In this document: one piece after another, positions 1 to 64,000 of the stretch
Layout of the letters: every line of letters starts with the position of its first letter
Position numbering within the stretch: position 1 is the stretch's first letter
IMG/VR virus record: IMGVR_UViG_3300025392_000002
DNA from: a virus
Lineage: Duplodnaviria > Caudoviricetes
Length of the DNA: 64,000 bases
Strand: one strand, 5' to 3'
Made by a program: the position numbers and the translations under genes
Notes under the pieces: model-generated
Told to the model about the DNA's origin: nothing
Databases searched by the model: none
The model's input: only the letters and a program-made list of their open reading frames with translations

Positions 1-3000
1 ACTACTATTGATAAGCCATGGGCCACTATTAGATACGCCTGCTATCAACTTGAAAATGGATATTTAAATCCTAATTCAAGTTTATTAATTGCAATTAACA
101 AACAGTTCTTACAAAAAGAAGTGTATAACTACGTTACTTACACATATCAAGCAAGTGTAACCGGTACTGCCGCAGGCTCCTTTACCACAGCCAGCACTGC
201 TGGGTTAACTGTAGGCATGCCTATTACATTCTCAGGACAAACAGGAAGTTTAACTTTAGCAACTTTGGCCATTTCTAATAATACTGTTTATTATGTTCAG
301 GCTATTGTTGCAAATACAAGTTTCACTGTTGCAAGTAGTTACGGCGGAAGCGCATTAACTGCCGCAGGAACTGGTACTGCTACTGTAAAATACTATACAT
401 CATTACCAACTGAAATTGAACGTGACACAGGTTACACTATTGATGGATTGGTATTTGATTTAGGTCACGGTGGAACATATAAAACAACTGTTAATACACA
501 GGCATTTTTTAACTCTGCCGGTACTGACTATGTTAATAACTATGTAAAATATGAAATTCAACAGTTTATTGGCGCACAAAAATATTTACTAACACTACTT
601 GGAAATATTTTAAGCAATACTGCACCTACTAACAACTACCAAGCATTAAATGGTATTAGTGCAGGTAGTCGTGCAATTCAAAACATAACAGGCGTTGCAA
701 CTTCAAGTGTAGAGTCTTCTGCACTAACTACGATTACATCATTAAGCAACATAATTACTAACGCAATGACTTTAGGTAATACAAGCCAATTGCCAGCAGT
801 AATTACTCCTGCAAATACTGTTAGTGTTAAAACAGGAACATACAACGAAATATTACCAATCGTTGTTCCATCTTACACTGCTATTGTCGGTGATGAACTA
901 CGTAGTACTATTGTTCAACCAGCAGGCCCGATTAATAATTTAATAGTTGATAAACCTAAATCAGTTGCGGCACTTGTGCGTATGCAATCAATATTGCCAA
1001 ACTTATTAACTAATGCGACCGTAACAGCAAGTACTGGTAATACTCAAACACAGATTACTAATTTACCTTCCGGTGATACAGGAAGTCAGTCGGCAGTTAA
1101 TAGTGTTATGACTGGTATTGCTACTGTTCAGGACATGATTAATAACGGTTATCAAGCCGCGCCAGCATTTAGCTTTACACAACCAACTAACTATAACACA
1201 AGTTATCTTGTTGGATTTGGCGACGGTGCAACACAAATTAAAAATAACTACACATTCATCAAGTATGAAATTGCCAACTTTTTAATCTCGTATAACGTGC
1301 CGGCATGGAGTACTTACGGTACTACTAACCAAGTAGAGACTCTACGTGATATTGGATTTGTACTAGATGGATTGCAGTATGATATGACTTACGGTTGTAA
1401 TAATCAAAGTGTTATCAACGGTAGTTCATACTACTCATTAAACATTAATCAGATTGTTACAACATATCTACCAGCAACTATTGCCGCATTACAACGTGTA
1501 GCCGCAATTATCAGTCAGATTGTAACAGCAACTAGTGTAACAGCTACCGCGCAAAATGCTCCGTATACTGCAACACAGTCTACTAGCGGTACAGCAGGAT
1601 CGGCAGCCGCGGCCGCATTTGCGGCAGCTCGTGTGCAAGACGTTATCTATTGGTTACAAAACGGTTATGCTAATACAAGTACTGGTGTCACTACTGGTAG
1701 TATTTCAACAACTAACGGCGGAACATTGACAGTAACAGCAGTTACTAGCGGTACGTTAATACCAGGAATGCTACTTACTGGTACTGGTGTAAGCACTCCA
1801 ACATATATCGTAAATCAATCTACTGGAGTAACTGCAATCGCTAGCCCGACATTGGCAAGTGGTGGTAGTTCAGGAACCAATACATTTGTTGTATCAAGTG
1901 CAACTGGTATTGTTGCTGGCCAACTAGTAACTGGTAATAACATTCCAAACGGTTCGTATGTTATTTCATCATATACTCCAGGTACTACAACAATTACACT
2001 AGTTAACTACTGGGGATATCCAAGTAACTTTATTAGCCCAGGTAGTGGTACATACAATTTCTACACACCAGGTGGTACAGGTACTTACCTAGTAAGCACA
2101 AGTCAAACAGTAACAAGCACAACTATTACTGGCAATTCAACAATTACTCCTGTCTCAAGCGGTGCTTATGCATTGGCTCCGGCCGCATTGCAAACAGCCT
2201 ATACTATTGCAAATGCAAGAAATAGTGAAATTGCAAGTGATGCTCAAGTATGGGTACAGAAATATTATCAAGCATACTCAATTAGTACATCATTGACTAA
2301 CAGAGATGCTGGCTTAGTTGCCGCAGGGCTTTCTTGGGATTTATTATTACAAACAAACTTTAATAGCATTGCAATTGGCCGTGCTTACAACCGTTTGAAT
2401 ACTAGTGCTCTAGCGTTGTTAGCTAATGCCAATAACGAATTAGTTGCTACACTGGGTGCTTTAAACTTTGTCGGTTATAAGATGAAACAGATTGTGTCTA
2501 GTGGTTCTGTAATTAGAGCGCAAACAACAATCGATGACATGATTCAGTCAATTTACGGAACTGTATCAACAACATTGTCAGTAGCAACAACAAGCACAAA
2601 CGTATTAACAGTAGGAACTACAGCTACCGTTCAACCAGGTATGCAAATTTCGTTTACTGGACTACCAGCAAATATTACAACTACTGCAACCGGTACAACA
2701 ACTAGTACAAACGTAATTACATTATCTGCTACTGTAGCAAGTTTAGGCATTGCGGCTGGACAACAAGTTTACTTTACAGGCGCAGTTGTTGGAAATTTAG
2801 TTCCTAACCAAATGTACTATATAATCAATCCAACTGGTAGTACTATTCAAGTTAGTAATACATTTGGTGGTTCAGCAATAGTATTGAATACTGCTACACC
2901 CGCTACCGCTATGAACGTAATTGTTAACAATGCTGGCGGATTATGGAACAACTACATTTACTATGTGAACACAGTTATTAGCGGAACTACACTAACAATT

Positions 3001-6000
3001 ACTTCAAGTTATAAGAGTGGTACAGCTCTTGTAATTACAAATACTGTTAGCGCCATGACTGCTGTGGCAACTATTAATGCAAGTAGTCAACTTGCAGGTG
3101 CAGTGGCAGGTGCAGAGCGCAATGGTACACTAACTTATGATAACACACTAACTACTATTCAAGGTGCAGAAATATTACGTGCTAATATTAACTTCCTAGC
3201 ATACGAAGGTAGTGCATATACAGCCGCAACTTATGGTGGAACTGTAACTACTACAGCAAGTACTAGCGGAACAATTACAACTAGTTCTGCTCATAACTTA
3301 ACCATCGGCGATCCTGTAAACTTTACAGCAACAACAGTTGTAAGTACAGTTACAGCAACAAATACTAACGGAAATATTACAGTTCTTAATACTACTGGCA
3401 TGGTAGTTAATATGCCAGTGACTTTCTCGGGATCTATGTTTGGCGGATTAAGTAGTAGTACAACATACTATCTCAGAAGTGTTAGTGGTAATACTATTAC
3501 ATTGAGTACAGCATATCCAGCAAGCGGAAGTTTATATACTCCTTCAAGCACTTCAACTGGATCTGCAACTATAACTGTTGGTGGACTATTTGGTGGACTA
3601 AGTGCTACTACAATAACTGGTGCAACACAAGTTTATTGGGTATTGAGTACTCCAACACCAACAACATTTACAGTTTCTACAACACAGTCTGGTTATGGAA
3701 CACAAAGTACCTCAAGTTGGCAAGCTGCCAACGGTGTTGCTACAGTAACTTACTATTATAGTACAGCTAAATGTATTCGTGACACAACAAATATTGTTAA
3801 TGCTTTAGTATATGATTTGCAATTCCCAGGGAATTATAAATCGATGAGAGCGGTAGAGTTGTATAACAATGCTATTAGCGGTTCTGCTACTAAGAATATG
3901 TTCTTAGTTCGCAATGCAACTGGTCTTCGCAATATGACCATGAACGGTTTAACTGGCGCATTAAGTGCGGCCAACGCTAACTTTACAAAACGTCCAACTG
4001 CCGGTGCGTATGCAAGTTTAGACCCAGGCTTTGGGCCAAACGATGCTAACAGCTGGATCTATGCTCGTTCATGCTATACACAAAACTGTACAATGTTTGG
4101 ATATGCTTGCATAGGCGCTAAGGTGGACGGTGCATTACACGCTGGCGGCAATCGTTCTATGGTTGCTAACGACTATACAACTATTATTGGTGACGGTATT
4201 GGATACTGGGTAACTGGTAGTAACGCAGTAGCTGAATTGGTTTCAGTGTTCAACTACTACGGTTATTCTGGATACCTAGCAGAATTAGGCGGTAAGATTC
4301 GTGCTACTAACGGTAACAGTTCATACGGTACATACGGTGTACTAGCTGAAGGTGTTGATACATTTGAAACTCCTATCTATGGAACATTGAACAATAGAAA
4401 TTTCCAAGCACAAATTACAAGTGTTGTAACAAACGCCGCAGACTTCTTGTGGAGACTTGAATTTGCCAATGCTGGTAATAACTACACAAATACAACGCAC
4501 ACACTAAGTTCTCCAGGTTACGGTACTGTAATCGTAGCAGACGAATTTAGAGATGCCGGCGTATTTGAAACACGATTAATTGATAACGGTGATGGTACTA
4601 CAACCAGTGTTGGTGGTACCAGTTATGTATCAGCTGTTAACACAGCACAATTACCGCAAGGTACTTCAACTGGTTTATTAGTACTAGCCGCTACCGATAC
4701 AGCATTAACAAATGCTTATAATGGTATGCGTGTTCAAATTGTAACAGGTACTGCTGTAGGTCAATATGCCAACATTTTAGCGTATTCAAATGGTAGTAAA
4801 AATGCTTTAATTGTTAAAGACAGTTTTGCTCCATTAATTATAACTGCTGCCGCAACAACAAATAACTTGTTTACGGTCACAAGTACTGCCGGTATGTATG
4901 CTGGTATGCCAGTATATGTTGCTAGTCCATTTAGTTCATTATTAGCAACACAAACTGTTTACTATGTAAACTCAGCTAACTTTTCTGCAACTCAGTTTCA
5001 GTTAAGTTTAACTTCTGGAGGTTCAGGAACTGCGGTTACTGTTGGTAGTAACGTATCAGCTTCGACTGTTTCAATTACAGCAACAACTATTACAAATAAC
5101 TTATTGACTGTCACTCCTATAACAGTAACAGTTAATTCAAGTAGCGGTACTACAATTACATTAAGTTCAAGTGCTACTTTAACTGTTGGCGCTCCAATTG
5201 TATTCTCAAGTGCAGTTGGTAGTGTTATAACTTCAGGAACAACTTATTATGTACAAGCAAGTTCGGGTACAAGTTTAAGTATTGCAACTTCTGCAGGAGG
5301 TTCAGCAGTTAGTGTTGGTACAACTACTGGTCTAAGCGTTACAGCAACAGTTGATCCTGTAGCGGCAGGTCAAGCTATTACATTTAGTGCTAGCTTTAAT
5401 GGTATTGATGCTAACACAACATACTTTGTTTCATCAGTAAACCTTAGTACCAGTGCATTTGCACTAGCAAGAGATCCATGGACAAGTACTACCGTAACTA
5501 TTACAGCAACTGGTAGTGTAACTCAAACAGGAACAATAGGATCAGCAATGTATGCCGCTGGTTGGGATCATGTATTACCTGGTTACACTATTAACAATGC
5601 TCCAGATTTAACTTCAGGATATATTGTTGAGCCAAGAATAAACTACTCTGCTCCAGGTTACACAGCCACAGCAAGAACATTAACAAATGCTGTTACAGGC
5701 GGAGCATTAGCCTACGGTAACGGTCGTTATGTTACTGTTGGAACTGGTACTACTACTAATATTTCAACAGATGGTAAATCTTGGTCGAACGGTGGTACTT
5801 TAACTAGCTCAACTTGGAATAGCGTTGTATATGGCGGTGGTTCAGGTGCTACAGCTACAGCAGTAGTTGGCGGCCTAGGCGGCACTGGTGCAGTATTGCA
5901 AGCAGTTGTTGGTACTGGTGCATTTAACCAACAGATTGTTGGTATAACTATTGTTAACGGTGGATACAATTATCTAACTCCTCCAAATATTACTATTGTT

Positions 6001-9000
6001 GGCGGTGGTGGCGCAGGTGCATCTGCTATTTGTACAGTATTAAACGGTGCAATCCAAACTGTAACTATTAGTATTAGCGGTTCTGGATACACAAGCGCAC
6101 CTACTGTGACAGCAGTAACTAGTATTGTTTCAAGTATTACTGCAAACAGCTGGGGTAAGAACTACTTTGTAAACCCAACGGTTACAATTAGTCAACCGCA
6201 AGGACTAAGCCCAACTGCATATCCAACAAATACTTTAATCACTCAAGGAACATACTATCAAACAGCCGTAGGAAGAATTTATCTTTGCGTAACTGGTGGT
6301 ACAACTAGTGCAACTGTTCCATCATTTGATTATTTGACTGCTAGTGGATATACTAATATTCAAAACGGTAGTGCATATCTTACATACATTGCAACACAAG
6401 CACAAGTATCTACACCAACATTGACTAATGCAGGTGTAAGTGCTTTACCGTTAAGTGTTTCTGGTTATGGATATACATCAACACCAACAGTTACTATTGT
6501 TGACGGTGTAGCAAAATTCATTGCAATCAGTAATAGTGCAAGTACTAGTACCAATACAGCTTATAGTTCAAATAATGGTACCACTTGGACCAATACTACA
6601 ACTACTGTTCTAAACTTAAGATCTTTAGCTTATGGTAACGGTTTATACATTGCTGTTGGAGGTGCCTCTGGTTCAGCATCAGCAGTATCAACAACAGATA
6701 TTACAACTGGTTGGAGTAATAAATCAAGTAATATTACAGCTCTTGTATCAGGCTACTATTCAGCTATTGTATACGGTGGATCATATTTTGTTGCCGTACA
6801 AAACGGTGCATTAATTACTAGTGTTACACAAAACGGTAACACTTGGGTACAAGGCGCTAATTTACCATCAGGATTTACTACAGCAGTAAGTATGGCATAT
6901 GGTAATAATCGTTATGTAGTACTAGGTTCAGACGGTAAAGTTGCTTATAGTATCAACAACGGTGGTACACAAACAGTTGCAGGTTGGACCTTAGCTCCAG
7001 CATGTACCGGTACAACAACAAGTGTATTGTCATCAAGCTATACTTGGACTTCTATCACTTATGGTGAAGGCCAGTTCGTCGCAGTATCGCAAGGTACCGT
7101 AGCGGCAACCAGCTGGGACGGTATCAACTGGACAGTAAGAACATTACCAACAAGTACAAACTGGGGCAGTGTTGCATTTGGTAACCCAATCAGTACTACA
7201 TTAGGACCACAGCCATTGTTTGTTGCAGTGACTAGTAGCGGTACAACAGCAGCCGCAAGTATTAGAACAGGCGCTCAGCCGATAGGTCGTATGAAGGCAG
7301 CCAGCGGTTCTATTACTGAAATTCGTATGATAGAGCCAGGAAGTGGTTTCCCTAAAGGTAACGTTACTTCAACAGTTGCATCTACTACAGTAACAGTTAA
7401 TTCTAGTAGTACTACAACTATCACATTAAGTGCTAGTGCTACACTAACTGTTGGTGCACCAGTCACATTTGCTAGTGCTGTTGGAACATTGACTGCTGGT
7501 ACTGTATATTATGTACAAGCAAGTTCAGGTACAAGTTTAAGCGTAGCGGCAACTCCAACTGGTTCAGCAATTAGCGTTGGTACAACTACTGGTCTAAGTG
7601 TAGTTGCTACAATTCAAGCAGTACTGGTTGTAGACGATACAACAAACTTATCAACAAGTATTGCTAATAATCAACCAGTTGAATTTAGCGTAGCCAGTGG
7701 AACATTAACAACTAATACTACTTACTATGTAATTGGTTCAAGTGTTGGAACATCAACATTCCAAGTAACTACAACTGCGGGTAGCATTACACCAGTATCA
7801 TTAACATCTAGTACACCAACTAGTATGATTTATACTGCTGGACCGTTTGTTCAACAGTTCGATACTAACAGAGTTAAAACAGCGGCTACTCGTGTACGCA
7901 CAAGCTATGGAATCCTGGCAAACCCAAGTATTACTAACAAGGGTCTTGGAAACAGTACTGCAACTGTGTCTACATTAGGCGATGGATATGCAGATTTGTT
8001 CCAAAATAGTGCTTACATACAAGTATCTGGTTTATACAGTATGCCTAGTGCAGGTGCTAACGTACAATTTGGTACAACATACACTGGTGTTCCTTGGACT
8101 CCAAGTACTGTGGTTAGAACTGGCGTACAATTAATTGCAACTAACGCGGTAACTGTTGGTAGTACAACAACATTCTACTATAACGTATATACGGTTACCA
8201 ACGGTGGAACAACTGGTACAAGTGCTCCGACAAGTACAGCGGCAAGTGTATCAGATGGTACTGCAACATTAAGCTATGTTGGACAAAATCCAAATGCATG
8301 GTATAAGCTAGTTGCTATTACTAACCAGTTAGGTATTGCCGGAGCATATACAGCACAGTTCCAAGTTAACCCTGCGTTAACTACTCTTACTGCGCCTGTA
8401 CATGGTGTGTTAATTACAACACGTTTGAAGTACAGCCAGGTTCGTTTAACTGGACATGACTTCTTGTATATCGGTACTGGTAACCAAACACAGACTAACT
8501 ATCCATATGTTAATGCGGCAAATGCAATACAGGCAAATCAGCAGTATCCTGTAGCTGGCGGGCGTGTGTTCTTTACAAGTACTGACCAAGACGGTAACTT
8601 TAACGTTGGTAACTTGTTTGGAGTTCAACAGTCAACTGGTACTGCTACATTGAACGCTAGTGCGTTTAACTTAGCTGGATTGCAGAGTTTGACCTTGGGT
8701 GCTATTAACTTAGGTGTTGGATCTGCTACAGTTACACAATTTAGTACAGATCCGTACTTTACAGCTAACAGCGACAACATCGTTCCAACACAAAAAGCAA
8801 TTAAGAGCTATATTACAGCTCAAATTGGTGGCGGATCGAGTAGTTTGAACGTAAATACACTAACCGCTGGACAGATATATATTGCTAATAACAGTATTGG
8901 TTTGGCAGCTACCGTTACTGGTACCACAACAATTAACGTTACTAGTAAATTGAACTTTACAGGTGGTATCGATGGTGCACCAGTATCATTAGCATACTTT

Positions 9001-9012
9001 ATGCAAAAATAA
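1..9012 (+). CDS. Giant virion structural / tail-fibre-like protein, 5'-truncated (>3000 aa)
   Basis: The frame is open from base 1 (TTIDKPWATIRYACYQLENG...), so the true start is upstream of the window, not at GTG 121. Thr/Ser/Gly-rich, with repeated ~75-aa beta modules (G.L..G..YYV...), propeller-like W...AYG.G.FVAV repeats and C-terminal GGRVFFTSTDQDGNF, typical of large myophage virion proteins. Confidence 0.8.
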   Translation, partial: TTIDKPWATIRYACYQLENGYLNPNSSLLIAINKQFLQKEVYNYVTYTYQASVTGTAAGSFTTASTAGLTVGMPITFSGQTGSLTLATLAISNNTVYYVQAIVANTSFTVASSYGGSALTAAGTGTATVKYYTSLPTEIERDTGYTIDGLVFDLGHGGTYKTTVNTQAFFNSAGTDYVNNYVKYEIQQFIGAQKYLLTLLGNILSNTAPTNNYQALNGISAGSRAIQNITGVATSSVESSALTTITSLSNIITNAMTLGNTSQLPAVITPANTVSVKTGTYNEILPIVVPSYTAIVGDELRSTIVQPAGPINNLIVDKPKSVAALVRMQSILPNLLTNATVTASTGNTQTQITNLPSGDTGSQSAVNSVMTGIATVQDMINNGYQAAPAFSFTQPTNYNTSYLVGFGDGATQIKNNYTFIKYEIANFLISYNVPAWSTYGTTNQVETLRDIGFVLDGLQYDMTYGCNNQSVINGSSYYSLNINQIVTTYLPATIAALQRVAAIISQIVTATSVTATAQNAPYTATQSTSGTAGSAAAAAFAAARVQDVIYWLQNGYANTSTGVTTGSISTTNGGTLTVTAVTSGTLIPGMLLTGTGVSTPTYIVNQSTGVTAIASPTLASGGSSGTNTFVVSSATGIVAGQLVTGNNIPNGSYVISSYTPGTTTITLVNYWGYPSNFISPGSGTYNFYTPGGTGTYLVSTSQTVTSTTITGNSTITPVSSGAYALAPAALQTAYTIANARNSEIASDAQVWVQKYYQAYSISTSLTNRDAGLVAAGLSWDLLLQTNFNSIAIGRAYNRLNTSALALLANANNELVATLGALNFVGYKMKQIVSSGSVIRAQTTIDDMIQSIYGTVSTTLSVATTSTNVLTVGTTATVQPGMQISFTGLPANITTTATGTTTSTNVITLSATVASLGIAAGQQVYFTGAVVGNLVPNQMYYIINPTGSTIQVSNTFGGSAIVLNTATPATAMNVIVNNAGGLWNNYIYYVNTVISGTTLTITSSYKSGTALVITNTVSAMTAVATINASSQLAGAVAGAERNGTLTYDNTLTTIQGAEILRANINFLAYEGSAYTAATYGGTVTTTASTSGTITTSSAHNLTIGDPVNFTATTVVSTVTATNTNGNITVLNTTGMVVNMPVTFSGSMFGGLSSSTTYYLRSVSGNTITLSTAYPASGSLYTPSSTSTGSATITVGGLFGGLSATTITGATQVYWVLSTPTPTTFTVSTTQSGYGTQSTSSWQAANGVATVTYYYSTAKCIRDTTNIVNALVYDLQFPGNYKSMRAVELYNNAISGSATKNMFLVRNATGLRNMTMNGLTGALSAANANFTKRPTAGAYASLDPGFGPNDANSWIYARSCYTQNCTMFGYACIGAKVDGALHAGGNRSMVANDYTTIIGDGIGYWVTGSNAVAELVSVFNYYGYSGYLAELGGKIRATNGNSSYGTYGVLAEGVDTFETPIYGTLNNRNFQAQITSVVTNAADFLWRLEFANAGNNYTNTTHTLSSPGYGTVIVADEFRDAGVFETRLIDNGDGTTTSVGGTSYVSAVNTAQLPQGTSTGLLVLAATDTALTNAYNGMRVQIVTGTAVGQYANILAYSNGSKNALIVKDSFAPLIITAAATTNNLFTVTSTAGMYAGMPVYVASPFSSLLATQTVYYVNSANFSATQFQLSLTSGGSGTAVTVGSNVSASTVSITATTITNNLLTVTPITVTVNSSSGTTITLSSSATLTVGAPIVFSSAVGSVITSGTTYYVQASSGTSLSIATSAGGSAVSVGTTTGLSVTATVDPVAAGQAITFSASFNGIDANTTYFVSSVNLSTSAFALARDPWTSTTVTITATGSVTQTGTIGSAMYAAGWDHVLPGYTINNAPDLTSGYIVEPRINYSAPGYTATARTLTNAVTGGALAYGNGRYVTVGTGTTTNISTDGKSWSNGGTLTSSTWNSVVYGGGSGATATAVVGGLGGTGAVLQAVVGTGAFNQQIVGITIVNGGYNYLTPPNITIVGGGGAGASAICTVLNGAIQTVTISISGSGYTSAPTVTAVTSIVSSITANSWGKNYFVNPTVTISQPQGLSPTAYPTNTLITQGTYYQTAVGRIYLCVTGGTTSATVPSFDYLTASGYTNIQNGSAYLTYIATQAQVSTPTLTNAGVSALPLSVSGYGYTSTPTVTIVDGVAKFIAISNSASTSTNTAYSSNNGTTWTNTTTTVLNLRSLAYGNGLYIAVGGASGSASAVSTTDITTGWSNKSSNITALVSGYYSAIVYGGSYFVAVQNGALITSVTQNGNTWVQGANLPSGFTTAVSMAYGNNRYVVLGSDGKVAYSINNGGTQTVAGWTLAPACTGTTTSVLSSSYTWTSITYGEGQFVAVSQGTVAATSWDGINWTVRTLPTSTNWGSVAFGNPISTTLGPQPLFVAVTSSGTTAAASIRTGAQPIGRMKAASGSITEIRMIEPGSGFPKGNVTSTVASTTVTVNSSSTTTITLSASATLTVGAPVTFASAVGTLTAGTVYYVQASSGTSLSVAATPTGSAISVGTTTGLSVVATIQAVLVVDDTTNLSTSIANNQPVEFSVASGTLTTNTTYYVIGSSVGTSTFQVTTTAGSITPVSLTSSTPTSMIYTAGPFVQQFDTNRVKTAATRVRTSYGILANPSITNKGLGNSTATVSTLGDGYADLFQNSAYIQVSGLYSMPSAGANVQFGTTYTGVPWTPSTVVRTGVQLIATNAVTVGSTTTFYYNVYTVTNGGTTGTSAPTSTAASVSDGTATLSYVGQNPNAWYKLVAITNQLGIAGAYTAQFQVNPALTTLTAPVHGVLITTRLKYSQVRLTGHDFLYIGTGNQTQTNYPYVNAANAIQANQQYPVAGGRVFFTSTDQDGNFNVGNLFGVQQSTGTATLNASAFNLAGLQSLTLGAINLGVGSATVTQFSTDPYFTANSDNIVPTQKAIKSYITAQIGGGSSSLNVNTLTAGQIYIANNSIGLAATVTGTTTINVTSKLNFTGGIDGAPVSLAYFMQK

Positions 9013-9032
9013 AAATTTTGGAGAAATAAAAA

Positions 9033-9395
9033 ATGGCGTCAGGAATAGTAAAAACACTACAATTAACAAACGGAAACATTGCCACCCTGGTGGCTGGATA
9101 TACATGTCCAGCTAACACTTATGGTGTTTATAATATTTCGTTTACAAATACAGCTAGTGTATCACAAACAATTAGATTATATATCGGTTCAGGTACTGCG
9201 GCAGCTCCAGTAGCTAGTGAAATATTTGAATATAGCACTACTATTGTAGCAAACGGTGTGTTTGAAAGAACTGGTTTAGTATTATCTGCTAACCAAAACA
9301 TATATGTAGGTAGTAGCGGCGGTTCAGGCGGTGCAGGTACAACAACCGGATATGTGGCATTGAACATATACGGCATTGAAACTAGCACAAGTTAA
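9033..9395 (+). CDS. Small virion structural protein (probable partner of the giant fibre)
   Basis: GGAGA RBS; YTCPA...NISFTN...GVFERTGLV pattern of small beta-sandwich proteins that follow large phage fibre genes. Confidence 0.6.
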   Translation: MASGIVKTLQLTNGNIATLVAGYTCPANTYGVYNISFTNTASVSQTIRLYIGSGTAAAPVASEIFEYSTTIVANGVFERTGLVLSANQNIYVGSSGGSGGAGTTTGYVALNIYGIETSTS

Positions 9396-9416
9396 TAATT
9401 AAAGAGAGATTAAAAT

Positions 9417-10181
9417 ATGGCACGTTACAATACCCAACTGGCGCAAGGCACACAAAGTTCTGGTACCAACCCTATTACAACACCTGCGTCAGGTCAGCTA
9501 ACAGAGTTTACTGGCGCCGCGCCATATACTATCACTATTCCTGATCCAACAATTTATCAAGGCGTAACACAAAGTTTTTATAACAATACTAGCAATGCTG
9601 GTAGTGTTACACTACAAACACCTACTGGACAATTTATTGGGCCAGGCGGAACTGCAAGTAACCAGTATGTATTACCCACACAAACTACTGTTACACTAGC
9701 ATCCGATGGTGCTAACTATATTCTTCAATCGCAAAACGGTGGAAACTTAGTTGCAACTACAAGTACATTTGGCGGTCTAGCAACATTTACTAACAGTATA
9801 CAAGTTAACGGTACGTATGTAAGAGCTAGTATCGCATTTACACCAAGTGCTACATACGACTTAACAACATTAACTTATATTCAAACAGTTTACGGACAAA
9901 CTTGGAGTGTACAAGGTTCTAGTTTTACAGCAACAGCTGGCGGACGTTATTTCTGCTCAGGCGGTATTACTGTAACATTACCAGCAAGTCCAAACGTAGG
10001 CGATATGGTTCAAATTGTCGACTATAACGGAAACTTTAACTCAAGTAACGTAACTGTTAATCCGCAAAGTAATAAAATTATGCGTCAAGCGACGACCATG
10101 ACTGTCTCAACAGCAGGTGCCGCATTTACGCTTGTATATTCTGGCTCAACAAACGGCTGGTTAATGGCTAACGGTATTTAA
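9417..10181 (+). CDS. Tail-fibre-associated structural protein
   Basis: C-terminal ITVTLPASPNVGDMVQIVD...FTLVYSGSTNGW module, common in phage fibre proteins. Confidence 0.65.
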   Translation: MARYNTQLAQGTQSSGTNPITTPASGQLTEFTGAAPYTITIPDPTIYQGVTQSFYNNTSNAGSVTLQTPTGQFIGPGGTASNQYVLPTQTTVTLASDGANYILQSQNGGNLVATTSTFGGLATFTNSIQVNGTYVRASIAFTPSATYDLTTLTYIQTVYGQTWSVQGSSFTATAGGRYFCSGGITVTLPASPNVGDMVQIVDYNGNFNSSNVTVNPQSNKIMRQATTMTVSTAGAAFTLVYSGSTNGWLMANGI

Positions 10182-10193
10182 TAAAGGGATACA

Positions 10194-11033
10194 ATGGCTT
10201 TTACATACGAATCGCTTAAACAAGTTTCTGGTAGTGAGATTATACCAGGTACCATTGTCACAGGCAACATTGCAAGCAACACTATTACTGCTACTGAAAT
10301 TGCATCGGGTAACGTTACCAGTGCAGTACTGGCAGCAGGATCTGTTGATTTACAAGGATCAGCAGTAACTAGTTATTTAGGTATAGGTAATGGTGGAACA
10401 GCTAATACTGGTCTTGGCGGTGCTTATACTGCTTTTAGAGGTGATGCATCGTTTCGTAACTATGGTTTATACGGAATTGCGGTCTACACAGGAAGTAGTA
10501 CTTGGAGCAGACCAACTGATGTTCGTTTTATTAAAGTAACTTGCCAGGGCGGTGGTGGAGGTGGTTCTGGACATGGAGAATCTGGCGGTGCTGGTGGATA
10601 TTGTGAACTTGTATTAGATGTACGCGGCATTGGTTCAGTATCAGTTTCAATCGGTGGCGACGTAGGTGGCAGTTTTTATTCTGGTGCAGGCGGTAACGGC
10701 AATGGTGTAAGTTTTGGTCCATACTGTTCAGCAGGTGGCGGTTATGGTGCAAATCAAAATAATCAACATTCTGGTGGCCTTGGCGGAGTAGGCAGCGGCG
10801 GCAATTTAAATATTTACGGTGGCGGTGGCGCAAACCATCACCAAGAAAGTGGTATCGGCGGTGCAAGTTTCTGGGGAGGATCAGTAGCCGGAGGTCATCC
10901 ACAGGGTGGAAACTTTAGCCATAACCACCAAAGTCATTCAGCACCTGGCTCAGGCGGCGCAGGTGCATACTTTCATGGACATTATGGTTCAAATGGAAAA
11001 TCTGGAATGATTGTAGTTTACATGTATTATTAA
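10194..11033 (+). CDS. Glycine/histidine-rich fibre/adhesin-like protein, paralogue 1
   Basis: YTGSSTWSRP...GGGGGGSGHGESGGAGGY...GKSGMIVVY glycine-rich domain; N-terminal fibre-type repeats. Confidence 0.7.
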   Translation: MAFTYESLKQVSGSEIIPGTIVTGNIASNTITATEIASGNVTSAVLAAGSVDLQGSAVTSYLGIGNGGTANTGLGGAYTAFRGDASFRNYGLYGIAVYTGSSTWSRPTDVRFIKVTCQGGGGGGSGHGESGGAGGYCELVLDVRGIGSVSVSIGGDVGGSFYSGAGGNGNGVSFGPYCSAGGGYGANQNNQHSGGLGGVGSGGNLNIYGGGGANHHQESGIGGASFWGGSVAGGHPQGGNFSHNHQSHSAPGSGGAGAYFHGHYGSNGKSGMIVVYMYY

Positions 11034-11042
11034 AGGTTAAAA

Positions 11043-11900
11043 ATGGCATTCGATTATCAATCACTTAGAAATATTACAGATCCTCAGTTTATCAGACAGA
11101 CGCTAGTTACTGGCGATTTTGCCAGTGCCGCAGTAACAACAGCAACTATTGTCAATAATACAGTTACATCAACACAACTAGGTACAAGTTCGGTTGTAAT
11201 GAGTTCAAACGTTGTGACTAACACACTACAATATGGTCGTGGAGGAACAGGTCTTACTAGTCTAGGTAGCGGATATTATACATTGGCAGTCAATAGCTCA
11301 GGTAACGGATATAACTGGGTACCTTACGGAGTTTATGGCATTCAAGTATTCACAAGCAGTACCACTTGGACTCGTCCTAGCTATGTTAGATATGTCAAAG
11401 TTCAATTAGTAGGAGCTGGTGGTGGCGGTTCAGGACACGGGGAATCCGGTGGTGCAGGCGGGTACAGTGAAAGAATTTTAAACGTCACTGGTATTAGTTC
11501 GGTATCAGTCTCGGTAGCTGGCGGAGATAGCGGCAGTAGCTTCTATTCAGGAGCAGGCTCACAAGGTGGTGGAACAAGTTTTGGGCCATACCTAAGTGCT
11601 AGCGGTGGATATGGAGCAAATCAAAACAACCAACATTCAGGCGGATTAGCTGGTACAGGTTCTGGTGGTGATATTAACGTATATGGTGGCGGTGGTCAAA
11701 CACACCATACTAGAAGTGCAGTAGGCGGAGATTGTTATTTTGGTGGAGCCGTAGCTGCCGGGCATCCACAAGGCGGCAATTTTAGTCATAATCACCAAGG
11801 TCATGCAACACCGGGTTCAGGCGGAACAGGTGGATATTTCGGCGGACACTATGGTTCTCAAGGTAAAAACGGAATCATCATAGTCACAATGTACTATTGA
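11043..11900 (+). CDS. Glycine/histidine-rich fibre/adhesin-like protein, paralogue 2
   Basis: Same architecture and motifs as its neighbours (GHGESGGAGGY, NQHSGG, GHPQGGNFSHNHQ). Confidence 0.7.
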   Translation: MAFDYQSLRNITDPQFIRQTLVTGDFASAAVTTATIVNNTVTSTQLGTSSVVMSSNVVTNTLQYGRGGTGLTSLGSGYYTLAVNSSGNGYNWVPYGVYGIQVFTSSTTWTRPSYVRYVKVQLVGAGGGGSGHGESGGAGGYSERILNVTGISSVSVSVAGGDSGSSFYSGAGSQGGGTSFGPYLSASGGYGANQNNQHSGGLAGTGSGGDINVYGGGGQTHHTRSAVGGDCYFGGAVAAGHPQGGNFSHNHQGHATPGSGGTGGYFGGHYGSQGKNGIIIVTMYY

Positions 11901-11926
11901 TAAGTAAATGATCGAGGAAAACATTA

Positions 11927-12799
11927 ATGGCATTTGATTATCAAACACTTAAAAATATTAACGCTCAATTAGCAGTTACAGCCGCAAACGTTATCGGCGG
12001 CGCCGGTAGTGGCTCAATAGCCGCAGGTAATGTGACTACATCAGTTTTGGCTGCTAGTTCTGTCACCGGTGCTAAACTAGCAAATGCCTCAGTTAGTTTA
12101 CAGTCAAGTACTATTACAGGTGTATTGCCATATACTAGTGGCGGAACAGGATTAAATAGCTATCCTAACGATTATAACTCCTTGTTAAGAACAAACTCGG
12201 GTGGTAGTGGCATGGAATATGCCAACCACGGATTACAAAGTATGCAGGTTTTTACAAGCGGTGGCACTTGGAACTGCCCAGCTAACGTTCGCTATATAAG
12301 AGTTCAATGTGTTGGCGGTGGCGGTGGTGGTTCAGGCCATGGAGAATCTGGCGGTGCTGGCGGATATTGTGAAAGAATTTTAAACGTCACTAGCATCAGT
12401 TCGGTAAGTGTATCAATTGGTGGTGACGTAGGCGGTAGTTTTTATGCTGGCGCAGGATCAAACGGCAATGGTGTAAGTTTTGGTCCTTACTGTTCAGCAA
12501 ATCCTGGATATGGAGCTAATCAACAAAATCAACATAGCGGCGGAGTCAGCGGAACTGGATCTGGCGGAGACGTAAACATGTATGGTAGCGGTGGTGGTAG
12601 TCATCACCACAGTTTTGGCCCGGGAGGCAGAACATATTTTGGTGGAAGTGTTGCTGGCGGACATCCACAAGGCGGAAATTTTAGTCACAATCATCAAAGT
12701 CACTCAGTTCCAGGTAGCGGTGGTCGTGGAGCATACTTCCACGGACACTACGGATCAAACGGAAAATCCGGAATGATCATCATAACACATTATTATTAA
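11927..12799 (+). CDS. Glycine/histidine-rich fibre/adhesin-like protein, paralogue 3
   Basis: Same architecture and motifs; preceded by a TAAGTA box and GAGG RBS. Confidence 0.7.
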   Translation: MAFDYQTLKNINAQLAVTAANVIGGAGSGSIAAGNVTTSVLAASSVTGAKLANASVSLQSSTITGVLPYTSGGTGLNSYPNDYNSLLRTNSGGSGMEYANHGLQSMQVFTSGGTWNCPANVRYIRVQCVGGGGGGSGHGESGGAGGYCERILNVTSISSVSVSIGGDVGGSFYAGAGSNGNGVSFGPYCSANPGYGANQQNQHSGGVSGTGSGGDVNMYGSGGGSHHHSFGPGGRTYFGGSVAGGHPQGGNFSHNHQSHSVPGSGGRGAYFHGHYGSNGKSGMIIITHYY

Positions 12800-12812
12800 T
12801 ACGGAGTTTAGA

Positions 12813-13355
12813 ATGAAGAAAGCACTAATGGGGTTTCAAGGTTATATACATGAAATTAAAGATCCCGGAGAAGATTATCAAATTTATGAAGGACCAGATG
12901 CTACAATGATGTGGGTCGATGCTCCTGACGATATTACCATCAACTGGACATTAGAATATAGTCCACGATACGCATGTATGGTATGGGTAGAACGTCCTAG
13001 ACCGTTTACCAACTTAGAAGTTGCTAGAAAAGTGGGCTATGGTGATGTTGGCGAACAATTAGGTATGTTGTTCGACGATTTAAAAGCAAACGGTACACTC
13101 AGCGCAGAAACTAGTTCATGGTTTGAACACGTATCTTATATTAAAAGTGTAATTCCTAAGCCACCACTAGTAGAAGAACCTAAACATTTAGAAGAGTTAT
13201 TAGTAGAATGGGCCACTAGAGAACCGACTATTTCTAAAGAATGCAAAATGTCTACACCTGAGCAACAAAGTTGGCTACGTTATCCTGGCTGGAAGAACTA
13301 TAATCCAGAAGCAGGTATGCCACCAAAAGATAGCATTATTAGAATTACAGAGTAA
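12813..13355 (+). CDS. Putative tail-fibre assembly chaperone-like protein
   Basis: RKVGYGDVGEQLGMLF...WFEHVSYIKSVIPKP resembles the R...Y....EQL..L...W...I..IK...PK motif of small proteins following fibre genes; GGAG RBS. Confidence 0.5.
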   Translation: MKKALMGFQGYIHEIKDPGEDYQIYEGPDATMMWVDAPDDITINWTLEYSPRYACMVWVERPRPFTNLEVARKVGYGDVGEQLGMLFDDLKANGTLSAETSSWFEHVSYIKSVIPKPPLVEEPKHLEELLVEWATREPTISKECKMSTPEQQSWLRYPGWKNYNPEAGMPPKDSIIRITE

Positions 13356-13369
13356 TTTTATCTAATAAT

Positions 13370-13393
13370 AAACCGGCCATCTAGGCCGGTTTT
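13370..13393 (+). terminator. Rho-independent terminator ending the fibre module
   Basis: AAACCGGCC-ATCTA-GGCCGGTTTT hairpin with a short T tract. Confidence 0.75.
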
Positions 13394-13418
13394 CACGACT
13401 AACGTATCTATTGACGGC

Positions 13419-13424
13419 TAAGTA
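13419..13424 (+). promoter_or_regulatory. Putative late promoter (TAAGTA variant) for the plus-strand halogenase/oxygenase arm
   Basis: CTAAGTA lies 23 nt before the ATG at 13448 (GAGGT RBS). The same variant precedes the small terminase (37314). Confidence 0.45.
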
Positions 13425-13447
13425 CTACTACAAATCTCAGAGGTAAT

Positions 13448-15085
13448 ATGGATAATTTTGAATACAAAAAAGTAGTAATAGTCGGTGGTGGAAGTTCAGG
13501 TTGGATGACGGCAGCCGCTCTATCTAAACTATGCCCACACTTGGAAATCACCTTAATTGAATCTAAAAAAATTGGAACTGTAGGTGTCGGCGAGTCTACA
13601 CTAGGCCATATCAATCGGTATTTAAACTTATTAGGTTTAAAAGATGAAGATTGGATGAAAGCCTGCAATGCTACGTATAAAAATTCAATCAGATTTACCA
13701 ACTTTAGAGAAAACAAAGGCGAATCCTTTGAATATCCATTTATTAACGGATATGATTTAACAGATAAACATAATGGATTGCAATCATGGGGTGAAGTTGC
13801 AACTATGTACCCAGACGATTATCCACCTGAAACTTTTTCAGAATTTTATGCGCCAGTTAATACACTACTAGCAAAGTATAATAAAGAAACTAAAAATGAA
13901 AACGGAGAATTCCGCCATTATGATTTCCCTACAAATACTGCTTATCACATGGATGCGGGTTTGTTTGGAGAATGGTTAAAAAATAATATAGCACTACCTA
14001 ATGGTGTAAAACAAGAATTCGGTGAATTGCATTCTTTTAGAAAAGATCCTAAAGGGAATCTTTCTCAAGTACTAACAACAGATGGAAGAACTTTCAATGG
14101 AGATCTATGGATTGACTGTACTGGCTTTAGAAGTTTGTTACTAGAAGAATGGATGGGATCATTTTTTATTCCGTTTGAAAATCAATTAGCCAATGATATG
14201 GCATGGGCATGTAGAATTCCTTACATTGATAGAGATAAGGAAATGCACAATGTTACAGATTGCCATGCATTAAACAATGGCTGGGTTTGGAATATTCCTT
14301 TATGGAATCGTATTGGTACTGGATATGTGTTTTCTTCAAGATTCTGTACACCACAAGAAGCTCAGAAAGAGTTCAGAGCTCATCTAGCTAAGAGCGATCC
14401 TAAACGTGCCGAAGAAGCAGAAATGTTCCAAGTTAAAATTAGACACGGTTATAGACATCGTGCTTGGAAAATGAATGTAGTAGGTGTTGGGTTAAGTTAT
14501 GGGTTTGTTGAACCATTAGAATCTACTGGATTACTAACAACACATGAAAATATTATAAGACTAGTTGATGTATTAAATCGTCGCAATGGATATGTTACTA
14601 GTGTGGAAAAAGAAGCATATAATCTAGCCGCACAATTAGAAGTTACCGGTTTCAGGGACTTTGTAGCATGTCATTATGCATTATCAAAGAGAACTGATAC
14701 TCCTTACTGGCGTTGGTATACACAAATTAATGATTTGTTTCCTTTGCAGTTTAACGATTTTATCCCAGCAATGCATACTGCATCAAATGCAATAGCGGCA
14801 TTAGCTAGTAATCATTATAACGAAAGTACTCAAGGGTTGTCATTTATCATGGCCGGCATGGGTATTAAAAATATATCAACACCCGCACTAGTGACAAGTA
14901 CAATCAGCAGTACTGGTACATCTGCACCAATAAGATTAACTGTAGATAAAATGGATGCAATTAATGATACTAAACGTAAACACGAACAATATATAGAGTG
15001 GCTTACAGAACGTATTAAAGAATTACCAAGTCACTATGAATATTTGAGAGACAATATTTACGGCGGTACAGATGAACATCTGTAA
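13448..15085 (+). CDS. Flavin-dependent halogenase (tryptophan halogenase family)
   Basis: GGGSSG FAD motif, GVGESTL, catalytic-Lys motif ATYKNSIRF, WVWNIP, FVEPLESTG. Confidence 0.9.
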   Translation: MDNFEYKKVVIVGGGSSGWMTAAALSKLCPHLEITLIESKKIGTVGVGESTLGHINRYLNLLGLKDEDWMKACNATYKNSIRFTNFRENKGESFEYPFINGYDLTDKHNGLQSWGEVATMYPDDYPPETFSEFYAPVNTLLAKYNKETKNENGEFRHYDFPTNTAYHMDAGLFGEWLKNNIALPNGVKQEFGELHSFRKDPKGNLSQVLTTDGRTFNGDLWIDCTGFRSLLLEEWMGSFFIPFENQLANDMAWACRIPYIDRDKEMHNVTDCHALNNGWVWNIPLWNRIGTGYVFSSRFCTPQEAQKEFRAHLAKSDPKRAEEAEMFQVKIRHGYRHRAWKMNVVGVGLSYGFVEPLESTGLLTTHENIIRLVDVLNRRNGYVTSVEKEAYNLAAQLEVTGFRDFVACHYALSKRTDTPYWRWYTQINDLFPLQFNDFIPAMHTASNAIAALASNHYNESTQGLSFIMAGMGIKNISTPALVTSTISSTGTSAPIRLTVDKMDAINDTKRKHEQYIEWLTERIKELPSHYEYLRDNIYGGTDEHL

Positions 15086-15848
15086 ATGGTTGTTTGGTAA
15101 AAAAGAAAAAAGCTGGATTAGGTTCTACAGTATGGAGCCTGGTGTTCCAGAAATTTTCCCTATACGACCTTCTTCTGAAATAAAACGAAATTGGATGGAT
15201 GTACAACAAGATCCAGATCCTGATAACGGGCCAATGTATACAAAAAATTGTCCTGGCATTAAGAAATTAGTAAATTCAGGGTGGGTACTTACTGCTCCTG
15301 CTGATTTTATAATTGCCACTAATGGAGATAAAACTACATTTCGTTGGAGAGAATCAAGGAAGTTTAATAGAGGAACGCCAGGTTGGGAAAACTATGTAGG
15401 ATTTCATAATCAGCATCAAACAGAGTTAACTTTAGATGATCCTGAAAAAAGTTTAAAGACTGTAGTTAAGTTGGATACTCCATGGCGCATCGCCGCCTCA
15501 GACGACATGATGTTATTACAACTGCCTGTCAGCTATAATAACGAGTCAAGATTTACTGCGGCTACCGGAGTGTTTGATCCACGGTTTGGCCATGTAGTAA
15601 ATGTACAACTGTATTGGCATGTATTTGAAGGTGAAACTTTAATTAAAGCAGGAACTCCTTTAGTACAGTATTTGCCAATACGCAGGGATTATTTAAATAT
15701 TAGCAATCATATTGTTACTATTGACACTGCTACCGAACAAGATTTGCTAACTGAACGTAAGTTTAATTATGCAACAAATTGTACTTTTATAACACATGAT
15801 AATATTGGCTCACGACTACGTAGAGCAGTAAAATCTTTAGCTAAGTAA
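15072..15848 (+). CDS. Hypothetical protein, possibly degenerate dUTPase-like beta fold
   Basis: TKNCPG...TPW...TLIKAGTPLVQYLP resembles a family that accompanies phage oxygenase clusters; canonical dUTPase motifs are incomplete. Confidence 0.45.
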   Translation: MNICKWLFGKKEKSWIRFYSMEPGVPEIFPIRPSSEIKRNWMDVQQDPDPDNGPMYTKNCPGIKKLVNSGWVLTAPADFIIATNGDKTTFRWRESRKFNRGTPGWENYVGFHNQHQTELTLDDPEKSLKTVVKLDTPWRIAASDDMMLLQLPVSYNNESRFTAATGVFDPRFGHVVNVQLYWHVFEGETLIKAGTPLVQYLPIRRDYLNISNHIVTIDTATEQDLLTERKFNYATNCTFITHDNIGSRLRRAVKSLAK

Positions 15849-15864
15849 TTCACAGGAGAATTAA

Positions 15865-16122
15865 ATGGAATATATCGACCACCTAAATCAATCTATTGAG
15901 AATGTTCAATCAGAATTGACTCGAGTTAAAGAAGAACTAGCAGTCCTAGAAAAAGATTTTGGCGATGTTAAACTTAATCCGTACGGAGTAACTAACATTG
16001 ATTTCAGCAAAAGACAAGAACTTATGAGCGATGCCTTAAAAATGGAAGGCGCAATAATGGGCCTAAATTTAGCTAAGGAAGCGTTTACCGGAGTAGCACC
16101 GGATGCAGTGGCCACACCTTAA
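15865..16122 (+). CDS. Hypothetical coiled-coil protein
   Basis: Strong AGGAGA RBS; helical heptad pattern. Confidence 0.6.
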   Translation: MEYIDHLNQSIENVQSELTRVKEELAVLEKDFGDVKLNPYGVTNIDFSKRQELMSDALKMEGAIMGLNLAKEAFTGVAPDAVATP

Positions 16123-16705
16123 TGTAGTGCGTGATGGGCAGATGGCTGACCCATTTCCAAATTTAATTTGGAAATATCATTACGAGTTTGATTGGGATAA
16201 ACTAAAAGATAAAGTTTATAATCACATACAAAGCACTTCATGCTCGACATCGTTAGAGTTAGGCGATTCTCAATCTTCTATAGGTGCCGCTTATGAAGAC
16301 AGAGTTATCAATTGGCCAGAAATGCAGGATTTTCTCAAGTGGTTAGAACCTGTTTTTGAATTTCAGTGGCGTCATCACGGATATGTATACCAAGAAAAAC
16401 GTATTGGAGAAGTATGGTTTAATCGTCACGGCTTTGGAGGCCAAACACTTGAACACCATCACAACGGTATAGGACTAGTTCTTACTGCATACTTACAATT
16501 ACCTCCCGGGAGTGGATTCATCGAATTCCGAGATCCTTTAGAATATCACAAAGCCAACAGTCCTATTATTCCTGAAAATTTGTTATGGAAGTCTGTAGAA
16601 TGTGAGACAAATGATATTCTTATTTTTCCTGGATGGTTAAAACATCGAACACAGCCTAGTAACTCTAATGAAGACCGTGTTGTTATGACTATGAATATAA
16701 GATGA
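16103..16705 (+). CDS. Putative 2OG-Fe(II) oxygenase (TIGR02466-like)
   Basis: WFN...EHHH...YLQLP...IFPGWLKHRT...RVVMTMN. Confidence 0.8.
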   Translation: MQWPHLNVVRDGQMADPFPNLIWKYHYEFDWDKLKDKVYNHIQSTSCSTSLELGDSQSSIGAAYEDRVINWPEMQDFLKWLEPVFEFQWRHHGYVYQEKRIGEVWFNRHGFGGQTLEHHHNGIGLVLTAYLQLPPGSGFIEFRDPLEYHKANSPIIPENLLWKSVECETNDILIFPGWLKHRTQPSNSNEDRVVMTMNIR

Positions 16706-17478
16706 ACTTTGTAACATGCTATCCAGATGCAAACTCGTTTAAAGATATTATACATGTCAAATCATTAGAAGATTGGCATGTTGAATATGTACCTTTAACA
16801 GATACTACAGGTTATTGGGTTGGAGATAATCCATTTTACGATAACGGATTTGACTTGTATAGAGATCTAGTTGCTATGTTTCCTATAGTATCTTCTAACA
16901 ATGACAAATATTGCTGGGATGCAAATCCTTTTGCTACAATACATCTACCAAGTTGGGCAAGCGAGTCTATTGCTGTACTAATAAAAGAATTTTATTTAAA
17001 AAATATTAGCCCGTACGGCAGTAATAGTCAAATAAACGAATGGGGAAATTTATATCGCAATGATGCCAAGCCGTTAAAAGCCTATCAGATTCCGCATATA
17101 GATTATCAAGCAGGTTTTATTGGAAATTTATGGTTCAGTAGCCACGAACCAGGTACTACTGGTACTAACATTTATGAATACACTGGAAAATATATAGATT
17201 CAGCTTATGATTTCCAAGTAGATACTAACCACCCGTTGCATGAAGAATATAAGTCTAGTCTTTATAGATTGGATAAATGGGAAAATTTTTCTGAAGAAGA
17301 CGCAGAGCACTGGGGATTTAAAAAACTTGGATTTGCTCCGTGCGTTGAAGGCAAGATGACCATGTATAAAGCTAACCAACCACATTGCCCTTGGCTTGAT
17401 AATAGTGTAAAATTTAGATGGTCTCACTCATATGCATTTCATTATGAGCCAATTAGAATGAGCAATTTAATAAAATGA
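16702..17478 (+). CDS. Putative 2OG-Fe(II) oxygenase-like protein (DUF6445-like)
   Basis: PHID HxD motif, GT.IY, distal PH and R.S. Confidence 0.65.
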   Translation: MNFVTCYPDANSFKDIIHVKSLEDWHVEYVPLTDTTGYWVGDNPFYDNGFDLYRDLVAMFPIVSSNNDKYCWDANPFATIHLPSWASESIAVLIKEFYLKNISPYGSNSQINEWGNLYRNDAKPLKAYQIPHIDYQAGFIGNLWFSSHEPGTTGTNIYEYTGKYIDSAYDFQVDTNHPLHEEYKSSLYRLDKWENFSEEDAEHWGFKKLGFAPCVEGKMTMYKANQPHCPWLDNSVKFRWSHSYAFHYEPIRMSNLIK

Positions 17479-18068
17479 ACTTAGATGTATATTTTCCAAC
17501 TCCAGTTTGGTGGGAAGATCTCACCATTAACAACACTGAAATTTTAGATTTCTGCCATGAAATGCAGATCAAAAATCCTACTGGTCGACGTATTAGCAAT
17601 GTCGGCGGCTGGCAATCTGACGATATTGGGCCAGACGAATACCCTGAACTAAAATCTTTAGTAGATGCCATTTATGAAAAAACTAAATTTTGTTTAGAGA
17701 CTTACGGATTTGCACCAGAGTCGGTTAATATGACTATTGGAAATTTATGGATTAATATTAATAAAGAGTCAGATAGTAATGCTGTGCATACACATACCAG
17801 TGCTTTTTTATCCGGAGTCTACTACGTAAAGGCTAGTCGAAATAGTGCTCCTATTGTATTTTATAAAAATTTTGCAGAAGATGCAATAATTACATCAATT
17901 GCGCCAGTTGCAACATTTACACAGCTAAGTGGTTCTACTGCAAAGTATCCGCCTCGAGCTGGCCGCCTAGTTATGTTCCCAGCATGGTTACCGCATAGTG
18001 TATTGCCTAATCCAGTAGACGAAGAACGTATATCTATTGCATTCAATATAAAGATGAAACAATGTTAG
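17475..18068 (+). CDS. Putative 2OG-Fe(II) oxygenase (TIGR02466-like)
   Basis: FPTPVW, SNVGGWQS, WININ...HTH...LSGVYYV, FPAWLPHSV, RISIAFN. Confidence 0.85.
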   Translation: MNLDVYFPTPVWWEDLTINNTEILDFCHEMQIKNPTGRRISNVGGWQSDDIGPDEYPELKSLVDAIYEKTKFCLETYGFAPESVNMTIGNLWININKESDSNAVHTHTSAFLSGVYYVKASRNSAPIVFYKNFAEDAIITSIAPVATFTQLSGSTAKYPPRAGRLVMFPAWLPHSVLPNPVDEERISIAFNIKMKQC

Positions 18069-18781
18069 AAACTCTTGGCCAACAATTACTGAATGGTATA
18101 AATTTTGACTACGATGATCGTGCTGGATTTTTTCCAGGTTTAATTGCTAATCCTGAAAAATTCTTAACATGGAAAGATGTCGAAGAATGTGTTAACCGTC
18201 CAGAGTTATGGGAATTTGAAATAATTGATAGCAATAATAATAAAATTGATATTCCAGTTAGTACAAAAATGTGGAAGTATTCTGGAACTGTACAAGACAA
18301 ATCTTTATTAGCTAGGTATATTAATCAAGGTTGCACAGCAGTAATTACTAATTACGGATTTAAGAATGAATGGACCAATGAACTATTAAAAGTATTTGAA
18401 AATATTTTTAATGTTCATGCGGCTATACACGTATACTGCGGTTTACAAGGTAGTAAAAGTTTTACTATACACGACGACTATCCTGCAAACTTTATTATAC
18501 AAGTTGAAGGGGAAACACGATGGAAAATATTTAAAAATCGTATATCCTATTTGTATAAAACCGGAAGAATGAATGGTAAGTTAACTGATGATATGTTAGA
18601 TGTAGATATTGATGTAGTGCTTAAACCTGGAGATGTGTTGTATATTCCAGCAAGAGCATATCATGTAGCATATCCTGATCAAAAAAGATTATCTATGAGT
18701 ATTCCTTGTTGGAACAAACTGTCTACAGATGTACCGTCATTAGCTATTGATAGAAATACCTACAGGATTAATTATGAATGA
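18062..18781 (+). CDS. JmjC/cupin-4 (ROXA/YcfD-like) oxygenase
   Basis: SFTIHDD...FIIQVEGETRW...LKPGDVLYIPARAYH...RLSMS. Confidence 0.85.
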   Translation: MLETLGQQLLNGINFDYDDRAGFFPGLIANPEKFLTWKDVEECVNRPELWEFEIIDSNNNKIDIPVSTKMWKYSGTVQDKSLLARYINQGCTAVITNYGFKNEWTNELLKVFENIFNVHAAIHVYCGLQGSKSFTIHDDYPANFIIQVEGETRWKIFKNRISYLYKTGRMNGKLTDDMLDVDIDVVLKPGDVLYIPARAYHVAYPDQKRLSMSIPCWNKLSTDVPSLAIDRNTYRINYE

Positions 18782-19361
18782 AACGTATATAGTTTTACGT
18801 AATGCAATTAATCCTGATCTTTGCAAGTTTATAAAAACAGAAGTTACCCTTATTGAAAATGTTATAAATTATCAGGGTAGAAATACTCGCATAGAAAAAG
18901 GTCAAGAAGAATCTTTTGGAGTATATGGATTATTTTGCTTTGAATCCTTGTCTTTACATTTAAAATCTTTAGTAGAGGAAAGTACAGGTAAACAATTATT
19001 CCCAACATATACATACGGACGGGTGTATAGAACTGGTGCAAAATTAGAAAAGCACATTGATAGACGAAGTAGCGAATACACAGTTTCTTGTTGTATAGAA
19101 AAAGACCCAGTTGATTGGCTATTAGCTGTAGAAGATAGTACAGGAGTAGTATCCAAAATTTTATTAGAACAGGGCGATATATTAATATATAAAGGTAGTA
19201 CACATTATCATTGGCGAGAAGGTGCATTTTCTGGTAAAGAACAACTACAAATATTCTTGCAGTATGTAGATGTTCATGGTAGCAACACAGATTTAAAATA
19301 CGATAAACGACCAATGTTAGGTTTACCCGTATCACAGGAGTTTTTAAATGAAGCCAATTGA
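18774..19361 (+). CDS. Putative 2OG-Fe(II) oxygenase
   Basis: PTYTYGRVY...LEKHIDR.S.EY...GD..IY.G...HWRE...QIFLQY. ATG 18774 is preferred over TTG 18747. Confidence 0.8.
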   Translation: MNETYIVLRNAINPDLCKFIKTEVTLIENVINYQGRNTRIEKGQEESFGVYGLFCFESLSLHLKSLVEESTGKQLFPTYTYGRVYRTGAKLEKHIDRRSSEYTVSCCIEKDPVDWLLAVEDSTGVVSKILLEQGDILIYKGSTHYHWREGAFSGKEQLQIFLQYVDVHGSNTDLKYDKRPMLGLPVSQEFLNEAN

Positions 19362-19920
19362 AATAGAAAATGTTATTGATAAAGAATATCAACAAAAAAT
19401 ATATGACACTGTAACTAGTATAGACTTCCCATGGCATTATATGGAAGATACTACATTTGAAGTTAAACAAACAAAATACGACACTACGCCGGCCTTTGGT
19501 CATCTATTATTTTCTAATCAAACAAAAAGCGAATATCTCGATGTGTTTACACCATTGATGCTAACGGCTATTGAAAAATGTGGATTAAAACTTATTAGTC
19601 CGTTAAGATTACGTCTTGGGTTTTTATTGAACACAATATATCCGTTACCAAGTATTGGATACAAACATAATACACCGCATGTAGACGCTTCGGTAGATCA
19701 TTATACTATATGCTACTATGTTAACTCATCTGATGGCGCCACAATGATTTTTAATCAACAGGAAGAGTCAGAAAAATATACATTATTACACAAAGTTGAA
19801 CCTCGACAGGGTAAAATTGTATGTTTTGATGGTAAGAATTATCATGCAAGTACTTGTCCTAAAATGCATTCTAGCCGAATAGTGCTTACTATTAATTTTA
19901 CTGCTGAAAAAAATGCATAA
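19348..19920 (+). CDS. Putative 2OG-Fe(II) oxygenase
   Basis: FPWHY, PHVD, YYVNSSDG.T, FDG..YHAS..P, RIVL.IN. Confidence 0.8.
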   Translation: MKPIEIENVIDKEYQQKIYDTVTSIDFPWHYMEDTTFEVKQTKYDTTPAFGHLLFSNQTKSEYLDVFTPLMLTAIEKCGLKLISPLRLRLGFLLNTIYPLPSIGYKHNTPHVDASVDHYTICYYVNSSDGATMIFNQQEESEKYTLLHKVEPRQGKIVCFDGKNYHASTCPKMHSSRIVLTINFTAEKNA

Positions 19921-20554
19921 TAGAAAAAACAGATTGTATTATCCATTCATCCCTACAATCGTAGTTGATGATTTTTTTGAAACTCCAGAGATGATCAGGA
20001 GTTTTGCACTGTCTCAGGATTTTTTTAAAGGGGATCGTGGATATTGGCCTGGAGTTCGAAGTAAGATGCTAGATGAAACTAGTACAGAATTGTTTAATTT
20101 GATGCAATATAATATATTAAATTGTTTGCCACAATTTAAAAAATTTGAAAAGTTTGAAAGTACCTTTCATCTTTGTAATGAGAGCTATGTAAGAGGCTGG
20201 GTACATGATGATGCACCCGATGTTAATGTTGCAGGGTTTGTATATCTATCTCCTAATCCTCCATTAAATACTGGAACTACATTTTTTGAAGATTCTATTG
20301 AACAAATGATGTCGCAGTATTTAGAGCCTTTTATGGACGATGTTTCAAGGATGCCCGATGAACCTCCTAGATTAGAATACAGCAAGTATAGAGATGAACA
20401 AATAAGCTGGTTTAAAAAATCGTTAAGTATTGACAATATGTTTAATCGTGCTATAATATTTGATCCGCGTACTTGGCATGCCGCAGATAATTTTTTTGGA
20501 ACTACTAAAGAAGATTCCAGATTAACTATTGTATTTTTTGGGAGAGCAGTATGA
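19913..20554 (+). CDS. Putative 2OG-Fe(II) oxygenase (DUF6445-like)
   Basis: VDDFF...WPGVRS...GWVHDD...YL...GT...FNRAIIFD...WH...RL. Confidence 0.75.
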   Translation: MHNRKNRLYYPFIPTIVVDDFFETPEMIRSFALSQDFFKGDRGYWPGVRSKMLDETSTELFNLMQYNILNCLPQFKKFEKFESTFHLCNESYVRGWVHDDAPDVNVAGFVYLSPNPPLNTGTTFFEDSIEQMMSQYLEPFMDDVSRMPDEPPRLEYSKYRDEQISWFKKSLSIDNMFNRAIIFDPRTWHAADNFFGTTKEDSRLTIVFFGRAV

Positions 20555-21261
20555 CAACTTTATCAGATATAAAAGACATTGATCAACGTGCTCAAGTAAG
20601 TGCTGGCTTAATTAAAAACCATGACCTTAAAAACAGGAAAAAATTTCCATTTATTCCAACAAGAATAGTTGATAATTTTTTTGAAGCTCCTATGGGTTGG
20701 CGGGCATTTGCCTTAGACCAGTCCTACGAAAGAAGCGATACTGGTACTTGGCCGGGTGTTAGATCGAAGTCGTTAGATCAACTTGATCCTGATATGTTTG
20801 AAATATTTGCTAAAAAACTATTACAAGTTCTTCCAGAATTTGTCGGTTTTCGAGAATTAGGAATTAATTTTCATCTTATAGACGAAACTTTTGATAAAGG
20901 ATGGGTTCATGACGATGATCCTACATTGAATGTCGTAGGAGTTGTTTACTTGAATAAAAATGCACCTCCAGATTCAGGCACGACATTGTATTGTGACCAG
21001 TACGATTTAGACGCCGATCGTTATAGATCTTTATTTAAACAAGATGTACTCAGTATTGATCCCGAAGAAAGAAAAAAACTAACGTATGCAAGAGACGATC
21101 AGAGAAGCAAATACAGACCAAGTATGGTGGTTGAAAATGTTTTTAATCGATGCGTAATTTATGACCCACGTACTTGGCATAGCCCTAATAAATTTTTTGG
21201 TAAAACAAAAGAAGATTCGCGTCTTAATATTGTATTTTTTGCACAAGGTGTACGTAAATGA
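20551..21261 (+). CDS. Putative 2OG-Fe(II) oxygenase (DUF6445-like), tandem paralogue of the previous gene
   Basis: Shares FIPT, WPGVRSK, GWVHDD, DPRTWH and FFG.TKEDSRL.IVFF with 19913..20554. Confidence 0.75.
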   Translation: MTTLSDIKDIDQRAQVSAGLIKNHDLKNRKKFPFIPTRIVDNFFEAPMGWRAFALDQSYERSDTGTWPGVRSKSLDQLDPDMFEIFAKKLLQVLPEFVGFRELGINFHLIDETFDKGWVHDDDPTLNVVGVVYLNKNAPPDSGTTLYCDQYDLDADRYRSLFKQDVLSIDPEERKKLTYARDDQRSKYRPSMVVENVFNRCVIYDPRTWHSPNKFFGKTKEDSRLNIVFFAQGVRK

Positions 21262-21875
21262 ATTTAAGATTTGCTAATTTTTCTAACTTCGGATTTGTTA
21301 GAGATACAGTTCCTAGCGATGTACTTTTATCTTTAAAATCAGAAATTGACTGCATCGATTTAGATAAAACTAATACTATTTCAGGACAATTAGCAGGAAA
21401 TATTGAAAAACAATTTGAACTATCAAGTAGTAATGCGGCACTAGAACCTTATGTATTATATCTTTGCCGAGAATATCTCAATACATTTAATCCTGCACAT
21501 ACGTTTCAATTTTCTCAAATAAAAAACTTAAAATTAAATGCATCATGGGTAAATTTTCAAAAGAAGAATGAATTCAATCCTATACATACACATGACGGCA
21601 TGTTTAGTTTTGTAATATGGATTAAAATTCCTTATTCTATAGATTCAGAAATATCTCAACCCCATGTTGTTAATTCTAATATGCGACGTGCAGGTATGTT
21701 TTCTTTTATGTATACAAATGTATTCGGAGAAATTAGAGAATCTGTGCAGGCAATTGATAGTTCATTTGAAGGTGAAATATTTTTATTTCCTGCATCTTTT
21801 ATGCATCAAGTATATCCGTTCACTACTTCAGACGACTACAGAATTTCTATATCAGGAAATATTATAAATGGATGA
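21258..21875 (+). CDS. Putative 2OG-Fe(II) oxygenase
   Basis: LAGNIE, WVNFQKKNEFNPIHTHDG.FSFVIW, FPA...HQVYPF, RISISGN. Confidence 0.85.
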   Translation: MNLRFANFSNFGFVRDTVPSDVLLSLKSEIDCIDLDKTNTISGQLAGNIEKQFELSSSNAALEPYVLYLCREYLNTFNPAHTFQFSQIKNLKLNASWVNFQKKNEFNPIHTHDGMFSFVIWIKIPYSIDSEISQPHVVNSNMRRAGMFSFMYTNVFGEIRESVQAIDSSFEGEIFLFPASFMHQVYPFTTSDDYRISISGNIING

Positions 21876-22467
21876 TATCATCATAATTGAAAATGTAATT
21901 TCTAAAGATTACCAGAATCATATATTGTCACATGCATCAAGTTTAAAGTTTCCATGGTATTTCAATCCCAACATGGTTAGTGAGCATGATCCAGTTGCAA
22001 ACGATCCTAAAAATGTTATGGGATTTAATCATTTTTTATACGAAGAAGGCAAACCAGTTAGTCCATTCTTTGACTCGGTATATCCTTTAATACTATCTAT
22101 TACTGGAAAAACAAATGTACAATTTCAACAGTTAGAGCGTATGCGATTTAATTTAACTTTTAAGAATACATCGAGCACAGAAAACTGGCACTTGCCACAT
22201 ATTGACACCGCTCATCCGCATTTGGTTGCAATTTATTACGTGAACGATAGTGATGGCGATACTGTTATTTTTAATGAAACTAACGACTCATACAAACCAA
22301 AAGATTTTGATAAAATGAAATCTGAGGACTTCACAGTCAAGGCACGGATAACTCCTAAACAAGGAAAAATGGTAATTTTTCCAGGACAATATTATCATGC
22401 ATCATCATATCCAAGAAATTCTAAATACAGAATGGTGATTAATTCAAATTTAGGAAACATTCTCTAA
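21868..22467 (+). CDS. Putative 2OG-Fe(II) oxygenase (paralogue of 19348..19920)
   Basis: FPWY, PHID, YYVNDSDGDT, YHASS.P, RMVIN. Confidence 0.8.
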   Translation: MDDIIIIENVISKDYQNHILSHASSLKFPWYFNPNMVSEHDPVANDPKNVMGFNHFLYEEGKPVSPFFDSVYPLILSITGKTNVQFQQLERMRFNLTFKNTSSTENWHLPHIDTAHPHLVAIYYVNDSDGDTVIFNETNDSYKPKDFDKMKSEDFTVKARITPKQGKMVIFPGQYYHASSYPRNSKYRMVINSNLGNIL

Positions 22468-22991
22468 TGCAAGATTACATGGTTTATAAATCTCAATTGA
22501 TTATAGATAATCAACCACAAATTATCTATGAGCTAGAACGAGCACATTATCACTTTACAAAAAACTTTCATAAAATGGATCCTACTTGGGGCTATGCATT
22601 TTATAACATATTTGCTATTACTAGTCCTAGTCCGTTGTTTTATGATATACTGCAAGAAATGAAACAACAAGTTCGTGAATTCACGGGCATCAAAGGTCCT
22701 ATGTGGTTTCAGTCATGGCTTAACTATCATAAACCTGACGAAGTTTTAGACTGGCACGATCATCAATGGCCGTGGCACGGTTATTTTAGTATTGATCCTA
22801 AAAATACAAAAACAGTATTTGAAGGTTATGAAATTCTTAATGAAGTGGGTAATGTATATATTGGCCCAGGATTTAGAAAGCATAAGGTTGAGGTACTAGA
22901 ATCGTACGAAACCCCAAGAATTACCCTGGGGTTTGATATTGAAACACGCCCTAATTTATGCTATGAGCAGTTTTCGTTAATACCGTTTTAA
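22467..22991 (+). CDS. Putative 2OG-Fe(II)/cupin oxygenase-like protein
   Basis: SWLNYH...LDWHDH...HGY...HKV...RITLGFD. Confidence 0.65.
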   Translation: MQDYMVYKSQLIIDNQPQIIYELERAHYHFTKNFHKMDPTWGYAFYNIFAITSPSPLFYDILQEMKQQVREFTGIKGPMWFQSWLNYHKPDEVLDWHDHQWPWHGYFSIDPKNTKTVFEGYEILNEVGNVYIGPGFRKHKVEVLESYETPRITLGFDIETRPNLCYEQFSLIPF

Positions 22992-23281
22992 TAAGGTACA
23001 TCGATTGGTGGAATTGTACCAGCTGGATGTGCCGCAAATCTAGGATCTTGATAGTACGGCGGAGGTAAAACTGGCTCCCAATCTGTAGTATTTTCTTCCT
23101 CATTAGTCTGCATGGCCCATATAGTAGCTTTTTTCTTAGCTTGTGCAAGGCTATCAATATGTGGGCGATTATGATAATTAGGATGTGCTGGATCTTCAGC
23201 ATGTTCTGGGTGTGCATGTGGTAGCTCCCAGTCCCTAATTTCTTCGGTTTTAGTGTTTTTTATTTGAACATGAAATGGCAT
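22988..23281 (-). CDS. Small His/Pro-rich hypothetical protein
   Basis: Has its own TAAATA box (23308-23313, minus) and AGGAG RBS; HAHPEHAEDPAHPNYHNRPH segment. Confidence 0.7.
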   Translation of the reverse strand: MPFHVQIKNTKTEEIRDWELPHAHPEHAEDPAHPNYHNRPHIDSLAQAKKKATIWAMQTNEEENTTDWEPVLPPPYYQDPRFAAHPAGTIPPIDVPY

Positions 23282-23313
23282 TTTTTACTCCTAACGGATT
23301 GATACGTTATTTA

Positions 23314-23979
23314 TCAATGATATTGCTTAGATCTTGGAACTGGAGTGTACTGGGCGATTACATTTTTAATGAAAAATACTTGCGATAATCTAAACCCTTC
23401 CCCTGTTTCAAAATTATCTGCTTTGTGATACGATTCTCCATCGTACGCAATCATACGATTATACTTGTTGGTGAACCTTATAGTTTCTGAGAATTTGCTA
23501 TTGTGGTTAGAAATTGTCTGATCGTATAAGTCTGGATCTACAGTTTCTCCCTTAAAAAACGCATGTTTAACGCTACTAACGTCTTCTAAAATAGCATCCT
23601 TTTTTAACTCATAAATCGAAGTTCCGCTTGATGGATCAGGATTGTCATTTAAATAAATTATACCAGCAAATACTGTGTTATCGTCGGCATGAATCCACCC
23701 TGTATTTCTATACTTGGCAGTACCAGGCATTGGATAAATCTTTTGAAAATACGACGATACTTCCCATGTGATTGGCGCATTTGTCAAGTCATAAAACATA
23801 GAGAACAAGCGTTTGCAAGTCATCGATAACATTTTTACGTTTGTAGTATGTATAGCCGCACGTAGTCCAGGGTAGCTACCTTCAGGACAAGCTACATAAT
23901 CCAATTGAGATGCATACTTTTGCATTTGATCTGGATCATCGTAAAAGTTATCTACACAAATTGCTGGAAAATTTATCAT
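23314..23979 (-). CDS. Putative 2OG-Fe(II) oxygenase (DUF6445-like)
   Basis: VDNFYDDPD, YPGLR, GWIHAD, AGIIYL, GTSIY, YNR..AYD...YH, RLSQVFF. Confidence 0.75.
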   Translation of the reverse strand: MINFPAICVDNFYDDPDQMQKYASQLDYVACPEGSYPGLRAAIHTTNVKMLSMTCKRLFSMFYDLTNAPITWEVSSYFQKIYPMPGTAKYRNTGWIHADDNTVFAGIIYLNDNPDPSSGTSIYELKKDAILEDVSSVKHAFFKGETVDPDLYDQTISNHNSKFSETIRFTNKYNRMIAYDGESYHKADNFETGEGFRLSQVFFIKNVIAQYTPVPRSKQYH

Positions 23980-24004
23980 AAGTTTGTATCCTCTGTAGTA
24001 GTTA

Positions 24005-24637
24005 TCATATTTCTAAAGACTGTAGAAAATAATTAGATATTGGTCCTTTGATAAAAGTATTAAAAGATAGCGAAATTCTGTTTGTATTACTGTTATTCTT
24101 TGATACTTTGTGTTCTAAACTACTTGGAAATAGAAGTAGGCTATGCTGTTTTGGAATTAATATCCAATGCTTTGAATTATAAATGTTACTGTTTACAGTA
24201 GTATATTCTATCTGCTGATATTGGCTATTTGAAAATATAAGATTTCCCGAGTCAGCATCAACATTGAAATAGTATACTCCGCTGATTATAGAGTTTGCAT
24301 GACGATGCCTGTGATGCTCCTGCCCCGGCTCGGTTTTGTTTAACCAACTTTCTGTAATATATATTTCAATATCAGGCTCAGCCTGCATTACTCCATAAAA
24401 ATATTGTTTTAATTCTGCTTGTATCAAAGAATAGAACCGAGTTTCTTTGACAGAATCTAACCAACGATTATCTTTACTTACATTATTATTATGATTGCTA
24501 GCCCATTCGACATTATCTCCGGACACCATAGTATCTAACGACATCAATTCTTCTGCTGTTTGTTGTACACCAAGATTATTAACATATACCGGAGAGCTAA
24601 AAAGTGGAATAATTTCGTGGCCAAAATTTATGTTCAT
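24005..24637 (-). CDS. Putative 2OG-Fe(II) oxygenase (TIGR02466-like)
   Basis: LFSSPVY, ESWLN, HRHANSIISGVYY, FPSSLEHKV, RISLSFN. The start is probably ATG 24637, just after the halogenase stop. Confidence 0.85.
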   Translation of the reverse strand: MNINFGHEIIPLFSSPVYVNNLGVQQTAEELMSLDTMVSGDNVEWASNHNNNVSKDNRWLDSVKETRFYSLIQAELKQYFYGVMQAEPDIEIYITESWLNKTEPGQEHHRHRHANSIISGVYYFNVDADSGNLIFSNSQYQQIEYTTVNSNIYNSKHWILIPKQHSLLLFPSSLEHKVSKNNSNTNRISLSFNTFIKGPISNYFLQSLEI

Positions 24638-24638
24638 T

Positions 24639-26123
24639 TTATTTCCATTCTTTGGGTGCATTTATCATCACATTCAATGCTTCTCTGTGGGTTACAGTAT
24701 CATCAATATTTTTATAATAGCCTTCATCAAATGCTAGATCTTGTATAGATTTTTGTGTCAGATGATTGAAATTTTCTTGATATAGTGCTTTGATTTTTTC
24801 TGTGTTGAACATTTGTAAACCGTGCATAACCTGTGCAAAATTTAATCCTCTAAACATTAATAATGGAGACGATGAAAAATAAGTGTCATTAACAAAATTA
24901 TTTTTAAAGACGTCTATATATTCTTTGTTAAAATCTGTCATTTTAATATTATGTTTACACCACTTCCAAAATTCTGTATCTTCTCGAGTAGTGAAATAGT
25001 GAAGTTGTATAAAATCTATAATATTTGTTACAATAAGATTTGCAGACTCGTTATACTTTTTGACAGTAGTTTGATTTTCTCTACTCCATAACCCTAAAAA
25101 CGGTCCTAGCATTCTCACTAATTGTATAGTACTACCAATACTAGATGCTTCCAATGGCTCAACAAACATACTAGCTAGACCAACAGTTACACAATTTTTG
25201 ATCCAGCATTTATCTACATACCCTGCCGAGAATTTAATTTTCTTTCCTATACTAATCGTTTCTTCAAACTCTGATTGTACTTCATCGAAAGCTTCTGTTT
25301 CATTGATAAATGCATCACAGAATACATAACCGTTTCCAAATCTTTCTTGAGTAGGAATACGCCATCTCCATCCAGAACTCATAGCTTTTGCCAATGTATA
25401 TAATGGTAGAGACTCTTGGTATCCTGTAGGAAATGCTATAGCACTATTCATAGGTAGTTGTTCAGAACAATCTATCCACTTGGCTCCAAGTTTTGAAATA
25501 ATAATTCTATTAAATCCTGTAGAATCTATATAAAAATCATGTTCATAGACATTACCAGTAGCTCCAGTCAAACTTGATACAAACCCGTGGTCATCTAAAT
25601 TAACATCTATTATCTCGTCATCTATAATAGTGATATTTCTTTCTTTGCACAGTTTGTGGAAATAGTTGTTAAGTTTATTTGTATCAAAATGATACTGGCT
25701 AAAAGTTTCTAATATAGGATCTCTTAGTATCGATTTGATCCATGTGGGCCATAGTGTTTCTAAAGGATCAGCATTTTCTGATATTAATCTCATCATAGTA
25801 TACGGTATTGCAGTATACGGATCGTGTATACTGTATTTTTCAGATAGACTATGGAAATAAGTTTTACCGTCACTGCGCCATCCGTCAAACTTGATACCAG
25901 ATTTAAGTGTAGCACCGCATTCTCTTATTAGATCAAATCTTGAGATACCTACAGCTTGCATAAAGGTTGCCCAATGTTCTGTTGAACCTTCGCCGACTCC
26001 GATAATACCTATTTTACTTGATTCAATTATTGTTATTTCAGTATTTGGATGTGCTTTTTGTAAGTATAATGCAGATATTAATCCTGCTGTGCCTCCTCCG
26101 GCAATACATAATTTTTTTATCAT
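24639..26123 (-). CDS. Flavin-dependent halogenase (tryptophan halogenase family), second copy
   Basis: AGGGTAG, GVGEGST, ATLKSGIKF (catalytic Lys), WRWRIP, FVEPLEASS. Confidence 0.9.
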   Translation of the reverse strand: MIKKLCIAGGGTAGLISALYLQKAHPNTEITIIESSKIGIIGVGEGSTEHWATFMQAVGISRFDLIRECGATLKSGIKFDGWRSDGKTYFHSLSEKYSIHDPYTAIPYTMMRLISENADPLETLWPTWIKSILRDPILETFSQYHFDTNKLNNYFHKLCKERNITIIDDEIIDVNLDDHGFVSSLTGATGNVYEHDFYIDSTGFNRIIISKLGAKWIDCSEQLPMNSAIAFPTGYQESLPLYTLAKAMSSGWRWRIPTQERFGNGYVFCDAFINETEAFDEVQSEFEETISIGKKIKFSAGYVDKCWIKNCVTVGLASMFVEPLEASSIGSTIQLVRMLGPFLGLWSRENQTTVKKYNESANLIVTNIIDFIQLHYFTTREDTEFWKWCKHNIKMTDFNKEYIDVFKNNFVNDTYFSSSPLLMFRGLNFAQVMHGLQMFNTEKIKALYQENFNHLTQKSIQDLAFDEGYYKNIDDTVTHREALNVMINAPKEWK

Positions 26124-26569
26124 ATTAAATCTACTAAATCAAATACGGTCTGGAGTTTTGTGCGGATAGTTTTTGAGCTAAAACTATTACGTAAACCTTG
26201 ATGTAACGGTTTAGGAGCACGATCTATAGTGGACCATGCCCAACCCATATGTTCGTCGCTTAAGACTGGAACAAATTCTGTGTCTATTACACACAAGTAT
26301 GTGTGGAAATTAAACACTTTGTCGTTGGACACAAATGTTTCCAAGGGAATTGTTTTTATAATATTGGGTAAACTACCAATTTCTTCAGTAATTTCACGTT
26401 GCAAACCCTGCCAAGGAGTTTCGCCTACTATGTTAGTACCGCCAACTAGACCCCATGTACCTTCATGCTTGCCTTGTGTTTTTTGTAATAGCAGGAAACG
26501 TCGCGTAGATTTAGCGTAGAACAATGCTCCGCTACATACAATACGATCTGTTACAAGTCTATTCTCCAT
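26120..26569 (-). CDS. NUDIX hydrolase
   Basis: Nudix box GTNIVGETPWQGLQREITEEIG. Confidence 0.9.
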   Translation of the reverse strand: MENRLVTDRIVCSGALFYAKSTRRFLLLQKTQGKHEGTWGLVGGTNIVGETPWQGLQREITEEIGSLPNIIKTIPLETFVSNDKVFNFHTYLCVIDTEFVPVLSDEHMGWAWSTIDRAPKPLHQGLRNSFSSKTIRTKLQTVFDLVDLI

Positions 26570-28050
26570 TGGCCCACGTCATAAAAACCTTCGAAGCTCT
26601 TGTTCCATGAAACACCGTTCCACAAATACTGAACTCCTGTATATATATTCGTTTGCCATACCATAGAGCTTGAATGTTGGCTAGCTGTAAACACTATTCT
26701 CCAAGCAGTACCACTCCACTCTATAATATCATTTGCATGGGCTACAAAATCTGTACCGGTAGTACTTTGCCATGCTTTTGCACCTGCACTTGCACTATTA
26801 GTTGTGCTACCTATATCTTCTATGATTAGTAGTCGTGTACCTACTGCAACAGGTTGGTCAGATTGTTCTTTACCTGTTGGACGTTTTGGATTATAAGTTG
26901 CAGGATCTACAATAGCATCGAATGTTCCTGGACTATTTGGTCTACTGCTAGTACCAGCATTATATCCGTAGTCTGAATCTAGTTTTCCAGTACTGTCAAT
27001 GCCTGTGTTTGTAACTAGTGTATCTGGATTCCAGTTAACACGCAATATCGTAGGATCGAATGAATCTAATGCAATAGTTCCAATAACTATTGCCCCGTTT
27101 GATTGTGTTAGATATATTTGACTTGATCCTGCAATATATTTTCCAGGATATGCATCAAACACTATATTCCAATCAATTGGCGTTCCTATCCGTGTGGGTG
27201 AAATATCTAGTGTAGGCTCTCGAGGATTCGTAGTGCCACCGGGCCCTAGTAGGTATGCCTTACCACCGTATACTTCTATCTTATAATTAGTAATTGTTGT
27301 TACATCAGTACTAACAAGGTCACTCATTGTCGTAGTTCCGGCAATAGGGTCCATGCCTAAACCTTCTATATAAGTTCCGCTAGTAGTATTAGCACCATAA
27401 AGACTAGTAATAATTTTTGTAATAACACCCAAGTGTTTGACTTTAACCGGAGGGTTAATCCAAATTGGAGTTTCTACTTCTAAAGTAGCAATGTCAATTG
27501 GAGTATCGTTACCTACAGGAACTTGTTTACTACTCCAAGTAATGTTTGATAAATTCAATACAGTTAAACTGGTCCAGTCTAAGTAATTGTCAGATGTTTG
27601 TAATTCTAATGTTGGATTAAACAATACTAAAATTTGTTCAAGTATTTGCAATTTTTGTTCGCTACTGCTAGACCAAATATCCACTTTCATTTTTAACTGA
27701 AAAGGTGTTGGCATCAGTCTTTCAACCATGTAGTTTTTACCTTGCCCAGTAGTATAAGTTCCAGAATCGATATCGCGTTCACGGATTTGTACTTTATCAA
27801 CAAATGTTTGATCGGCTAGACGATCTTTGTCCATACTCAAACCGTTGACATACACACTGATACGTGGCACACTATTAACTTTGTTTTCACTATTGTTACG
27901 TATGATGCTAGCAACTTGACGATCTGCATCTCCATACATGACAGGTACGCGAACTAGTGTTCCATCACCGTACTTGACTGCAAAGTTACTAAACACACGA
28001 ATAGTTTGTATGATGTAACGTCTTATTTGTCCGTCGTAAAAAAATTGCAT
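26551..28050 (-). CDS. Tail terminator / sheath stabiliser (T4 gp15-like) with a C-terminal extension
   Basis: FFYDGQIRRY...VRVPVMYG...PRIS...P.PF...QILEQILVLFNP; neck-gene context. Confidence 0.75.
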   Translation of the reverse strand: MQFFYDGQIRRYIIQTIRVFSNFAVKYGDGTLVRVPVMYGDADRQVASIIRNNSENKVNSVPRISVYVNGLSMDKDRLADQTFVDKVQIRERDIDSGTYTTGQGKNYMVERLMPTPFQLKMKVDIWSSSSEQKLQILEQILVLFNPTLELQTSDNYLDWTSLTVLNLSNITWSSKQVPVGNDTPIDIATLEVETPIWINPPVKVKHLGVITKIITSLYGANTTSGTYIEGLGMDPIAGTTTMSDLVSTDVTTITNYKIEVYGGKAYLLGPGGTTNPREPTLDISPTRIGTPIDWNIVFDAYPGKYIAGSSQIYLTQSNGAIVIGTIALDSFDPTILRVNWNPDTLVTNTGIDSTGKLDSDYGYNAGTSSRPNSPGTFDAIVDPATYNPKRPTGKEQSDQPVAVGTRLLIIEDIGSTTNSASAGAKAWQSTTGTDFVAHANDIIEWSGTAWRIVFTASQHSSSMVWQTNIYTGVQYLWNGVSWNKSFEGFYDVGQWRIDL

Positions 28051-29573
28051 TAGAAATCTGCCTTAGGTTTAAGAACTTTGCTGATTGATTGACGTTGTTC
28101 TTCTCTACTACCATACAATGTCACAGCCCAACTGCCAGTAAAAGGTATAGATTGTTGTGGACTATCGTCTAGTATGCCATCAAATCCAGTAGTAGATCCA
28201 GATCTACCGCCATCATCTACCACACTTGGCGGATATGTTTGCGCCGCACTACCACCATCTGCAACGTCTGTTGGTGCGATCGTCGGTAGTGTAATTCTTA
28301 AACAATTAGATGCTGTTCCAGTTAACGGATTAGTATAGCTGTAACTGGAGTACATTGTCTTATAAGTTACATAATCAAATTCTAGTGTAGTAGTTTCAGA
28401 CTTGATAACAACATATGGTGCTGTAGCAACAGTTGTGTTATACGGAATTCTTGTATTAATTACATAAGTTCCAGATGTTAAATTGATCACATCACTAGCA
28501 ATAGAAGATGTATATGTGTAATAATTGTTATTGATAAATCCAGTCTTCAATGTGTTACGTGTATCGTTATTGGTCATGTTCATTCTTACACTATCTTCAA
28601 TGGCTACCCAGCTCTTACCACTAAATTTAAAAAGTCTATTAGGTAAAAAATCTGTACGTAAAAAGAAATCGTCTGCTTGTGCATTAGCCGGAAATTGAAT
28701 TCCAAAACCAAAATCATACCCGTTAGCTGGATAACCGTCACCTAGCAAGTAACCAGTGTAACCGCTACGCTCTGGGACACCAGGTGTTACTGTACCGTTG
28801 GTTGTATTTAGAACTGGTTTACCTGTTTGAGGATCTGCGGCCAGTGTATAAAATTGTCTTGTTTCGTATCCGCTCTTGGGTGCATCGGCTTCAGCCTGCG
28901 CAACCAGCTGATTGTTAATTTCAATTTCTTTATTGTACATACTCAACAAGTCACGTAGACTTGTATCAGAAGGATTACCATTTGCATCATTGACCTTTTG
29001 ATTAAAGATCTGTGCAAATTTCTGGTTATCAGTCACTCGTTTAATTTTAAGTCTATAAAGATGCGGATACCAAGTAACACTAAATCCTTCGCTAGCGCGA
29101 CCTACATCTTCAATAACATAATATCTAGGCAAGCTAATGTCAAAATCATTAAGTGCAAAATCATCTTTCAAGTGCGGTAGTTCTATTACATCACCGCTGA
29201 TAGGTTTACGGCCTACATACTTGATAAAATCGTTAATATGTACAGTCATGTACAATGTGTCATTATCAATAAACAAACCAAATGCGCTTAGGTTAAAGTC
29301 AATATTTTGTACATTATAGATTCCACGCAATCTATAAATTTCAGTATCATATGCACTGTCTCGATTTTCTAAAAATAGCAAATCTTGAATGTTTGTTACA
29401 GCAGTTGATCCATAAGATGGTTGATCAGCAGTAGCAGACGCATTAGCACCTACACCTAAATATTTGTGTAGATAAACGTCAGTTCCGCCCACTTGAAACA
29501 TCTCGCTGGCTTGTCGGTCTATAAATTTATAGTCTGAACCTCGTTCTGGTTTGTATAAGGATAATCGTGGCAT
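28050..29573 (-). CDS. Neck protein (T4 gp14-like), extended
   Basis: GTDVYLHKY, FNLSAFGLF, KPISGDVIELPH; lies between gp13- and gp15-like genes. Confidence 0.7.
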   Translation of the reverse strand: MPRLSLYKPERGSDYKFIDRQASEMFQVGGTDVYLHKYLGVGANASATADQPSYGSTAVTNIQDLLFLENRDSAYDTEIYRLRGIYNVQNIDFNLSAFGLFIDNDTLYMTVHINDFIKYVGRKPISGDVIELPHLKDDFALNDFDISLPRYYVIEDVGRASEGFSVTWYPHLYRLKIKRVTDNQKFAQIFNQKVNDANGNPSDTSLRDLLSMYNKEIEINNQLVAQAEADAPKSGYETRQFYTLAADPQTGKPVLNTTNGTVTPGVPERSGYTGYLLGDGYPANGYDFGFGIQFPANAQADDFFLRTDFLPNRLFKFSGKSWVAIEDSVRMNMTNNDTRNTLKTGFINNNYYTYTSSIASDVINLTSGTYVINTRIPYNTTVATAPYVVIKSETTTLEFDYVTYKTMYSSYSYTNPLTGTASNCLRITLPTIAPTDVADGGSAAQTYPPSVVDDGGRSGSTTGFDGILDDSPQQSIPFTGSWAVTLYGSREEQRQSISKVLKPKADF

Positions 29574-29577
29574 AATG

Positions 29578-29599
29578 ATATTTATCGTTAGCTAAATAT
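29578..29599. promoter_or_regulatory. Back-to-back (bidirectional) late promoters
   Basis: Inverted repeat ATATTTA-tcgttagc-TAAATAT gives TAAATA on each strand (29579-29584 minus; 29593-29598 plus) in the 43-bp gap between the divergent gp14 and gp13 genes. Confidence 0.7.
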
Positions 29600-29616
29600 G
29601 TAAGGAGAACAAAAAC

Positions 29617-30405
29617 ATGGTAGATTCACCGTCAACAACCCAGTCTAATTCAGTCACAGAGCGCAACGCAGTTTTTAGCTATGTTAAAAATATGCTAGGC
29701 GACGGTATGATTGAAGTAGAATTAGATCCGATACATTACGAAACAGCATTAGATCGCGCATTAAATCGCTATCGTCAAAAAAGCCCAAATGCTGTAGAAG
29801 AAAGTTACCTGTTTTTAGAACTTATCCAGGATCAAAACGAGTACAGATTGCCCGATGAAGTTATCACAGTACGTCAGGTATTTCGTCGTGCAATCGGTTC
29901 AAGAAGCGGTATAGGTGCAGGTGGAACATTGTTCGAACCATTCAACTTGGCGTACACTAACACTTACTTGATGTCAGGCAGTATGATGGGCGGCTTGGCA
30001 ACTTATGATGCCTTTGCTGGATATCAAAAACTAGTTGGACGTATGTTTGGTAGTTATATTGAATTTTTATGGAAACCTACTAGCCATTTACTAGACATTC
30101 TCCAGCGGCCTTTTGCTCAAGGCGAGCAAATTTTAATTCAAAGTTATAATTTCCGTCCAGACTGGGTCTTGCTACAGGATATCTATGCCAAGCAATGGCT
30201 ACGTGATTATACTTTAGCAGTTTGTAAAAGTATGCTAGGCGAAGCACGTAGTAAGTTTGCCAGTATCGCTGGGCCAGGATCGGGCGGTATGCAATTGAAT
30301 GGTACTGCACTCAAAGGCGAAGCTGAAAAAGAATTTGAGCGTCTGGACAAAGAATTAATGGACTATACCGCAGGCGGTTCGGGCTATTATTTCATAACTG
30401 GCTAA
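29617..30405 (+). CDS. Neck protein (T4 gp13-like)
   Basis: LGDGMIEVEL, WLRDYTLA..K..LGEARSKF, GG.QLNG..L..EA..E...L. Confidence 0.85.
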   Translation: MVDSPSTTQSNSVTERNAVFSYVKNMLGDGMIEVELDPIHYETALDRALNRYRQKSPNAVEESYLFLELIQDQNEYRLPDEVITVRQVFRRAIGSRSGIGAGGTLFEPFNLAYTNTYLMSGSMMGGLATYDAFAGYQKLVGRMFGSYIEFLWKPTSHLLDILQRPFAQGEQILIQSYNFRPDWVLLQDIYAKQWLRDYTLAVCKSMLGEARSKFASIAGPGSGGMQLNGTALKGEAEKEFERLDKELMDYTAGGSGYYFITG

Positions 30406-30413
30406 CAAATATA

Positions 30414-30442
30414 TTGACCTTGTAACAAAACTGTTATATACT
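30414..30442 (+). promoter_or_regulatory. Sigma70-type promoter for the dNMP kinase
   Basis: TTGACC-17 nt-TATACT. Confidence 0.75.
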
Positions 30443-30463
30443 AGAGCTAACTTAGGGGGCTCT

Positions 30464-31168
30464 ATGATTATAGGTGTGTGCGGTTTTATTGGTTCTGGCA
30501 AAGATACTGTTGCCGATTATCTTACTAACTTTCACGGTTTTCGACGAGAATCGTTCGCAAATAGCCTTAAAGATGCAGTAGCACAAGTGTTTGGTTGGGA
30601 CCGAACTATGCTAGAAGGTCGCACAACACAAGCCCGTGAATGGCGTGAACAAGTAGATCCATGGTGGGCTGAACGTTTAGATATGCCCGATCTAACACCA
30701 CGCTGGATCCTACAATACTGGGGAACTGAAGTTTGTCGCAAAGCATTTCACGATGATATTTGGATTGCTAGCTTGGAAAATAAATTACGCAATTCAAAAG
30801 ACAACATAGTTATTAGTGACTGTCGTTTTCCAAATGAAATTAAATCAATTAAAGATGCGGGTGGTATTGTTATTCGTGTAAAACGTGGTCAAGAGCCCGA
30901 ATGGTATCGAGATGCCGCAGATGTAAATGCCGGCGATAAATGTACAAATTATGCCATAGCTAAAAGTCGTATGGAAAAATTAGGCATACATGCATCGGAA
31001 ACTGCATGGGTTGGCACTAAATTTGATGCAGTCATGGATAATAACGGTACAATTGATGAGTTGTATGCTCAGGTAAAAGCACTTATAGATCTGGAACAAG
31101 ATCCCCTTGACGCCATGTCACGCCTTCTCGCTGAAGAATCCGTTGACAGTTTGAACACACTGTTTTAA
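30464..31168 (+). CDS. Deoxynucleoside monophosphate kinase (T4 gp1-like)
   Basis: GVCGFIGSGKDT P-loop, SFA..LK, PR.ILQYWGTE, ISDCRFPNE, HASE. Confidence 0.9.
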   Translation: MIIGVCGFIGSGKDTVADYLTNFHGFRRESFANSLKDAVAQVFGWDRTMLEGRTTQAREWREQVDPWWAERLDMPDLTPRWILQYWGTEVCRKAFHDDIWIASLENKLRNSKDNIVISDCRFPNEIKSIKDAGGIVIRVKRGQEPEWYRDAADVNAGDKCTNYAIAKSRMEKLGIHASETAWVGTKFDAVMDNNGTIDELYAQVKALIDLEQDPLDAMSRLLAEESVDSLNTLF

Positions 31169-31409
31169 GATTTGTATGACGGCAGTTGTCTAAATTGCCG
31201 TCAACGTGAAATACATTAAACACCGCAGTATGCGGGCTTTTAAACCCGCATTTATCACAAGTGTTTTTCATTTTGTATCCAGCACTAGCCCATCGAGGTA
31301 ATTTTACACCTCGAATACACGCACCGCATTGGCTTCTATAATACGGTTTTTTGTTTTTATAATAATTAATTGCTACTGGATGTAGCCCGCATGTACAAAG
31401 TGGTCTCAT
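31083..31409 (-). CDS. Small Zn-binding HNH-like protein (degenerate)
   Basis: CTC...CGAC, then CDKCGF...HVDGNLDN...NLKTVCSNCQ; TAAATA box 4 nt upstream of the ATG. Confidence 0.65.
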   Translation of the reverse strand: MRPLCTCGLHPVAINYYKNKKPYYRSQCGACIRGVKLPRWASAGYKMKNTCDKCGFKSPHTAVFNVFHVDGNLDNCRHTNLKTVCSNCQRILQREGVTWRQGDLVPDL

Positions 31410-31475
31410 ATTTTATTTAAGCCTTTTCAAAGCCTTTTCTTGGCTGTATAACAGCTACAATTATCCAAAATACCA

Positions 31476-31481
31476 TAAATA
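31476..31481 (+). promoter_or_regulatory. Late promoter (TAAATA) for the sheath-tube operon
   Basis: CATAAATA upstream of the GGAGA RBS of the sheath gene; resembles the T4 late TATAAATA box. Confidence 0.7.
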
Positions 31482-31513
31482 CATTAAGAACATGTACTCA
31501 TGGAGATAACACA

Positions 31514-34500
31514 ATGGCTCAATTAAGTTCACCAGGAATTAGCGTAACAGTAGTAGACGAATCTTTCTACACTCCTGCCGCTCCCGGAACCGTACCCCTA
31601 ATTATTGTTGCAAGTCAACAAGACAAAATGAATTCAGCTGGAACAGGAATTGCTCCAGGAACACTAGCGGCAAATGCAGGTAAAGTATACCTGTTAACAA
31701 GCCAAGCAGATCTTGGTGCTACTTTTGGTATTCCTTTCTTCCAAACTGATGCAAGCAATAACCCTGTACACGCAGGCGAATTAAACGAATATGGATTAGA
31801 GGCTGCCTATAGCTTCTTAGGCGTGAGTAATCGTGCTTATGTTGTACGTGCGGATGTAAACACTACCCAACTAATTGGCACCACTACAATCCCAACAAGT
31901 CCTCCCTCAGATGGCACTTATTGGTGGGATATTGCTGACACACACTTTGGTATTTTCCAATGGAATAGTCAACCAGCAACAACAAACGGTGGCCAGTTGT
32001 TTACAGATCAAGGATCAATTGGTAATGTAATAGTAGTTACAGATACAACTTTGTTAAGCTCTGGTGTACCATTAGCAAGTTATGGTAACTTGGGTGATTA
32101 TGTTATTGTAGCAACTACCACATTAAACAAGTTATACTTGAAAAAATTCCAGACAGATACAGCCGCAGGTACTTGGGTTGAAGTTGGTACAGCAAGCTGG
32201 GCTAAGAGTTGGCCAACAGTAACTGGTACAGTAACTGGTACAATTACAAGTAACACATTTACTGTTAACGGTTCGTCAATCACTAGCGGTACAAGTATTT
32301 CAGCTGCCGCAACAGCAATTAACACAGCCGCAATTAGCGGAGTTACAGCGGCCGCAATCAACGGCTATTTACAGATTTATTCAACAGGTGTTAACGTTGT
32401 TATTGCTGGTACAAGTCCAACAACAGTTGGTTTAACAGCTGGTACATATCTTGCTCCTAAAGTACGTATTGCTCCACACTATCAAATTCCACAATATGGA
32501 ATTTATGAAGCCAATGACTTTGGTGCAAGTGCAGGCGGAGCTCCAACAGGTAGTTTGTGGATTAAGACTACTAATGTAAACTTAGGTGCAGACTGGGTTG
32601 TTAAACAATACAATGCGGCTACTAGTACATTTATTCTACAACAAACCGGTTTATATGGAACTCCAGAAGCGGCTTTATATGGTTTAGATCCAGTTGGCGG
32701 TGGTATTAATTTAGCATTAGGTCGTGTATATGTAAAATATAACGATGCTGAACTTTCTTACACAACATCTAGCAGTCCAAGTGCTAACTTTAAATTGTAC
32801 ATACGTACCGGAGTAGGTGCAACAACTATTGTATCAAATGCTATTTCAGACAGCACATTTACTGCTGGTGCAAATACATTTACATTCCAACAAAGCGTTC
32901 CAGGCAGTGCTACATCAGCAACTGCAACCACAGTTACATTTACTGCTACAACTGGTGCTGGAAGCGGTGCTTCTAATGCACAAGCATTATTAACCGCATT
33001 TAGTTCTGCAAATACTGATGCTAACGTTCTTATCACTTTGAACACAAGTACAAGTGTAATTACAATTACACATCTAACAGGTGGTGATATTCGTCTTTCA
33101 GACGGTGCTAATCTTCCATTAAGCAAGTTGTTTGGTGTAGGTACAACAAGTAATTTCTATGCAAGCCCAACAGGTACTGCTAACACTTATGTTGCTACAC
33201 TATGGAGCTCGACTGTAAACGGTAGTTCTTTCTATACAGGAAGCATAACGCCTCCAACTACAACGCCAGCAGACGGTACATTATGGTATGACACATCAGT
33301 AACTGATGTAGATATCATGGTTCACAATGGTACAACATGGGTTGGCTACTTGAATTATACACAAAATGCAGTAGGTGGCACAACAACTAATGCTAGCGGT
33401 CCATATATTTCAGCAACACAGCCAACAGGCACATTTGCCAATGGCGACTTATGGATCAACACAAGCGATTTAGAAAACTTCCCAAGAATTTACAAGTACA
33501 ACTACTTGACTAAGAAATGGGTATTGTTAGACAATTCAGATCAAACTAGTGGCAACGGCGTGTTATTTGCTGATGCACGTTGGTCAACAGCAGGTGCTAA
33601 CTCGACTCCAGCAAGTATTACAACATTATTAAGTAGTAACTACTTGGACCCAGATGCTCCAGATCCTGCTCTATATCCAAAAGGTATGTTGCTATGGAAT
33701 TTACGTCGTAGCGGATTCAATGTTAAGAAGTATCATGTAGGTTATATTGATGTAACAGCTAAGAACTTACGTGCAAGTAGTGAATCGATGACTGCTTATT
33801 ATGCTAATCGTTGGGTTACAGAAAGTCCAAATAACTTAGACGGTTCTGGTTCATTTGGACGTAAGAGTCAACGTGCTGTGGTTCTAAAAGCAATCAACGC
33901 ATTGATTCAAAGCAATCAACAAATCCGTCAACCAGACACAGTTATCTATAACTTGTTAAGTTGCCCAGGTTATTTAGAAACAGCTAGCGAGTTAGTTGGC
34001 TTGAACGTTGACAACGGTGAAACAGCATTTATTATTGCCGATGCTCCAGCACGTTTAGCACCAGATGCTACAACATTAAGCAACTGGGGTAACAACACCG
34101 CAGGCGCCGCAGTCGATGGCGAGCAAGGATTAATTGCTACTAGTTCAGATCTAGCAGTTTATTATCCTTGGGGTTACACAACTGATTTAACAGGTAATAA
34201 TATTGTTGTTCCTCCAAGTCACATTATGCTACGCACAATCGCTCTAAGCGATAACGTTTCTTATCCATGGTTTGCACCAGCTGGTGTACGTCGTGGCGGT
34301 GTAACAAATGCTAGTTCAGTTGGCTATGTTAATGCCGCAACAGGTGAATTTGAAACTGTAGCATTGAATGTAGGCCAACGTGATACACTTGCCGCAATCC
34401 ATGTAAATCCAATTACATACATTGCTGGAACAGGTCTAGTATGTTATGGACAGAAGACACGTCAGTTAATTGCAAGTAGTTTAGATCGTATCAACGTAGC

Positions 34501-34807
34501 ACGTCTAGTAATTTACTTGCGCTATCAGTTGAATCAATTGGCTAAACCATTTGTGTTTGAACCAAACGATACAATCACACGTAATGAAATGAAACAACAA
34601 GTTGAAAAACTATTGTTAGAATTAACAGCAGAACGTGCATTGTATGACTACCTAGTAGTTTGTGATACAAGTAACAACACACCGGCTCGTATCGATAGAA
34701 ACGAATTACACGTTGACATCGCAATTGAACCAGTTAAAGCGGTTGAATTCATTTACATTCCACTACGCTTAGAAAACACTGGGGCAATTAAAGGCCTTGG
34801 AAAATAA
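31514..34807 (+). CDS. Contractile tail sheath protein (T4 gp18-like), 1097 aa
   Basis: LSSPGISVTVVDES N-terminus; C-terminal YPWFAPAG.RRG, SSLDRINVARL, FVFEPND, VVCD.SNN, IEPVKAVEFIYIP. Confidence 0.95.
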   Translation: MAQLSSPGISVTVVDESFYTPAAPGTVPLIIVASQQDKMNSAGTGIAPGTLAANAGKVYLLTSQADLGATFGIPFFQTDASNNPVHAGELNEYGLEAAYSFLGVSNRAYVVRADVNTTQLIGTTTIPTSPPSDGTYWWDIADTHFGIFQWNSQPATTNGGQLFTDQGSIGNVIVVTDTTLLSSGVPLASYGNLGDYVIVATTTLNKLYLKKFQTDTAAGTWVEVGTASWAKSWPTVTGTVTGTITSNTFTVNGSSITSGTSISAAATAINTAAISGVTAAAINGYLQIYSTGVNVVIAGTSPTTVGLTAGTYLAPKVRIAPHYQIPQYGIYEANDFGASAGGAPTGSLWIKTTNVNLGADWVVKQYNAATSTFILQQTGLYGTPEAALYGLDPVGGGINLALGRVYVKYNDAELSYTTSSSPSANFKLYIRTGVGATTIVSNAISDSTFTAGANTFTFQQSVPGSATSATATTVTFTATTGAGSGASNAQALLTAFSSANTDANVLITLNTSTSVITITHLTGGDIRLSDGANLPLSKLFGVGTTSNFYASPTGTANTYVATLWSSTVNGSSFYTGSITPPTTTPADGTLWYDTSVTDVDIMVHNGTTWVGYLNYTQNAVGGTTTNASGPYISATQPTGTFANGDLWINTSDLENFPRIYKYNYLTKKWVLLDNSDQTSGNGVLFADARWSTAGANSTPASITTLLSSNYLDPDAPDPALYPKGMLLWNLRRSGFNVKKYHVGYIDVTAKNLRASSESMTAYYANRWVTESPNNLDGSGSFGRKSQRAVVLKAINALIQSNQQIRQPDTVIYNLLSCPGYLETASELVGLNVDNGETAFIIADAPARLAPDATTLSNWGNNTAGAAVDGEQGLIATSSDLAVYYPWGYTTDLTGNNIVVPPSHIMLRTIALSDNVSYPWFAPAGVRRGGVTNASSVGYVNAATGEFETVALNVGQRDTLAAIHVNPITYIAGTGLVCYGQKTRQLIASSLDRINVARLVIYLRYQLNQLAKPFVFEPNDTITRNEMKQQVEKLLLELTAERALYDYLVVCDTSNNTPARIDRNELHVDIAIEPVKAVEFIYIPLRLENTGAIKGLGK

Positions 34808-34820
34808 TTAGGAGAATACA

Positions 34821-35444
34821 ATGGCAATCGCAGCCTTATCAAACTTTACAGTACCGTTAGCATCCGACCAAAGCGCAACAACGCAGGGTATGCTAATGCC
34901 CAAGTTGCAATACAGATTCCGTATCAACTTTGAAAACTTTGGTGTAAGTACTCCAACAACAGAAATGACCAAGCAAGTAGCCGAAGCATTTCGTCCTACT
35001 GTTGAATTAGAAGAACAATCTATTGATATCTATAACAGCAGAATCTACATGGCCGGTAAAGCCAAGTGGAGTACAGGAACTATCAAGTTACGTGATGATG
35101 TAACTGGCCAAGTTAGCAAGTTAGTTGGCGAGCAAATGCAACGTCAATTCGACTTCTTTGAGCAAAGCACAGCGGCAGCCGCTGGCGACTACAAGTTCAC
35201 AATGCGTATCGAAATGCTAGACGGTGGTAATGGTACAAACACACCTACAGTATTAGAAACATGGGAACTATATGGTTGCTTTGTTCAGAAAGCTGAATAT
35301 GGTACATTGGCATACAAAACATCAGAACCAGTACAAATTACATTGACAATACGTTACGATAATGCTGTACAGACAACTGGTGGCTCATTAGGTAGCCCAA
35401 CTAGTGTACAAAAAGTACGCGGTACAAGCACATTAGGTAGTTAA
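34821..35444 (+). CDS. Tail tube protein (T4 gp19-like)
   Basis: Follows the sheath; PKLQYRFR, YMAGK..W, W.LYGCF, ITLTIRYDNA. Confidence 0.9.
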   Translation: MAIAALSNFTVPLASDQSATTQGMLMPKLQYRFRINFENFGVSTPTTEMTKQVAEAFRPTVELEEQSIDIYNSRIYMAGKAKWSTGTIKLRDDVTGQVSKLVGEQMQRQFDFFEQSTAAAAGDYKFTMRIEMLDGGNGTNTPTVLETWELYGCFVQKAEYGTLAYKTSEPVQITLTIRYDNAVQTTGGSLGSPTSVQKVRGTSTLGS

Positions 35445-35450
35445 TAATAG

Positions 35451-35470
35451 AACCCACTTAGGTGGGTTTT
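35451..35470 (+). terminator. Rho-independent terminator after the tail tube gene
   Basis: AACCCAC-TTAG-GTGGGTTTT. Confidence 0.75.
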
Positions 35471-35520
35471 ATTACGGGTTTTCATAAACTGCGCACTTAA
35501 TAAATGCGATAAATAATTAT

Positions 35521-36510
35521 ATGTCATTTACAGCTACCAATCACTTAAAAGCAGATCCTTACTTAAATCTTAAAGGCTATAACCATGCCGGTAAGATGTT
35601 TACGACCCAGCAACACAGACTGGCTCCTAAGTTTGATTTTCAATTCCATGTAGCATTTGGTATCAATCAAGCGGCATTAAAAAATGCAAATATTGTTACT
35701 AGGTACGGTAATGAAATTAATATGTTGGTTAAGAGTGTATCACTACCGTCGTTTGAAGTACAAATGGACGATGTGAATCAGTACAATAGACATAAACGAA
35801 TTCAATATAGACATAATTACGGCGAAGTATCAATTAAATTCCACGATGACAATATGGGTTTAATTAATCAAATGTGGCAAAACTACTATAGCTATTACTA
35901 TGCAGATAGTACCAGTGCTAAACAAACAGGTGCGTATGCTCGCAATGCTACACGCAGTAGTGACTATATAAAAACTCCGTACGGCTTGGATAATTCTAGT
36001 ACAGAGCCATTTTTAAAATATATTAAAATATATCAAATGGCCCGCCATGAATATGTCATGGTACAACTACACAACCCACTGATTAAAAAATGGGACGGTA
36101 ATGGATTAGATTATAGTAAAAATACCACACATGAATTTACTATGGGCATAGCATACGAAGCCGCAAGTTATGAAGTAGGCGAAGTGTCGGCAGGTAATCC
36201 AGAAGGGTTTGCAATGGAACACTATGACACAACTCCAAGTCCATTACAAGGTATTAATCCAGATCCAACTGTTAAAGATCCAAGTTTTGTACAAGCATTA
36301 GATATCGAAGCAGCCGCACCAGGTATACTTAATAATACAATTAATACACTCAACGGATATCAAAATACTAAACGATCACAAGCACCAATTGTTAGTAACG
36401 GTGTTGCCACGCTAACTACTACTCAGACTGTTGGCGGATTACAAGGAATTACTTTCCCGCAGGCATCTACATCTAATTCAACTCCTGCAAATAAAATAAA
36501 TTTAGGATAA
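35521..36510 (+). CDS. Tube-fold baseplate / tail-tube initiator-like protein (gp54/gp48-like)
   Basis: LVKSVSLP.F...NQYNR...Y..VSIKFHDD tube-protein pattern; TAAATA at 35510-35515. Confidence 0.6.
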   Translation: MSFTATNHLKADPYLNLKGYNHAGKMFTTQQHRLAPKFDFQFHVAFGINQAALKNANIVTRYGNEINMLVKSVSLPSFEVQMDDVNQYNRHKRIQYRHNYGEVSIKFHDDNMGLINQMWQNYYSYYYADSTSAKQTGAYARNATRSSDYIKTPYGLDNSSTEPFLKYIKIYQMARHEYVMVQLHNPLIKKWDGNGLDYSKNTTHEFTMGIAYEAASYEVGEVSAGNPEGFAMEHYDTTPSPLQGINPDPTVKDPSFVQALDIEAAAPGILNNTINTLNGYQNTKRSQAPIVSNGVATLTTTQTVGGLQGITFPQASTSNSTPANKINLG

Positions 36511-36514
36511 CATT

Positions 36515-36877
36515 ATGAGTACAAATATTCCTGTACAAGCAACCGCTAATACAGATGTTAGAAGTTTCTTTGACAATTACTTTAAAAGTGTTGTAAGTTT
36601 TCCAGCCGCAGAAATAGATGCAACTGTTGGCTTTTTTTTAAAAAGAGGCTTTGATCAAGTTGGCGCTGGTAGTATATCTATCACTCTATTGAATCAGGCT
36701 AGAGCAGAAAGTGTTAGTGTATTCACGCTACTCGATACTCTTAAAAGTTTAACTGATGTACAGTTAAGTCAGATTGTTGCACAGGTGTTAAACAGTAGCC
36801 GTGAAAAGACCAGTTTGTTAGGTTATAGAATACAGCCTGTAACTGATACTTACGAAAGTCGCAACATATTAGTATAA
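36515..36877 (+). CDS. Hypothetical protein (tail region)
   Basis: ORF with AGGA RBS, packed between structural genes. Confidence 0.6.
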   Translation: MSTNIPVQATANTDVRSFFDNYFKSVVSFPAAEIDATVGFFLKRGFDQVGAGSISITLLNQARAESVSVFTLLDTLKSLTDVQLSQIVAQVLNSSREKTSLLGYRIQPVTDTYESRNILV

Positions 36878-36878
36878 C

Positions 36879-37310
36879 ATGTCTAGCAAGTTTGCCCGTG
36901 GTAAATTCACAATGCGTCATCCAGAAAAGTATGTAGGTACTAAGACACCTACATATCGTTCTAGCTGGGAATTTACATTTATGAATTTTTGCGATACTAA
37001 TCCAAGTGTGCAAAAATGGGCAAGCGAGGCAATACAGATTCCCTACAGAGATCCGCTTACTAATAAAAACACAGTATATGTCCCAGATTTTTTTATTCAG
37101 TATGTGGATAAACGAGGAACAGTATTAACTGAGTTAATTGAAATCAAACCCAGTACTCAAACTATTTTAGAACGTGTTGGCAAAAACAAATACAATCAAG
37201 CACAGTACATAAAAAATCAAGCCAAATGGGCGGCGGCTACTATATGGTGTAAACAGCAGGGTATCAAGTTTAGAATCTTAAATGAAAATGATATCTTCAG
37301 CAACACATAA
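36879..37310 (+). CDS. Head completion nuclease (T4 gp4-like, PD-(D/E)xK)
   Basis: PEKYVG...YRSSWE..FM.FCD...WASE...IPY...YVPDF...IEIKP...NQAKW.AA. Confidence 0.9.
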   Translation: MSSKFARGKFTMRHPEKYVGTKTPTYRSSWEFTFMNFCDTNPSVQKWASEAIQIPYRDPLTNKNTVYVPDFFIQYVDKRGTVLTELIEIKPSTQTILERVGKNKYNQAQYIKNQAKWAAATIWCKQQGIKFRILNENDIFSNT

Positions 37311-37324
37311 GCATAAGTATAGTT

Positions 37325-37807
37325 ATGACTAAAAAACTTGAAGAAATACTAAATTTGCCCGAAAGCAAGAAAATAGTTAAAGCTGAAGAAAAGGAACAGC
37401 GCAAATCTGAAATGGCTCAACCGTTCCTGAGAAGCATTGACGAATTCGATAAAATTTCAGCGGCACTTCCACAAGTTAAAGGCCTGGGAGATGCAGGCGA
37501 TGCTGAGTTAGATGAACTAGCAAAAAAAGCTACGGAAGCCTATGACGATATTATGGACTTGGGCATGAATGTAGAAGCACGTTATAGTGCCCGTATGTTT
37601 GAAGTAGCCGCTAGTATGTTAAAAAATGCTATTGATGCTAAAACAGCCAAATTAGATAAAAAGCTAAAGATGATTGATCTCCAGCTGAAAAAACAAAAAA
37701 TAGATCAAGATGCTAACGGTGCCGACGATAGTGTAACACTACAAGGCGATGGCGTTATTATTACAGATCGTAATAGTTTGCTGGAAAAACTCAAGCAAAT
37801 GAAATAA
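37325..37807 (+). CDS. Putative terminase small subunit
   Basis: Helical, AR.FEVA..ML..A pattern like gp16; located upstream of TerL. Confidence 0.55.
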   Translation: MTKKLEEILNLPESKKIVKAEEKEQRKSEMAQPFLRSIDEFDKISAALPQVKGLGDAGDAELDELAKKATEAYDDIMDLGMNVEARYSARMFEVAASMLKNAIDAKTAKLDKKLKMIDLQLKKQKIDQDANGADDSVTLQGDGVIITDRNSLLEKLKQMK

Positions 37808-37828
37808 ATACAGTACTGGGATCACACT

Positions 37829-38452
37829 ATGAAATCATTTAAAGAATACTTAACAGAAAGCAAGAGAGTCTACGAATTTAAAGTTAAAGTCGCTGGCGAT
37901 CACGCTAAAGATGCTGTAGAACAGCTCAAAGCCTCACTATCGGAATTTCATGTGGCTAGTGTAAGCGCTGGACGTTCTACTCCAATTCAAGAGCGCCAAA
38001 CAGATTTTCCCGAGCACAAAAATACACAAATGACAGTGTATGAAGTTACAACAGATTATCCTGCAACTAGTTTACAAATTCGCGATCGTGTTGCCGTTGG
38101 ATTAGGAACAACACATAACTGTATTAAAGTACATAGTGCCTTGGAAGAAGCAGAATACGAAATTAATCATCAGCATGACGAGCTTACCGGAGAGGCACTA
38201 ATTGGCAAAATGCAAGATCCTAGTGACAACAGTGACTTGGCCAGTGAAAATCAAAAGATGAATTTCTTAAAAGATCTAAATAAACAACCAAGAAAAACTG
38301 GCGAACAAATTACAGGCTATAATGATGCTATCCTAGCATCAGCACCACCAAAGTTTGTTAAAGAAACTCCTGGAAAGCAAGTTAAAGTTAAGGCAAAGGA
38401 ATTTGCAAATCTTTATACTAAACAGGTTAAATTGCCGAAAGGAGCACTATAA
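37829..38452 (+). CDS. Hypothetical protein, probable head/internal protein
   Basis: MKSFKEYLTES N-terminus resembles the T4-type capsid-targeting/cleavage leader; TAAATA at 37805-37810. Confidence 0.55.
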   Translation: MKSFKEYLTESKRVYEFKVKVAGDHAKDAVEQLKASLSEFHVASVSAGRSTPIQERQTDFPEHKNTQMTVYEVTTDYPATSLQIRDRVAVGLGTTHNCIKVHSALEEAEYEINHQHDELTGEALIGKMQDPSDNSDLASENQKMNFLKDLNKQPRKTGEQITGYNDAILASAPPKFVKETPGKQVKVKAKEFANLYTKQVKLPKGAL

Positions 38453-39663
38453 TGAATTTACAAGATTTGATGACAAAATTAAAGAGCATTGATGAAAATG
38501 CTCCACCTGTAGCGCCAGTACACACTGACGAAACTCCAACTGAAGAGTGTGGTATGCCTATTGCAATCGGCGGTGCACCTAAACAACAAGACAATGTTAC
38601 TATGAATGTCAGCATGAATGGTAGCGGCGCAGGCGGTATTAGTGACTTAATGAAGATACTACGCAATATTGAACAAAGTGATAACTTAGATCCACATAAT
38701 CACGATGTTAGCAAAATGTTTGCTCAACCAGGTCATGCTGAACCATTAATGGGTCAAGAAGAAGAAATTGGAGAGACTATTGGCGACGATGAAGAAGACT
38801 GGGGCAATAGTGTTTCAGGCGCTAGTGGACATCACACACACGGCGTAGATGCTGTAACATTCAGCGGCGACGATATGAATAGTAAAGGCAAATCTAGCCC
38901 ATTACAACGTGCTCCAGGTACAAATACCCTACGTGAGCCAACTAATGTTAGCGAAGAATTAGTTACTCGGTTGACTGGTATGTACGAAACAATCAAAGGT
39001 GCACCTATTGCAGAAGCAGGCGATAAAAAGACTATGAGTCGCGCCGCCAAGGGTCATGAGAAATTTGGTCCCGAAGGTATGAAAAAATTAGCACAAGCTG
39101 GAAAAGACGGTGCTAGTGAAAAAGAAATGGATGCTATTCGTAACAAGTATAACAAGTACGATGAAAGTATCAACGAATGGAGTATAGGAACCGACACTCC
39201 TAGTAATACTGATGATTTGACGTGGGCATCCGCCAGTCAAAAACCAGAACTTCAAGCAATTATCAAACAAATGAAACCTTCCGATTACATCGAATACAAT
39301 GCCTTTAATGCTCACTATCCAGATGATAAATCGTTTGACGATAACAACCCTCCCTATCAAAAAGGACGTCGTGTAAACTTGGCTGTTCATTATAAGTTTA
39401 ATGATGAATTTAATTTTATCAATCGTTGGAATCGTGATCACAATAATCTAACCGTTGGACAATGGTTGGACAAGGCTAAGAATAAAATTATTAGCAAGTT
39501 CACCGGTAAACCTGAAGAAAAAGTGCCATATGATGCATATAGATATGATCAAAAAACTGGCCAAGGTTCTAATATACATTCAACCCAGGAAAAAGATTTT
39601 CCAACAATGACCAACGAAAATGCAGACTTAACAGCTATGTTAAAAATTGCAGGACTAAGATAA
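38452..39663 (+). CDS. Hypothetical protein, probable internal head protein
   Basis: Acidic, low complexity; I/L-x-E sites (SIDE, PIAE, SINE); ends LTAMLKIAGLR. Confidence 0.5.
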   Translation: MNLQDLMTKLKSIDENAPPVAPVHTDETPTEECGMPIAIGGAPKQQDNVTMNVSMNGSGAGGISDLMKILRNIEQSDNLDPHNHDVSKMFAQPGHAEPLMGQEEEIGETIGDDEEDWGNSVSGASGHHTHGVDAVTFSGDDMNSKGKSSPLQRAPGTNTLREPTNVSEELVTRLTGMYETIKGAPIAEAGDKKTMSRAAKGHEKFGPEGMKKLAQAGKDGASEKEMDAIRNKYNKYDESINEWSIGTDTPSNTDDLTWASASQKPELQAIIKQMKPSDYIEYNAFNAHYPDDKSFDDNNPPYQKGRRVNLAVHYKFNDEFNFINRWNRDHNNLTVGQWLDKAKNKIISKFTGKPEEKVPYDAYRYDQKTGQGSNIHSTQEKDFPTMTNENADLTAMLKIAGLR

Positions 39664-39695
39664 TTCGTCGCAGTTAGCACTCTGTTTCCAGTGCC

Positions 39696-39723
39696 AAATA
39701 GCTCCTTCGGGAGCTATTTTTTT
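39696..39723 (+). terminator. Rho-independent terminator with a UUCG tetraloop
   Basis: AAATAGCTCC-TTCG-GGAGCTATTT followed by a T run. Confidence 0.85.
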
Positions 39724-39737
39724 CGGTAAATAGTTTT

Positions 39738-41342
39738 ATGGCAAAATCACTAGACGGCGTCTTAACCAAAAAGTCGCACACAAAGGAAAAGTTCACAGAA
39801 GAACAAGTACAAAACTTGTTACTGTGTTCTGACCCTACGAATGGATATTTGCATTTTGCAAAACATTTCTTTCATATACAGCATCCTGTTAAAGGTAAAG
39901 TAAAATTTGAACCTTTTGAATATCAGGAAAGACTACTACAAGCATATCACGATTATCGTTTTAATATTAATATGCTTCCACGTCAAAGCGGTAAGACTAC
40001 TTGTGCATCCAGTTACTTGTTATGGTATGCTATGTTTCACCCAGATCAAACCATTCTAGTTGCCGCACACAAATACACAGGCTCACAGGAAATTATGCAA
40101 CGTATCCGTTATGGATACGAACTATGCCCTGATTATATCAGAGCAGGAGTTGTAAGTTATAACAAAGGGAGTATAGATTTTGATAACGGATCAAGAATTG
40201 TATCAGCTACTACTACCGGTAATACTGGTCGTGGTATGTCAATATCCTTATTATACTGTGACGAGTTTGCCTTCGTTCAGCCTAATATTGCAACAGAGTT
40301 TTGGACATCAATCAGCCCAACACTAGCAACTGGTGGTCGTGCGATTATTACTAGCACACCTAACAGTGACGAAGATGAATTTGCTATTATCTGGAAAGAT
40401 AGTCAAGACAAGTTCGACGAATACGGTAATACGAAAGAAGACGGCACTGGTCGCAACGGGTTCCACGGATTCCGTGCTGAATGGCATGAACATCCAGATC
40501 GTGATGAAAACTGGAAGAAAACTGAGATGGGTCGTATTGGGGAAGAACGATTCCGTCGTGAATACGGATGTGAGTTCTTAGTATTTGACGAAACACTAAT
40601 CAACAGTATAAAACTGGCAGAACTCAACGGCCGTGAACCTATACTTAAAATGGGGCAGGTTCGCTGGTATAAAAAACCTGAGCCTGGTAATGTATATTTG
40701 TGTGCATTAGATCCTAGTTTAGGAACAGGTGGTGACTATGGTGCTATTGAAGTATTTGAAATGCCCAGCATGATACAGGTAGCAGAGTGGCAACATAATA
40801 TTACACCTATACAGCAACAAGTTAAGATATTTAGAGATGTGCTGAAATATATCGCAGATGAAATAGGTGGAGAAAGTTTCAATCAGTTGTACTGGAGTGT
40901 GGAGAATAACACAGTGGGCGAAAGTGCCCTTGTAGTTATTGACAATCTAGGCGAAGAAACATTCCCAGGATTGTTCATGAGCGAGCCTATGCGTAAAGGT
41001 CATGTTAAAAAGTTCCGCAAGGGGTTTAATACCACATTTGGTACTAAAATAGCTACCTGTGCCAAGGTTAAATTCCTAATCGAAGAAGACAAAATGAAGC
41101 TGAATAGCAGGGCATTGATCAGCGAACTTAAAACATTTATTGCCGCTGGCACCAGTTTTAAAGCCAAAGAAGGACAGCATGATGACTTAGTTTCTGCCCT
41201 ACTGCTAATCATACGTATGAGTATTTTACTGTCAGAATGGGATCCGCAGGTATTTGAACAGCTAAAAGTCACTAGCGACTGGGTCACAGAAGAAAATATA
41301 GAAATGCCCTTGCCTATATTCATATCCTCGGGCTTCGGATAA
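39738..41342 (+). CDS. terL: Terminase large subunit (T4 gp17-like)
   Basis: Walker A PRQSGKTT, Walker B LLYCDEFAF, ITSTPN, FRREYGCEF, nuclease ALDPS...HDDLV; no intein. Confidence 0.95.
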   Translation: MAKSLDGVLTKKSHTKEKFTEEQVQNLLLCSDPTNGYLHFAKHFFHIQHPVKGKVKFEPFEYQERLLQAYHDYRFNINMLPRQSGKTTCASSYLLWYAMFHPDQTILVAAHKYTGSQEIMQRIRYGYELCPDYIRAGVVSYNKGSIDFDNGSRIVSATTTGNTGRGMSISLLYCDEFAFVQPNIATEFWTSISPTLATGGRAIITSTPNSDEDEFAIIWKDSQDKFDEYGNTKEDGTGRNGFHGFRAEWHEHPDRDENWKKTEMGRIGEERFRREYGCEFLVFDETLINSIKLAELNGREPILKMGQVRWYKKPEPGNVYLCALDPSLGTGGDYGAIEVFEMPSMIQVAEWQHNITPIQQQVKIFRDVLKYIADEIGGESFNQLYWSVENNTVGESALVVIDNLGEETFPGLFMSEPMRKGHVKKFRKGFNTTFGTKIATCAKVKFLIEEDKMKLNSRALISELKTFIAAGTSFKAKEGQHDDLVSALLLIIRMSILLSEWDPQVFEQLKVTSDWVTEENIEMPLPIFISSGFG

Positions 41343-41349
41343 ATATAAC

Positions 41350-43878
41350 ATGAACACGAATTTAGATAAAATTGCTTTAGATCTCTACGGAAAGATTGAA
41401 ACCCGCTTTAAAAACATTAAAATGGGCGACGAACACGGCGAAGTTTTAAGCAAAAAAACAGATATTCCAAAAGCTCGTTTCTTTGAATTTGAATACAAAG
41501 AAGAAGGTGAGCGTTTAGGAACTATAGCAATTACTCTAGATGAGGACGACGGGATTATAGTAGAAATCAGCGGAGACTTAGCTGACAGTCGTCATCGTGG
41601 TGCGTTTAAATTTATCCGTAGTTTTAGACAATTTGCAAAAAATCGTTTATTAAACTTTGATGTACAAAACATTGGTAAAGATAATTTAGACAAACGAGAT
41701 TACGAATTTAAAGCAAAACCCAAGGAAGAAACGATGTCCCCAATAATGGAAAATAAATTGTATGGTAACGCTCGCATGAGTTACCAGGATTTAGGCGAAG
41801 CTAGATTAATTGTTAAACATAGTCAGCCTATCAACACTGAACTAGCTGCCGGACGTAGTATGCATATTGAAAGCATTTATGTTGAAAATGCAGACGGTGA
41901 ACGTTTCAAATATCCTTACAAGCATTTGAATGGTGCTCGCGCTCTTGCTGAACACATCAAGGCCGGTGGTAATCCTTATGATAGTATTGGACAATATATC
42001 AGTAGTCTAAGCGAAGAGCTAGTACAGTTACGTAAATTTAAAAGCTATGTTGGCCGCAATGACACATTGTCAGAAGCAATGGACGATATTAACACACAGG
42101 TAGCAGAACGCATCGAGGCAGTTAAAAAAGAAGTCAGTAGTTTACAGCGTCCAGCATACTATCAATCATTTGCAGAGTCATTCGAAGCAAATGAATCTCA
42201 AGATATTCCAGAAGAAATACTAAATGACTGGATTGATCGTTTGACAATCCGCACATTCAACGAAGATTTAAAAACAGCGTTTCCATATATCTATCGCCTA
42301 GTAGGCGAAGCTGGTGTTCCAGTTGTAGGACTAAGCCCAGACGACTTGTTAGATGAAGAACGTACTGAAACTAAAAATGAAAAAGGCGAAGTTGTTAGTT
42401 GGAAGGATGAAAGTGATTGGCGCCCAGTGTCAGGTAAAAATGGCCGTGGTAAGGTTACTAATCTAAGTGACAAGGCTCGTCGTGAAACAGAAAAATTATC
42501 TAAAAAAGTAAAAGAAGAAATTGCTTTAGAAAATTTCTTTGATAGCTTAATGGAATCCGATGACGAATACGGCAATGGCGTTTTTGATGAAAATCCAAAG
42601 GTTAAGAAAGATGCTATACAAGCTCTAAACGATACTTTCAAAGGTGAATTTACAGCTGGCATGGGCGGGATTAATTTAGACAAACTAACTAAACTAGTAC
42701 CAGATCCAATGTTTATACAAAAGATTGAAGAATTAAAACAAACAACTAAAGACAGTTCAGATAAAGATGTTACTGCGGCTATTGAATACATTATGGGCGA
42801 AGTTGCATTAGATAATGACGAACTTGCTGAAATTTTAGAAAACGGTATGATTGATTTTAATGGTAGTGGAGATGATGTAGGTGGCGAAGAACCAATAGAA
42901 CCACCAGCAGATATTGCACCTCCTGCTCCTGCGGCACCTCCTGCTCCAGCACCAGATGCATCAGCGGCTCCTGCTCCCGAAGCTGTACCTCCAACACCTG
43001 CACCAGTTGCAGAAGATACAGGAAGTGCAAGCCCATTAAGCAGAAGTCCACTTAGCAAAATTAAGGCTAAATTAATTCAGGCTAAAGAGTGTGGAGCAAC
43101 ATTAGAAACAGTAATGGACTTTGGACACAAAGCAATGACATTGCATGATGCAATGCGTGAATGTGGTATTGATCCAAGAGAGTGTGGCTTTGAAGATGAC
43201 GATGTTTTCCAACAAATGAAAGATCTTGCCAGCGGTTTCTATAATAGAGGCGAGCATAATACTACTATTGGACCAACACGTATTTTAATTAAAGCAGCCA
43301 AGGAATTTCCAGGCCATTTCGACGAGGAAACTGGAGAACCAATATCACAAGAAGCAGTTGATTTTGCAGAGTTTGTCAATAAACTTGATCCTATGACTCC
43401 TGCTCCAAATTCTCCTGCTCCAAAACACGGTGATTTAGATCGTATTAAACATCTAGCAGGTGTTGGACATAATATAGATGAAACTCCAGAAGAAGATGAT
43501 TTTTCTGGGATGATGAAACAATTCATGGACAAGCATCAAGGCACCGACATTAATCAGATGTTAGCTAGTTTTGCCAAAGCAAATCCAGATGCTAAAATCA
43601 CACAATCGAATACAAGTTCAGGCACTATCAATGGTAAGCCAGCTAGTTACGATGATGCTATGAATCAATTTAAAAATATGAAACTTAAATTTGGAGATCA
43701 AGAAATTGATCCTAGCAATCCGCAGGCAATGCAAGGGCAAATTGGGAATATGATGAAAGGTATGATGAGCAAGGTGCAAGGGCAAGCGCCTAATCAATCT
43801 GTTCAGTTTCCCGGCGGACAAATGAATCCAGCTGACATGATGAAGGATATCATGGGTAAAATTAACTTTGGAAATTAA
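41350..43878 (+). CDS. Large acidic hypothetical protein, probable head-associated
   Basis: Structured-looking N-terminal half (HLNGARALAEH), Pro/Ala linker, many I/L/V-x-E sites, LDRIKHLAG; TAAATA at 41340-41345. Confidence 0.55.
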   Translation: MNTNLDKIALDLYGKIETRFKNIKMGDEHGEVLSKKTDIPKARFFEFEYKEEGERLGTIAITLDEDDGIIVEISGDLADSRHRGAFKFIRSFRQFAKNRLLNFDVQNIGKDNLDKRDYEFKAKPKEETMSPIMENKLYGNARMSYQDLGEARLIVKHSQPINTELAAGRSMHIESIYVENADGERFKYPYKHLNGARALAEHIKAGGNPYDSIGQYISSLSEELVQLRKFKSYVGRNDTLSEAMDDINTQVAERIEAVKKEVSSLQRPAYYQSFAESFEANESQDIPEEILNDWIDRLTIRTFNEDLKTAFPYIYRLVGEAGVPVVGLSPDDLLDEERTETKNEKGEVVSWKDESDWRPVSGKNGRGKVTNLSDKARRETEKLSKKVKEEIALENFFDSLMESDDEYGNGVFDENPKVKKDAIQALNDTFKGEFTAGMGGINLDKLTKLVPDPMFIQKIEELKQTTKDSSDKDVTAAIEYIMGEVALDNDELAEILENGMIDFNGSGDDVGGEEPIEPPADIAPPAPAAPPAPAPDASAAPAPEAVPPTPAPVAEDTGSASPLSRSPLSKIKAKLIQAKECGATLETVMDFGHKAMTLHDAMRECGIDPRECGFEDDDVFQQMKDLASGFYNRGEHNTTIGPTRILIKAAKEFPGHFDEETGEPISQEAVDFAEFVNKLDPMTPAPNSPAPKHGDLDRIKHLAGVGHNIDETPEEDDFSGMMKQFMDKHQGTDINQMLASFAKANPDAKITQSNTSSGTINGKPASYDDAMNQFKNMKLKFGDQEIDPSNPQAMQGQIGNMMKGMMSKVQGQAPNQSVQFPGGQMNPADMMKDIMGKINFGN

Positions 43879-43879
43879 T

Positions 43880-45274
43880 ATGAAAAAAATTAATGAATCA
43901 CAACTTATCGAACAAGCTCGCAGTTTAAGGGCATATTTGTCAGATGCCGCAGTAACTAGTACTGACGGCACACCGGTTACTTCTGGAGACGGTACTTTAC
44001 AAGCCGGTAAAGGTACTCCAGCAACTGCGCCAGCACCCGCGGCAACAACAGGTGAAGATCCAGCTTCTGTTATTGCAAAGTATACAGATCATCCTGAACT
44101 ACCTGCATATATTGATAGTAAAGATGGCCAAGTTAAATGGATCGATAATGACACTAAACAACCTAGAGTTATGCCGACTAGTTGGATTCAAAAATATGCT
44201 CCAGATTTAGCCAAGGCAATATCTGCTCAAGGTCAAGGCGGCCAGAACTATGGTGCCGCACAACAAGGCAACTTCCTTGGCTTTAAATATGACAACGGTA
44301 CTAAAGTTAATACAGCACAGGCTACAGGTGACGTTGCCGCTAACAAAGATATCGCTCAAGCTAAAGCAGATACTGAGCAGTTAAAACAATTGGTGGCAAA
44401 ATTACAAGCTATGAATGGTGGGCCTGCACCTGCTCAAGGTGCAAAGACACCGGCAGCTCCTCAAGCGGCAGTTCCAGGTGTAACAGCTGATGGAAAAGTC
44501 ATAGACACTCGTGGCGGCATTGCTGGAAAAGACGAAATGGAAGAAAGTACAACTTATTTTTTAAACAAATTAAGAATGATGGAAGCAGATGCGGCTCATC
44601 CTGGAAATCCAACTGATTGGGCAAACGGAATTAACCCTCCAGTTGATTGGGTGAAAGATCCAGCAACTGGAAAATATAGCGCACCGGCGGCAGCACCTGG
44701 AACAAATACATCATTTTCTGACAGAGAAGCACTGGTAAAACAAATTACTGATCTTCAAGGTAAAATTACTCAAGCCTACGGCGGCGAAACTGTTCCTCCT
44801 GAAGTTAGTGCAGTATACGATGATGCGGCTAAAGCATTACAACAAGCACAAACAGTATCAAATCAAGCAACTGCGGCTCCTCCAAGTGAAGTAAGTACGG
44901 CGCAAGGTGCAAAAACTCCCGAGGCGCCTAAGGCCTGGGCAAAAGGTGTACTAGGTGCAGGTAGCAAAGGTCCTGAAGTTAATGCGTTACAAAAACAATT
45001 AGGTGTTCCAGAAACTGGAGTATTTGATGCCGCAACTAAGGCCGCAGTTATTAAGAAACAAACTGAATTAAAGGTTAAACCAGACGGTGCATGGGGTCCT
45101 GCAAGCCAAGCCGCTATGTCTGCTGCCGCAAAAGCATCAGCACCGGCCGCAAATCAAGGTGGAAAGCCAGTAGTAAAACAAGAGGCTGAACCTGAATTTA
45201 GTATGCCATTAGAATCTGTAACCTACGGTGAAGACCAGAGTTTGGCAAGAATTATTCAACTAGCTAGAAAATAA
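43880..45274 (+). CDS. Ala/Pro-rich protein with a peptidoglycan-binding (PG_binding_1-like) domain
   Basis: LGAGSKGPEVNALQKQL...GVFDAATKAAV...Q...KPDGAWGPAS. The start is probably ATG 43880 (MKKINES). Confidence 0.65.
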   Translation: MKKINESQLIEQARSLRAYLSDAAVTSTDGTPVTSGDGTLQAGKGTPATAPAPAATTGEDPASVIAKYTDHPELPAYIDSKDGQVKWIDNDTKQPRVMPTSWIQKYAPDLAKAISAQGQGGQNYGAAQQGNFLGFKYDNGTKVNTAQATGDVAANKDIAQAKADTEQLKQLVAKLQAMNGGPAPAQGAKTPAAPQAAVPGVTADGKVIDTRGGIAGKDEMEESTTYFLNKLRMMEADAAHPGNPTDWANGINPPVDWVKDPATGKYSAPAAAPGTNTSFSDREALVKQITDLQGKITQAYGGETVPPEVSAVYDDAAKALQQAQTVSNQATAAPPSEVSTAQGAKTPEAPKAWAKGVLGAGSKGPEVNALQKQLGVPETGVFDAATKAAVIKKQTELKVKPDGAWGPASQAAMSAAAKASAPAANQGGKPVVKQEAEPEFSMPLESVTYGEDQSLARIIQLARK

Positions 45275-45310
45275 TCGAGTAAAATACTCAGATTTAGAGC
45301 AAGATTTCTC

Positions 45311-45339
45311 TTGCAAACATAAATAAAAGTGCGTATACT
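45311..45339 (+). promoter_or_regulatory. Sigma70-type promoter with a nested late TAAATA box, upstream of gp32
   Basis: TTGCAA-17 nt-TATACT; TAAATA at 45320-45325 lies inside the spacer. Confidence 0.7.
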
Positions 45340-45416
45340 TAGGTATATGCACTTTTTGTTTTACAGGGTGTAAAACATACAGGCAAAAAACAAAGGCATA
45401 TTTAAGGAGAACAATT

Positions 45417-46400
45417 ATGGCAACTTTGGCTGAAATTAGAGCAAAATTAAAGGCATCCGAATCAAAAGGATCAGATAGTAACAGAACAGGCGGTGATAAA
45501 TCGATTTATCCGTTCTGGAATCTTAAAGAAGGTGGCGAATCCGTTCTGCGATTCTTACCAGATGGTAACACCGACAACACTTTTTTCTGGGTAGAACGTG
45601 CAATGATCAAATTGCCATTTGCTGGAATCAAAGGTGAATCAGAAAGCAAACCAATCACAGTACAAGTACCATGCGTAGAAATGTATGGCGACACTTGCCC
45701 AATCTTGGCAGAAGTACGTGGATGGTTTAAAGACCCAGCGTTAGAAGACATGGGTCGTAAATACTGGAAAAAGCGTTCTTACATTTTCCAAGGTTTCGTT
45801 GCAGAAGACGGACTTGGAGAAAAAGCTGAAGAACAACCAGAAAATCCAATTCGTCGTTTCATCATTGGGCCTCAAATCTTTACATCAATTCGTGCGGCCT
45901 TGGTCGATCCAGAATTGGAAGATTTGCCAACTGACTACGTACATGGCTTAGACTATCGTATGAAGAAAGGTAGCAAAGGCGGATATGCTGACTACTCAAC
46001 ATCTAGTTGGGCACGTCGTGAGCGTCCACTAAGCGATGCTGAACAAGCGGCAATCAAGACACATGGCTTGTATAACTTATCAGACTTCTTGCCTAAGAAG
46101 CCAACTGAAGTCGAGTTGAAAGTTATGAAGGAAATGTTTGAAGCATCAGTCGACGGTGAACCATATGATATGGATCGTTGGGGACAATATTTCAAACCAG
46201 CCGGTATGTCACAAAATACAGGCGATCCTAACAAGGCAACTCCTAAAGTAAGTGCTCCAGTAGCACAAGATGACGGCGATGACGAGCCAGCACCTGTAGC
46301 AAAAGCTACACCTGCTCCAGCACCAAAAGCTGAAGCAACCGCAGGTGGTGATTCACGTGCCCAAGACATCTTGGCAATGATTCGTAATCGTCAGAAGTAA
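45417..46400 (+). CDS. Single-stranded DNA-binding protein (T4 gp32-like)
   Basis: VLRFLP, PC.....CPI, RKYWKKRSY, K.GYADYSTS; strong AAGGAGA RBS. Confidence 0.9.
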   Translation: MATLAEIRAKLKASESKGSDSNRTGGDKSIYPFWNLKEGGESVLRFLPDGNTDNTFFWVERAMIKLPFAGIKGESESKPITVQVPCVEMYGDTCPILAEVRGWFKDPALEDMGRKYWKKRSYIFQGFVAEDGLGEKAEEQPENPIRRFIIGPQIFTSIRAALVDPELEDLPTDYVHGLDYRMKKGSKGGYADYSTSSWARRERPLSDAEQAAIKTHGLYNLSDFLPKKPTEVELKVMKEMFEASVDGEPYDMDRWGQYFKPAGMSQNTGDPNKATPKVSAPVAQDDGDDEPAPVAKATPAPAPKAEATAGGDSRAQDILAMIRNRQK

Positions 46401-46406
46401 TAAGCA

Positions 46407-46424
46407 AGGGGACTTCGGTCCCCT
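46407..46424 (+). terminator. UUCG hairpin between gp32 and uvsX (weak terminator or stabilising stem)
   Basis: AGGGGAC-TTCG-GTCCCCT with no following T tract. Confidence 0.55.
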
Positions 46425-46447
46425 ACATCATTTAGGAGAATTAACTT

Positions 46448-47503
46448 ATGGCAACTAAGGCTTTTGATCTAAGTAAATTTAGAAAAACTTTGACCAAGTC
46501 TATTGATGGACTTGGCGTAGGATTTAACGATCCTACAGATTGGGTTAGTACAGGCAATTATACGCTTAACTATCTAATCAGTGGCGATTTCCACAAAGGA
46601 ATCCCGCTAGGTAAAGTTACTGTGTTTGCAGGCGAATCTGGTGCAGGAAAAAGTTTTATCTGCTCAGGTAACCTAGTACGCAATGCGCAGGCACAAGGCA
46701 TTTATGTTATCTTAATTGATAGCGAAAATGCACTTGATGAAAGTTGGTTACACGCATTAGGTGTGGACACTAGCGAAGAAAAACTTCTTAAACTCAACAT
46801 GGCTATGATTGATGATGTGGCTAAAACTATCCACGAATTCATGAAAGAGTACAAAGAAATGGCAGAACGCCCTAAGGTCTTATTTGTCATAGACTCATTG
46901 GGTATGTTGCTTACCCCTACCGATATCAACCAGTTTGAAGCGGGAGATCTAAAGGGCGACATGGGTCGTAAACCTAAGGCACTTACAGCTCTAGTGCGTA
47001 ATTGTGTTAATATGTTTGGATCTTATAATGTCGGAATGGTATGTACTAACCATACATACGCTAGTCAAGATATGTTTGATCCTGATGACAAGATTTCAGG
47101 CGGACAAGGATTTGTCTACGCAAGTAGTATTGTTGTTGCTATGAAAAAACTCAAACTCAAAGAGGACGAGGATGGCAATAAGGTGTCGGACGTAATGGGT
47201 ATTCGTGCTAGTTGCAAAATTATGAAGACTCGTTATAGCAAGCCTTTTGAAACTGTGCAGATTAAGATCCCATATGAAACAGGTATGAATCCTTATAGCG
47301 GTATGGTCGATATGCTAGAGAAACAAGGCATATTAAAACAAGAAGGCAACAGATTAAAGTATGTTGATCCGACTACTGGCGAGGAATTCAAATTCTACCG
47401 AAAAGAATGGAAAGATGATAAATTAGATATGATAATGAACAATTATCACATTAAACCTTTAACAACTACTATTCCCGAGGAGACTGAAGAGAATGTTGAA
47501 TGA
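46448..47503 (+). CDS. uvsX: RecA-like recombinase
   Basis: GESGAGKS Walker A, IDSENAL, VIDSLG, GDMG, SGG.G..YASS. Confidence 0.9.
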   Translation: MATKAFDLSKFRKTLTKSIDGLGVGFNDPTDWVSTGNYTLNYLISGDFHKGIPLGKVTVFAGESGAGKSFICSGNLVRNAQAQGIYVILIDSENALDESWLHALGVDTSEEKLLKLNMAMIDDVAKTIHEFMKEYKEMAERPKVLFVIDSLGMLLTPTDINQFEAGDLKGDMGRKPKALTALVRNCVNMFGSYNVGMVCTNHTYASQDMFDPDDKISGGQGFVYASSIVVAMKKLKLKEDEDGNKVSDVMGIRASCKIMKTRYSKPFETVQIKIPYETGMNPYSGMVDMLEKQGILKQEGNRLKYVDPTTGEEFKFYRKEWKDDKLDMIMNNYHIKPLTTTIPEETEENVE

Positions 47504-47741
47504 AACTCAAATAGGCGACGTCTGGTTGCTGTTCGCAGATTATATTGACAAAAAAGTTATCGATAGTGTAGCAGAACGCTATGTAGAACTATTAGCAGAC
47601 TTTGGAGTTACTGATCGTATACTGAACGGTGCTACCGGAATTGATGGTGCATTAGACAGTGCAATCGAGTACTACCTCGACGAGGAAAGTGACGAAGACG
47701 AAATCGACGACGACTATAACGAAGAAGAAGAGGATTATTAA
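47493..47741 (+). CDS. Small highly acidic hypothetical protein
   Basis: Overlaps both neighbours; C-terminus DEESDEDEIDDDYNEEEEDY. Confidence 0.65.
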   Translation: MLNETQIGDVWLLFADYIDKKVIDSVAERYVELLADFGVTDRILNGATGIDGALDSAIEYYLDEESDEDEIDDDYNEEEEDY

Positions 47742-48196
47742 TGGGTTGGTATTCTAATATTGCCAAAGACATTAGCAACATTCCAGATGCTGTGCTATAT
47801 TTTGAAGCAGAACTAGTAGAGGCTCGTAAAGAGGTTAAACTCTACGGTAATGTAGAAAAAGCCAGTGCGGCATTACCTGGAGTTGTTGAACATCGATTTG
47901 GGCAACTTCAAGAAATTGAAGCAATATTGGAATATCTTAATATTGAATTGCGTCGACTAAAAAGTAGTCACTTTCGAAAATACTTAGAAAGTTATCAACG
48001 TGCTCTGAGCAGTAGAGATTGTGAAAAGTTTGTTGAAGGAGAAGCAGATGTTATTGACTTTGAAAAAATCATCAATGAATTTGCTTTACTTAGAAACAAA
48101 TGGTTAGGAATTACTAAAGGACTAGACCAGAAACAATGGCAAATTACTAATATTGTAAAATTGCGTATTGCTGGTATGGAAGACGCTAGTATTTGA
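47741..48196 (+). CDS. uvsY: Recombination mediator (UvsY-like)
   Basis: Helical ~150 aa; KYLE.Y...L...D....V, K.LD.K.WQI.NIVKLR..G; lies between uvsX and uvsW. Confidence 0.7.
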   Translation: MGWYSNIAKDISNIPDAVLYFEAELVEARKEVKLYGNVEKASAALPGVVEHRFGQLQEIEAILEYLNIELRRLKSSHFRKYLESYQRALSSRDCEKFVEGEADVIDFEKIINEFALLRNKWLGITKGLDQKQWQITNIVKLRIAGMEDASI

Positions 48197-48220
48197 TCAA
48201 TTCGCCCAATCTCGAGACCG

Positions 48221-48253
48221 TAGGCCTTAAATAATATTGAGGCCTATTTTTTT
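48221..48253 (+). terminator. Rho-independent terminator
   Basis: TAGGCCTTAA-ataata-TTGAGGCCTA followed by a T run. Confidence 0.75.
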
Positions 48254-48261
48254 CTAAGAGG

Positions 48262-48290
48262 TTGACCTTTGAAACAAGTTAGTTTATACT
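48262..48290 (+). promoter_or_regulatory. Sigma70-type promoter (probably leaderless transcript)
   Basis: TTGACC-17 nt-TATACT; the ATG is 6 nt downstream with no RBS. Confidence 0.75.
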
Positions 48291-48296
48291 TACTAT

Positions 48297-49499
48297 ATGA
48301 TAACAGTTGATGACCTACTAATAAAAATTGTAAACAATTCTTCGCCCACAATTGAAGAATTAATCAGTGCCAAAGATGCTAGGGTACTACGCAGTCTAGC
48401 ATCTTCTATTGGCAGTAATTTTTTTATAACAGAAAATCAATCAAGACTACTGATTAAAATTCTACGTGAAAATACTAAAAAAATAACAATTTTTTCTGAA
48501 GAACTTGTAGATAGTTTATCTAGTCCAATCTGGTCTAAAAAGTTTAGACAAATAGAACAAGTAAAAAAATTGTTTATTGACAACGACACTGATGGTGATT
48601 TAGTCTTAGTAATTGAATTTACATACAGTTCACAGTTCCGTAAAATTTTACAAGAAATAACAAAAAAATGTGAAAATTTAGTCAACGTAATCCCTGGAAA
48701 AAAGTATACTGCTGACCTCACTGAAGCTAATTTAGTAACACTTGTGGACGCACTCGAACCATTAGAGTTTGAAATTAGTGAAACAATTAAGAAACATTAC
48801 GAGACTATCAAGACTTGGTCCGAACAAGAAATTAAAGATCAGTTTTTACTTACACGTATCGAACATAAGAATTTTATCAAGGCCATTACTGCTGATCTTG
48901 GTATTGAGACAACAATCGATCAAAATATTATCAATGATCGAAGTATGCGTTATCAGTATTTTACAGAAAATGCAAAAAATCACGGAGAAACACTTGTTGA
49001 AGTGATTGCTAACAGATCAAAAAATCGTGTATGGATTGATAAGAACCAACACTCGCTAACGGATGTAATATCAAGTGTATTATCTTTACGTAGAGCACCT
49101 ATTCTGGTTGTGTTCAATGATTTGGCAAATAGTAAACATTGTGAATATTTAGAATTATTGTCAACTGCGCTCGATAATAATAATGTAACTGATGGAGTAG
49201 GAATTTATTTTAGACTACCCAATGACGATGCTGGACGTAAGTTTAATACACTGGTAGCAGACAAGCAGTACAACCAAAAAATGGACGAAAACTTACAAGT
49301 TGCTGGAGTGTTAAGTGGGAAAATTCCTAAGTTTTTCTTAACTAATCCTTGGAAGCCTATGAGTGTAATAACTTTAGATAACCGAATGGGTATGCGTCAT
49401 GGTAAGACTGCGGTATACAGTAATTGCTGTGATTGTATAATTGAATGGGCAGAAGAATCTGCAATGCAAGATCAAAGGATAGGTAATCCATGGCGGTAA
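48297..49499 (+). CDS. Hypothetical protein (400 aa) coupled to uvsW
   Basis: Long ORF overlapping the uvsW start; no motif confidently recognised. Confidence 0.7.
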   Translation: MITVDDLLIKIVNNSSPTIEELISAKDARVLRSLASSIGSNFFITENQSRLLIKILRENTKKITIFSEELVDSLSSPIWSKKFRQIEQVKKLFIDNDTDGDLVLVIEFTYSSQFRKILQEITKKCENLVNVIPGKKYTADLTEANLVTLVDALEPLEFEISETIKKHYETIKTWSEQEIKDQFLLTRIEHKNFIKAITADLGIETTIDQNIINDRSMRYQYFTENAKNHGETLVEVIANRSKNRVWIDKNQHSLTDVISSVLSLRRAPILVVFNDLANSKHCEYLELLSTALDNNNVTDGVGIYFRLPNDDAGRKFNTLVADKQYNQKMDENLQVAGVLSGKIPKFFLTNPWKPMSVITLDNRMGMRHGKTAVYSNCCDCIIEWAEESAMQDQRIGNPWR

Positions 49500-50959
49500 A
49501 ATTAGTAATTCGTGACGAAGTTAATATCAAGTTTGAAAACTTGAGTTTAGACGCACGAAAGAAATTAGCCAACACCTTTAAGTACGAGGATCCAACTGCA
49601 CGGTATCGTCCAGCATATAAACTTGGTCGATGGGATGGAAAAGTGAGTATGTTTGGTCTGGGCGGAAATGGCTATCTAAGCCAGCTAGAAAAGTGTCTTG
49701 GCATACTTTCTGATATGGATATTGACATTGCCGAACTTGAAGATCTACGCACTACTAGTAAGATTGAATTTATAGAAGTTACAAATAATTACTGGGCAGA
49801 CATGGGCAAAGTGTGGCCCGCTGGACATAGATTTGCTGGACAGCCTATTGTACTACGTGATGATCAAGTTGAGGTTGTAAACAGATTTTTCACCAATACG
49901 CAAGCCTTGCAAGAAGTTGCCACTGGTGCTGGCAAAACTATTATGACAGCAACATTGGCTCATTGTGCTGAAAAATATGGACGTACAATTACTATTGTTC
50001 CTAATAAAGATCTTGTTACACAAACTGAAGAAGATTTTAAAAACGTTGGGTTAGATGTCGGTGTTTACTATGGAGATCGCAAGGATCTCAACAAGACACA
50101 TACCATTTGTACATGGCAGAGTCTTAACATTCTCGATAAGAAAAGTAAGAACTGGAGCGAAGATCTTGCGTATACACTAGCAGAATTCCTTGACGGTGTT
50201 AAGACTGTTATTGTTGACGAAGTACATATGGCCAAAGCAGAAGTTCTTAAAAATTTGCTTACACAGAATTTATGTAATGCTCCAATTCGCTGGGGACTAA
50301 CTGGTACAGTTCCTAAAGATGCATTTGAAGCAGAACCTATTTTTGCCAGCATTGGCCCGGTTGTTGGGGGTATCAAAGCACATGAACTACAAGAAATGGG
50401 TGTGCTTAGTAACTTACATGTCAATGTACTACAACTCATAGACTTACCAGAATTTAAAACATATCAAGAAGAATTAAAGTATCTTGTTACTAATAAAGAC
50501 AGGATGACATATTTTAGCAAATTAATTAAAGGCTTATCAGAGACAGGCAATACATTGATCCTAGTCAATAGGATCGATACAGGCAAACTACTAACAGAAA
50601 TGATTGAAGGCGCTGTGTTTATTTCAGGCGAAGTAAAAGGAACCAAACGTGCAGAAGAATATAAAGAACACGCTACAAACGATAATAAGGTTACTATCGC
50701 GACTTTCGGAGTTGCGGCTGTTGGAATTAATATTCCTCGTATCTTTAACTTGGTATTGCTGGAGCCTGGCAAGTCGTTTGTCAGAGTTATTCAGTCAATA
50801 GGACGAGGAATTCGTAAAGCAGAAGACAAAGACTTTGTACAAATTTGGGACATAACTTCAACTTGTAAATTTGCAAAACGCCACCTCACAACGAGGAAAA
50901 AATATTACAAGGATGCCAAATATCCATTTACATTACAAAAAGTGGACTGGCAAAAATAA
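49490..50959 (+). CDS. uvsW: SF2 DNA helicase (UvsW-like)
   Basis: WDGK, LRDDQ, ATGAGKT, VDEVH, GLTGT, GINIP, QSIGRGIR. Confidence 0.92.
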   Translation: MAVKLVIRDEVNIKFENLSLDARKKLANTFKYEDPTARYRPAYKLGRWDGKVSMFGLGGNGYLSQLEKCLGILSDMDIDIAELEDLRTTSKIEFIEVTNNYWADMGKVWPAGHRFAGQPIVLRDDQVEVVNRFFTNTQALQEVATGAGKTIMTATLAHCAEKYGRTITIVPNKDLVTQTEEDFKNVGLDVGVYYGDRKDLNKTHTICTWQSLNILDKKSKNWSEDLAYTLAEFLDGVKTVIVDEVHMAKAEVLKNLLTQNLCNAPIRWGLTGTVPKDAFEAEPIFASIGPVVGGIKAHELQEMGVLSNLHVNVLQLIDLPEFKTYQEELKYLVTNKDRMTYFSKLIKGLSETGNTLILVNRIDTGKLLTEMIEGAVFISGEVKGTKRAEEYKEHATNDNKVTIATFGVAAVGINIPRIFNLVLLEPGKSFVRVIQSIGRGIRKAEDKDFVQIWDITSTCKFAKRHLTTRKKYYKDAKYPFTLQKVDWQK

Positions 50960-50965
50960 GGAATC

Positions 50966-51472
50966 ATGCAGATATTAACATTAGATAACAAGACATTTTC
51001 ATTAAACAATTTACCGGACGAAGTCGACGAAAATACGCGATTTGCAGTACTAGATAATAGTACACCTGCCGATCCAGACTTTTTCTTTATGCCACTTATA
51101 TTCCTGGAAAGTTTCAATGCTCCAGCAATGGTATTAAGGATTGGGGAGGATGAAATTGCTATGCCTATAGATTGGTGTATTGCCGTAGGAGATAGTACTA
51201 GTGCTTGCGATATAGAAATTTTACCGCTTACTAGTTTAAATGACCGTGGATTCGAAGCATTGTGTTTTAATCCGTTAAGTAGTTTTAGGGTTGAGTTTAA
51301 AAAGATCGAAATCGTTAATTTTTACAATGATGTTAAATGGTATTTTCCTAAAATGAAAAATGGCCAATTACTAGCAACGCCAACACATGGCGGAGACAAA
51401 CCTAATTGTGCATATTTTGTTAAAGAAATATCAAAACAAAACGAAATAATTCAGTTGGATAAAATATTATGA
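50966..51472 (+). CDS. Hypothetical protein, possible catalytically dead Hint-fold
   Basis: The beta-strand pattern maps loosely onto Hint blocks (see findings). Confidence 0.5.
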   Translation: MQILTLDNKTFSLNNLPDEVDENTRFAVLDNSTPADPDFFFMPLIFLESFNAPAMVLRIGEDEIAMPIDWCIAVGDSTSACDIEILPLTSLNDRGFEALCFNPLSSFRVEFKKIEIVNFYNDVKWYFPKMKNGQLLATPTHGGDKPNCAYFVKEISKQNEIIQLDKIL

Positions 51473-52095
51473 GTTTAAAAGTTGCATATTTTCAACCTGT
51501 AGTGTTGGCCATCGATACAGTATCTCCTGTAGAATTTAGTAAAATTTATAGCCTTGCTGAAAACCTGCATAGTCATCCAGAATTGAATGATGCCGACAAT
51601 CCACTGATTAGCATACGTGGTGGGCAACAAATTCAAGTATATCCTAACACCCCGGGGATAAATGTCGACTGGTTAATAAATTATTTTGAAACAGTTTGCC
51701 AGGGATATTTAGAACTTGTAATAGCACAAAGCGGTACAGAGGATTTAAAATTTTGTAAACCAAAAGTTACAAGCATTTGGACCATACGTCAATACGAAGG
51801 CGACTATCAAGAGATGCATAGTCATCCTGGCGGGCATATAAGCGGAAATGTATATATTAGTGCTCCAGAGTTACTGGACAATCGAAAGCCATCCGATAGT
51901 CAAATTTTATTTAGATTACCACAAACTAAAGATGTTAGTAAATTTATAATGAATGATACGTGGAAATACGATCCTACGCCTGGCAGTATTATAATATTTC
52001 CAAGTCATCTACCTCATACTGTTTATCCTTGGAAAGGACAAGGCCATAGGACTGTTATGGCATTTGATGCAGTACTAGTACCAAAGGAAGAATAA
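51469..52095 (+). CDS. Putative 2OG-Fe(II) oxygenase (TIGR02466-like)
   Basis: IWT..Q..GDYQEMHSH...ISGNVY, IFPSHLPHTVYP, RTVMAFD. Confidence 0.85.
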   Translation: MSLKVAYFQPVVLAIDTVSPVEFSKIYSLAENLHSHPELNDADNPLISIRGGQQIQVYPNTPGINVDWLINYFETVCQGYLELVIAQSGTEDLKFCKPKVTSIWTIRQYEGDYQEMHSHPGGHISGNVYISAPELLDNRKPSDSQILFRLPQTKDVSKFIMNDTWKYDPTPGSIIIFPSHLPHTVYPWKGQGHRTVMAFDAVLVPKEE

Positions 52096-52427
52096 TGGGA
52101 ACTCTTAAACCTGGAGCAACTTATATACACGAACGAGTAGACAATGTAGTCTATTCTAGAGAATTTGGGTCCGATCCTAGCACTAGACAAGTAGTGGGTT
52201 GGGATTATAATCCTAATACACCTAGCTTCGATCCACGAAGTGATGGCCGAGGCTGGCCTGCTAATGATAATCGAACCAGCGACGGTCGTCCACTACACGA
52301 TCATATAATGGAAGATAAACTTTGGGGTGAAATTCGAAGAGAAGCAAAAACCAATGTGACTTTACAAAAAGCCTTAGATCGTGCTATAATGATATACAAA
52401 CTAAGCAAGGATAAACTTCGTGAGTGA
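52095..52427 (+). CDS. Hypothetical protein
   Basis: Coupled ORF with AAGGA RBS. Confidence 0.65.
   Translation: MGTLKPGATYIHERVDNVVYSREFGSDPSTRQVVGWDYNPNTPSFDPRSDGRGWPANDNRTSDGRPLHDHIMEDKLWGEIRREAKTNVTLQKALDRAIMIYKLSKDKLRE
52361..52390 (+). promoter_or_regulatory. Intragenic sigma70-type promoter for the gp62-like / Zn-finger / mini-DnaE genes
   Basis: TTTACA-18 nt-TATAAT with an extended -10 (TGc-TATAAT). Confidence 0.55.
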
Positions 52428-52899
52428 AAAGATTGAGCTGAAAGAAAAGCTAGCGGCAGTAGATCAAAACGTTCGAGAATTATGGGATGCAATGGATACC
52501 GATCAGCAAAAAGCTCTCAAGAATGAATTTTTTATACTTAACAGATATGTTAGTAGTGGCGGCACAACTGACAGAGAAATCCAAGAACATTTTGTATTGA
52601 CTGTTAACGAATACTTTAATAAAAACTGGAATTTATTACAAAAACATCCTAAACTTATGTGGATGTTATTGTGTATGTGTAGTTATAATGGCGAACGTGT
52701 ATTTTGGCATGAATGGATCGGACATAAAAAGAAAACTGGATCTAACAGTAAAAAGATTAAATTTTTAGAAGAATTATATCCAAACAAAAAACGTGATGAA
52801 GTTGAAATGCTTAGTCAGTTGATGACTGATAAAGAAATAAAAGATCTAGCACGTAAGTATGGAATGGATGAAGCTACGATTGCTAAGAAATTAAAATGA
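52420..52899 (+). CDS. Clamp-loader small subunit-like protein (T4 gp62-like)
   Basis: FILNRYVS...N...W.LL...HEWI..KK...LEELYP...L...MT.KEIK resembles cyanophage-type gp62. Confidence 0.5.
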   Translation: MSEKIELKEKLAAVDQNVRELWDAMDTDQQKALKNEFFILNRYVSSGGTTDREIQEHFVLTVNEYFNKNWNLLQKHPKLMWMLLCMCSYNGERVFWHEWIGHKKKTGSNSKKIKFLEELYPNKKRDEVEMLSQLMTDKEIKDLARKYGMDEATIAKKLK

Positions 52900-53588
52900 T
52901 GGCCTTGGTAAATCAACCTTATACTTGTGGGCATTGCGGCAAAGGGTTTATGCAAGAAAAAACCTTGTTTGTTCATGTATGTGAACAAAAACGCAGGCAC
53001 ATGGCACGTACAGAAAAACATGTTGTGCTAGGGTATGATACATATCAGAAATTTTATAAACAAGCACAACCCAACGGTAAAGATAAAACATATGAAGATT
53101 TTTGTAAAAGTCCTTATTATAACGCCTTTGTTAAGTTTGGCAGTTTTGTCAGCAATGTTAATCCTCTCTACCCGGACCAATTTATCGAGTGGATTGTTCG
53201 AAGCGGTGTTAAACTCGATCACTGGTGTAGAGACGAGCTCTACGAACAATATGTCCTCGAACTTATTAAAAGAGAACCAGTTGAAGTCGCACTAGAACGT
53301 AGCATTAGTCATATGTTAAGTTGGGGTAATGATAATACCGCAAGTTGGAATCATTACTTCCTTTATGTTAGTTTGAGTCGTGCTTGCTATGATATTAAAG
53401 ATGGTAAGATAAGTCCGTGGCTTGTTTTAAATAGTGCTAGTGGAAAAGCTATGTTACAAAAATTTAGTGACGAGCAATTAGCCCATGTACAAAATGTTAT
53501 AGATCCGCCGTTCTGGGTCAGCAAATTTAAAAAACTTCCTAATGATGTAGACTTGGTTAAACAAGTTGTAAAAGAGAGTAATATATAA
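52896..53588 (+). CDS. Hypothetical protein with an N-terminal C2HC/C2H2-type zinc finger
   Basis: YTCGHCGKGFMQEKTLFVHVC. Confidence 0.7.
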   Translation: MMALVNQPYTCGHCGKGFMQEKTLFVHVCEQKRRHMARTEKHVVLGYDTYQKFYKQAQPNGKDKTYEDFCKSPYYNAFVKFGSFVSNVNPLYPDQFIEWIVRSGVKLDHWCRDELYEQYVLELIKREPVEVALERSISHMLSWGNDNTASWNHYFLYVSLSRACYDIKDGKISPWLVLNSASGKAMLQKFSDEQLAHVQNVIDPPFWVSKFKKLPNDVDLVKQVVKESNI

Positions 53589-54157
53589 TGCCAGATATTG
53601 ATATCGACTTTGCTGATAGAACTCATGCGCTAAGTATTTTAAAGCATGTTGATGCTACTATTGATACTTTTAAAAAACATAATACTGGAATATATTGTAC
53701 GTCTATCCCGTACAATCCAGTGACAGGTATGAGTACACTAGCTTATAAAGAAGCAGAGGATAGAGGATATTTTAAAATAGATTTTTTGAATGTAAGTGTT
53801 TATGAAGGCGTTAAAAATAGAGAACACTTGACTATACTAATGGAGACTGAACCTTTATGGGAGCTTTTACTGGAAGACGATTTCGTCAACAAACTCTTTC
53901 ACGTGAACGGGCACGGTTCTATATTGAGACAAATGAAACCTACGACGATAGAACAACTAGCTTCAGTATTGGCTATGATAAGGCCCGCGAAACGTCACTT
54001 GATTGGAAAGGATTGGAATACTGTAATGTCAGAGATTTGGGTCAGACCCGAAAACGATGAGTATTTCTTTAAGAAGGCACATGCCATTGCCTATGCACAC
54101 GTAATTGTAGTACAGATGAATTTAATTTGCGAACAACTAGCGAACTTTACGGACTAA
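53588..54157 (+). CDS. Miniature DNA polymerase III alpha (DnaE/C-family)-like catalytic core, 189 aa
   Basis: DnaE motifs in order: PDIDIDF, KHNTG, GYFKIDFLNV, LRQMKP..IEQLA.VLAMIRPA, YFFKKAHAIAYA. Confidence 0.8.
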   Translation: MPDIDIDFADRTHALSILKHVDATIDTFKKHNTGIYCTSIPYNPVTGMSTLAYKEAEDRGYFKIDFLNVSVYEGVKNREHLTILMETEPLWELLLEDDFVNKLFHVNGHGSILRQMKPTTIEQLASVLAMIRPAKRHLIGKDWNTVMSEIWVRPENDEYFFKKAHAIAYAHVIVVQMNLICEQLANFTD

Positions 54158-54511
54158 CTGCACACTTTTTCTTTTGACCCGTTTCAGTGTAAGATTCATT
54201 AAATTAACTACTGGCCCAAGTATTACACGAGTATCTTTGCTATTAAATGTCTTAATAGCATAGGCAAATGGTCCTATAGAATCCCTACAAAAAATATTAA
54301 TAGGATATTGTCTGTTTGATTCCCACCACCAAATTTCGCCTATTTCCAAAAACTGGGTCTTTTCTTCAGGTGTTTTCAAGGCATTGAGATCGTAAAAGCT
54401 AGTTACAAACTGGTCTTGATTTATTATGATTCCTACATATTCATCAGTGCCGTAGTTTATGACGCTGATAAAGGGTAAGTTTTGTTCTATATTGTCTCTT
54501 AATTTTGCCAT
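54137..54511 (-). CDS. Hypothetical protein
   Basis: 124-aa ORF filling the gap (PFISVI.YG..EYVGII, WWWESNR..PINIF); convergent on the mini-DnaE. Confidence 0.7.
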   Translation of the reverse strand: MAKLRDNIEQNLPFISVINYGTDEYVGIIINQDQFVTSFYDLNALKTPEEKTQFLEIGEIWWWESNRQYPINIFCRDSIGPFAYAIKTFNSKDTRVILGPVVNLMNLTLKRVKRKSVQLVRKVR

Positions 54512-54536
54512 AAATACTATTAAAGGTCCTTGCCAA

Positions 54537-55403
54537 ATGCAAAAAATTCAAAGTTATTTATACCCCAATAGAATAATTCTACTAGCCGATTTGGCAGGCT
54601 TTACAACGGAGAACAAGATTGTGTATGCACGAACAGTAAAAATTTATCAAGGTGTCGATAATGTCATAGAGTTTGACATACAGAACGCCGACCAGAAGCG
54701 TCTCAACCTAATCACTTCTCCAAGTATCACTAACATTAAAATGAATGTCATGGATGCTAGCGGGAAAGCATTACCTAACAGCCCATATACAGTTACACCA
54801 AGCGCAACAGTTGGCGGTATAGGTACGGTAACCATACAAGCCGCTGACTTAACAGGCCTAAATAGCCAGTTCTTGAAGTATAGTGTAACTGCAACTAATA
54901 GTACTAACAATTCAATTCCTCTATATACTGATAGTAGATTCGGCGCAGTGGGCACTATGGAAGTTGTTGGAAGCGCAACACCAGTCACTAGAAAAAGTGT
55001 TGTCTATGACAGGTTTAGTGGAGAAATCAACTTCATGGGTAACGTGCTAAATCACTCTAGTGCTATCCCTGCAAAATTTTACGAAGCAGTTCCAACTACG
55101 GCAATGAATATAACTATTGCGGCTACCGGTTTAATTGCTACAATCAAAATTGAAGGTACTAGAGATAGTACACTTAGCGTAGAATCTTGGAAGAATCCAG
55201 TTGTCATGTACCCAGATTTAACTTCTACGGCACAAGCACCGTTAACCAATTCAGCATTAGTAATTGCACTTACCAATATAGATCCAATGGTCAATTATAT
55301 TAGAGTCACATGGGTTTATCCAGATGTTTGGCAATATGGAAGTCAGCAAAACCCAACTTTGGTATATGGAAGCCTTGACAAAATCACGGTAAGTTATGTA
55401 TAA
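54537..55403 (+). CDS. Putative virion structural protein (Ig/BppU-like N-terminus)
   Basis: KIYQGVDNVIEFDIQN.D.K; TAAATA at 54511-54516 supports ATG 54537 rather than 54459. Confidence 0.5.
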   Translation: MQKIQSYLYPNRIILLADLAGFTTENKIVYARTVKIYQGVDNVIEFDIQNADQKRLNLITSPSITNIKMNVMDASGKALPNSPYTVTPSATVGGIGTVTIQAADLTGLNSQFLKYSVTATNSTNNSIPLYTDSRFGAVGTMEVVGSATPVTRKSVVYDRFSGEINFMGNVLNHSSAIPAKFYEAVPTTAMNITIAATGLIATIKIEGTRDSTLSVESWKNPVVMYPDLTSTAQAPLTNSALVIALTNIDPMVNYIRVTWVYPDVWQYGSQQNPTLVYGSLDKITVSYV

Positions 55404-55404
55404 T
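55375..55404 (+). promoter_or_regulatory. Consensus sigma70 promoter for primase (probably leaderless)
   Basis: TTGACA-18 nt-TATAAT; the ATG is 5 nt downstream. Confidence 0.75.
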
Positions 55405-55409
55405 TAGGC

Positions 55410-56393
55410 ATGAGCCTAATCTCGGATACACTACTACAATATCTACCCGGAAAGCGTAAACAAACCCCAAGTGGTTGGATTAGCTTCAATGCGGTTTGTT
55501 GTGATGACAAGAGGCAACGTGGCGGATTTATTGTCAATGCTGGCGATGCAGTAAGTTATCATTGTTTTAACTGCGGGTTCAAATGTAGTTGGCAACCGGG
55601 TAGACATATCAGTAAAAATATGAATAAATTCATGCGGGATCTAAATATTCCGGATGATGCTATTGGACAGTTACGGTTAGAAGCCTTACGACTTGATGAT
55701 AACAATACAACAGAAGTTCGTAATATAATTCCAAAATTTGATGTTCGTGCTTTGCCATTAGAAAGCGAACTATTATCTAGTTTATTAGACAACCCTCCAG
55801 AAAAACTTATACCTGTATTAGAATACATGGTGAATAGAAAACTTTTTCCTGAAGATTTTCCTTTCTACTGGACGCCTAAAGTTGGATTTAGTAACAGACT
55901 TATTATTCCATTCATTTATAAAGATGAGATTGTTGGCTGGACTGCCCGTGCTATAAATGATGCCAAACCTAAATATCTATCCGAGCAACAACCAGGCTAT
56001 GTTTTTAATTTAGACCGTCAACAGGACGACAGAGAGTTCGTTATTGTCAGTGAAGGCCCGTTTGATGCGCTAAGTATTGATGGATGTGCATTACTAGGTG
56101 CAGAAATTAAAGATAGTCAAAATTGGCTACTCAAGCAACTAGGTAAAGAGATTGTACTCGTTCCAGATAGGGATCACGAAGGCCCACGCACTGTTGAACA
56201 AGCAATAGAATATGGATGGTCTGTAAGTATGCCAGACTGGCCAGAAGGTGTTAAGGACATTAATGACGCCGTAATTAAATTAGGAAGATTGGCAACGTTG
56301 TACTTAATTGTATCATCAAAAGAATCTAACAGTCTAAAGATACAACTACGAGCCAAGAAATGGTTTAAGGAAGAATATGAAAAAATTGATTGA
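55410..56393 (+). CDS. DNA primase (T4 gp61-like)
   Basis: Zn-binding region (VCC...YHCFNCG), RLIIP, GWTAR, KY, TOPRIM motifs EGPFDA and PDRD, KDIND. Confidence 0.9.
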   Translation: MSLISDTLLQYLPGKRKQTPSGWISFNAVCCDDKRQRGGFIVNAGDAVSYHCFNCGFKCSWQPGRHISKNMNKFMRDLNIPDDAIGQLRLEALRLDDNNTTEVRNIIPKFDVRALPLESELLSSLLDNPPEKLIPVLEYMVNRKLFPEDFPFYWTPKVGFSNRLIIPFIYKDEIVGWTARAINDAKPKYLSEQQPGYVFNLDRQQDDREFVIVSEGPFDALSIDGCALLGAEIKDSQNWLLKQLGKEIVLVPDRDHEGPRTVEQAIEYGWSVSMPDWPEGVKDINDAVIKLGRLATLYLIVSSKESNSLKIQLRAKKWFKEEYEKID

Positions 56394-56490
56394 TTTTATT
56401 TTGAAACCATGGCACTGGTACAAAAGCCGCCAAGAATTTAAACGTCGAATGGAAGAATTACGGAAACGTGATCCTTTTATCTACAAATGA
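56377..56490 (+). CDS. 37-aa basic micro-protein (not in the ORF track)
   Basis: MKKLIDFILKPWHWYKSRQEFKRRMEELRKRDPFIYK; AAGGA RBS; overlaps the primase end and has an ATGA overlap with the carbamoyltransferase. Confidence 0.7.
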   Translation: MKKLIDFILKPWHWYKSRQEFKRRMEELRKRDPFIYK

Positions 56491-57974
56491 TTAGTTGGGG
56501 GATATCGGCAAACAGTCATGATGCGGCAATAGCTGTATTTGCTGATGAAAAACTAGTATTTGCCAGCCATAGTGAAAGATACAGCGGTATTAAAAACGAT
56601 AGAGATCTGTGTAGAGAATTAGTTGCAGATGCCAAAAAGTTTGGATACCCTGACAAAATCTATTGGTATGAAAAGCCTTTTAAAAAAACTCTTCGACAGT
56701 TATTTGCAGGGCAAGGTTGGAAACGTCGTGATAACGATATTGAAATCTATATGGCTAGATACGAAATTGACGCACCTATTACCTATGTTGATCACCATCG
56801 TAGTCATGCCGCGGCAGGATTTTATACAAGTCCTTTTGAAACTGCTTGTATAGTTGTAATAGATGCTATCGGTGAATTTACCACATATAGTTTGTGGTCA
56901 GGAGTGGGTAAAGAATTACATTTGATTGATAGCATAGGATTTCCTGACAGTTTAGGACTATTCTATTCGGCCATGACTCAGCGTGTAGGACTAACACCCA
57001 ACGAGGATGAATATATTCTTATGGGAATGGCCGCATACGGTGACCCATCTCGATTAACTAAGAGTTTACTGGATGATTTTGTAAAATTACCAAATAATGA
57101 TTGGAACAGGCCCTATCAAATAAAACAAAATTTACACAGGGGATGCCGAGACTGGAGACCAGATCTAACAGTGTCCGATAGCTTTGATATTGCAGCCGCA
57201 ACCCAGCAAGTGTATGAAATGGCATTTGAAAGAATATTGTATCAAGCCTCTCAAGAAGTGGATCTAACCAATAATTTAGTTTTGATGGGCGGGTGTGCTC
57301 TTAATTGTAGTGCTAACAGATTGACCGGAAAGTATTTTAAAAATACTTGGATATATCCTAATCCTGGAGATGCTGGCAGTGCCATAGGTGCTGTATTAGC
57401 AAAAAATCCAGATTGGAAAGATTATACAGACTGGTCCAATATATTTCTAGGCTATGACATGGGATATCGTTCTTCAAATGAAGATATTGTATCCTACTTG
57501 GAAGAAAATAAAATCTGCGGAGTTGCCCGTGGAAGAGCAGAGTTTGGACCACGTGCCTTAGGTAATAGAAGTTTATTAGCAGATCCACGTGGTAAAGATA
57601 TAAAGGATAGAGTAAATGCAATTAAACAACGACAAGAATTTAGACCTTTTGCACCAGCAATACTCGAAGAACATGTTGACACGTACTTTGATATGCCTCA
57701 CGGTTGGGATAATAGTAGGTTTATGCAAGTGGTCGCTCGTTGCAGGACTCCTGAGTTATTTCCTGCTATCATACATCGTGACGGAACATCTCGTGTTCAA
57801 ACTGTACCGAACGATGGTAGGCCATTTAGAAAACTCTTAGAACTTTGGTATAAAGAAACTGGATGTCCAATATTGCTCAATACCAGTCTAAATATCAAAG
57901 GCAAACCTATGGTAAACAATCATGCAGATGCAAGAAACTTTGAACGCCATTACGGTGTTAAAGTGTTTAATTAA
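56487..57974 (+). CDS. Carbamoyltransferase (NodU/CmcH/TobZ family)
   Basis: SHDAA, ERYS.IK, HH.SHAA, DAIGE, MGMAAYG, GGCALN, PGDAG, EFGPRALGNRS, RPFAP, DGTSRVQTV, LNTSLN. Confidence 0.95.
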   Translation: MISWGISANSHDAAIAVFADEKLVFASHSERYSGIKNDRDLCRELVADAKKFGYPDKIYWYEKPFKKTLRQLFAGQGWKRRDNDIEIYMARYEIDAPITYVDHHRSHAAAGFYTSPFETACIVVIDAIGEFTTYSLWSGVGKELHLIDSIGFPDSLGLFYSAMTQRVGLTPNEDEYILMGMAAYGDPSRLTKSLLDDFVKLPNNDWNRPYQIKQNLHRGCRDWRPDLTVSDSFDIAAATQQVYEMAFERILYQASQEVDLTNNLVLMGGCALNCSANRLTGKYFKNTWIYPNPGDAGSAIGAVLAKNPDWKDYTDWSNIFLGYDMGYRSSNEDIVSYLEENKICGVARGRAEFGPRALGNRSLLADPRGKDIKDRVNAIKQRQEFRPFAPAILEEHVDTYFDMPHGWDNSRFMQVVARCRTPELFPAIIHRDGTSRVQTVPNDGRPFRKLLELWYKETGCPILLNTSLNIKGKPMVNNHADARNFERHYGVKVFN

Positions 57975-57989
57975 AGTGTATAATACAGT

Positions 57990-59438
57990 ATGAGTGAATA
58001 TAATAAAGATAAAGATAACAAAGCAAGACAGAACGTAGACTATGGCTACGATATCCAGCGTGTATATTTAGAAATGATGTTGGCAGATGCTGGCACATTT
58101 GTACGATGTCAAAGCATTTTTGATAGTACATTATTTGATAGAAAACTGCAAGATGCGGCGGCATATTTGACTAATTTTGTCACAGAGAACAATGCATTGC
58201 CTACTCCTGAAATCTTAAATGCGGCAACTGGTGCAAACTTAAAGCCAGCAGAGAATCTACGTGATGAACATTTTGAATGGCTAATGAATGACTTTGAAAC
58301 ATTTACTAGACACAAAGGACTAGAGCGAGCAATCCTTGAAAGTGCCGACTTATTGGAAAAAGGCGAGTATGGTCCGGTAGAAGAAAAGATTAAAAAAGCA
58401 GTTCAAGTAGGCTTGCAACGTGACATGGGTACAGATTATTTTGAAGACCCGAGGGCACGTCTCATGCGTATTAAAGATAAGAACGGGCAAATTTCAACAG
58501 GATGGAAAAGCATCGACGATAAACTTTACGGTGGTTTCAATCGTGGCGAGCTTAACATATGGGCTGGTGGGTCTGGTGCTGGAAAATCTTTGTTTCTTGC
58601 TAATCTTGGGGTCAATTATGCTACTGCTGGACTCAATGTACTATATCTAACATTAGAACTTAGTGAAGAACTAGTGAGTATGCGTGTGGATAGTATGCTC
58701 ACAGGAATCCCTGCAAGAGAGATTTTTAAGAGCATCGATGATGTGGAAATGAAAGTTAAAATGATTGGTAAGAAATCTGGTCAATTCCAGGTCAAGTACA
58801 TGCCAAGTGGTAAGACAGCAAATGATGTTCGTGCTTACATGAAAGAGTATGAAATCAAAATGGGTCGTAAGATTGATGTATTGCTACTGGATTATATGGA
58901 CTTGATTATGCCAGTGAGCAAGCGTATTAGTGCTGAAAACTTGTTTGTTAAGGACAAGTATGTATCGGAAGAATTGCGTAATTTGGCGGTAGAAAAGAAC
59001 TGTGTGTTTGTTACTGCGGCACAGTTGAATCGTGGAGCAGTTGAAGAAGTTGAGTTTGACCACAGTCATATTTCAGGCGGATTAAGTAAGATTCAGACAG
59101 CTGATAATGTGTTTGGTATCTTCACTAGTCGTGCTATGCGTGAGCGTGGACGCTATCAAATCCAGCTAATGAAGACACGTTCTAGCAGTGGTGTTGGTAT
59201 GAAGATTGATTTGGAATTTAATATTGATACACTACGCATCAGCGACTTGGATGAACAAGATGGTTACGGAAGCGGAAGTCCAAGTGCAGGGTCTACATTG
59301 TTGAATAGTATCAAACAACGACAAACTGTAGCAGAAAATCCTGCCGATGGAGCATCGTTACCTAAGGTCAGGGCTCAAGTTGAAAGTACAAAACTTAGAG
59401 AATTATTAAACAATTTACCTGGAGATGACCTGGTGTAA
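57990..59438 (+). CDS. Replicative DNA helicase (T4 gp41/DnaB-like)
   Basis: GGSGAGKS, LTLEL, LLDYMD, TAAQLNR, TAD, MKTR; TATAAT lies 5 nt before the ATG. Confidence 0.93.
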   Translation: MSEYNKDKDNKARQNVDYGYDIQRVYLEMMLADAGTFVRCQSIFDSTLFDRKLQDAAAYLTNFVTENNALPTPEILNAATGANLKPAENLRDEHFEWLMNDFETFTRHKGLERAILESADLLEKGEYGPVEEKIKKAVQVGLQRDMGTDYFEDPRARLMRIKDKNGQISTGWKSIDDKLYGGFNRGELNIWAGGSGAGKSLFLANLGVNYATAGLNVLYLTLELSEELVSMRVDSMLTGIPAREIFKSIDDVEMKVKMIGKKSGQFQVKYMPSGKTANDVRAYMKEYEIKMGRKIDVLLLDYMDLIMPVSKRISAENLFVKDKYVSEELRNLAVEKNCVFVTAAQLNRGAVEEVEFDHSHISGGLSKIQTADNVFGIFTSRAMRERGRYQIQLMKTRSSSGVGMKIDLEFNIDTLRISDLDEQDGYGSGSPSAGSTLLNSIKQRQTVAENPADGASLPKVRAQVESTKLRELLNNLPGDDLV

Positions 59439-59443
59439 TCTAG

Positions 59444-59477
59444 TTGCAATATGATTTATAAGGTATTATAATAAATA
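59444..59477 (+). promoter_or_regulatory. Overlapping sigma70 and late promoters
   Basis: TTGCAA-17 nt-TATAAT (59467-59472) overlapping TAAATA (59472-59477). Confidence 0.65.
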
Positions 59478-59502
59478 CGTATATAACACCGGATAGCGAA
59501 TC

Positions 59503-59946
59503 ATGGAACTACACCACATCAGAGATATTACCGATCCATTAGTAAGGATCATAAAAGACGATCCTGTACGACCACACATTCCACTTGAACAACGCATCAA
59601 TGATGCCGCTGAAATACTAATCCTAAAAGCAGGAGAGGAAGTTTTAGCGGCAACTTGTATGCAATGGTCGAGCTCTGTTCCAGAAAACGAAACAGACCTA
59701 ATTGAAATGGGTAAAGACAAACGAGTAGCAGTTTTTTATACTATCTGGAGTTACAAGCCAGGCGCCGGTGCAAGTTTGTTAAAACAAGCGGCGGAGTGGC
59801 TAAAACAAGAATACACAGATATTACAGGTATAGTTACATTGAGCCCACAAACAGAAATGGCCCGTAGATTTCATCTAAAAAACGGCGCTAAAGTACGCAA
59901 AGAGAACGCTACTAGCGTAAATTACGAGTACTACTTCAAAGAGTAA
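59503..59946 (+). CDS. GNAT-fold protein with malonyl-CoA-decarboxylase-like motifs
   Basis: AVFYTIWS..PGAG..LL, IVTLSP, RFHLKNGA. Confidence 0.65.
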   Translation: MELHHIRDITDPLVRIIKDDPVRPHIPLEQRINDAAEILILKAGEEVLAATCMQWSSSVPENETDLIEMGKDKRVAVFYTIWSYKPGAGASLLKQAAEWLKQEYTDITGIVTLSPQTEMARRFHLKNGAKVRKENATSVNYEYYFKE

Positions 59947-59983
59947 AAACGGTTAAATACTAGTTATAAAGGACTGGTATTCC

Positions 59984-60481
59984 ATGAGTAAATCCGTACA
60001 TAGCGTAAAATTACAAGCATACGATAGCGTTGACTTAGATAGGTTAAGTTATAGCAATGGCGATCTAGTATATGATTTAACCAATAGTACAATTAGGTTA
60101 ATGGACGGAACTAGCCAAGGCGGTAAGAAACTAGCCACGCAACTATGGACTACTTCTCAACTAGCTAGTTATGTTACAAACTCTAGCCTAACAACTACAT
60201 TAAATTCCTATGTAACTACTACTAGTTTGACAACAGCATTAAATGGGTACGCAACTAGCGCCAGTTTGACAACGGCATTAGCTTCGACTGTAACTACCGA
60301 TAGTCTAACAACAACTCTAGCAAATTATGCGACTACAGCATCAGATGCATTGAAGGCGCCGCTAGCAAGTCCAACATTTACTGGAACTGTTACGGCTGCT
60401 ACTATCTCTGCAACAAAAATACTAGTAGGCGGTACAGATATAAAAGCTCTGGCGTTAGCCATGGGCGTGGCCTTGGGCTAA
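59984..60481 (+). CDS. Virion fibre-like protein with 12-aa repeats
   Basis: GDLVYD.T..TIR.MDG...GG head; (Y.T..SLTT.L)n repeats; KAPLASPTFTG; C-terminal KALALAMGVALG; TAAATA at 59954. Confidence 0.65.
   Translation: MSKSVHSVKLQAYDSVDLDRLSYSNGDLVYDLTNSTIRLMDGTSQGGKKLATQLWTTSQLASYVTNSSLTTTLNSYVTTTSLTTALNGYATSASLTTALASTVTTDSLTTTLANYATTASDALKAPLASPTFTGTVTAATISATKILVGGTDIKALALAMGVALG
60160..60335 (+). repeat. Imperfect 36-bp (12-aa) coding tandem repeat, about 5 units
   Basis: LASYVTNSSLTTT LNSYVTTTSLTTA LNGYATSASLTTA LASTVTTDSLTTT LANYATT. Confidence 0.7.
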
Positions 60482-60510
60482 CACGATAAATATGTAATCA
60501 AGGGGCGAAC

Positions 60511-60729
60511 ATGTCAGTAACAATCAAACTACGTAGAGACACAGCGGCAAAATGGGCTAGCGTTAATCCTATTTTATCTGCCGGTGAGCCGGGATTTGAA
60601 ACTGATACACTTAAAGTGAAATACGGCGATGGAGTTAATACATGGAATAGTTTATCATATGCCAGTTCTCCTAGTGTTACAAACAATATCAAAGCTCTTG
60701 CTATTGCAATGAGTGTAGCAGTAAGTTAA
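60511..60729 (+). CDS. Minimal Mtd-N/hyaluronidase-N-like fibre-anchor protein (72 aa)
   Basis: IKLRRDTAAKWASVNPILSAGEPGFETDTLKVKYGDGVNTWNSL, then KALAIAMSVAVS; TAAATA at 60487. Confidence 0.7.
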   Translation: MSVTIKLRRDTAAKWASVNPILSAGEPGFETDTLKVKYGDGVNTWNSLSYASSPSVTNNIKALAIAMSVAVS

Positions 60730-60747
60730 GGGTACTAAGAATATAAT

Positions 60748-61503
60748 ATGTCAGCACAAATTAAATTAAGACGAGATACAGCCGCTAATTGGACAAGTGT
60801 AAATCCAATATTAGCTACAGGCGAACCTGGTTTAGAAACTGACACGCTTAAATTAAAATACGGAGACGGTGTAAATCGTTGGAACGCTCTCAGCTATCCT
60901 ACTGTACTACTTCCTACAACAATACCAAATGCTACAACAGCTACAAACGTAGCTAGCGGAACTAGTAATCAATTATTAGTACAAATTGCGCCGGGAACCA
61001 CTGGATTTATAACAGCGCCAACTATTCCAGGTTTCTTACAATGGACTGGTAGTAGCTTTACGTGGTCTAGTACTAGTACAGTTGCCGCGGCGCAAACTCT
61101 AACTGGATCTATTTTAGCACCCAATGTTACAACAGCCGCGGGATTAATTACAATAGGAACTACTAGTGTATTAACTACAATGCCTGGTAATTTAGCTGTT
61201 ACCGGCACTACTGGGTTAACTGGAAATGTTACTATCACTGGAACCAGCACACTTAACAATTCTTTAACAGTATCCACTGGTGGTATCGGAGTAACTGCTG
61301 GCGGATTAACTGTAACTGCTGGCGGTGCAACTATAACTGCTGGTGGAATTACTGTAACTGCTGGTGGAATTACCGTTACTGGAACTTCATCGATTACAGG
61401 AAATACTACAATCACTGGTACAGCAAACGTGGTAGGATCTTTAAAGATTAAAGGTGTTGATTTTAAAGGTTTTGCCATAGCACTAGCAACGGCTATGGCC
61501 TAA
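60748..61503 (+). CDS. Mtd-N-like domain fibre protein
   Basis: Same N-terminal domain; 7-aa GGxxVTA repeats; C-terminal KGFAIALATAMA. Confidence 0.7.
   Translation: MSAQIKLRRDTAANWTSVNPILATGEPGLETDTLKLKYGDGVNRWNALSYPTVLLPTTIPNATTATNVASGTSNQLLVQIAPGTTGFITAPTIPGFLQWTGSSFTWSSTSTVAAAQTLTGSILAPNVTTAAGLITIGTTSVLTTMPGNLAVTGTTGLTGNVTITGTSTLNNSLTVSTGGIGVTAGGLTVTAGGATITAGGITVTAGGITVTGTSSITGNTTITGTANVVGSLKIKGVDFKGFAIALATAMA
61279..61383 (+). repeat. 21-bp (7-aa) coding tandem repeat, 5 units
   Basis: GGIGVTA GGLTVTA GGATITA GGITVTA GGITVTG. Confidence 0.75.
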
Positions 61504-61532
61504 CAGATAAATAAAAGATAATGGAGATTTAA

Positions 61533-64000
61533 ATGGCAAAGAGTCAAATTAGACAGTACGTCTTTACACCAGGAACAGCTGGTAATGGTACAATTAAAAT
61601 ACAAGGCAAGTACGATCTTAGCCAAATTTTGCTGATTACCAACTCAACAAAAAACGTAATTCTTTACAATTTTGCAGACACAACTTATACTGGAACTACA
61701 GTGTCTTTTAGTCGTGCAAACGATTTAGTAAACTATTTTAGCTCATTAGATGCATCGGATGGTATTACAACTATTAACCTAGCTGTTGATACATCGACAG
61801 GTGGCACAGGTATGCAGTCTACTGATAGCATACAGATTCTATATGAGCGTCCAGAACAAATGGTTCGTATGCCAGAAGCTGGAACAGATGCTTGGGAACG
61901 TACAAGAACATCAAATCCACAGTCAATGTTAGACGCTGACTTTGAATACGGACTACAACCAACTAAGTGGTTAACATACGATTTAGTGCGCGGATATCCT
62001 AGCGTTTATGAAGTTCCGGGAACAGATCAAGCTGTATTAACTGTTACAACCGATGCTTCAATGGGTACCGGTGGAACAGGTGAAAGTTTAATTACAGTAG
62101 TTAACTCAACAGTATTTCCAACAAGTTGGGCCGCTGGAACTCCAATTACAGTTAAAGGTTATTTGAACACTATCACAGGATTTGCTCGTGCTGAAGGTTC
62201 ATTTTTAATCAACACCATTAGTGGTAATACACTAACATACTATGCAAAAGCTAAAGTTGGTGTGAATAACGGTGATGTACTATCAACAGTTTATACACAG
62301 TTACGTCAAGCCGCATTTTATACAGGTGCAAGTGTAGGCACTCCAACTTACACTTATGCTAATCCTAGCGTTGTTGGAACTACAACATCAGGAAGTATTT
62401 CTAGTGCTTCAACAACTGTAACTGGTTATATCAGTGGAACATCGTTGACAACTAGCGCAGGTAGTCCAGCAATTGGACAAGTATTATCTGGTAACGGTAT
62501 TTTAGCTGGAACATACATTGTTTCTGGAAGTGGAACAGCATGGACACTTAGTTCTACACAGACTTTAGGGTCTAGTGGTAATCAACTAGTGTTTACAGCT
62601 ACAACAAATACATTTACAGCTACAGGCACAAGTAGTGGTTTTGCAGTGGGTCAAGTACTTAGCGGAACAAACGTAACAACTGGTACAACAATTATTGTTA
62701 GCGGATCGAGTGCCGCTCCAGGTGTATTTTCAGGCACAGGTGGTAATGGTACATACGCTGTTACTCTTGCTAGTACAGTTAGCGGTATTACAATTAACGG
62801 AACAACTAGTAATGCAGTTATTACTGTAACATTTGCAACTAATCATGGATTTATTCCTGGCGATACAATTATCAGCCAGGTTACATCTGACGTTTCTAAC
62901 ATAGCCAATCACAGCGTTGCACAGGGCCCGTTCTTTATTGAAACTGTTGCTAGCTTGACAACAGTAACTTTTACAGCTCGTGCTAGCGGTATTATTACAG
63001 GAACTATAACAGGTGCAATTTATGCTCGCCCAGATGCGTTCTATCAACATAGACCATTCGACGGCGGAGTTATGTTAGGTACTGGCGGTCCAGCACATGG
63101 TTCAATGGCAGTACGTATGAGTAAGAAATACATTCGTTACCAGTCTGGTAAGAGTATTAACTATAACACAGGTGCGCTATTTGCTCCTAACTATGATATT
63201 CGTGCGATTAGTGCCAGCGGCACTACTGTTGGTTCTACTATTACTATTACTACAGATGATACAGACCATGGATTACAACCAGGTGCTCAGATCAATATTA
63301 TCGGCGTTACAACTAGCGGTTATAACAGTGCATACACTGTTGCTACTATTGTAGATGAACGCTCATTTACTGTACTAGCAGTTAACGTATTAGGTTCTAC
63401 TACAGGCCTTATTAATAGTCCTTGTACAGTACAGGTAACTGGCTGGTGGGGATCAACAGTACGTGCAGGAACATTTGACGAGCAGAACGGTATGTTCTGG
63501 CAATGGGATGGTCAGCAAATGGCAATTGGACGTCGTAGTTCAACATTCCAAGTTGCTGGAAGTGTTTCAGTAACACCAGACTCAAATAGTGTTACAGGTT
63601 TAAATAGTCGCTTTACAGCACAGCTAGCCGCTGGAGATCGTGTAGTTATCAAGGGTATGACACACATTGTAACAAACGTAGCTAGCGATACACAAATTTA
63701 TGTAACACCAGACTATCGTGGTTCAGTGGCCGCATCGGGTGTTAAAATGGTTAAAACTATTGACCGCTTGATGCCACAGAGTCAATGGAACATGGATCGT
63801 CTAGATGGTTCATCAAGCCCATTTAACCCAAGTGGTTATAACATTTTACCTTACAAGATGCAGATGATTGGCCTACAATGGACATGGTACGGTGCTGGTT
63901 TTATTGACTGGATGATCCGCGGTCCAGAAGGCAAGTATATTACTGTACACCGTCTACGTAACAACAACATAAACACCGAAGCTTATATGCGTTCTGGTAA
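61533..64000 (+). CDS. Large virion structural protein, 3'-truncated (absent from the ORF track)
   Basis: TAAATA at 61508 and GGAGA RBS; MAKSQIRQYVFTPG...SNPQSMLDADFEYGLQPTKW...KKYIRYQSGK...WYGAG...EAYMRSG; the frame is open to the window end. Confidence 0.8.
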   Translation, partial: MAKSQIRQYVFTPGTAGNGTIKIQGKYDLSQILLITNSTKNVILYNFADTTYTGTTVSFSRANDLVNYFSSLDASDGITTINLAVDTSTGGTGMQSTDSIQILYERPEQMVRMPEAGTDAWERTRTSNPQSMLDADFEYGLQPTKWLTYDLVRGYPSVYEVPGTDQAVLTVTTDASMGTGGTGESLITVVNSTVFPTSWAAGTPITVKGYLNTITGFARAEGSFLINTISGNTLTYYAKAKVGVNNGDVLSTVYTQLRQAAFYTGASVGTPTYTYANPSVVGTTTSGSISSASTTVTGYISGTSLTTSAGSPAIGQVLSGNGILAGTYIVSGSGTAWTLSSTQTLGSSGNQLVFTATTNTFTATGTSSGFAVGQVLSGTNVTTGTTIIVSGSSAAPGVFSGTGGNGTYAVTLASTVSGITINGTTSNAVITVTFATNHGFIPGDTIISQVTSDVSNIANHSVAQGPFFIETVASLTTVTFTARASGIITGTITGAIYARPDAFYQHRPFDGGVMLGTGGPAHGSMAVRMSKKYIRYQSGKSINYNTGALFAPNYDIRAISASGTTVGSTITITTDDTDHGLQPGAQINIIGVTTSGYNSAYTVATIVDERSFTVLAVNVLGSTTGLINSPCTVQVTGWWGSTVRAGTFDEQNGMFWQWDGQQMAIGRRSSTFQVAGSVSVTPDSNSVTGLNSRFTAQLAAGDRVVIKGMTHIVTNVASDTQIYVTPDYRGSVAASGVKMVKTIDRLMPQSQWNMDRLDGSSSPFNPSGYNILPYKMQMIGLQWTWYGAGFIDWMIRGPEGKYITVHRLRNNNINTEAYMRSG

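Follow-up and report, generated by a model that had tools for sequence, protein, structure and literature searches.

We found two halogenase genes and 13 iron-oxygenase genes directly behind the tail-fibre tip genes of a large uncultured phage. The window, by which we mean the whole 64,000-nucleotide stretch of DNA analysed, has a jumbo phage backbone, and the enzyme genes form an island between the fibre array and gp15-NUDIX, arranged as two convergent arms, a plus-strand one with 11 oxygenases and a minus-strand one with 2 (Table 1). The GC content of the island is 0.32-0.36, versus 0.38-0.44 in its surroundings. The enzyme set is not new, as it is that of the Syn9 gp41-gp54 dioxygenase/halogenase cluster, including its dUTPase-fold protein (PMC2938197). 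What is newly added here is the linkage of this enzyme cluster to fibre-tip and gp40-like genes. We tentatively propose that the enzymes tailor the fibre-tip adhesins post-translationally, forming one module with the tip genes in front of them.

Table 1. Features of the fibre array, the enzyme island and its conserved flank (positions in the window).
Feature	Position	Strand	Remark
Giant fibre-type protein, 2963 aa, head of fibre array	121-9012	+	context only; no Pfam match
f1, small fibre-array gene	9033-9395	+	
f2, small fibre-array gene	9417-10181	+	
Glycine/histidine-rich fibre-tip gene 1 of three paralogues	10194-11033	+	PF21722 Gly_rich_2
Glycine/histidine-rich fibre-tip gene 2	11043-11900	+	PF21722 Gly_rich_2
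Glycine/histidine-rich fibre-tip gene 3	11927-12799	+	PF21722 Gly_rich_2
gp40-like protein (phrog_1787)	12813-13355	+	always between tip and halogenase
Terminator-like hairpin, 9-bp GC-rich stem, short T-run	13370-13393	+	after last fibre-module gene
CTAAGTAC box (TAAGTA at 13419-13424)	13418-13425	+	start of plus arm
Flavin-dependent halogenase 1, VirX1 orthologue	13448-15085	+	PF04820, E 4e-104
dUTPase-fold protein with invariant Cys (Syn9 gp43 family, phrog_7084)	15072-15848	+	start overlaps halogenase 1 end
85-aa protein (Syn9 gp44 position)	15865-16122	+	kept in 65 fetched loci
Oxygenase 1	16103-16705	+	
Oxygenase 2	16702-17478	+	PHROG match and motifs only
Oxygenase 3	17475-18068	+	
Oxygenase 4, JmjC	18062-18781	+	
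Oxygenase 5	18747-19361	+	PHROG match and motifs only
Oxygenase 6	19348-19920	+	
Oxygenase 7	19913-20554	+	
Perfect sigma-70 consensus promoter, extended -10, TTGACA-N16-TGnTATAAT	20430-20457	+	inside oxygenase 7
Oxygenase 8	20551-21261	+	
Oxygenase 9	21258-21875	+	
Oxygenase 10	21868-22467	+	
Oxygenase 11	22467-22991	+	PHROG match and motifs only
97-aa His/Pro-rich ORF with ATAAATA box	22988-23281	-	not a conserved part of the module
Minus-arm oxygenase, DUF6445	23314-23979	-	
Minus-arm oxygenase, PF13759/TIGR02466	24005-24661	-	
Flavin-dependent halogenase 2, non-VirX1 lineage	24639-26123	-	PF04820, E 2e-101
NUDIX	26120-26569	-	flanking conserved core
gp15 tail-sheath stabiliser, jumbo-type C-terminal extension	26551-28050	-	flanking conserved core
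Virion protein at gp14 position	28050-29573	-	flanking conserved core

The initial annotation, made from the sequence alone, had described two intact halogenases without a flavin reductase, and our searches agree: both proteins match PF04820 and keep GxGxxG, the catalytic Lys (K78 and K74, respectively), WxWxIP and FxEPLE, and flavin reductase families had no match among the ORFs at 9033-29573. Halogenase 1 shares all catalytic motifs and the same downstream dUTPase-fold neighbour with VirX1 of cyanophage Syn10, though about half of the residues differ. Its residues 7-541 align end to end with residues 5-530 of the VirX1 chain (PDB 6qgm, E 9e-179), and K78, W279-P284 and E355/E358 are invariant across 28 orthologues. 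VirX1 is a trimer with an unusually large, open active site and no known natural substrate; in vitro it halogenates many small heteroaromatics, azaindoles being good substrates (PMC8407142).

All 13 genes initially called oxygenase-like bear the assignment out, ten by Pfam matches (PF13759/TIGR02466, DUF6445 in three copies, JmjC_2 and 2OG-FeII_Oxy_3) and three by PHROG matches and motifs. The metal site, an HxD or HxH ... H ... R pattern, is invariant in all 13 across the four phage genomes compared. Because the second ligand makes HxH rather than HxD/E in five of them, the 2-oxoglutarate dependence of these five is only putative. Each oxygenase keeps its own best match in relatives at an identity of only 28-59%; with the metal ligands kept throughout, these one-to-one matches indicate that the genes have been retained as distinct enzymes. 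Those of the plus arm stand in tandem, and most starts overlap the preceding gene. The nearest solved relatives of the JmjC protein are the histidyl/arginyl protein hydroxylases NO66, MINA53 and YcfD, in keeping with the earlier remark that JmjC/2OG enzymes hydroxylate protein side chains.

A halogenase had also been placed at the front of the oxygenases in each arm. Halogenase 1 does lead the plus arm, but two non-oxygenase genes that had been left unnamed follow it, encoding the dUTPase-fold and 85-aa proteins. The AF2 model of the former has a mean pLDDT of 92.5, and in a PDB-wide search its top 11 matches were all dUTPases (Z 7.6-9.4; Foldseek E 3e-4). Residues C60, D78, R139 and D169 are invariant, and of the 15 phage records holding the gene, 14 have it directly behind the halogenase.

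Upstream of the enzymes, the three tip proteins are candidate substrates. Since their C-terminal domain matches the fibre fold of cyanophage Pam3 (7ypx_A; Z 14.3, rmsd 3.0, 158 aligned), we take the tip to be a virion fibre domain; it also resembles the Bxb1 tail-tip protein (Z 14.0). Eight tip His are invariant across 38 homologues. These could be structural metal ligands rather than targets, like those of the HxH sites in T4 fibres. The gp40-like protein, possibly a fibre assembly factor, is named “Gp40 family” in Atlas, where the nearest named clusters, XkdW and Caudo_TAP_N (0.84-0.86), are leads only. Homologues of f1 and f2 precede the tip genes in three jumbo relatives (G001, G005 and G007) and many IMG/VR loci, and in G005 and G007 ORFs of 3269-3286 aa occupy the giant-fibre position before them.

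We surveyed 50,697 phage records, 65 of which bear a halogenase. The tip was found in 18 records, with one more species, S-SZBM1, found only without the low-complexity filter, and the gp40-like gene in 20 records from about ten Kyanoviridae species; among all records, both genes are confined to about ten cyanomyovirus species. Every record with a tip or gp40-like gene has a VirX1-lineage halogenase 0.1-3.5 kb downstream on the same strand. The groups to which Pam3 and Bxb1 belong are absent from the 65 halogenase-bearing records, a comparison of groups and not of the two phages' own records; this counts against tip tailoring, as the same fold is then found in groups without the enzyme. From IMG/VR, 79 loci were fetched by tip similarity alone, and the gp40-like gene and a halogenase are present in each of the 67 that extend 2.5 kb or more downstream. 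The dUTPase-fold gene is present in 62 of these; in the other five the sequence continues for just 3-4 kb past the final tip gene. Gene order does not vary: tip (1-3 copies), then gp40-like, halogenase (1-2), dUTPase-fold, 85-aa gene, oxygenases.

The same block is found on two unrelated backbones, those of T4-like cyanomyoviruses and of the jumbo clade to which the window belongs, where Phosso, PA5oct and Atu_ph07 give the best gp15 matches. In this clade, G001 has the full architecture of the window; in the island-bearing G005 and G007 the halogenases adjoin a triplet of short W/Y/H-rich, C1q-like tips; and three island-less relatives (L048, L025 and L054) have long fibre genes without short tips. 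Linkage to fibre genes, the absence of which in relatives had been named beforehand as speaking against virion tailoring, was thus found in cultured phages, IMG/VR and the jumbo clade. Linkage among related genomes does not count as independent evidence, since the genes of a block can be passed on together without acting on one another. S-B64 is a counter-case with a lone halogenase among recombination genes, and the 24 oxygenase genes of S-SCSM1 run from ORF1 to ORF251, thus spread over the genome (PMC9602691).

The plus arm begins after the fibre terminator and behind a TAAGTA box, as originally described, and this CTAAGTAC box is the positional counterpart of the relatives' TTATAAATA box, a T4-type late-promoter motif. 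Of 44 distinct sequences, 20 have ATAAATA in the 90 nt preceding the gp40-like gene, and 11/46 have it in the 90 nt preceding the halogenase, compared with 0/40, 0/40 and 0/23 before internal genes and a background of 0.014 per 90 nt. Syn9 and S-CREM1 show the same placement. The statement that the locus has no sigma70 promoter was wrong, as a perfect consensus lies 94 nt before oxygenase 8. Within these islands, in relatives as well as in the window, perfect sigma-70 promoters recur on the coding strand only (17 vs 0, 1.4 expected), so part of the island may be expressed early. The late expression first proposed is therefore not secure: late-type motifs do head the homologous block in relatives, but perfect host-type promoters lie within the islands.

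Every island gene has its best match in the Syn9-type cluster (32-55% identity to Syn9, 38-61% to S-CREM1). The family order of the Syn9/Syn10-type clusters is near-identical: halogenase(s) come first, followed by a dUTPase-fold protein whose Cys is conserved, a small ORF and about ten dioxygenases in tandem, which belong to several families and include a MINA/NO66-clade JmjC as in the window (PMC2938197). The window differs in its jumbo backbone, its two convergent arms and its oxygenase count (13 vs 10 in Syn9), the second arm adding the non-VirX1 halogenase and two oxygenases.

Iyer et al. 2010 read the Syn9 cluster as metabolite biosynthesis, drawing parallels to cephamycin-type pathways and bacterial halogenase/JmjC/TonB-receptor neighbourhoods; the fibre-tip/gp40-like coupling is not mentioned there (PMC2938197). 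Under their proposal, a free amino acid, small peptide or host metabolite would be successively halogenated and hydroxylated, giving an organohalogen product of advantage to the phage or the cell it infects, and the fibre-side position would be where accessory genes accumulate. Most characterised flavin-dependent halogenases use free or carrier-bound small molecules, as does VirX1 with its heteroaromatics; the dUTPase fold suggests a small-ligand pocket; across the jumbo clade, gene content behind NUDIX forms a variable hot spot; and the lower GC of the island fits imported genes. We nevertheless consider this somewhat unlikely. Among the ORFs searched, there was no match to a scaffold-forming enzyme, carrier protein, transporter or resistance family, and peptide synthetases, polyketide synthases and ATP-grasp enzymes had no Pfam or PHROG match. 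The enzyme block and fibre module have late-promoter motifs in common, and neither the tip nor the gp40-like gene is found apart from the enzymes in the 67 loci or any cultured-phage record, a pattern that a mere insertion hot spot would not explain.

The same strict coupling and late-type motifs are left unexplained if the enzymes instead serve host take-over, by modifying host proteins (ribosomal proteins or translation factors, as with RoxA/YcfD) or the cell envelope, or by consuming 2-oxoglutarate and so manipulating host nitrogen-status signalling. Modulation of 2-oxoglutarate and NtcA was proposed by Sullivan et al. 2010, the JmjC gene falls in the ribosomal-oxygenase clade, host-type promoters would permit early expression, and many cyanophages have scattered oxygenases without tips. 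Consuming 2-oxoglutarate, however, needs neither some ten distinct, near-collinear oxygenases nor halogenases, and we regard this role as improbable. Modification of a base or nucleotide destined for phage DNA or RNA by the halogenase, dUTPase-fold protein and oxygenases appears very improbable. VirX1 works well on azaindoles, which are purine-like (PMC8407142), a NUDIX gene adjoins, and by our own motif comparison the dUTPase-fold protein keeps Asp, Arg and Gln where their placement recalls dUTPase motifs 1-4. In our reading of the alignment, though, it has no glycine-rich motif 5; the AlkB and TET/JBP families were matched by none of the 13 oxygenases, and NUDIX is part of the conserved gp15 core, which island-less phages have too.

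The first interpretation, a modification line for virion proteins, is thus partly supported. If the tips are indeed tailored, the halogenases would use halide and host-reduced flavin during virion assembly and, alongside about ten orthologously distinct Fe(II) oxygenases, including the MINA/NO66-clade JmjC and prolyl-hydroxylase-like enzymes, would act on side chains in the short receptor-binding tip proteins that the phage itself encodes. Likely targets would be His, Trp, Tyr, Asn or Pro in the His-rich tip loops; the dUTPase-fold and 85-aa proteins may act as accessory factors, and modified tips might change adsorption or stability. Counting against tip tailoring, the dUTPase-fold partner hints that a nucleotide or small molecule is bound, and we know of no hydroxylated or halogenated virion protein in any of these phages. 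In S-TIM4 adapting to new hosts, a 2OG oxygenase gene was among 20 mutated genes, the rest mostly fibre or baseplate genes (PMC6224464). The constant tip coupling offers a testable guess, as yet unproven, at the targets of viral halogenases such as VirX1.

Giant-virus collagen hydroxylases show a comparable pairing with glycine-rich fibre-type structural proteins. In bacterial collagen-like/tail-collar operons, glycine-rich fibre-type proteins likewise lie beside 2OG hydroxylases predicted to modify them (PMC2938197). Unlike those operons, the locus adds halogenases and has no sulfotransferase or glycosyltransferase, and its glycine-rich domain is of the Pam3-fibre/ALK glycine-rich type, not a collagen triple helix. 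Flavin-dependent halogenases of RiPP pathways act on a gene-encoded polypeptide rather than a free amino acid. The locus differs from such pathways in having no leader peptide, protease or cyclase, and what it would modify is a folded virion protein, about 285 aa long; the sole small precursor candidate, the 97-aa ORF, has no homologue in any fetched locus.

The minus arm is chained by overlaps behind a TAAATA box, as the initial annotation had it; the overlaps measure 1, 19, 4 and 23 nt, and ATAAATA lies 12 nt before the first gene of the arm. The gp14-position, gp15 and NUDIX genes are kept in nearly all 80 related loci, island present or not, and were rejected as members of the system because this core also occurs in island-less relatives. 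Homologues of halogenase 2 come after NUDIX in three relatives (L003, L027 and G001).

The ORFs between 9 and 30 kb of the window form three units: a fibre array and two arms that converge with 4 nt in common. In the plus arm, the start of the gene for a 258-aa protein overlaps the stop of halogenase 1 and most oxygenase-like genes have overlapping starts, while successive genes of the minus arm overlap by 1, 19, 4 and 23 nt, confirming the chaining described in the initial annotation. Its observation of two intact halogenases and 13 oxygenase-like genes in convergent arms was likewise borne out by profile matches and invariant motifs. An Rfam search of the 9-30 kb region found nothing.

Features of the halogenase-oxygenase island, the rest of the window and related loci
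Feature	Position (nt)	Strand	Content or remark
Fibre array		+	2963-aa protein, f1, f2, three 279-290-aa Gly/His-rich paralogues, 180-aa gene
f1 and f2 (small fibre-array genes)	9033-10181	+	
Three fibre-tip genes	10194-12799	+	Gly/His-rich paralogues
gp40-like gene	12813-13355	+	
Hairpin closing the fibre array	13370-13393		9-bp GC-rich stem, short T-run
Plus arm	13448-22991	+	halogenase, 258-aa protein, 85-aa protein, eleven oxygenase-like genes
Halogenase 1	13448-15085	+	GxGxxG G13-G18, catalytic K78, WxWxIP W279-P284, FVEPLE at 353
Oxygenases with HxD...H	starts 16702, 18062, 18747, 19348, 19913, 20551, 21868, 23314		invariant in all eight
Oxygenases with HxH...H	starts 16103, 17475, 21258, 22467, 24005		invariant in all five
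JmjC gene	18062-18781	+	239 aa; H137, D139, H201 invariant
Oxygenase with faint FlmC likeness	19348-19920	+	
Perfect sigma-70 promoter	20430-20457	+	inside the island, extended -10
Overlap of the two arms	22988-22991		
97-aa His/Pro-rich ORF	22988-23281	-	own ATAAATA box, strong ribosome-binding site
Halogenase 2	24639-26123	-	GxGxxG G9-G14, catalytic K74, WxWxIP W252-P257, FVEPLE at 320
Minus arm		-	gp14-position virion protein, gp15, NUDIX, halogenase 2, two oxygenases, 97-aa ORF
ATAAATA/TAAATA motifs close to a start	29585	-	before the gp14-position gene
	35509, 39727, 41339	+	
Deoxynucleotide monophosphate kinase gene	30464-31168	+	PF21448
Perfect sigma-70 promoter	55375-55404	+	
Syn10 dUTPase-fold gene	113251-113997		abuts the halogenase
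Syn10 halogenase (VirX1)	113999-115579		
Flavoprotein, island-less relative L064	11852-13063	-	
Flavoprotein, island-less relative L082	11867-13069	-	
Second dUTPase-fold gene, G001 (L094/L095)	23006-23761	-	between NUDIX and three tandem halogenases
Tip triplet, L177 (G005)	6126-9040	-	315-328-aa tips
Tip triplet, L178 (G007)	12721-15624	+	315-328-aa tips
Relatives with perfect sigma-70 sites			L104, L107, L124, L127, L132, L140-L152, L163

Both halogenases matched PF04820 over the whole catalytic domain (349.5 and 340.8 bits, cut-off 21) and carry the family motifs, with K79 of PrnA and VirX1 as reference for the catalytic lysine; the motif residues of halogenase 1 were invariant in 28 orthologues. 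Halogenase 1 aligned end to end with VirX1, the halogenase of cyanophage Syn10 (PDB 6qgm; E = 9e-179 over residues 7-541), and is its orthologue, in the same neighbourhood beside a dUTPase-fold gene. Halogenase 2 matched VirX1 at E = 6e-37 and belongs to a separate lineage. VirX1, a trimer with an open active site, serves as a biocatalyst, and its natural substrate is unknown (PMC8407142). Profile searches of ORFs 9033-29573 matched no flavin reductase family, in agreement with the initial annotation; reduced flavin for the predicted halogenating activity could come from a host reductase. In a quick halogenase tree, rooted at the midpoint and containing a single very long branch, sequences from loci with the jumbo-type fibre gene f1 and from f1-less loci clustered apart with a few switches; the tree supports no claim about the direction of transfer. 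Two island-less relatives encode one flavoprotein of about 400 aa directly after NUDIX, where the fibre array ends, with a weak match to the halogenase family (about 78 bits, 21% identity).

By tblastn, the plus arm maps gene for gene onto gp40-gp54 of cyanophage Syn9 and ORF68-80 of S-CREM1. It shares with the published Syn9 cluster about ten tandem dioxygenases of several families, a halogenase and a dUTPase-fold protein with a conserved Cys, and the island is thus a known Syn9-type cluster on a new, jumbo-phage backbone. No phage genome matched the island by megablast. The window's phage is not a cyanomyovirus: gp15 has an extension of about 250 aa and its best full-length matches were in Phosso, PA5oct and Atu_ph07, jumbo phages in which NUDIX also adjoins gp15. 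Relatives of gp15 are encoded in 510 IMG/VR stretches. The trio of gp14-position gene, gp15 and NUDIX was constant across the 80 loci fetched and the region past NUDIX was variable, with an island in about one quarter and none in many loci with 10 kb of flank. NUDIX, gp15 and gp14 were ruled out as members of the system, being part of the conserved core of island-less relatives as well. One 26-kb relative, G001, has the whole architecture, namely f1, f2, three tips, the gp40-like gene, a VirX1-like halogenase, the dUTPase-fold and 85-aa genes and eleven oxygenases, in nearly the order of the window and at 37-60% identity; its block converges on three halogenases behind NUDIX.

We next consider the linkage of tips and enzymes, which the initial annotation had set as a test of its interpretation. 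Among 50,697 cultured-phage records, the tip was found in 18, the gp40-like gene in 20 (some ten species from several Kyanoviridae genera) and the dUTPase-fold gene in 15. Every tip- or gp40-like-bearing record had a VirX1-lineage halogenase 0.1-3.5 kb downstream on the same strand; S-SZBM1, missed under the low-complexity filter, has the same arrangement. We also fetched 79 IMG/VR loci by tip similarity alone. The 67 whose downstream flank reached 2.5 kb or more all carried the gp40-like gene and halogenase, and 62 carried the dUTPase-fold gene, the other five extending 3-4 kb past the last tip gene; gene order was fixed throughout. Across two unrelated phage backbones, tip and gp40-like genes were never separate from the enzymes, a coupling that is strict and direction-specific. 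The converse fails: S-B64 has a lone halogenase amid recombination genes, and islands without a Gly-rich tip occur in the jumbo relatives G005 and G007. The linkage held from tip to enzymes but not from halogenase to tip. In loci reaching the island end, whose rows are mutually related, one tip was accompanied by 2-6 oxygenases (n = 8), two tips by 9 (n = 2) and three tips by 6 (n = 2). Island-less relatives have long fibre genes, and short tips are absent beside NUDIX.

The Gly-rich tip is a virion fibre domain, as its modelled fold is common to solved virion structures: the fibre of cyanophage Pam3 (7ypx_A; Z = 14.3, rmsd 3.0, 158 aligned, 28% identity) and a Bxb1 tail-tip protein (9d93_Qa; Z = 14.0), with a Foldseek E value of 3e-6. 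A PDB sequence search with the tip gave no match. Model confidence was high in the core (pLDDT 78-94) and low in the His-rich stretch 231-272 (33-46), the sole poorly modelled part of the C-terminal domain. Eight His residues of the tip are invariant. In G005 and G007, the halogenases abut a short-tip triplet of another fold. These tips, which replace the glycine-rich ones, each end in a C1q-like domain (FTAPVAGxYxF...) with an abundance of Trp, Tyr and His; a 217-240-aa gene comes next, and the halogenases adjoin.

Pfam or NCBIfam families (PF13759/TIGR02466, DUF6445 in three copies, JmjC_2 and 2OG-FeII_Oxy_3) were matched by 10 of the 13 oxygenases. The remaining three are putative double-stranded beta-helix members, identified through PHROG matches, the motif pattern and the annotation of their orthologues in S-CREM1 and by Iyer et al.; PDB sequence searches with two of them gave no match. 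Across the window, G001, S-CREM1 and Syn9, the metal-ligand pattern and a downstream Arg were invariant in all 13. In the 12 classical members, this Arg follows the distal His by 2-14 residues, and in eleven of them by 10-14; it probably binds the C5 carboxylate of 2-oxoglutarate. Dependence on 2-oxoglutarate is less certain for the five genes whose second ligand makes HxH, four of which PF13759 places in the Fe(II)/2-oxoglutarate oxygenase superfamily. The structures nearest to the TIGR02466-like genes, 3bvc and 2rg4, are both uncharacterised. Paralogues were at most 46% identical, and most were below 32% or mutually undetectable, indicating old, distinct enzymes. The JmjC gene matched PF08007 (67.6 bits, cut-off 22) and belongs with the MINA/NO66/RoxA clade, its nearest solved relatives being NO66 (E = 2e-7), MINA53 (3e-4) and YcfD (7e-3); its orthologue, Syn9 gp49, was assigned to that clade (Iyer et al. 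2010, PMC2938197). The 239-aa protein of the window is without the C-terminal domains that the cellular enzymes have. Another oxygenase bears a faint likeness to the FlmC 2OG-Fe(II) oxygenase family (19.9 bits against a cut-off of 240).

The model of the 258-aa protein (mean pLDDT 92.5) is a dUTPase-type barrel with extra C-terminal helices and an invariant Cys, and the top eleven rows of a PDB-wide structure search were all dUTPases (Z = 7.6-9.4). Sequence identity to these was 8-20%, no Pfam family was matched, and neither alignment nor model placed the glycine-rich motif 5 of dUTPases in the helical C-terminus. We therefore assign the protein the dUTPase fold only and do not class it as a dUTPase. 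G001 carries a second dUTPase-fold gene.

The initial annotation had proposed late expression, and we took a TATAAATA-type box ahead of a unit as the mark of a T4-type late promoter. Of the 12 copies of ATAAATA in the window, 8 stand no more than 70 nt upstream of a start, among these starts those of the tail-sheath gene, the gp14-position gene, which is the first gene of the minus arm, and the 97-aa ORF. Among relatives, it precedes the gp40-like gene in 20 of 44 distinct upstream sequences and the halogenase in 11 of 46 (background 0.014 per 90 nt), and never internal island genes; in Syn9 and S-CREM1, too, it stands ahead of the gp40-like gene. Upstream of halogenase 1, the window has a variant box, CTAAGTAC, which occupies the place of TTATAAATA in G001 and other relatives after the same terminator. 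Several starts without a visible Shine-Dalgarno sequence have ATAAATA or TAAATA 10-12 nt upstream; if these boxes act as promoters, their transcripts would have almost no leader.

The claim that no sigma-70 promoter is present proved wrong. The window contains two perfect consensus promoters (TTGACA-N16-18-TATAAT; 0.09 expected), one inside the island. Tip-island loci of relatives contain 17 such sites, 8 of them distinct, where shuffled sequences give 1.4; every site is on the coding strand, the opposite strand having none, and some fall within the gp40-like gene, shortly ahead of the halogenase. Taken together, the sites of the sigma-70 scan showed no enrichment (92 found, 82.7 expected), and only the perfect-consensus class stands out. 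Late expression is thus plausible from the motifs before the gp40-like and halogenase genes, but given the perfect coding-strand sites it is probably not a full account of the timing.

Tailoring of the tip adhesins is the best single explanation of the island, although we hold it tentatively, at somewhat below even chances. It is favoured by the one-way dependence of tips on enzymes, on two backbones and with two tip folds, by late-type motifs common with the fibre module, by the protein-hydroxylase relatives (NO66 and MINA53 are histidyl hydroxylases) and by the open active site and trimer of VirX1. The virion-tailoring interpretation of the initial annotation is to this extent partly supported, and the late timing that it proposed is not secure. 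Circumstantial support comes from cyanophages: a 2OG gene was among 20 genes, the rest mostly fibre or baseplate, mutated in the adaptation of S-TIM4 to new hosts (PMC6224464), and a 2OG oxygenase was detected in an S-SCSM2R virion preparation. Against tailoring, co-inheritance by itself is no proof that the enzymes act on the tips as substrates, the tip fold also occurs in virion structures of phage groups absent from the halogenase-bearing records, and the invariant His residues could be metal ligands. The more specific idea that some ten distinct oxygenases, together with one to four halogenases, write a pattern of hydroxyls and halogens on the receptor-binding tips is doubtful; if true, a virus particle would for the first time be known to be halogenated by enzymes, and phages would have a new way to tune or diversify host recognition with tip sequence unchanged.

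Iyer et al. (2010, PMC2938197) proposed halogenated secondary metabolites as the cluster's product, and later cyanophage papers class the genes as auxiliary metabolic genes, a label in use for nearly twenty years for cyanophage 2OG oxygenases and halogenases, one calling their functions not specifically investigated. We consider metabolite synthesis unlikely; no scaffold-building enzyme was matched among the ORFs searched, which favours tip tailoring. The metabolite reading would gain ground if tailoring is wrong. Action on host targets or 2-oxoglutarate pools appears quite improbable; the perfect sigma-70 sites would be in its favour, but it leaves the coupling of tips to enzymes unexplained. 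Nucleotide chemistry, with a dUTPase fold in the island yet no motif 5, is very improbable. If tailoring of the tips is right, enzymatic chemistry on virions joins the routes of phage host adaptation. The strict coupling makes the role of viral halogenases and oxygenases addressable in the cultured phages Syn9, Syn10 and S-CREM1.

The 97-aa His/Pro-rich ORF was ruled out as a precursor or chaperone; a homologue was absent from all fetched loci, the closest island-bearing relative, G001, included, and it is thus specific to the lineage of the window's phage. The GC content of the island (14000-26000) is 0.32-0.36, against 0.38-0.44 for the flanking structural genes. Finally, a deoxynucleotide monophosphate kinase gene lies amid the neck and tail-sheath genes.

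Follow-up and report, generated by a model that had tools for sequence, protein, structure and literature searches.

A 189-residue phage protein is the C-terminal unit of a split, minimal DNA polymerase III alpha and probably serves templated DNA synthesis in an accessory role

A "minimal, split DNA polymerase III alpha" has been predicted from sequence for the group 2.2 jumbo phages, that is, the RaK2/121Q/PA5oct/Atu_ph07-like phages, and this split enzyme was proposed as a model for the ancestral bacterial replicase (Iyer et al., 2021; Viruses 13:63, PMC7824862). Among isolated phages the C-terminal unit (C-unit) is represented by gene 16 of 121Q, EST35_0220 of PA5oct, and Phosso 437 ("DnaE-like DNA polymerase III alpha"), and the GenBank and RefSeq labels of family members read either "DNA polymerase" or "DnaE-like DNA polymerase III alpha". 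A literature search found no biochemical or other experimental study of any member. For the bacterial enzyme, cryo-EM structures of the E. coli Pol III ternary complex have been described in a 2026 preprint. According to this work, R362-G363-S364 on palm strand β1, D401 and D403 on strand β2, and R390, R709, K714, and K715 are located near the incoming dGTP, as are Y754, F756, N757, and H760 of a helix-loop-helix. [quoted passage not shown] The exchanges R362A and K553A abolish activity in E. coli, and R390A causes a 27-fold lower efficiency (2026 preprint).

The window, by which we mean the whole 64-kb stretch of phage DNA that was analysed, carries one gene of this family (Table 1; single copy by C-unit profile, E=6e-82). 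Its product, P0001, is the C-terminal unit of the split arrangement already published by Iyer et al. (2021; PMC7824862), and with it the window contributes only another member of a known family. P0001 shares family, length, boundaries, catalytic residues, and synteny with the C-units of group 2.2. It differs from those of the isolates in its origin from an uncultured phage and in the presence of a carbamoyltransferase gene between the primase and helicase genes. Comparison of 15 kb with phage records by megablast gave no match, i.e. there is no close sequenced isolate. In tblastn searches the C-unit gene was found in jumbo phages only (96 records), with relatives of 31-54% identity in Atu_ph07, Phosso, PA5oct, 121Q/RaK2-like phages, GAP32, CBB, XacN1, and SCTP-2. 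Among the PHROGs families, P0001 matches phrog_11778 ("DNA polymerase"; E=1.6e-67, residues 3-183) and also the full-length phage DnaE family phrog_405 (E=3e-7), whereas Pfam yields only a sub-threshold match to the Pol III fingers (E=0.021). The gene appears to be translationally coupled to its upstream neighbour, as the purine-rich AAAGAGAG is located about 9 nt 5' of the start codon and the preceding stop codon overlaps this ATG. At its 3' end, the final 21 nt are shared with a convergent ORF.

The preliminary description of this DNA had recognised a 189-aa ORF starting at MPDIDIDF with the motifs of DnaE in their usual order, and the ORF translation, the motif map, and profile alignment all agree with this claim. 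When mapped on the K-12 record of E. coli DnaE by profile alignment (hhalign) and motif positions, the C-unit motifs are collinear with the bacterial protein (E=7e-6). M1-F8 correspond to E. coli M399-F406, so that D3, D5, and D7 take the places of D401, D403, and D405, and the octapeptide MPDIDIDF is identical to residues 413-420 of M. tuberculosis DnaE1. Further along the chain, K30-H31 match K510-H511, ILRQMKP matches LIKRLQP, and F161..A170 match F756..A765. A phmmer search against PDB sequences likewise matched M. tuberculosis DnaE1 in four separate segments that follow one another in collinear order. The distances between the motifs reveal where the protein has been shortened, in each case in frame. 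The DxD-to-KH spacing is 82 residues shorter than in E. coli DnaE, which corresponds to the thumb; the KxD-to-RP spacing is reduced by 17 residues; and the RP-to-FKKxH spacing by 88, which takes out YQEQV (686-690) and RRAMGKK (709-715). The in-frame deletion of the thumb and of the YQEQ..RRAMGKK finger segment, as stated in the preliminary description, is thus confirmed by motif spacing. The PHP, HhH, and OB domains are absent from the ORF, again as described, and the thumb is missing as well.

Table 1. Coordinates of the C-unit gene, its motifs, and adjoining features in the window, together with equivalent E. coli DnaE residues. Conservation was counted among 92 C-unit members about 30-58% identical to P0001, or among 12 N-units.
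Feature	Coordinates	Strand	E. coli DnaE equivalent	Conservation	Basis or remark
Gene for a 230-aa phage-only protein (phrog_11058) with N-terminal C2H2-like zinc finger (sub-threshold Pfam)	52896..53588	+			Coupled to C-unit gene
Translational coupling site: purine-rich AAAGAGAG, then TAA 53586-53588 overlapping ATG 53588-53590 (TAATG)	53571..53590	+			Read from sequence
C-unit gene, split minimal DNA polymerase III alpha (Mg2+-/template-binding)	53588..54157	+			189-aa ORF, protein P0001
D3-I-D5-I-D7, palm strand	53594..53608	+	D401, D403 (metal-binding Asp); D405	D3 91/92; D5 91/92; D7 90/92	Position map
K63-I-D65	53774..53782	+	K553; D555 (third catalytic Asp)	K63 92/92; D65 92/92	hhalign column match
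R132-P133, templating-nucleotide contact	53981..53986	+	R639-P640	R132 92/92; P133 92/92	hhalign
Y159..H165, helix-loop-helix of the nascent base-pair pocket	54062..54082	+	Y754..H760 (Y159 = Y754; F161 = F756; H165 = H760)	Y159 66/92; F161 77/92; K162 84/92; H165 91/92	Motif map
Convergent 124-aa ORF (phrog_11637)	54137..54511	-			21-nt overlap with C-unit 3' end
N-unit R137-G138-S139			R362-G363-S364	12/12	
N-unit Asp/Glu			R390	12/12	
Deleted			R709, R710, K714, K715		
Fusion loci	L121:1066-2193 and L124:519-1649				

The predicted fold agrees with this map. The AlphaFold2 model of P0001 was obtained without templates from a 92-sequence alignment (A1) and has a mean pLDDT of 96.2 and a pTM of 0.88, though DnaE structures were part of the AlphaFold training. 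In a Foldseek search against the PDB the top 17 matches are all of the Pol III alpha type, with a best E of 2.8e-3 and thus none at E<=0.001; the probabilities are 0.99-1.00 for the top eight matches and, after the Pol III alpha-type chains, drop to 0.08 or less. An exhaustive search with VIA-align was decisive, the top seven matches all being C-family polymerases (5lew, 3f2b, 2hpi, 5m1s, 5fku, 9qpc, and 7pu7) that align over 183-188 of the 189 residues with Z-scores of 6.3-9.5 and an rmsd of 3.4-4.0 Å. The closest of them are 5lew (DnaE1; Z 9.5), 3f2b (PolC; Z 9.3), and 2hpi (Thermus alpha; Z 9.2), with 184-188 aligned residues, as compared to Z 4.1 for the best unrelated chain. Structural and profile comparison with Pol III alpha, which had been suggested as a check, thus both lead to a C-family palm, with an agreement well above chance level. 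The structural alignments cover E. coli residues 401-784 and end at residue 784. P0001 is a compacted form of the part of DnaE that spans residues 399-784 in E. coli, without thumb and index finger. It retains palm strands β2-β5 with the three metal-binding Asp, the residues that contact template and primer, and the helix-loop-helix of the base-pair pocket. In common with bacterial DnaE and PolC (5lew, 2hpi, 3f2b, 5fku), it has the Pol-beta-like palm, the D401/D403/D555 triad, and the counterparts of K553, R639-P640, and Y754..H760. However, the bacterial proteins have 1100-1400 aa as opposed to about 190 aa in P0001, which lacks PHP, thumb, the basic segment of the index finger, the beta-clamp motif, HhH, and OB. 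In addition, the palm of the mini-enzyme is split between β1 and β2 into two genes, and R390 is replaced by Asp or Glu. With its 189 aa and the thumb and index finger removed, P0001 does not qualify as a canonical family C replicase, which would have PHP, thumb, full fingers, clamp motif, OB, and more than 1000 aa.

The missing portion of the palm is found on a second gene. When the whole records of Phosso, 121Q, and PA5oct were searched with Pfam PF07733, a single ORF of about 170-180 aa was detected above the cut-off in each (profile positions ~16-97), and this N-terminal unit (N-unit) is encoded 31-220 kb from the C-unit gene in the relatives' genomes. Among close IMG/VR relatives, whose C-units are 70-80% identical, the N-unit is present on 4/4 contigs with a completeness of 51% or more, where it lies about 160-185 kb from the C-unit in contig coordinates, and on 0/6 fragments whose completeness does not exceed 42%. 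A profile search of the 64-kb window retrieved no N-unit (best E=0.46); judging from the relatives, we infer that the partner is encoded elsewhere in this phage's own genome. Residues 98-167/168 of the N-unit correspond to E. coli 323-392/393 (phmmer E=4e-4; hhalign E=5e-9), and the N-unit C-termini follow the pattern ..GVGRGSS..LD..(D/E)FL(R/K/N). In E. coli numbering, the last residue of the N-unit thus corresponds to N393 and the first of the C-unit to M399, so that the two units abut, and the cut lies between palm strands β1 (GS motif) and β2 (DxD) in the strand nomenclature of the 2026 preprint. The GS motif had been reported as absent. This is correct for the C-unit ORF, but the motif has not been lost: it resides on the separate N-unit gene of about 170 aa in related genomes and is joined to the C-unit in three natural fusions.

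These fusions (P0226, P0273, and P0274) are metagenomic proteins of 375-376 aa from different samples, share 78-81% mutual identity, and carry Pfam PF07733. Their C-terminal half is 34-36% identical to P0001 and has the same motifs; they differ from P0001 by the N-unit, which is fused ahead through a linker of about 10 residues. They occupy the C-unit locus and are followed by the same convergent ORF (beside P0226, E=6e-7) and by a gene for a ~315-aa protein. As far as we have seen, the three independent fusions are new relative to Iyer et al. (2021). The fused form is rare, with 3 clusters versus thousands that are split, and since the nearest relatives of the fusions by similarity are stand-alone C-units (49-58% identity), sequence similarity suggests that fusion may be secondary to the split form. 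The AlphaFold model of P0226 (mean pLDDT 62.9, pTM 0.39, residues 175-264 below 50), which was built from a mixed and probably shallow alignment (A6), is too poor for conclusions on the packing of the halves. Another metagenomic protein, P0287 (335 aa), combines a Helicase_C Pfam domain with 74% of a C-unit at 53% identity and may represent a further fusion or, alternatively, a gene call that merged two genes.

The C-unit gene is embedded in a replication and recombination block that contains a T4-like set of genes for SSB, RecA-like, UvsY, UvsW, primase, and DnaB proteins; the window further encodes sheath, tail-tube, and terminase genes. In Phosso, 121Q, and PA5oct the order UvsW, small ORFs, ~230-aa protein, C-unit, convergent small ORF, virion protein, primase, and DnaB is conserved. 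The position of the gene directly upstream of the C-unit is likewise filled in PA5oct and nearly so in 121Q, and the tail-to-tail pairing with a homologue of the convergent ORF was observed in all relatives examined (Phosso, 121Q, PA5oct, and close metagenomic relatives), including the fused lineage. The ORFs at 52420, 52896, and 54137 had earlier been suggested as candidate partners. None of them is a DnaE fragment: they have no polymerase-related Pfam or PHROG match, and no N-unit profile match exists in the window. The ORFs at 50966 and 52095 also lack polymerase-related Pfam or PHROG matches. Between UvsY and UvsW, a 400-aa ORF (48297-49499, plus strand) has no match in Pfam or PHROGs, and its identification as the counterpart of the 272-aa "DNA polymerase exonuclease subunit" that 121Q encodes at that position was ruled out (E=3.2). 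A 2OG-Fe(II) oxygenase (51469-52095, plus strand) is encoded within the replication block, and a Nol-like carbamoyltransferase (56487-57974, plus strand) is inserted between the primase and the DnaB-like helicase. In 121Q, PA5oct, and Phosso the corresponding positions are occupied by neither gene, and both enzymes could act on nucleotides or DNA. At the other end of the window, an open reading frame of giant size (1-9012, plus strand; at least 3003 aa) runs off the 5' end. A family B polymerase ORF of 825-1013 aa is present in 3/3 complete relatives (Phosso, 121Q, and PA5oct) and in 3/5 large contigs; no such gene was found in the 64-kb window.

From these data we consider it probable that P0001 is the C-terminal unit of a two-gene minimal Pol III alpha that, together with the N-unit, carries out two-metal templated synthesis in an accessory role. 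The C-unit alone would form no active site, because β1 with the Arg-Gly-Ser motif for dNTP binding is located on the distant N-unit of about 170 aa. Fold logic and the existence of the fusions suggest that N-unit and C-unit assemble by completing one β-sheet in trans. The resulting complex would extend a template-bound primer with dNTPs through the conventional two-metal mechanism, and it may do so with a more open pocket. Since PHP, proofreading, clamp-binding, and OB parts as well as the basic residues of the index finger are lacking, it would probably be a distributive short-patch enzyme that operates beside the family B replicase and not the main replicase. Possible tasks include gap filling and recombination-dependent or primer-proximal synthesis. 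Templated use of dNTPs is favoured by the retention of the steric-gate His and the base-stacking Tyr. On the other hand, R709, R710, K714, and K715 are deleted, the position of R390 is acidic in 12/12 N-units, the thumb that tracks the minor groove is gone, and the Tyr occurs in only 66/92 members. The preliminary description had stated that the Arg residues binding the triphosphate are missing, which is true for R709/R710/K714/K715 and for R390 (here Asp/Glu) but not for the equivalents of R362-G363-S364 and K553, which are invariant. Just after the acidic R390 position, the N-units (alignment A2; for example L099:1501-2004, minus strand) have a conserved terminal Arg or Lys (FLR/FIK), a basic chain end that might make up for the loss of R390.

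In a set of 5.8 billion proteins, P0001 is matched by no fewer than 8000 clusters formed at 90% identity (all 8000 scored candidates matched); the best 120 of these matches have 186-204 aa and often bear the JGI label "DNA polymerase III alpha subunit". An exhaustive search of representatives yielded 414 clusters at 50% identity. In 80/80 IMG/VR loci examined the ORF is intact, with 186-195 aa and the DxDxD..KxD..RP pattern, and dN/dS (Nei-Gojobori) is 0.06-0.10 against the window gene, with a median of 0.13 over 414 pairs with 0.1<dS<1.5. The catalytic Asp are kept in 98-100% of the members, and H31 and G34 are at least 97% conserved among the 92. The dN/dS values, the conservation of the Asp, and the intactness of the homologous ORFs, which had been proposed as checks, thus all support the earlier view that the gene is under selection and does not decay. 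That P0001 is a pseudogene or the decaying fragment of a formerly full-length DnaE gene, an idea favoured solely by its small size relative to DnaE, is therefore rejected and practically negligible as an explanation; thousands of homologues have equal length and boundaries, and synteny is kept between phages that are only 40-54% identical. P0001 could also be a catalytically silent subunit with a structural or regulatory task, for instance a DNA- or replisome-binding module that has retained DnaE-like residues. Large parts of the polymerase are gone, the literature search revealed no demonstrated activity for any member, and the neighbours form a conserved block of small proteins without assigned function. 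However, the three metal-binding Asp, K63, R132, and H165 are near-invariant across members only 30-55% identical, the RGS motif of the N-unit is invariant, and such residues are normally lost in inactive homologues. We therefore regard a silent subunit as improbable.

If P0001 contributes to catalysis, the reaction could still differ from templated synthesis. The split enzyme might be a repurposed nucleotidyltransferase that performs untemplated addition, makes a nucleotide-derived product, or incorporates or bypasses modified bases through its open pocket. This would be in line with the loss of the thumb and of the index finger, including R709/R710/K714/K715 that wall the nascent base-pair pocket, with the acidic residue at the R390 position in all N-units, with the family B replicase that the relatives already possess, and with the 2OG-Fe(II) oxygenase and carbamoyltransferase genes in the same gene block. 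Nevertheless, the template contact R132-P133 and the primer phosphate ligand K63 are invariant and would be dispensable without a template, as would the dNTP steric-gate His (91/92) in a template-independent enzyme, and we consider such a repurposing rather unlikely. The opposite possibility, that the two-piece Pol III alpha serves as principal replicase with the family B enzyme in a secondary position, might be suggested by the location of the gene among primase, helicase, and recombination genes and by its status as a core gene of the phage group. This seems very unlikely, because the clamp-binding, proofreading, and processivity parts are absent and the relatives possess T4-type clamp-loader genes in addition to a family B polymerase of full size. 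The earlier proposal of "one subunit of a split replicase" should be modified accordingly. That P0001 is one subunit of a split enzyme is supported by the N-unit and the fusions, but "replicase" was an overstatement considering the distribution of the family B polymerase among the relatives.

The C-unit gene belongs to the core of a jumbo phage group that is very abundant in the environment, and the family shows the limit to which family C polymerases have been trimmed, with about 360 residues in two chains versus more than 1100. As by-products, the single-chain fusions, the exact split point, and the map of kept and lost dNTP contacts would ease the design of bench tests. A more far-reaching assumption, which we regard as doubtful at present, is that the pair of N-unit and C-unit is a fully active and self-sufficient templated DNA polymerase of about 360 residues with a specialised job beyond that of the family B replicase. 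If this were true, it would be the smallest family C polymerase, and the 375-aa natural fusions would represent ready-made single-chain versions of the enzyme. Lacking the index-finger wall and with an acidic residue at the R390 position, its open pocket would then be suited for copying or incorporating modified bases, or for lesion or gap synthesis in recombination-dependent replication.
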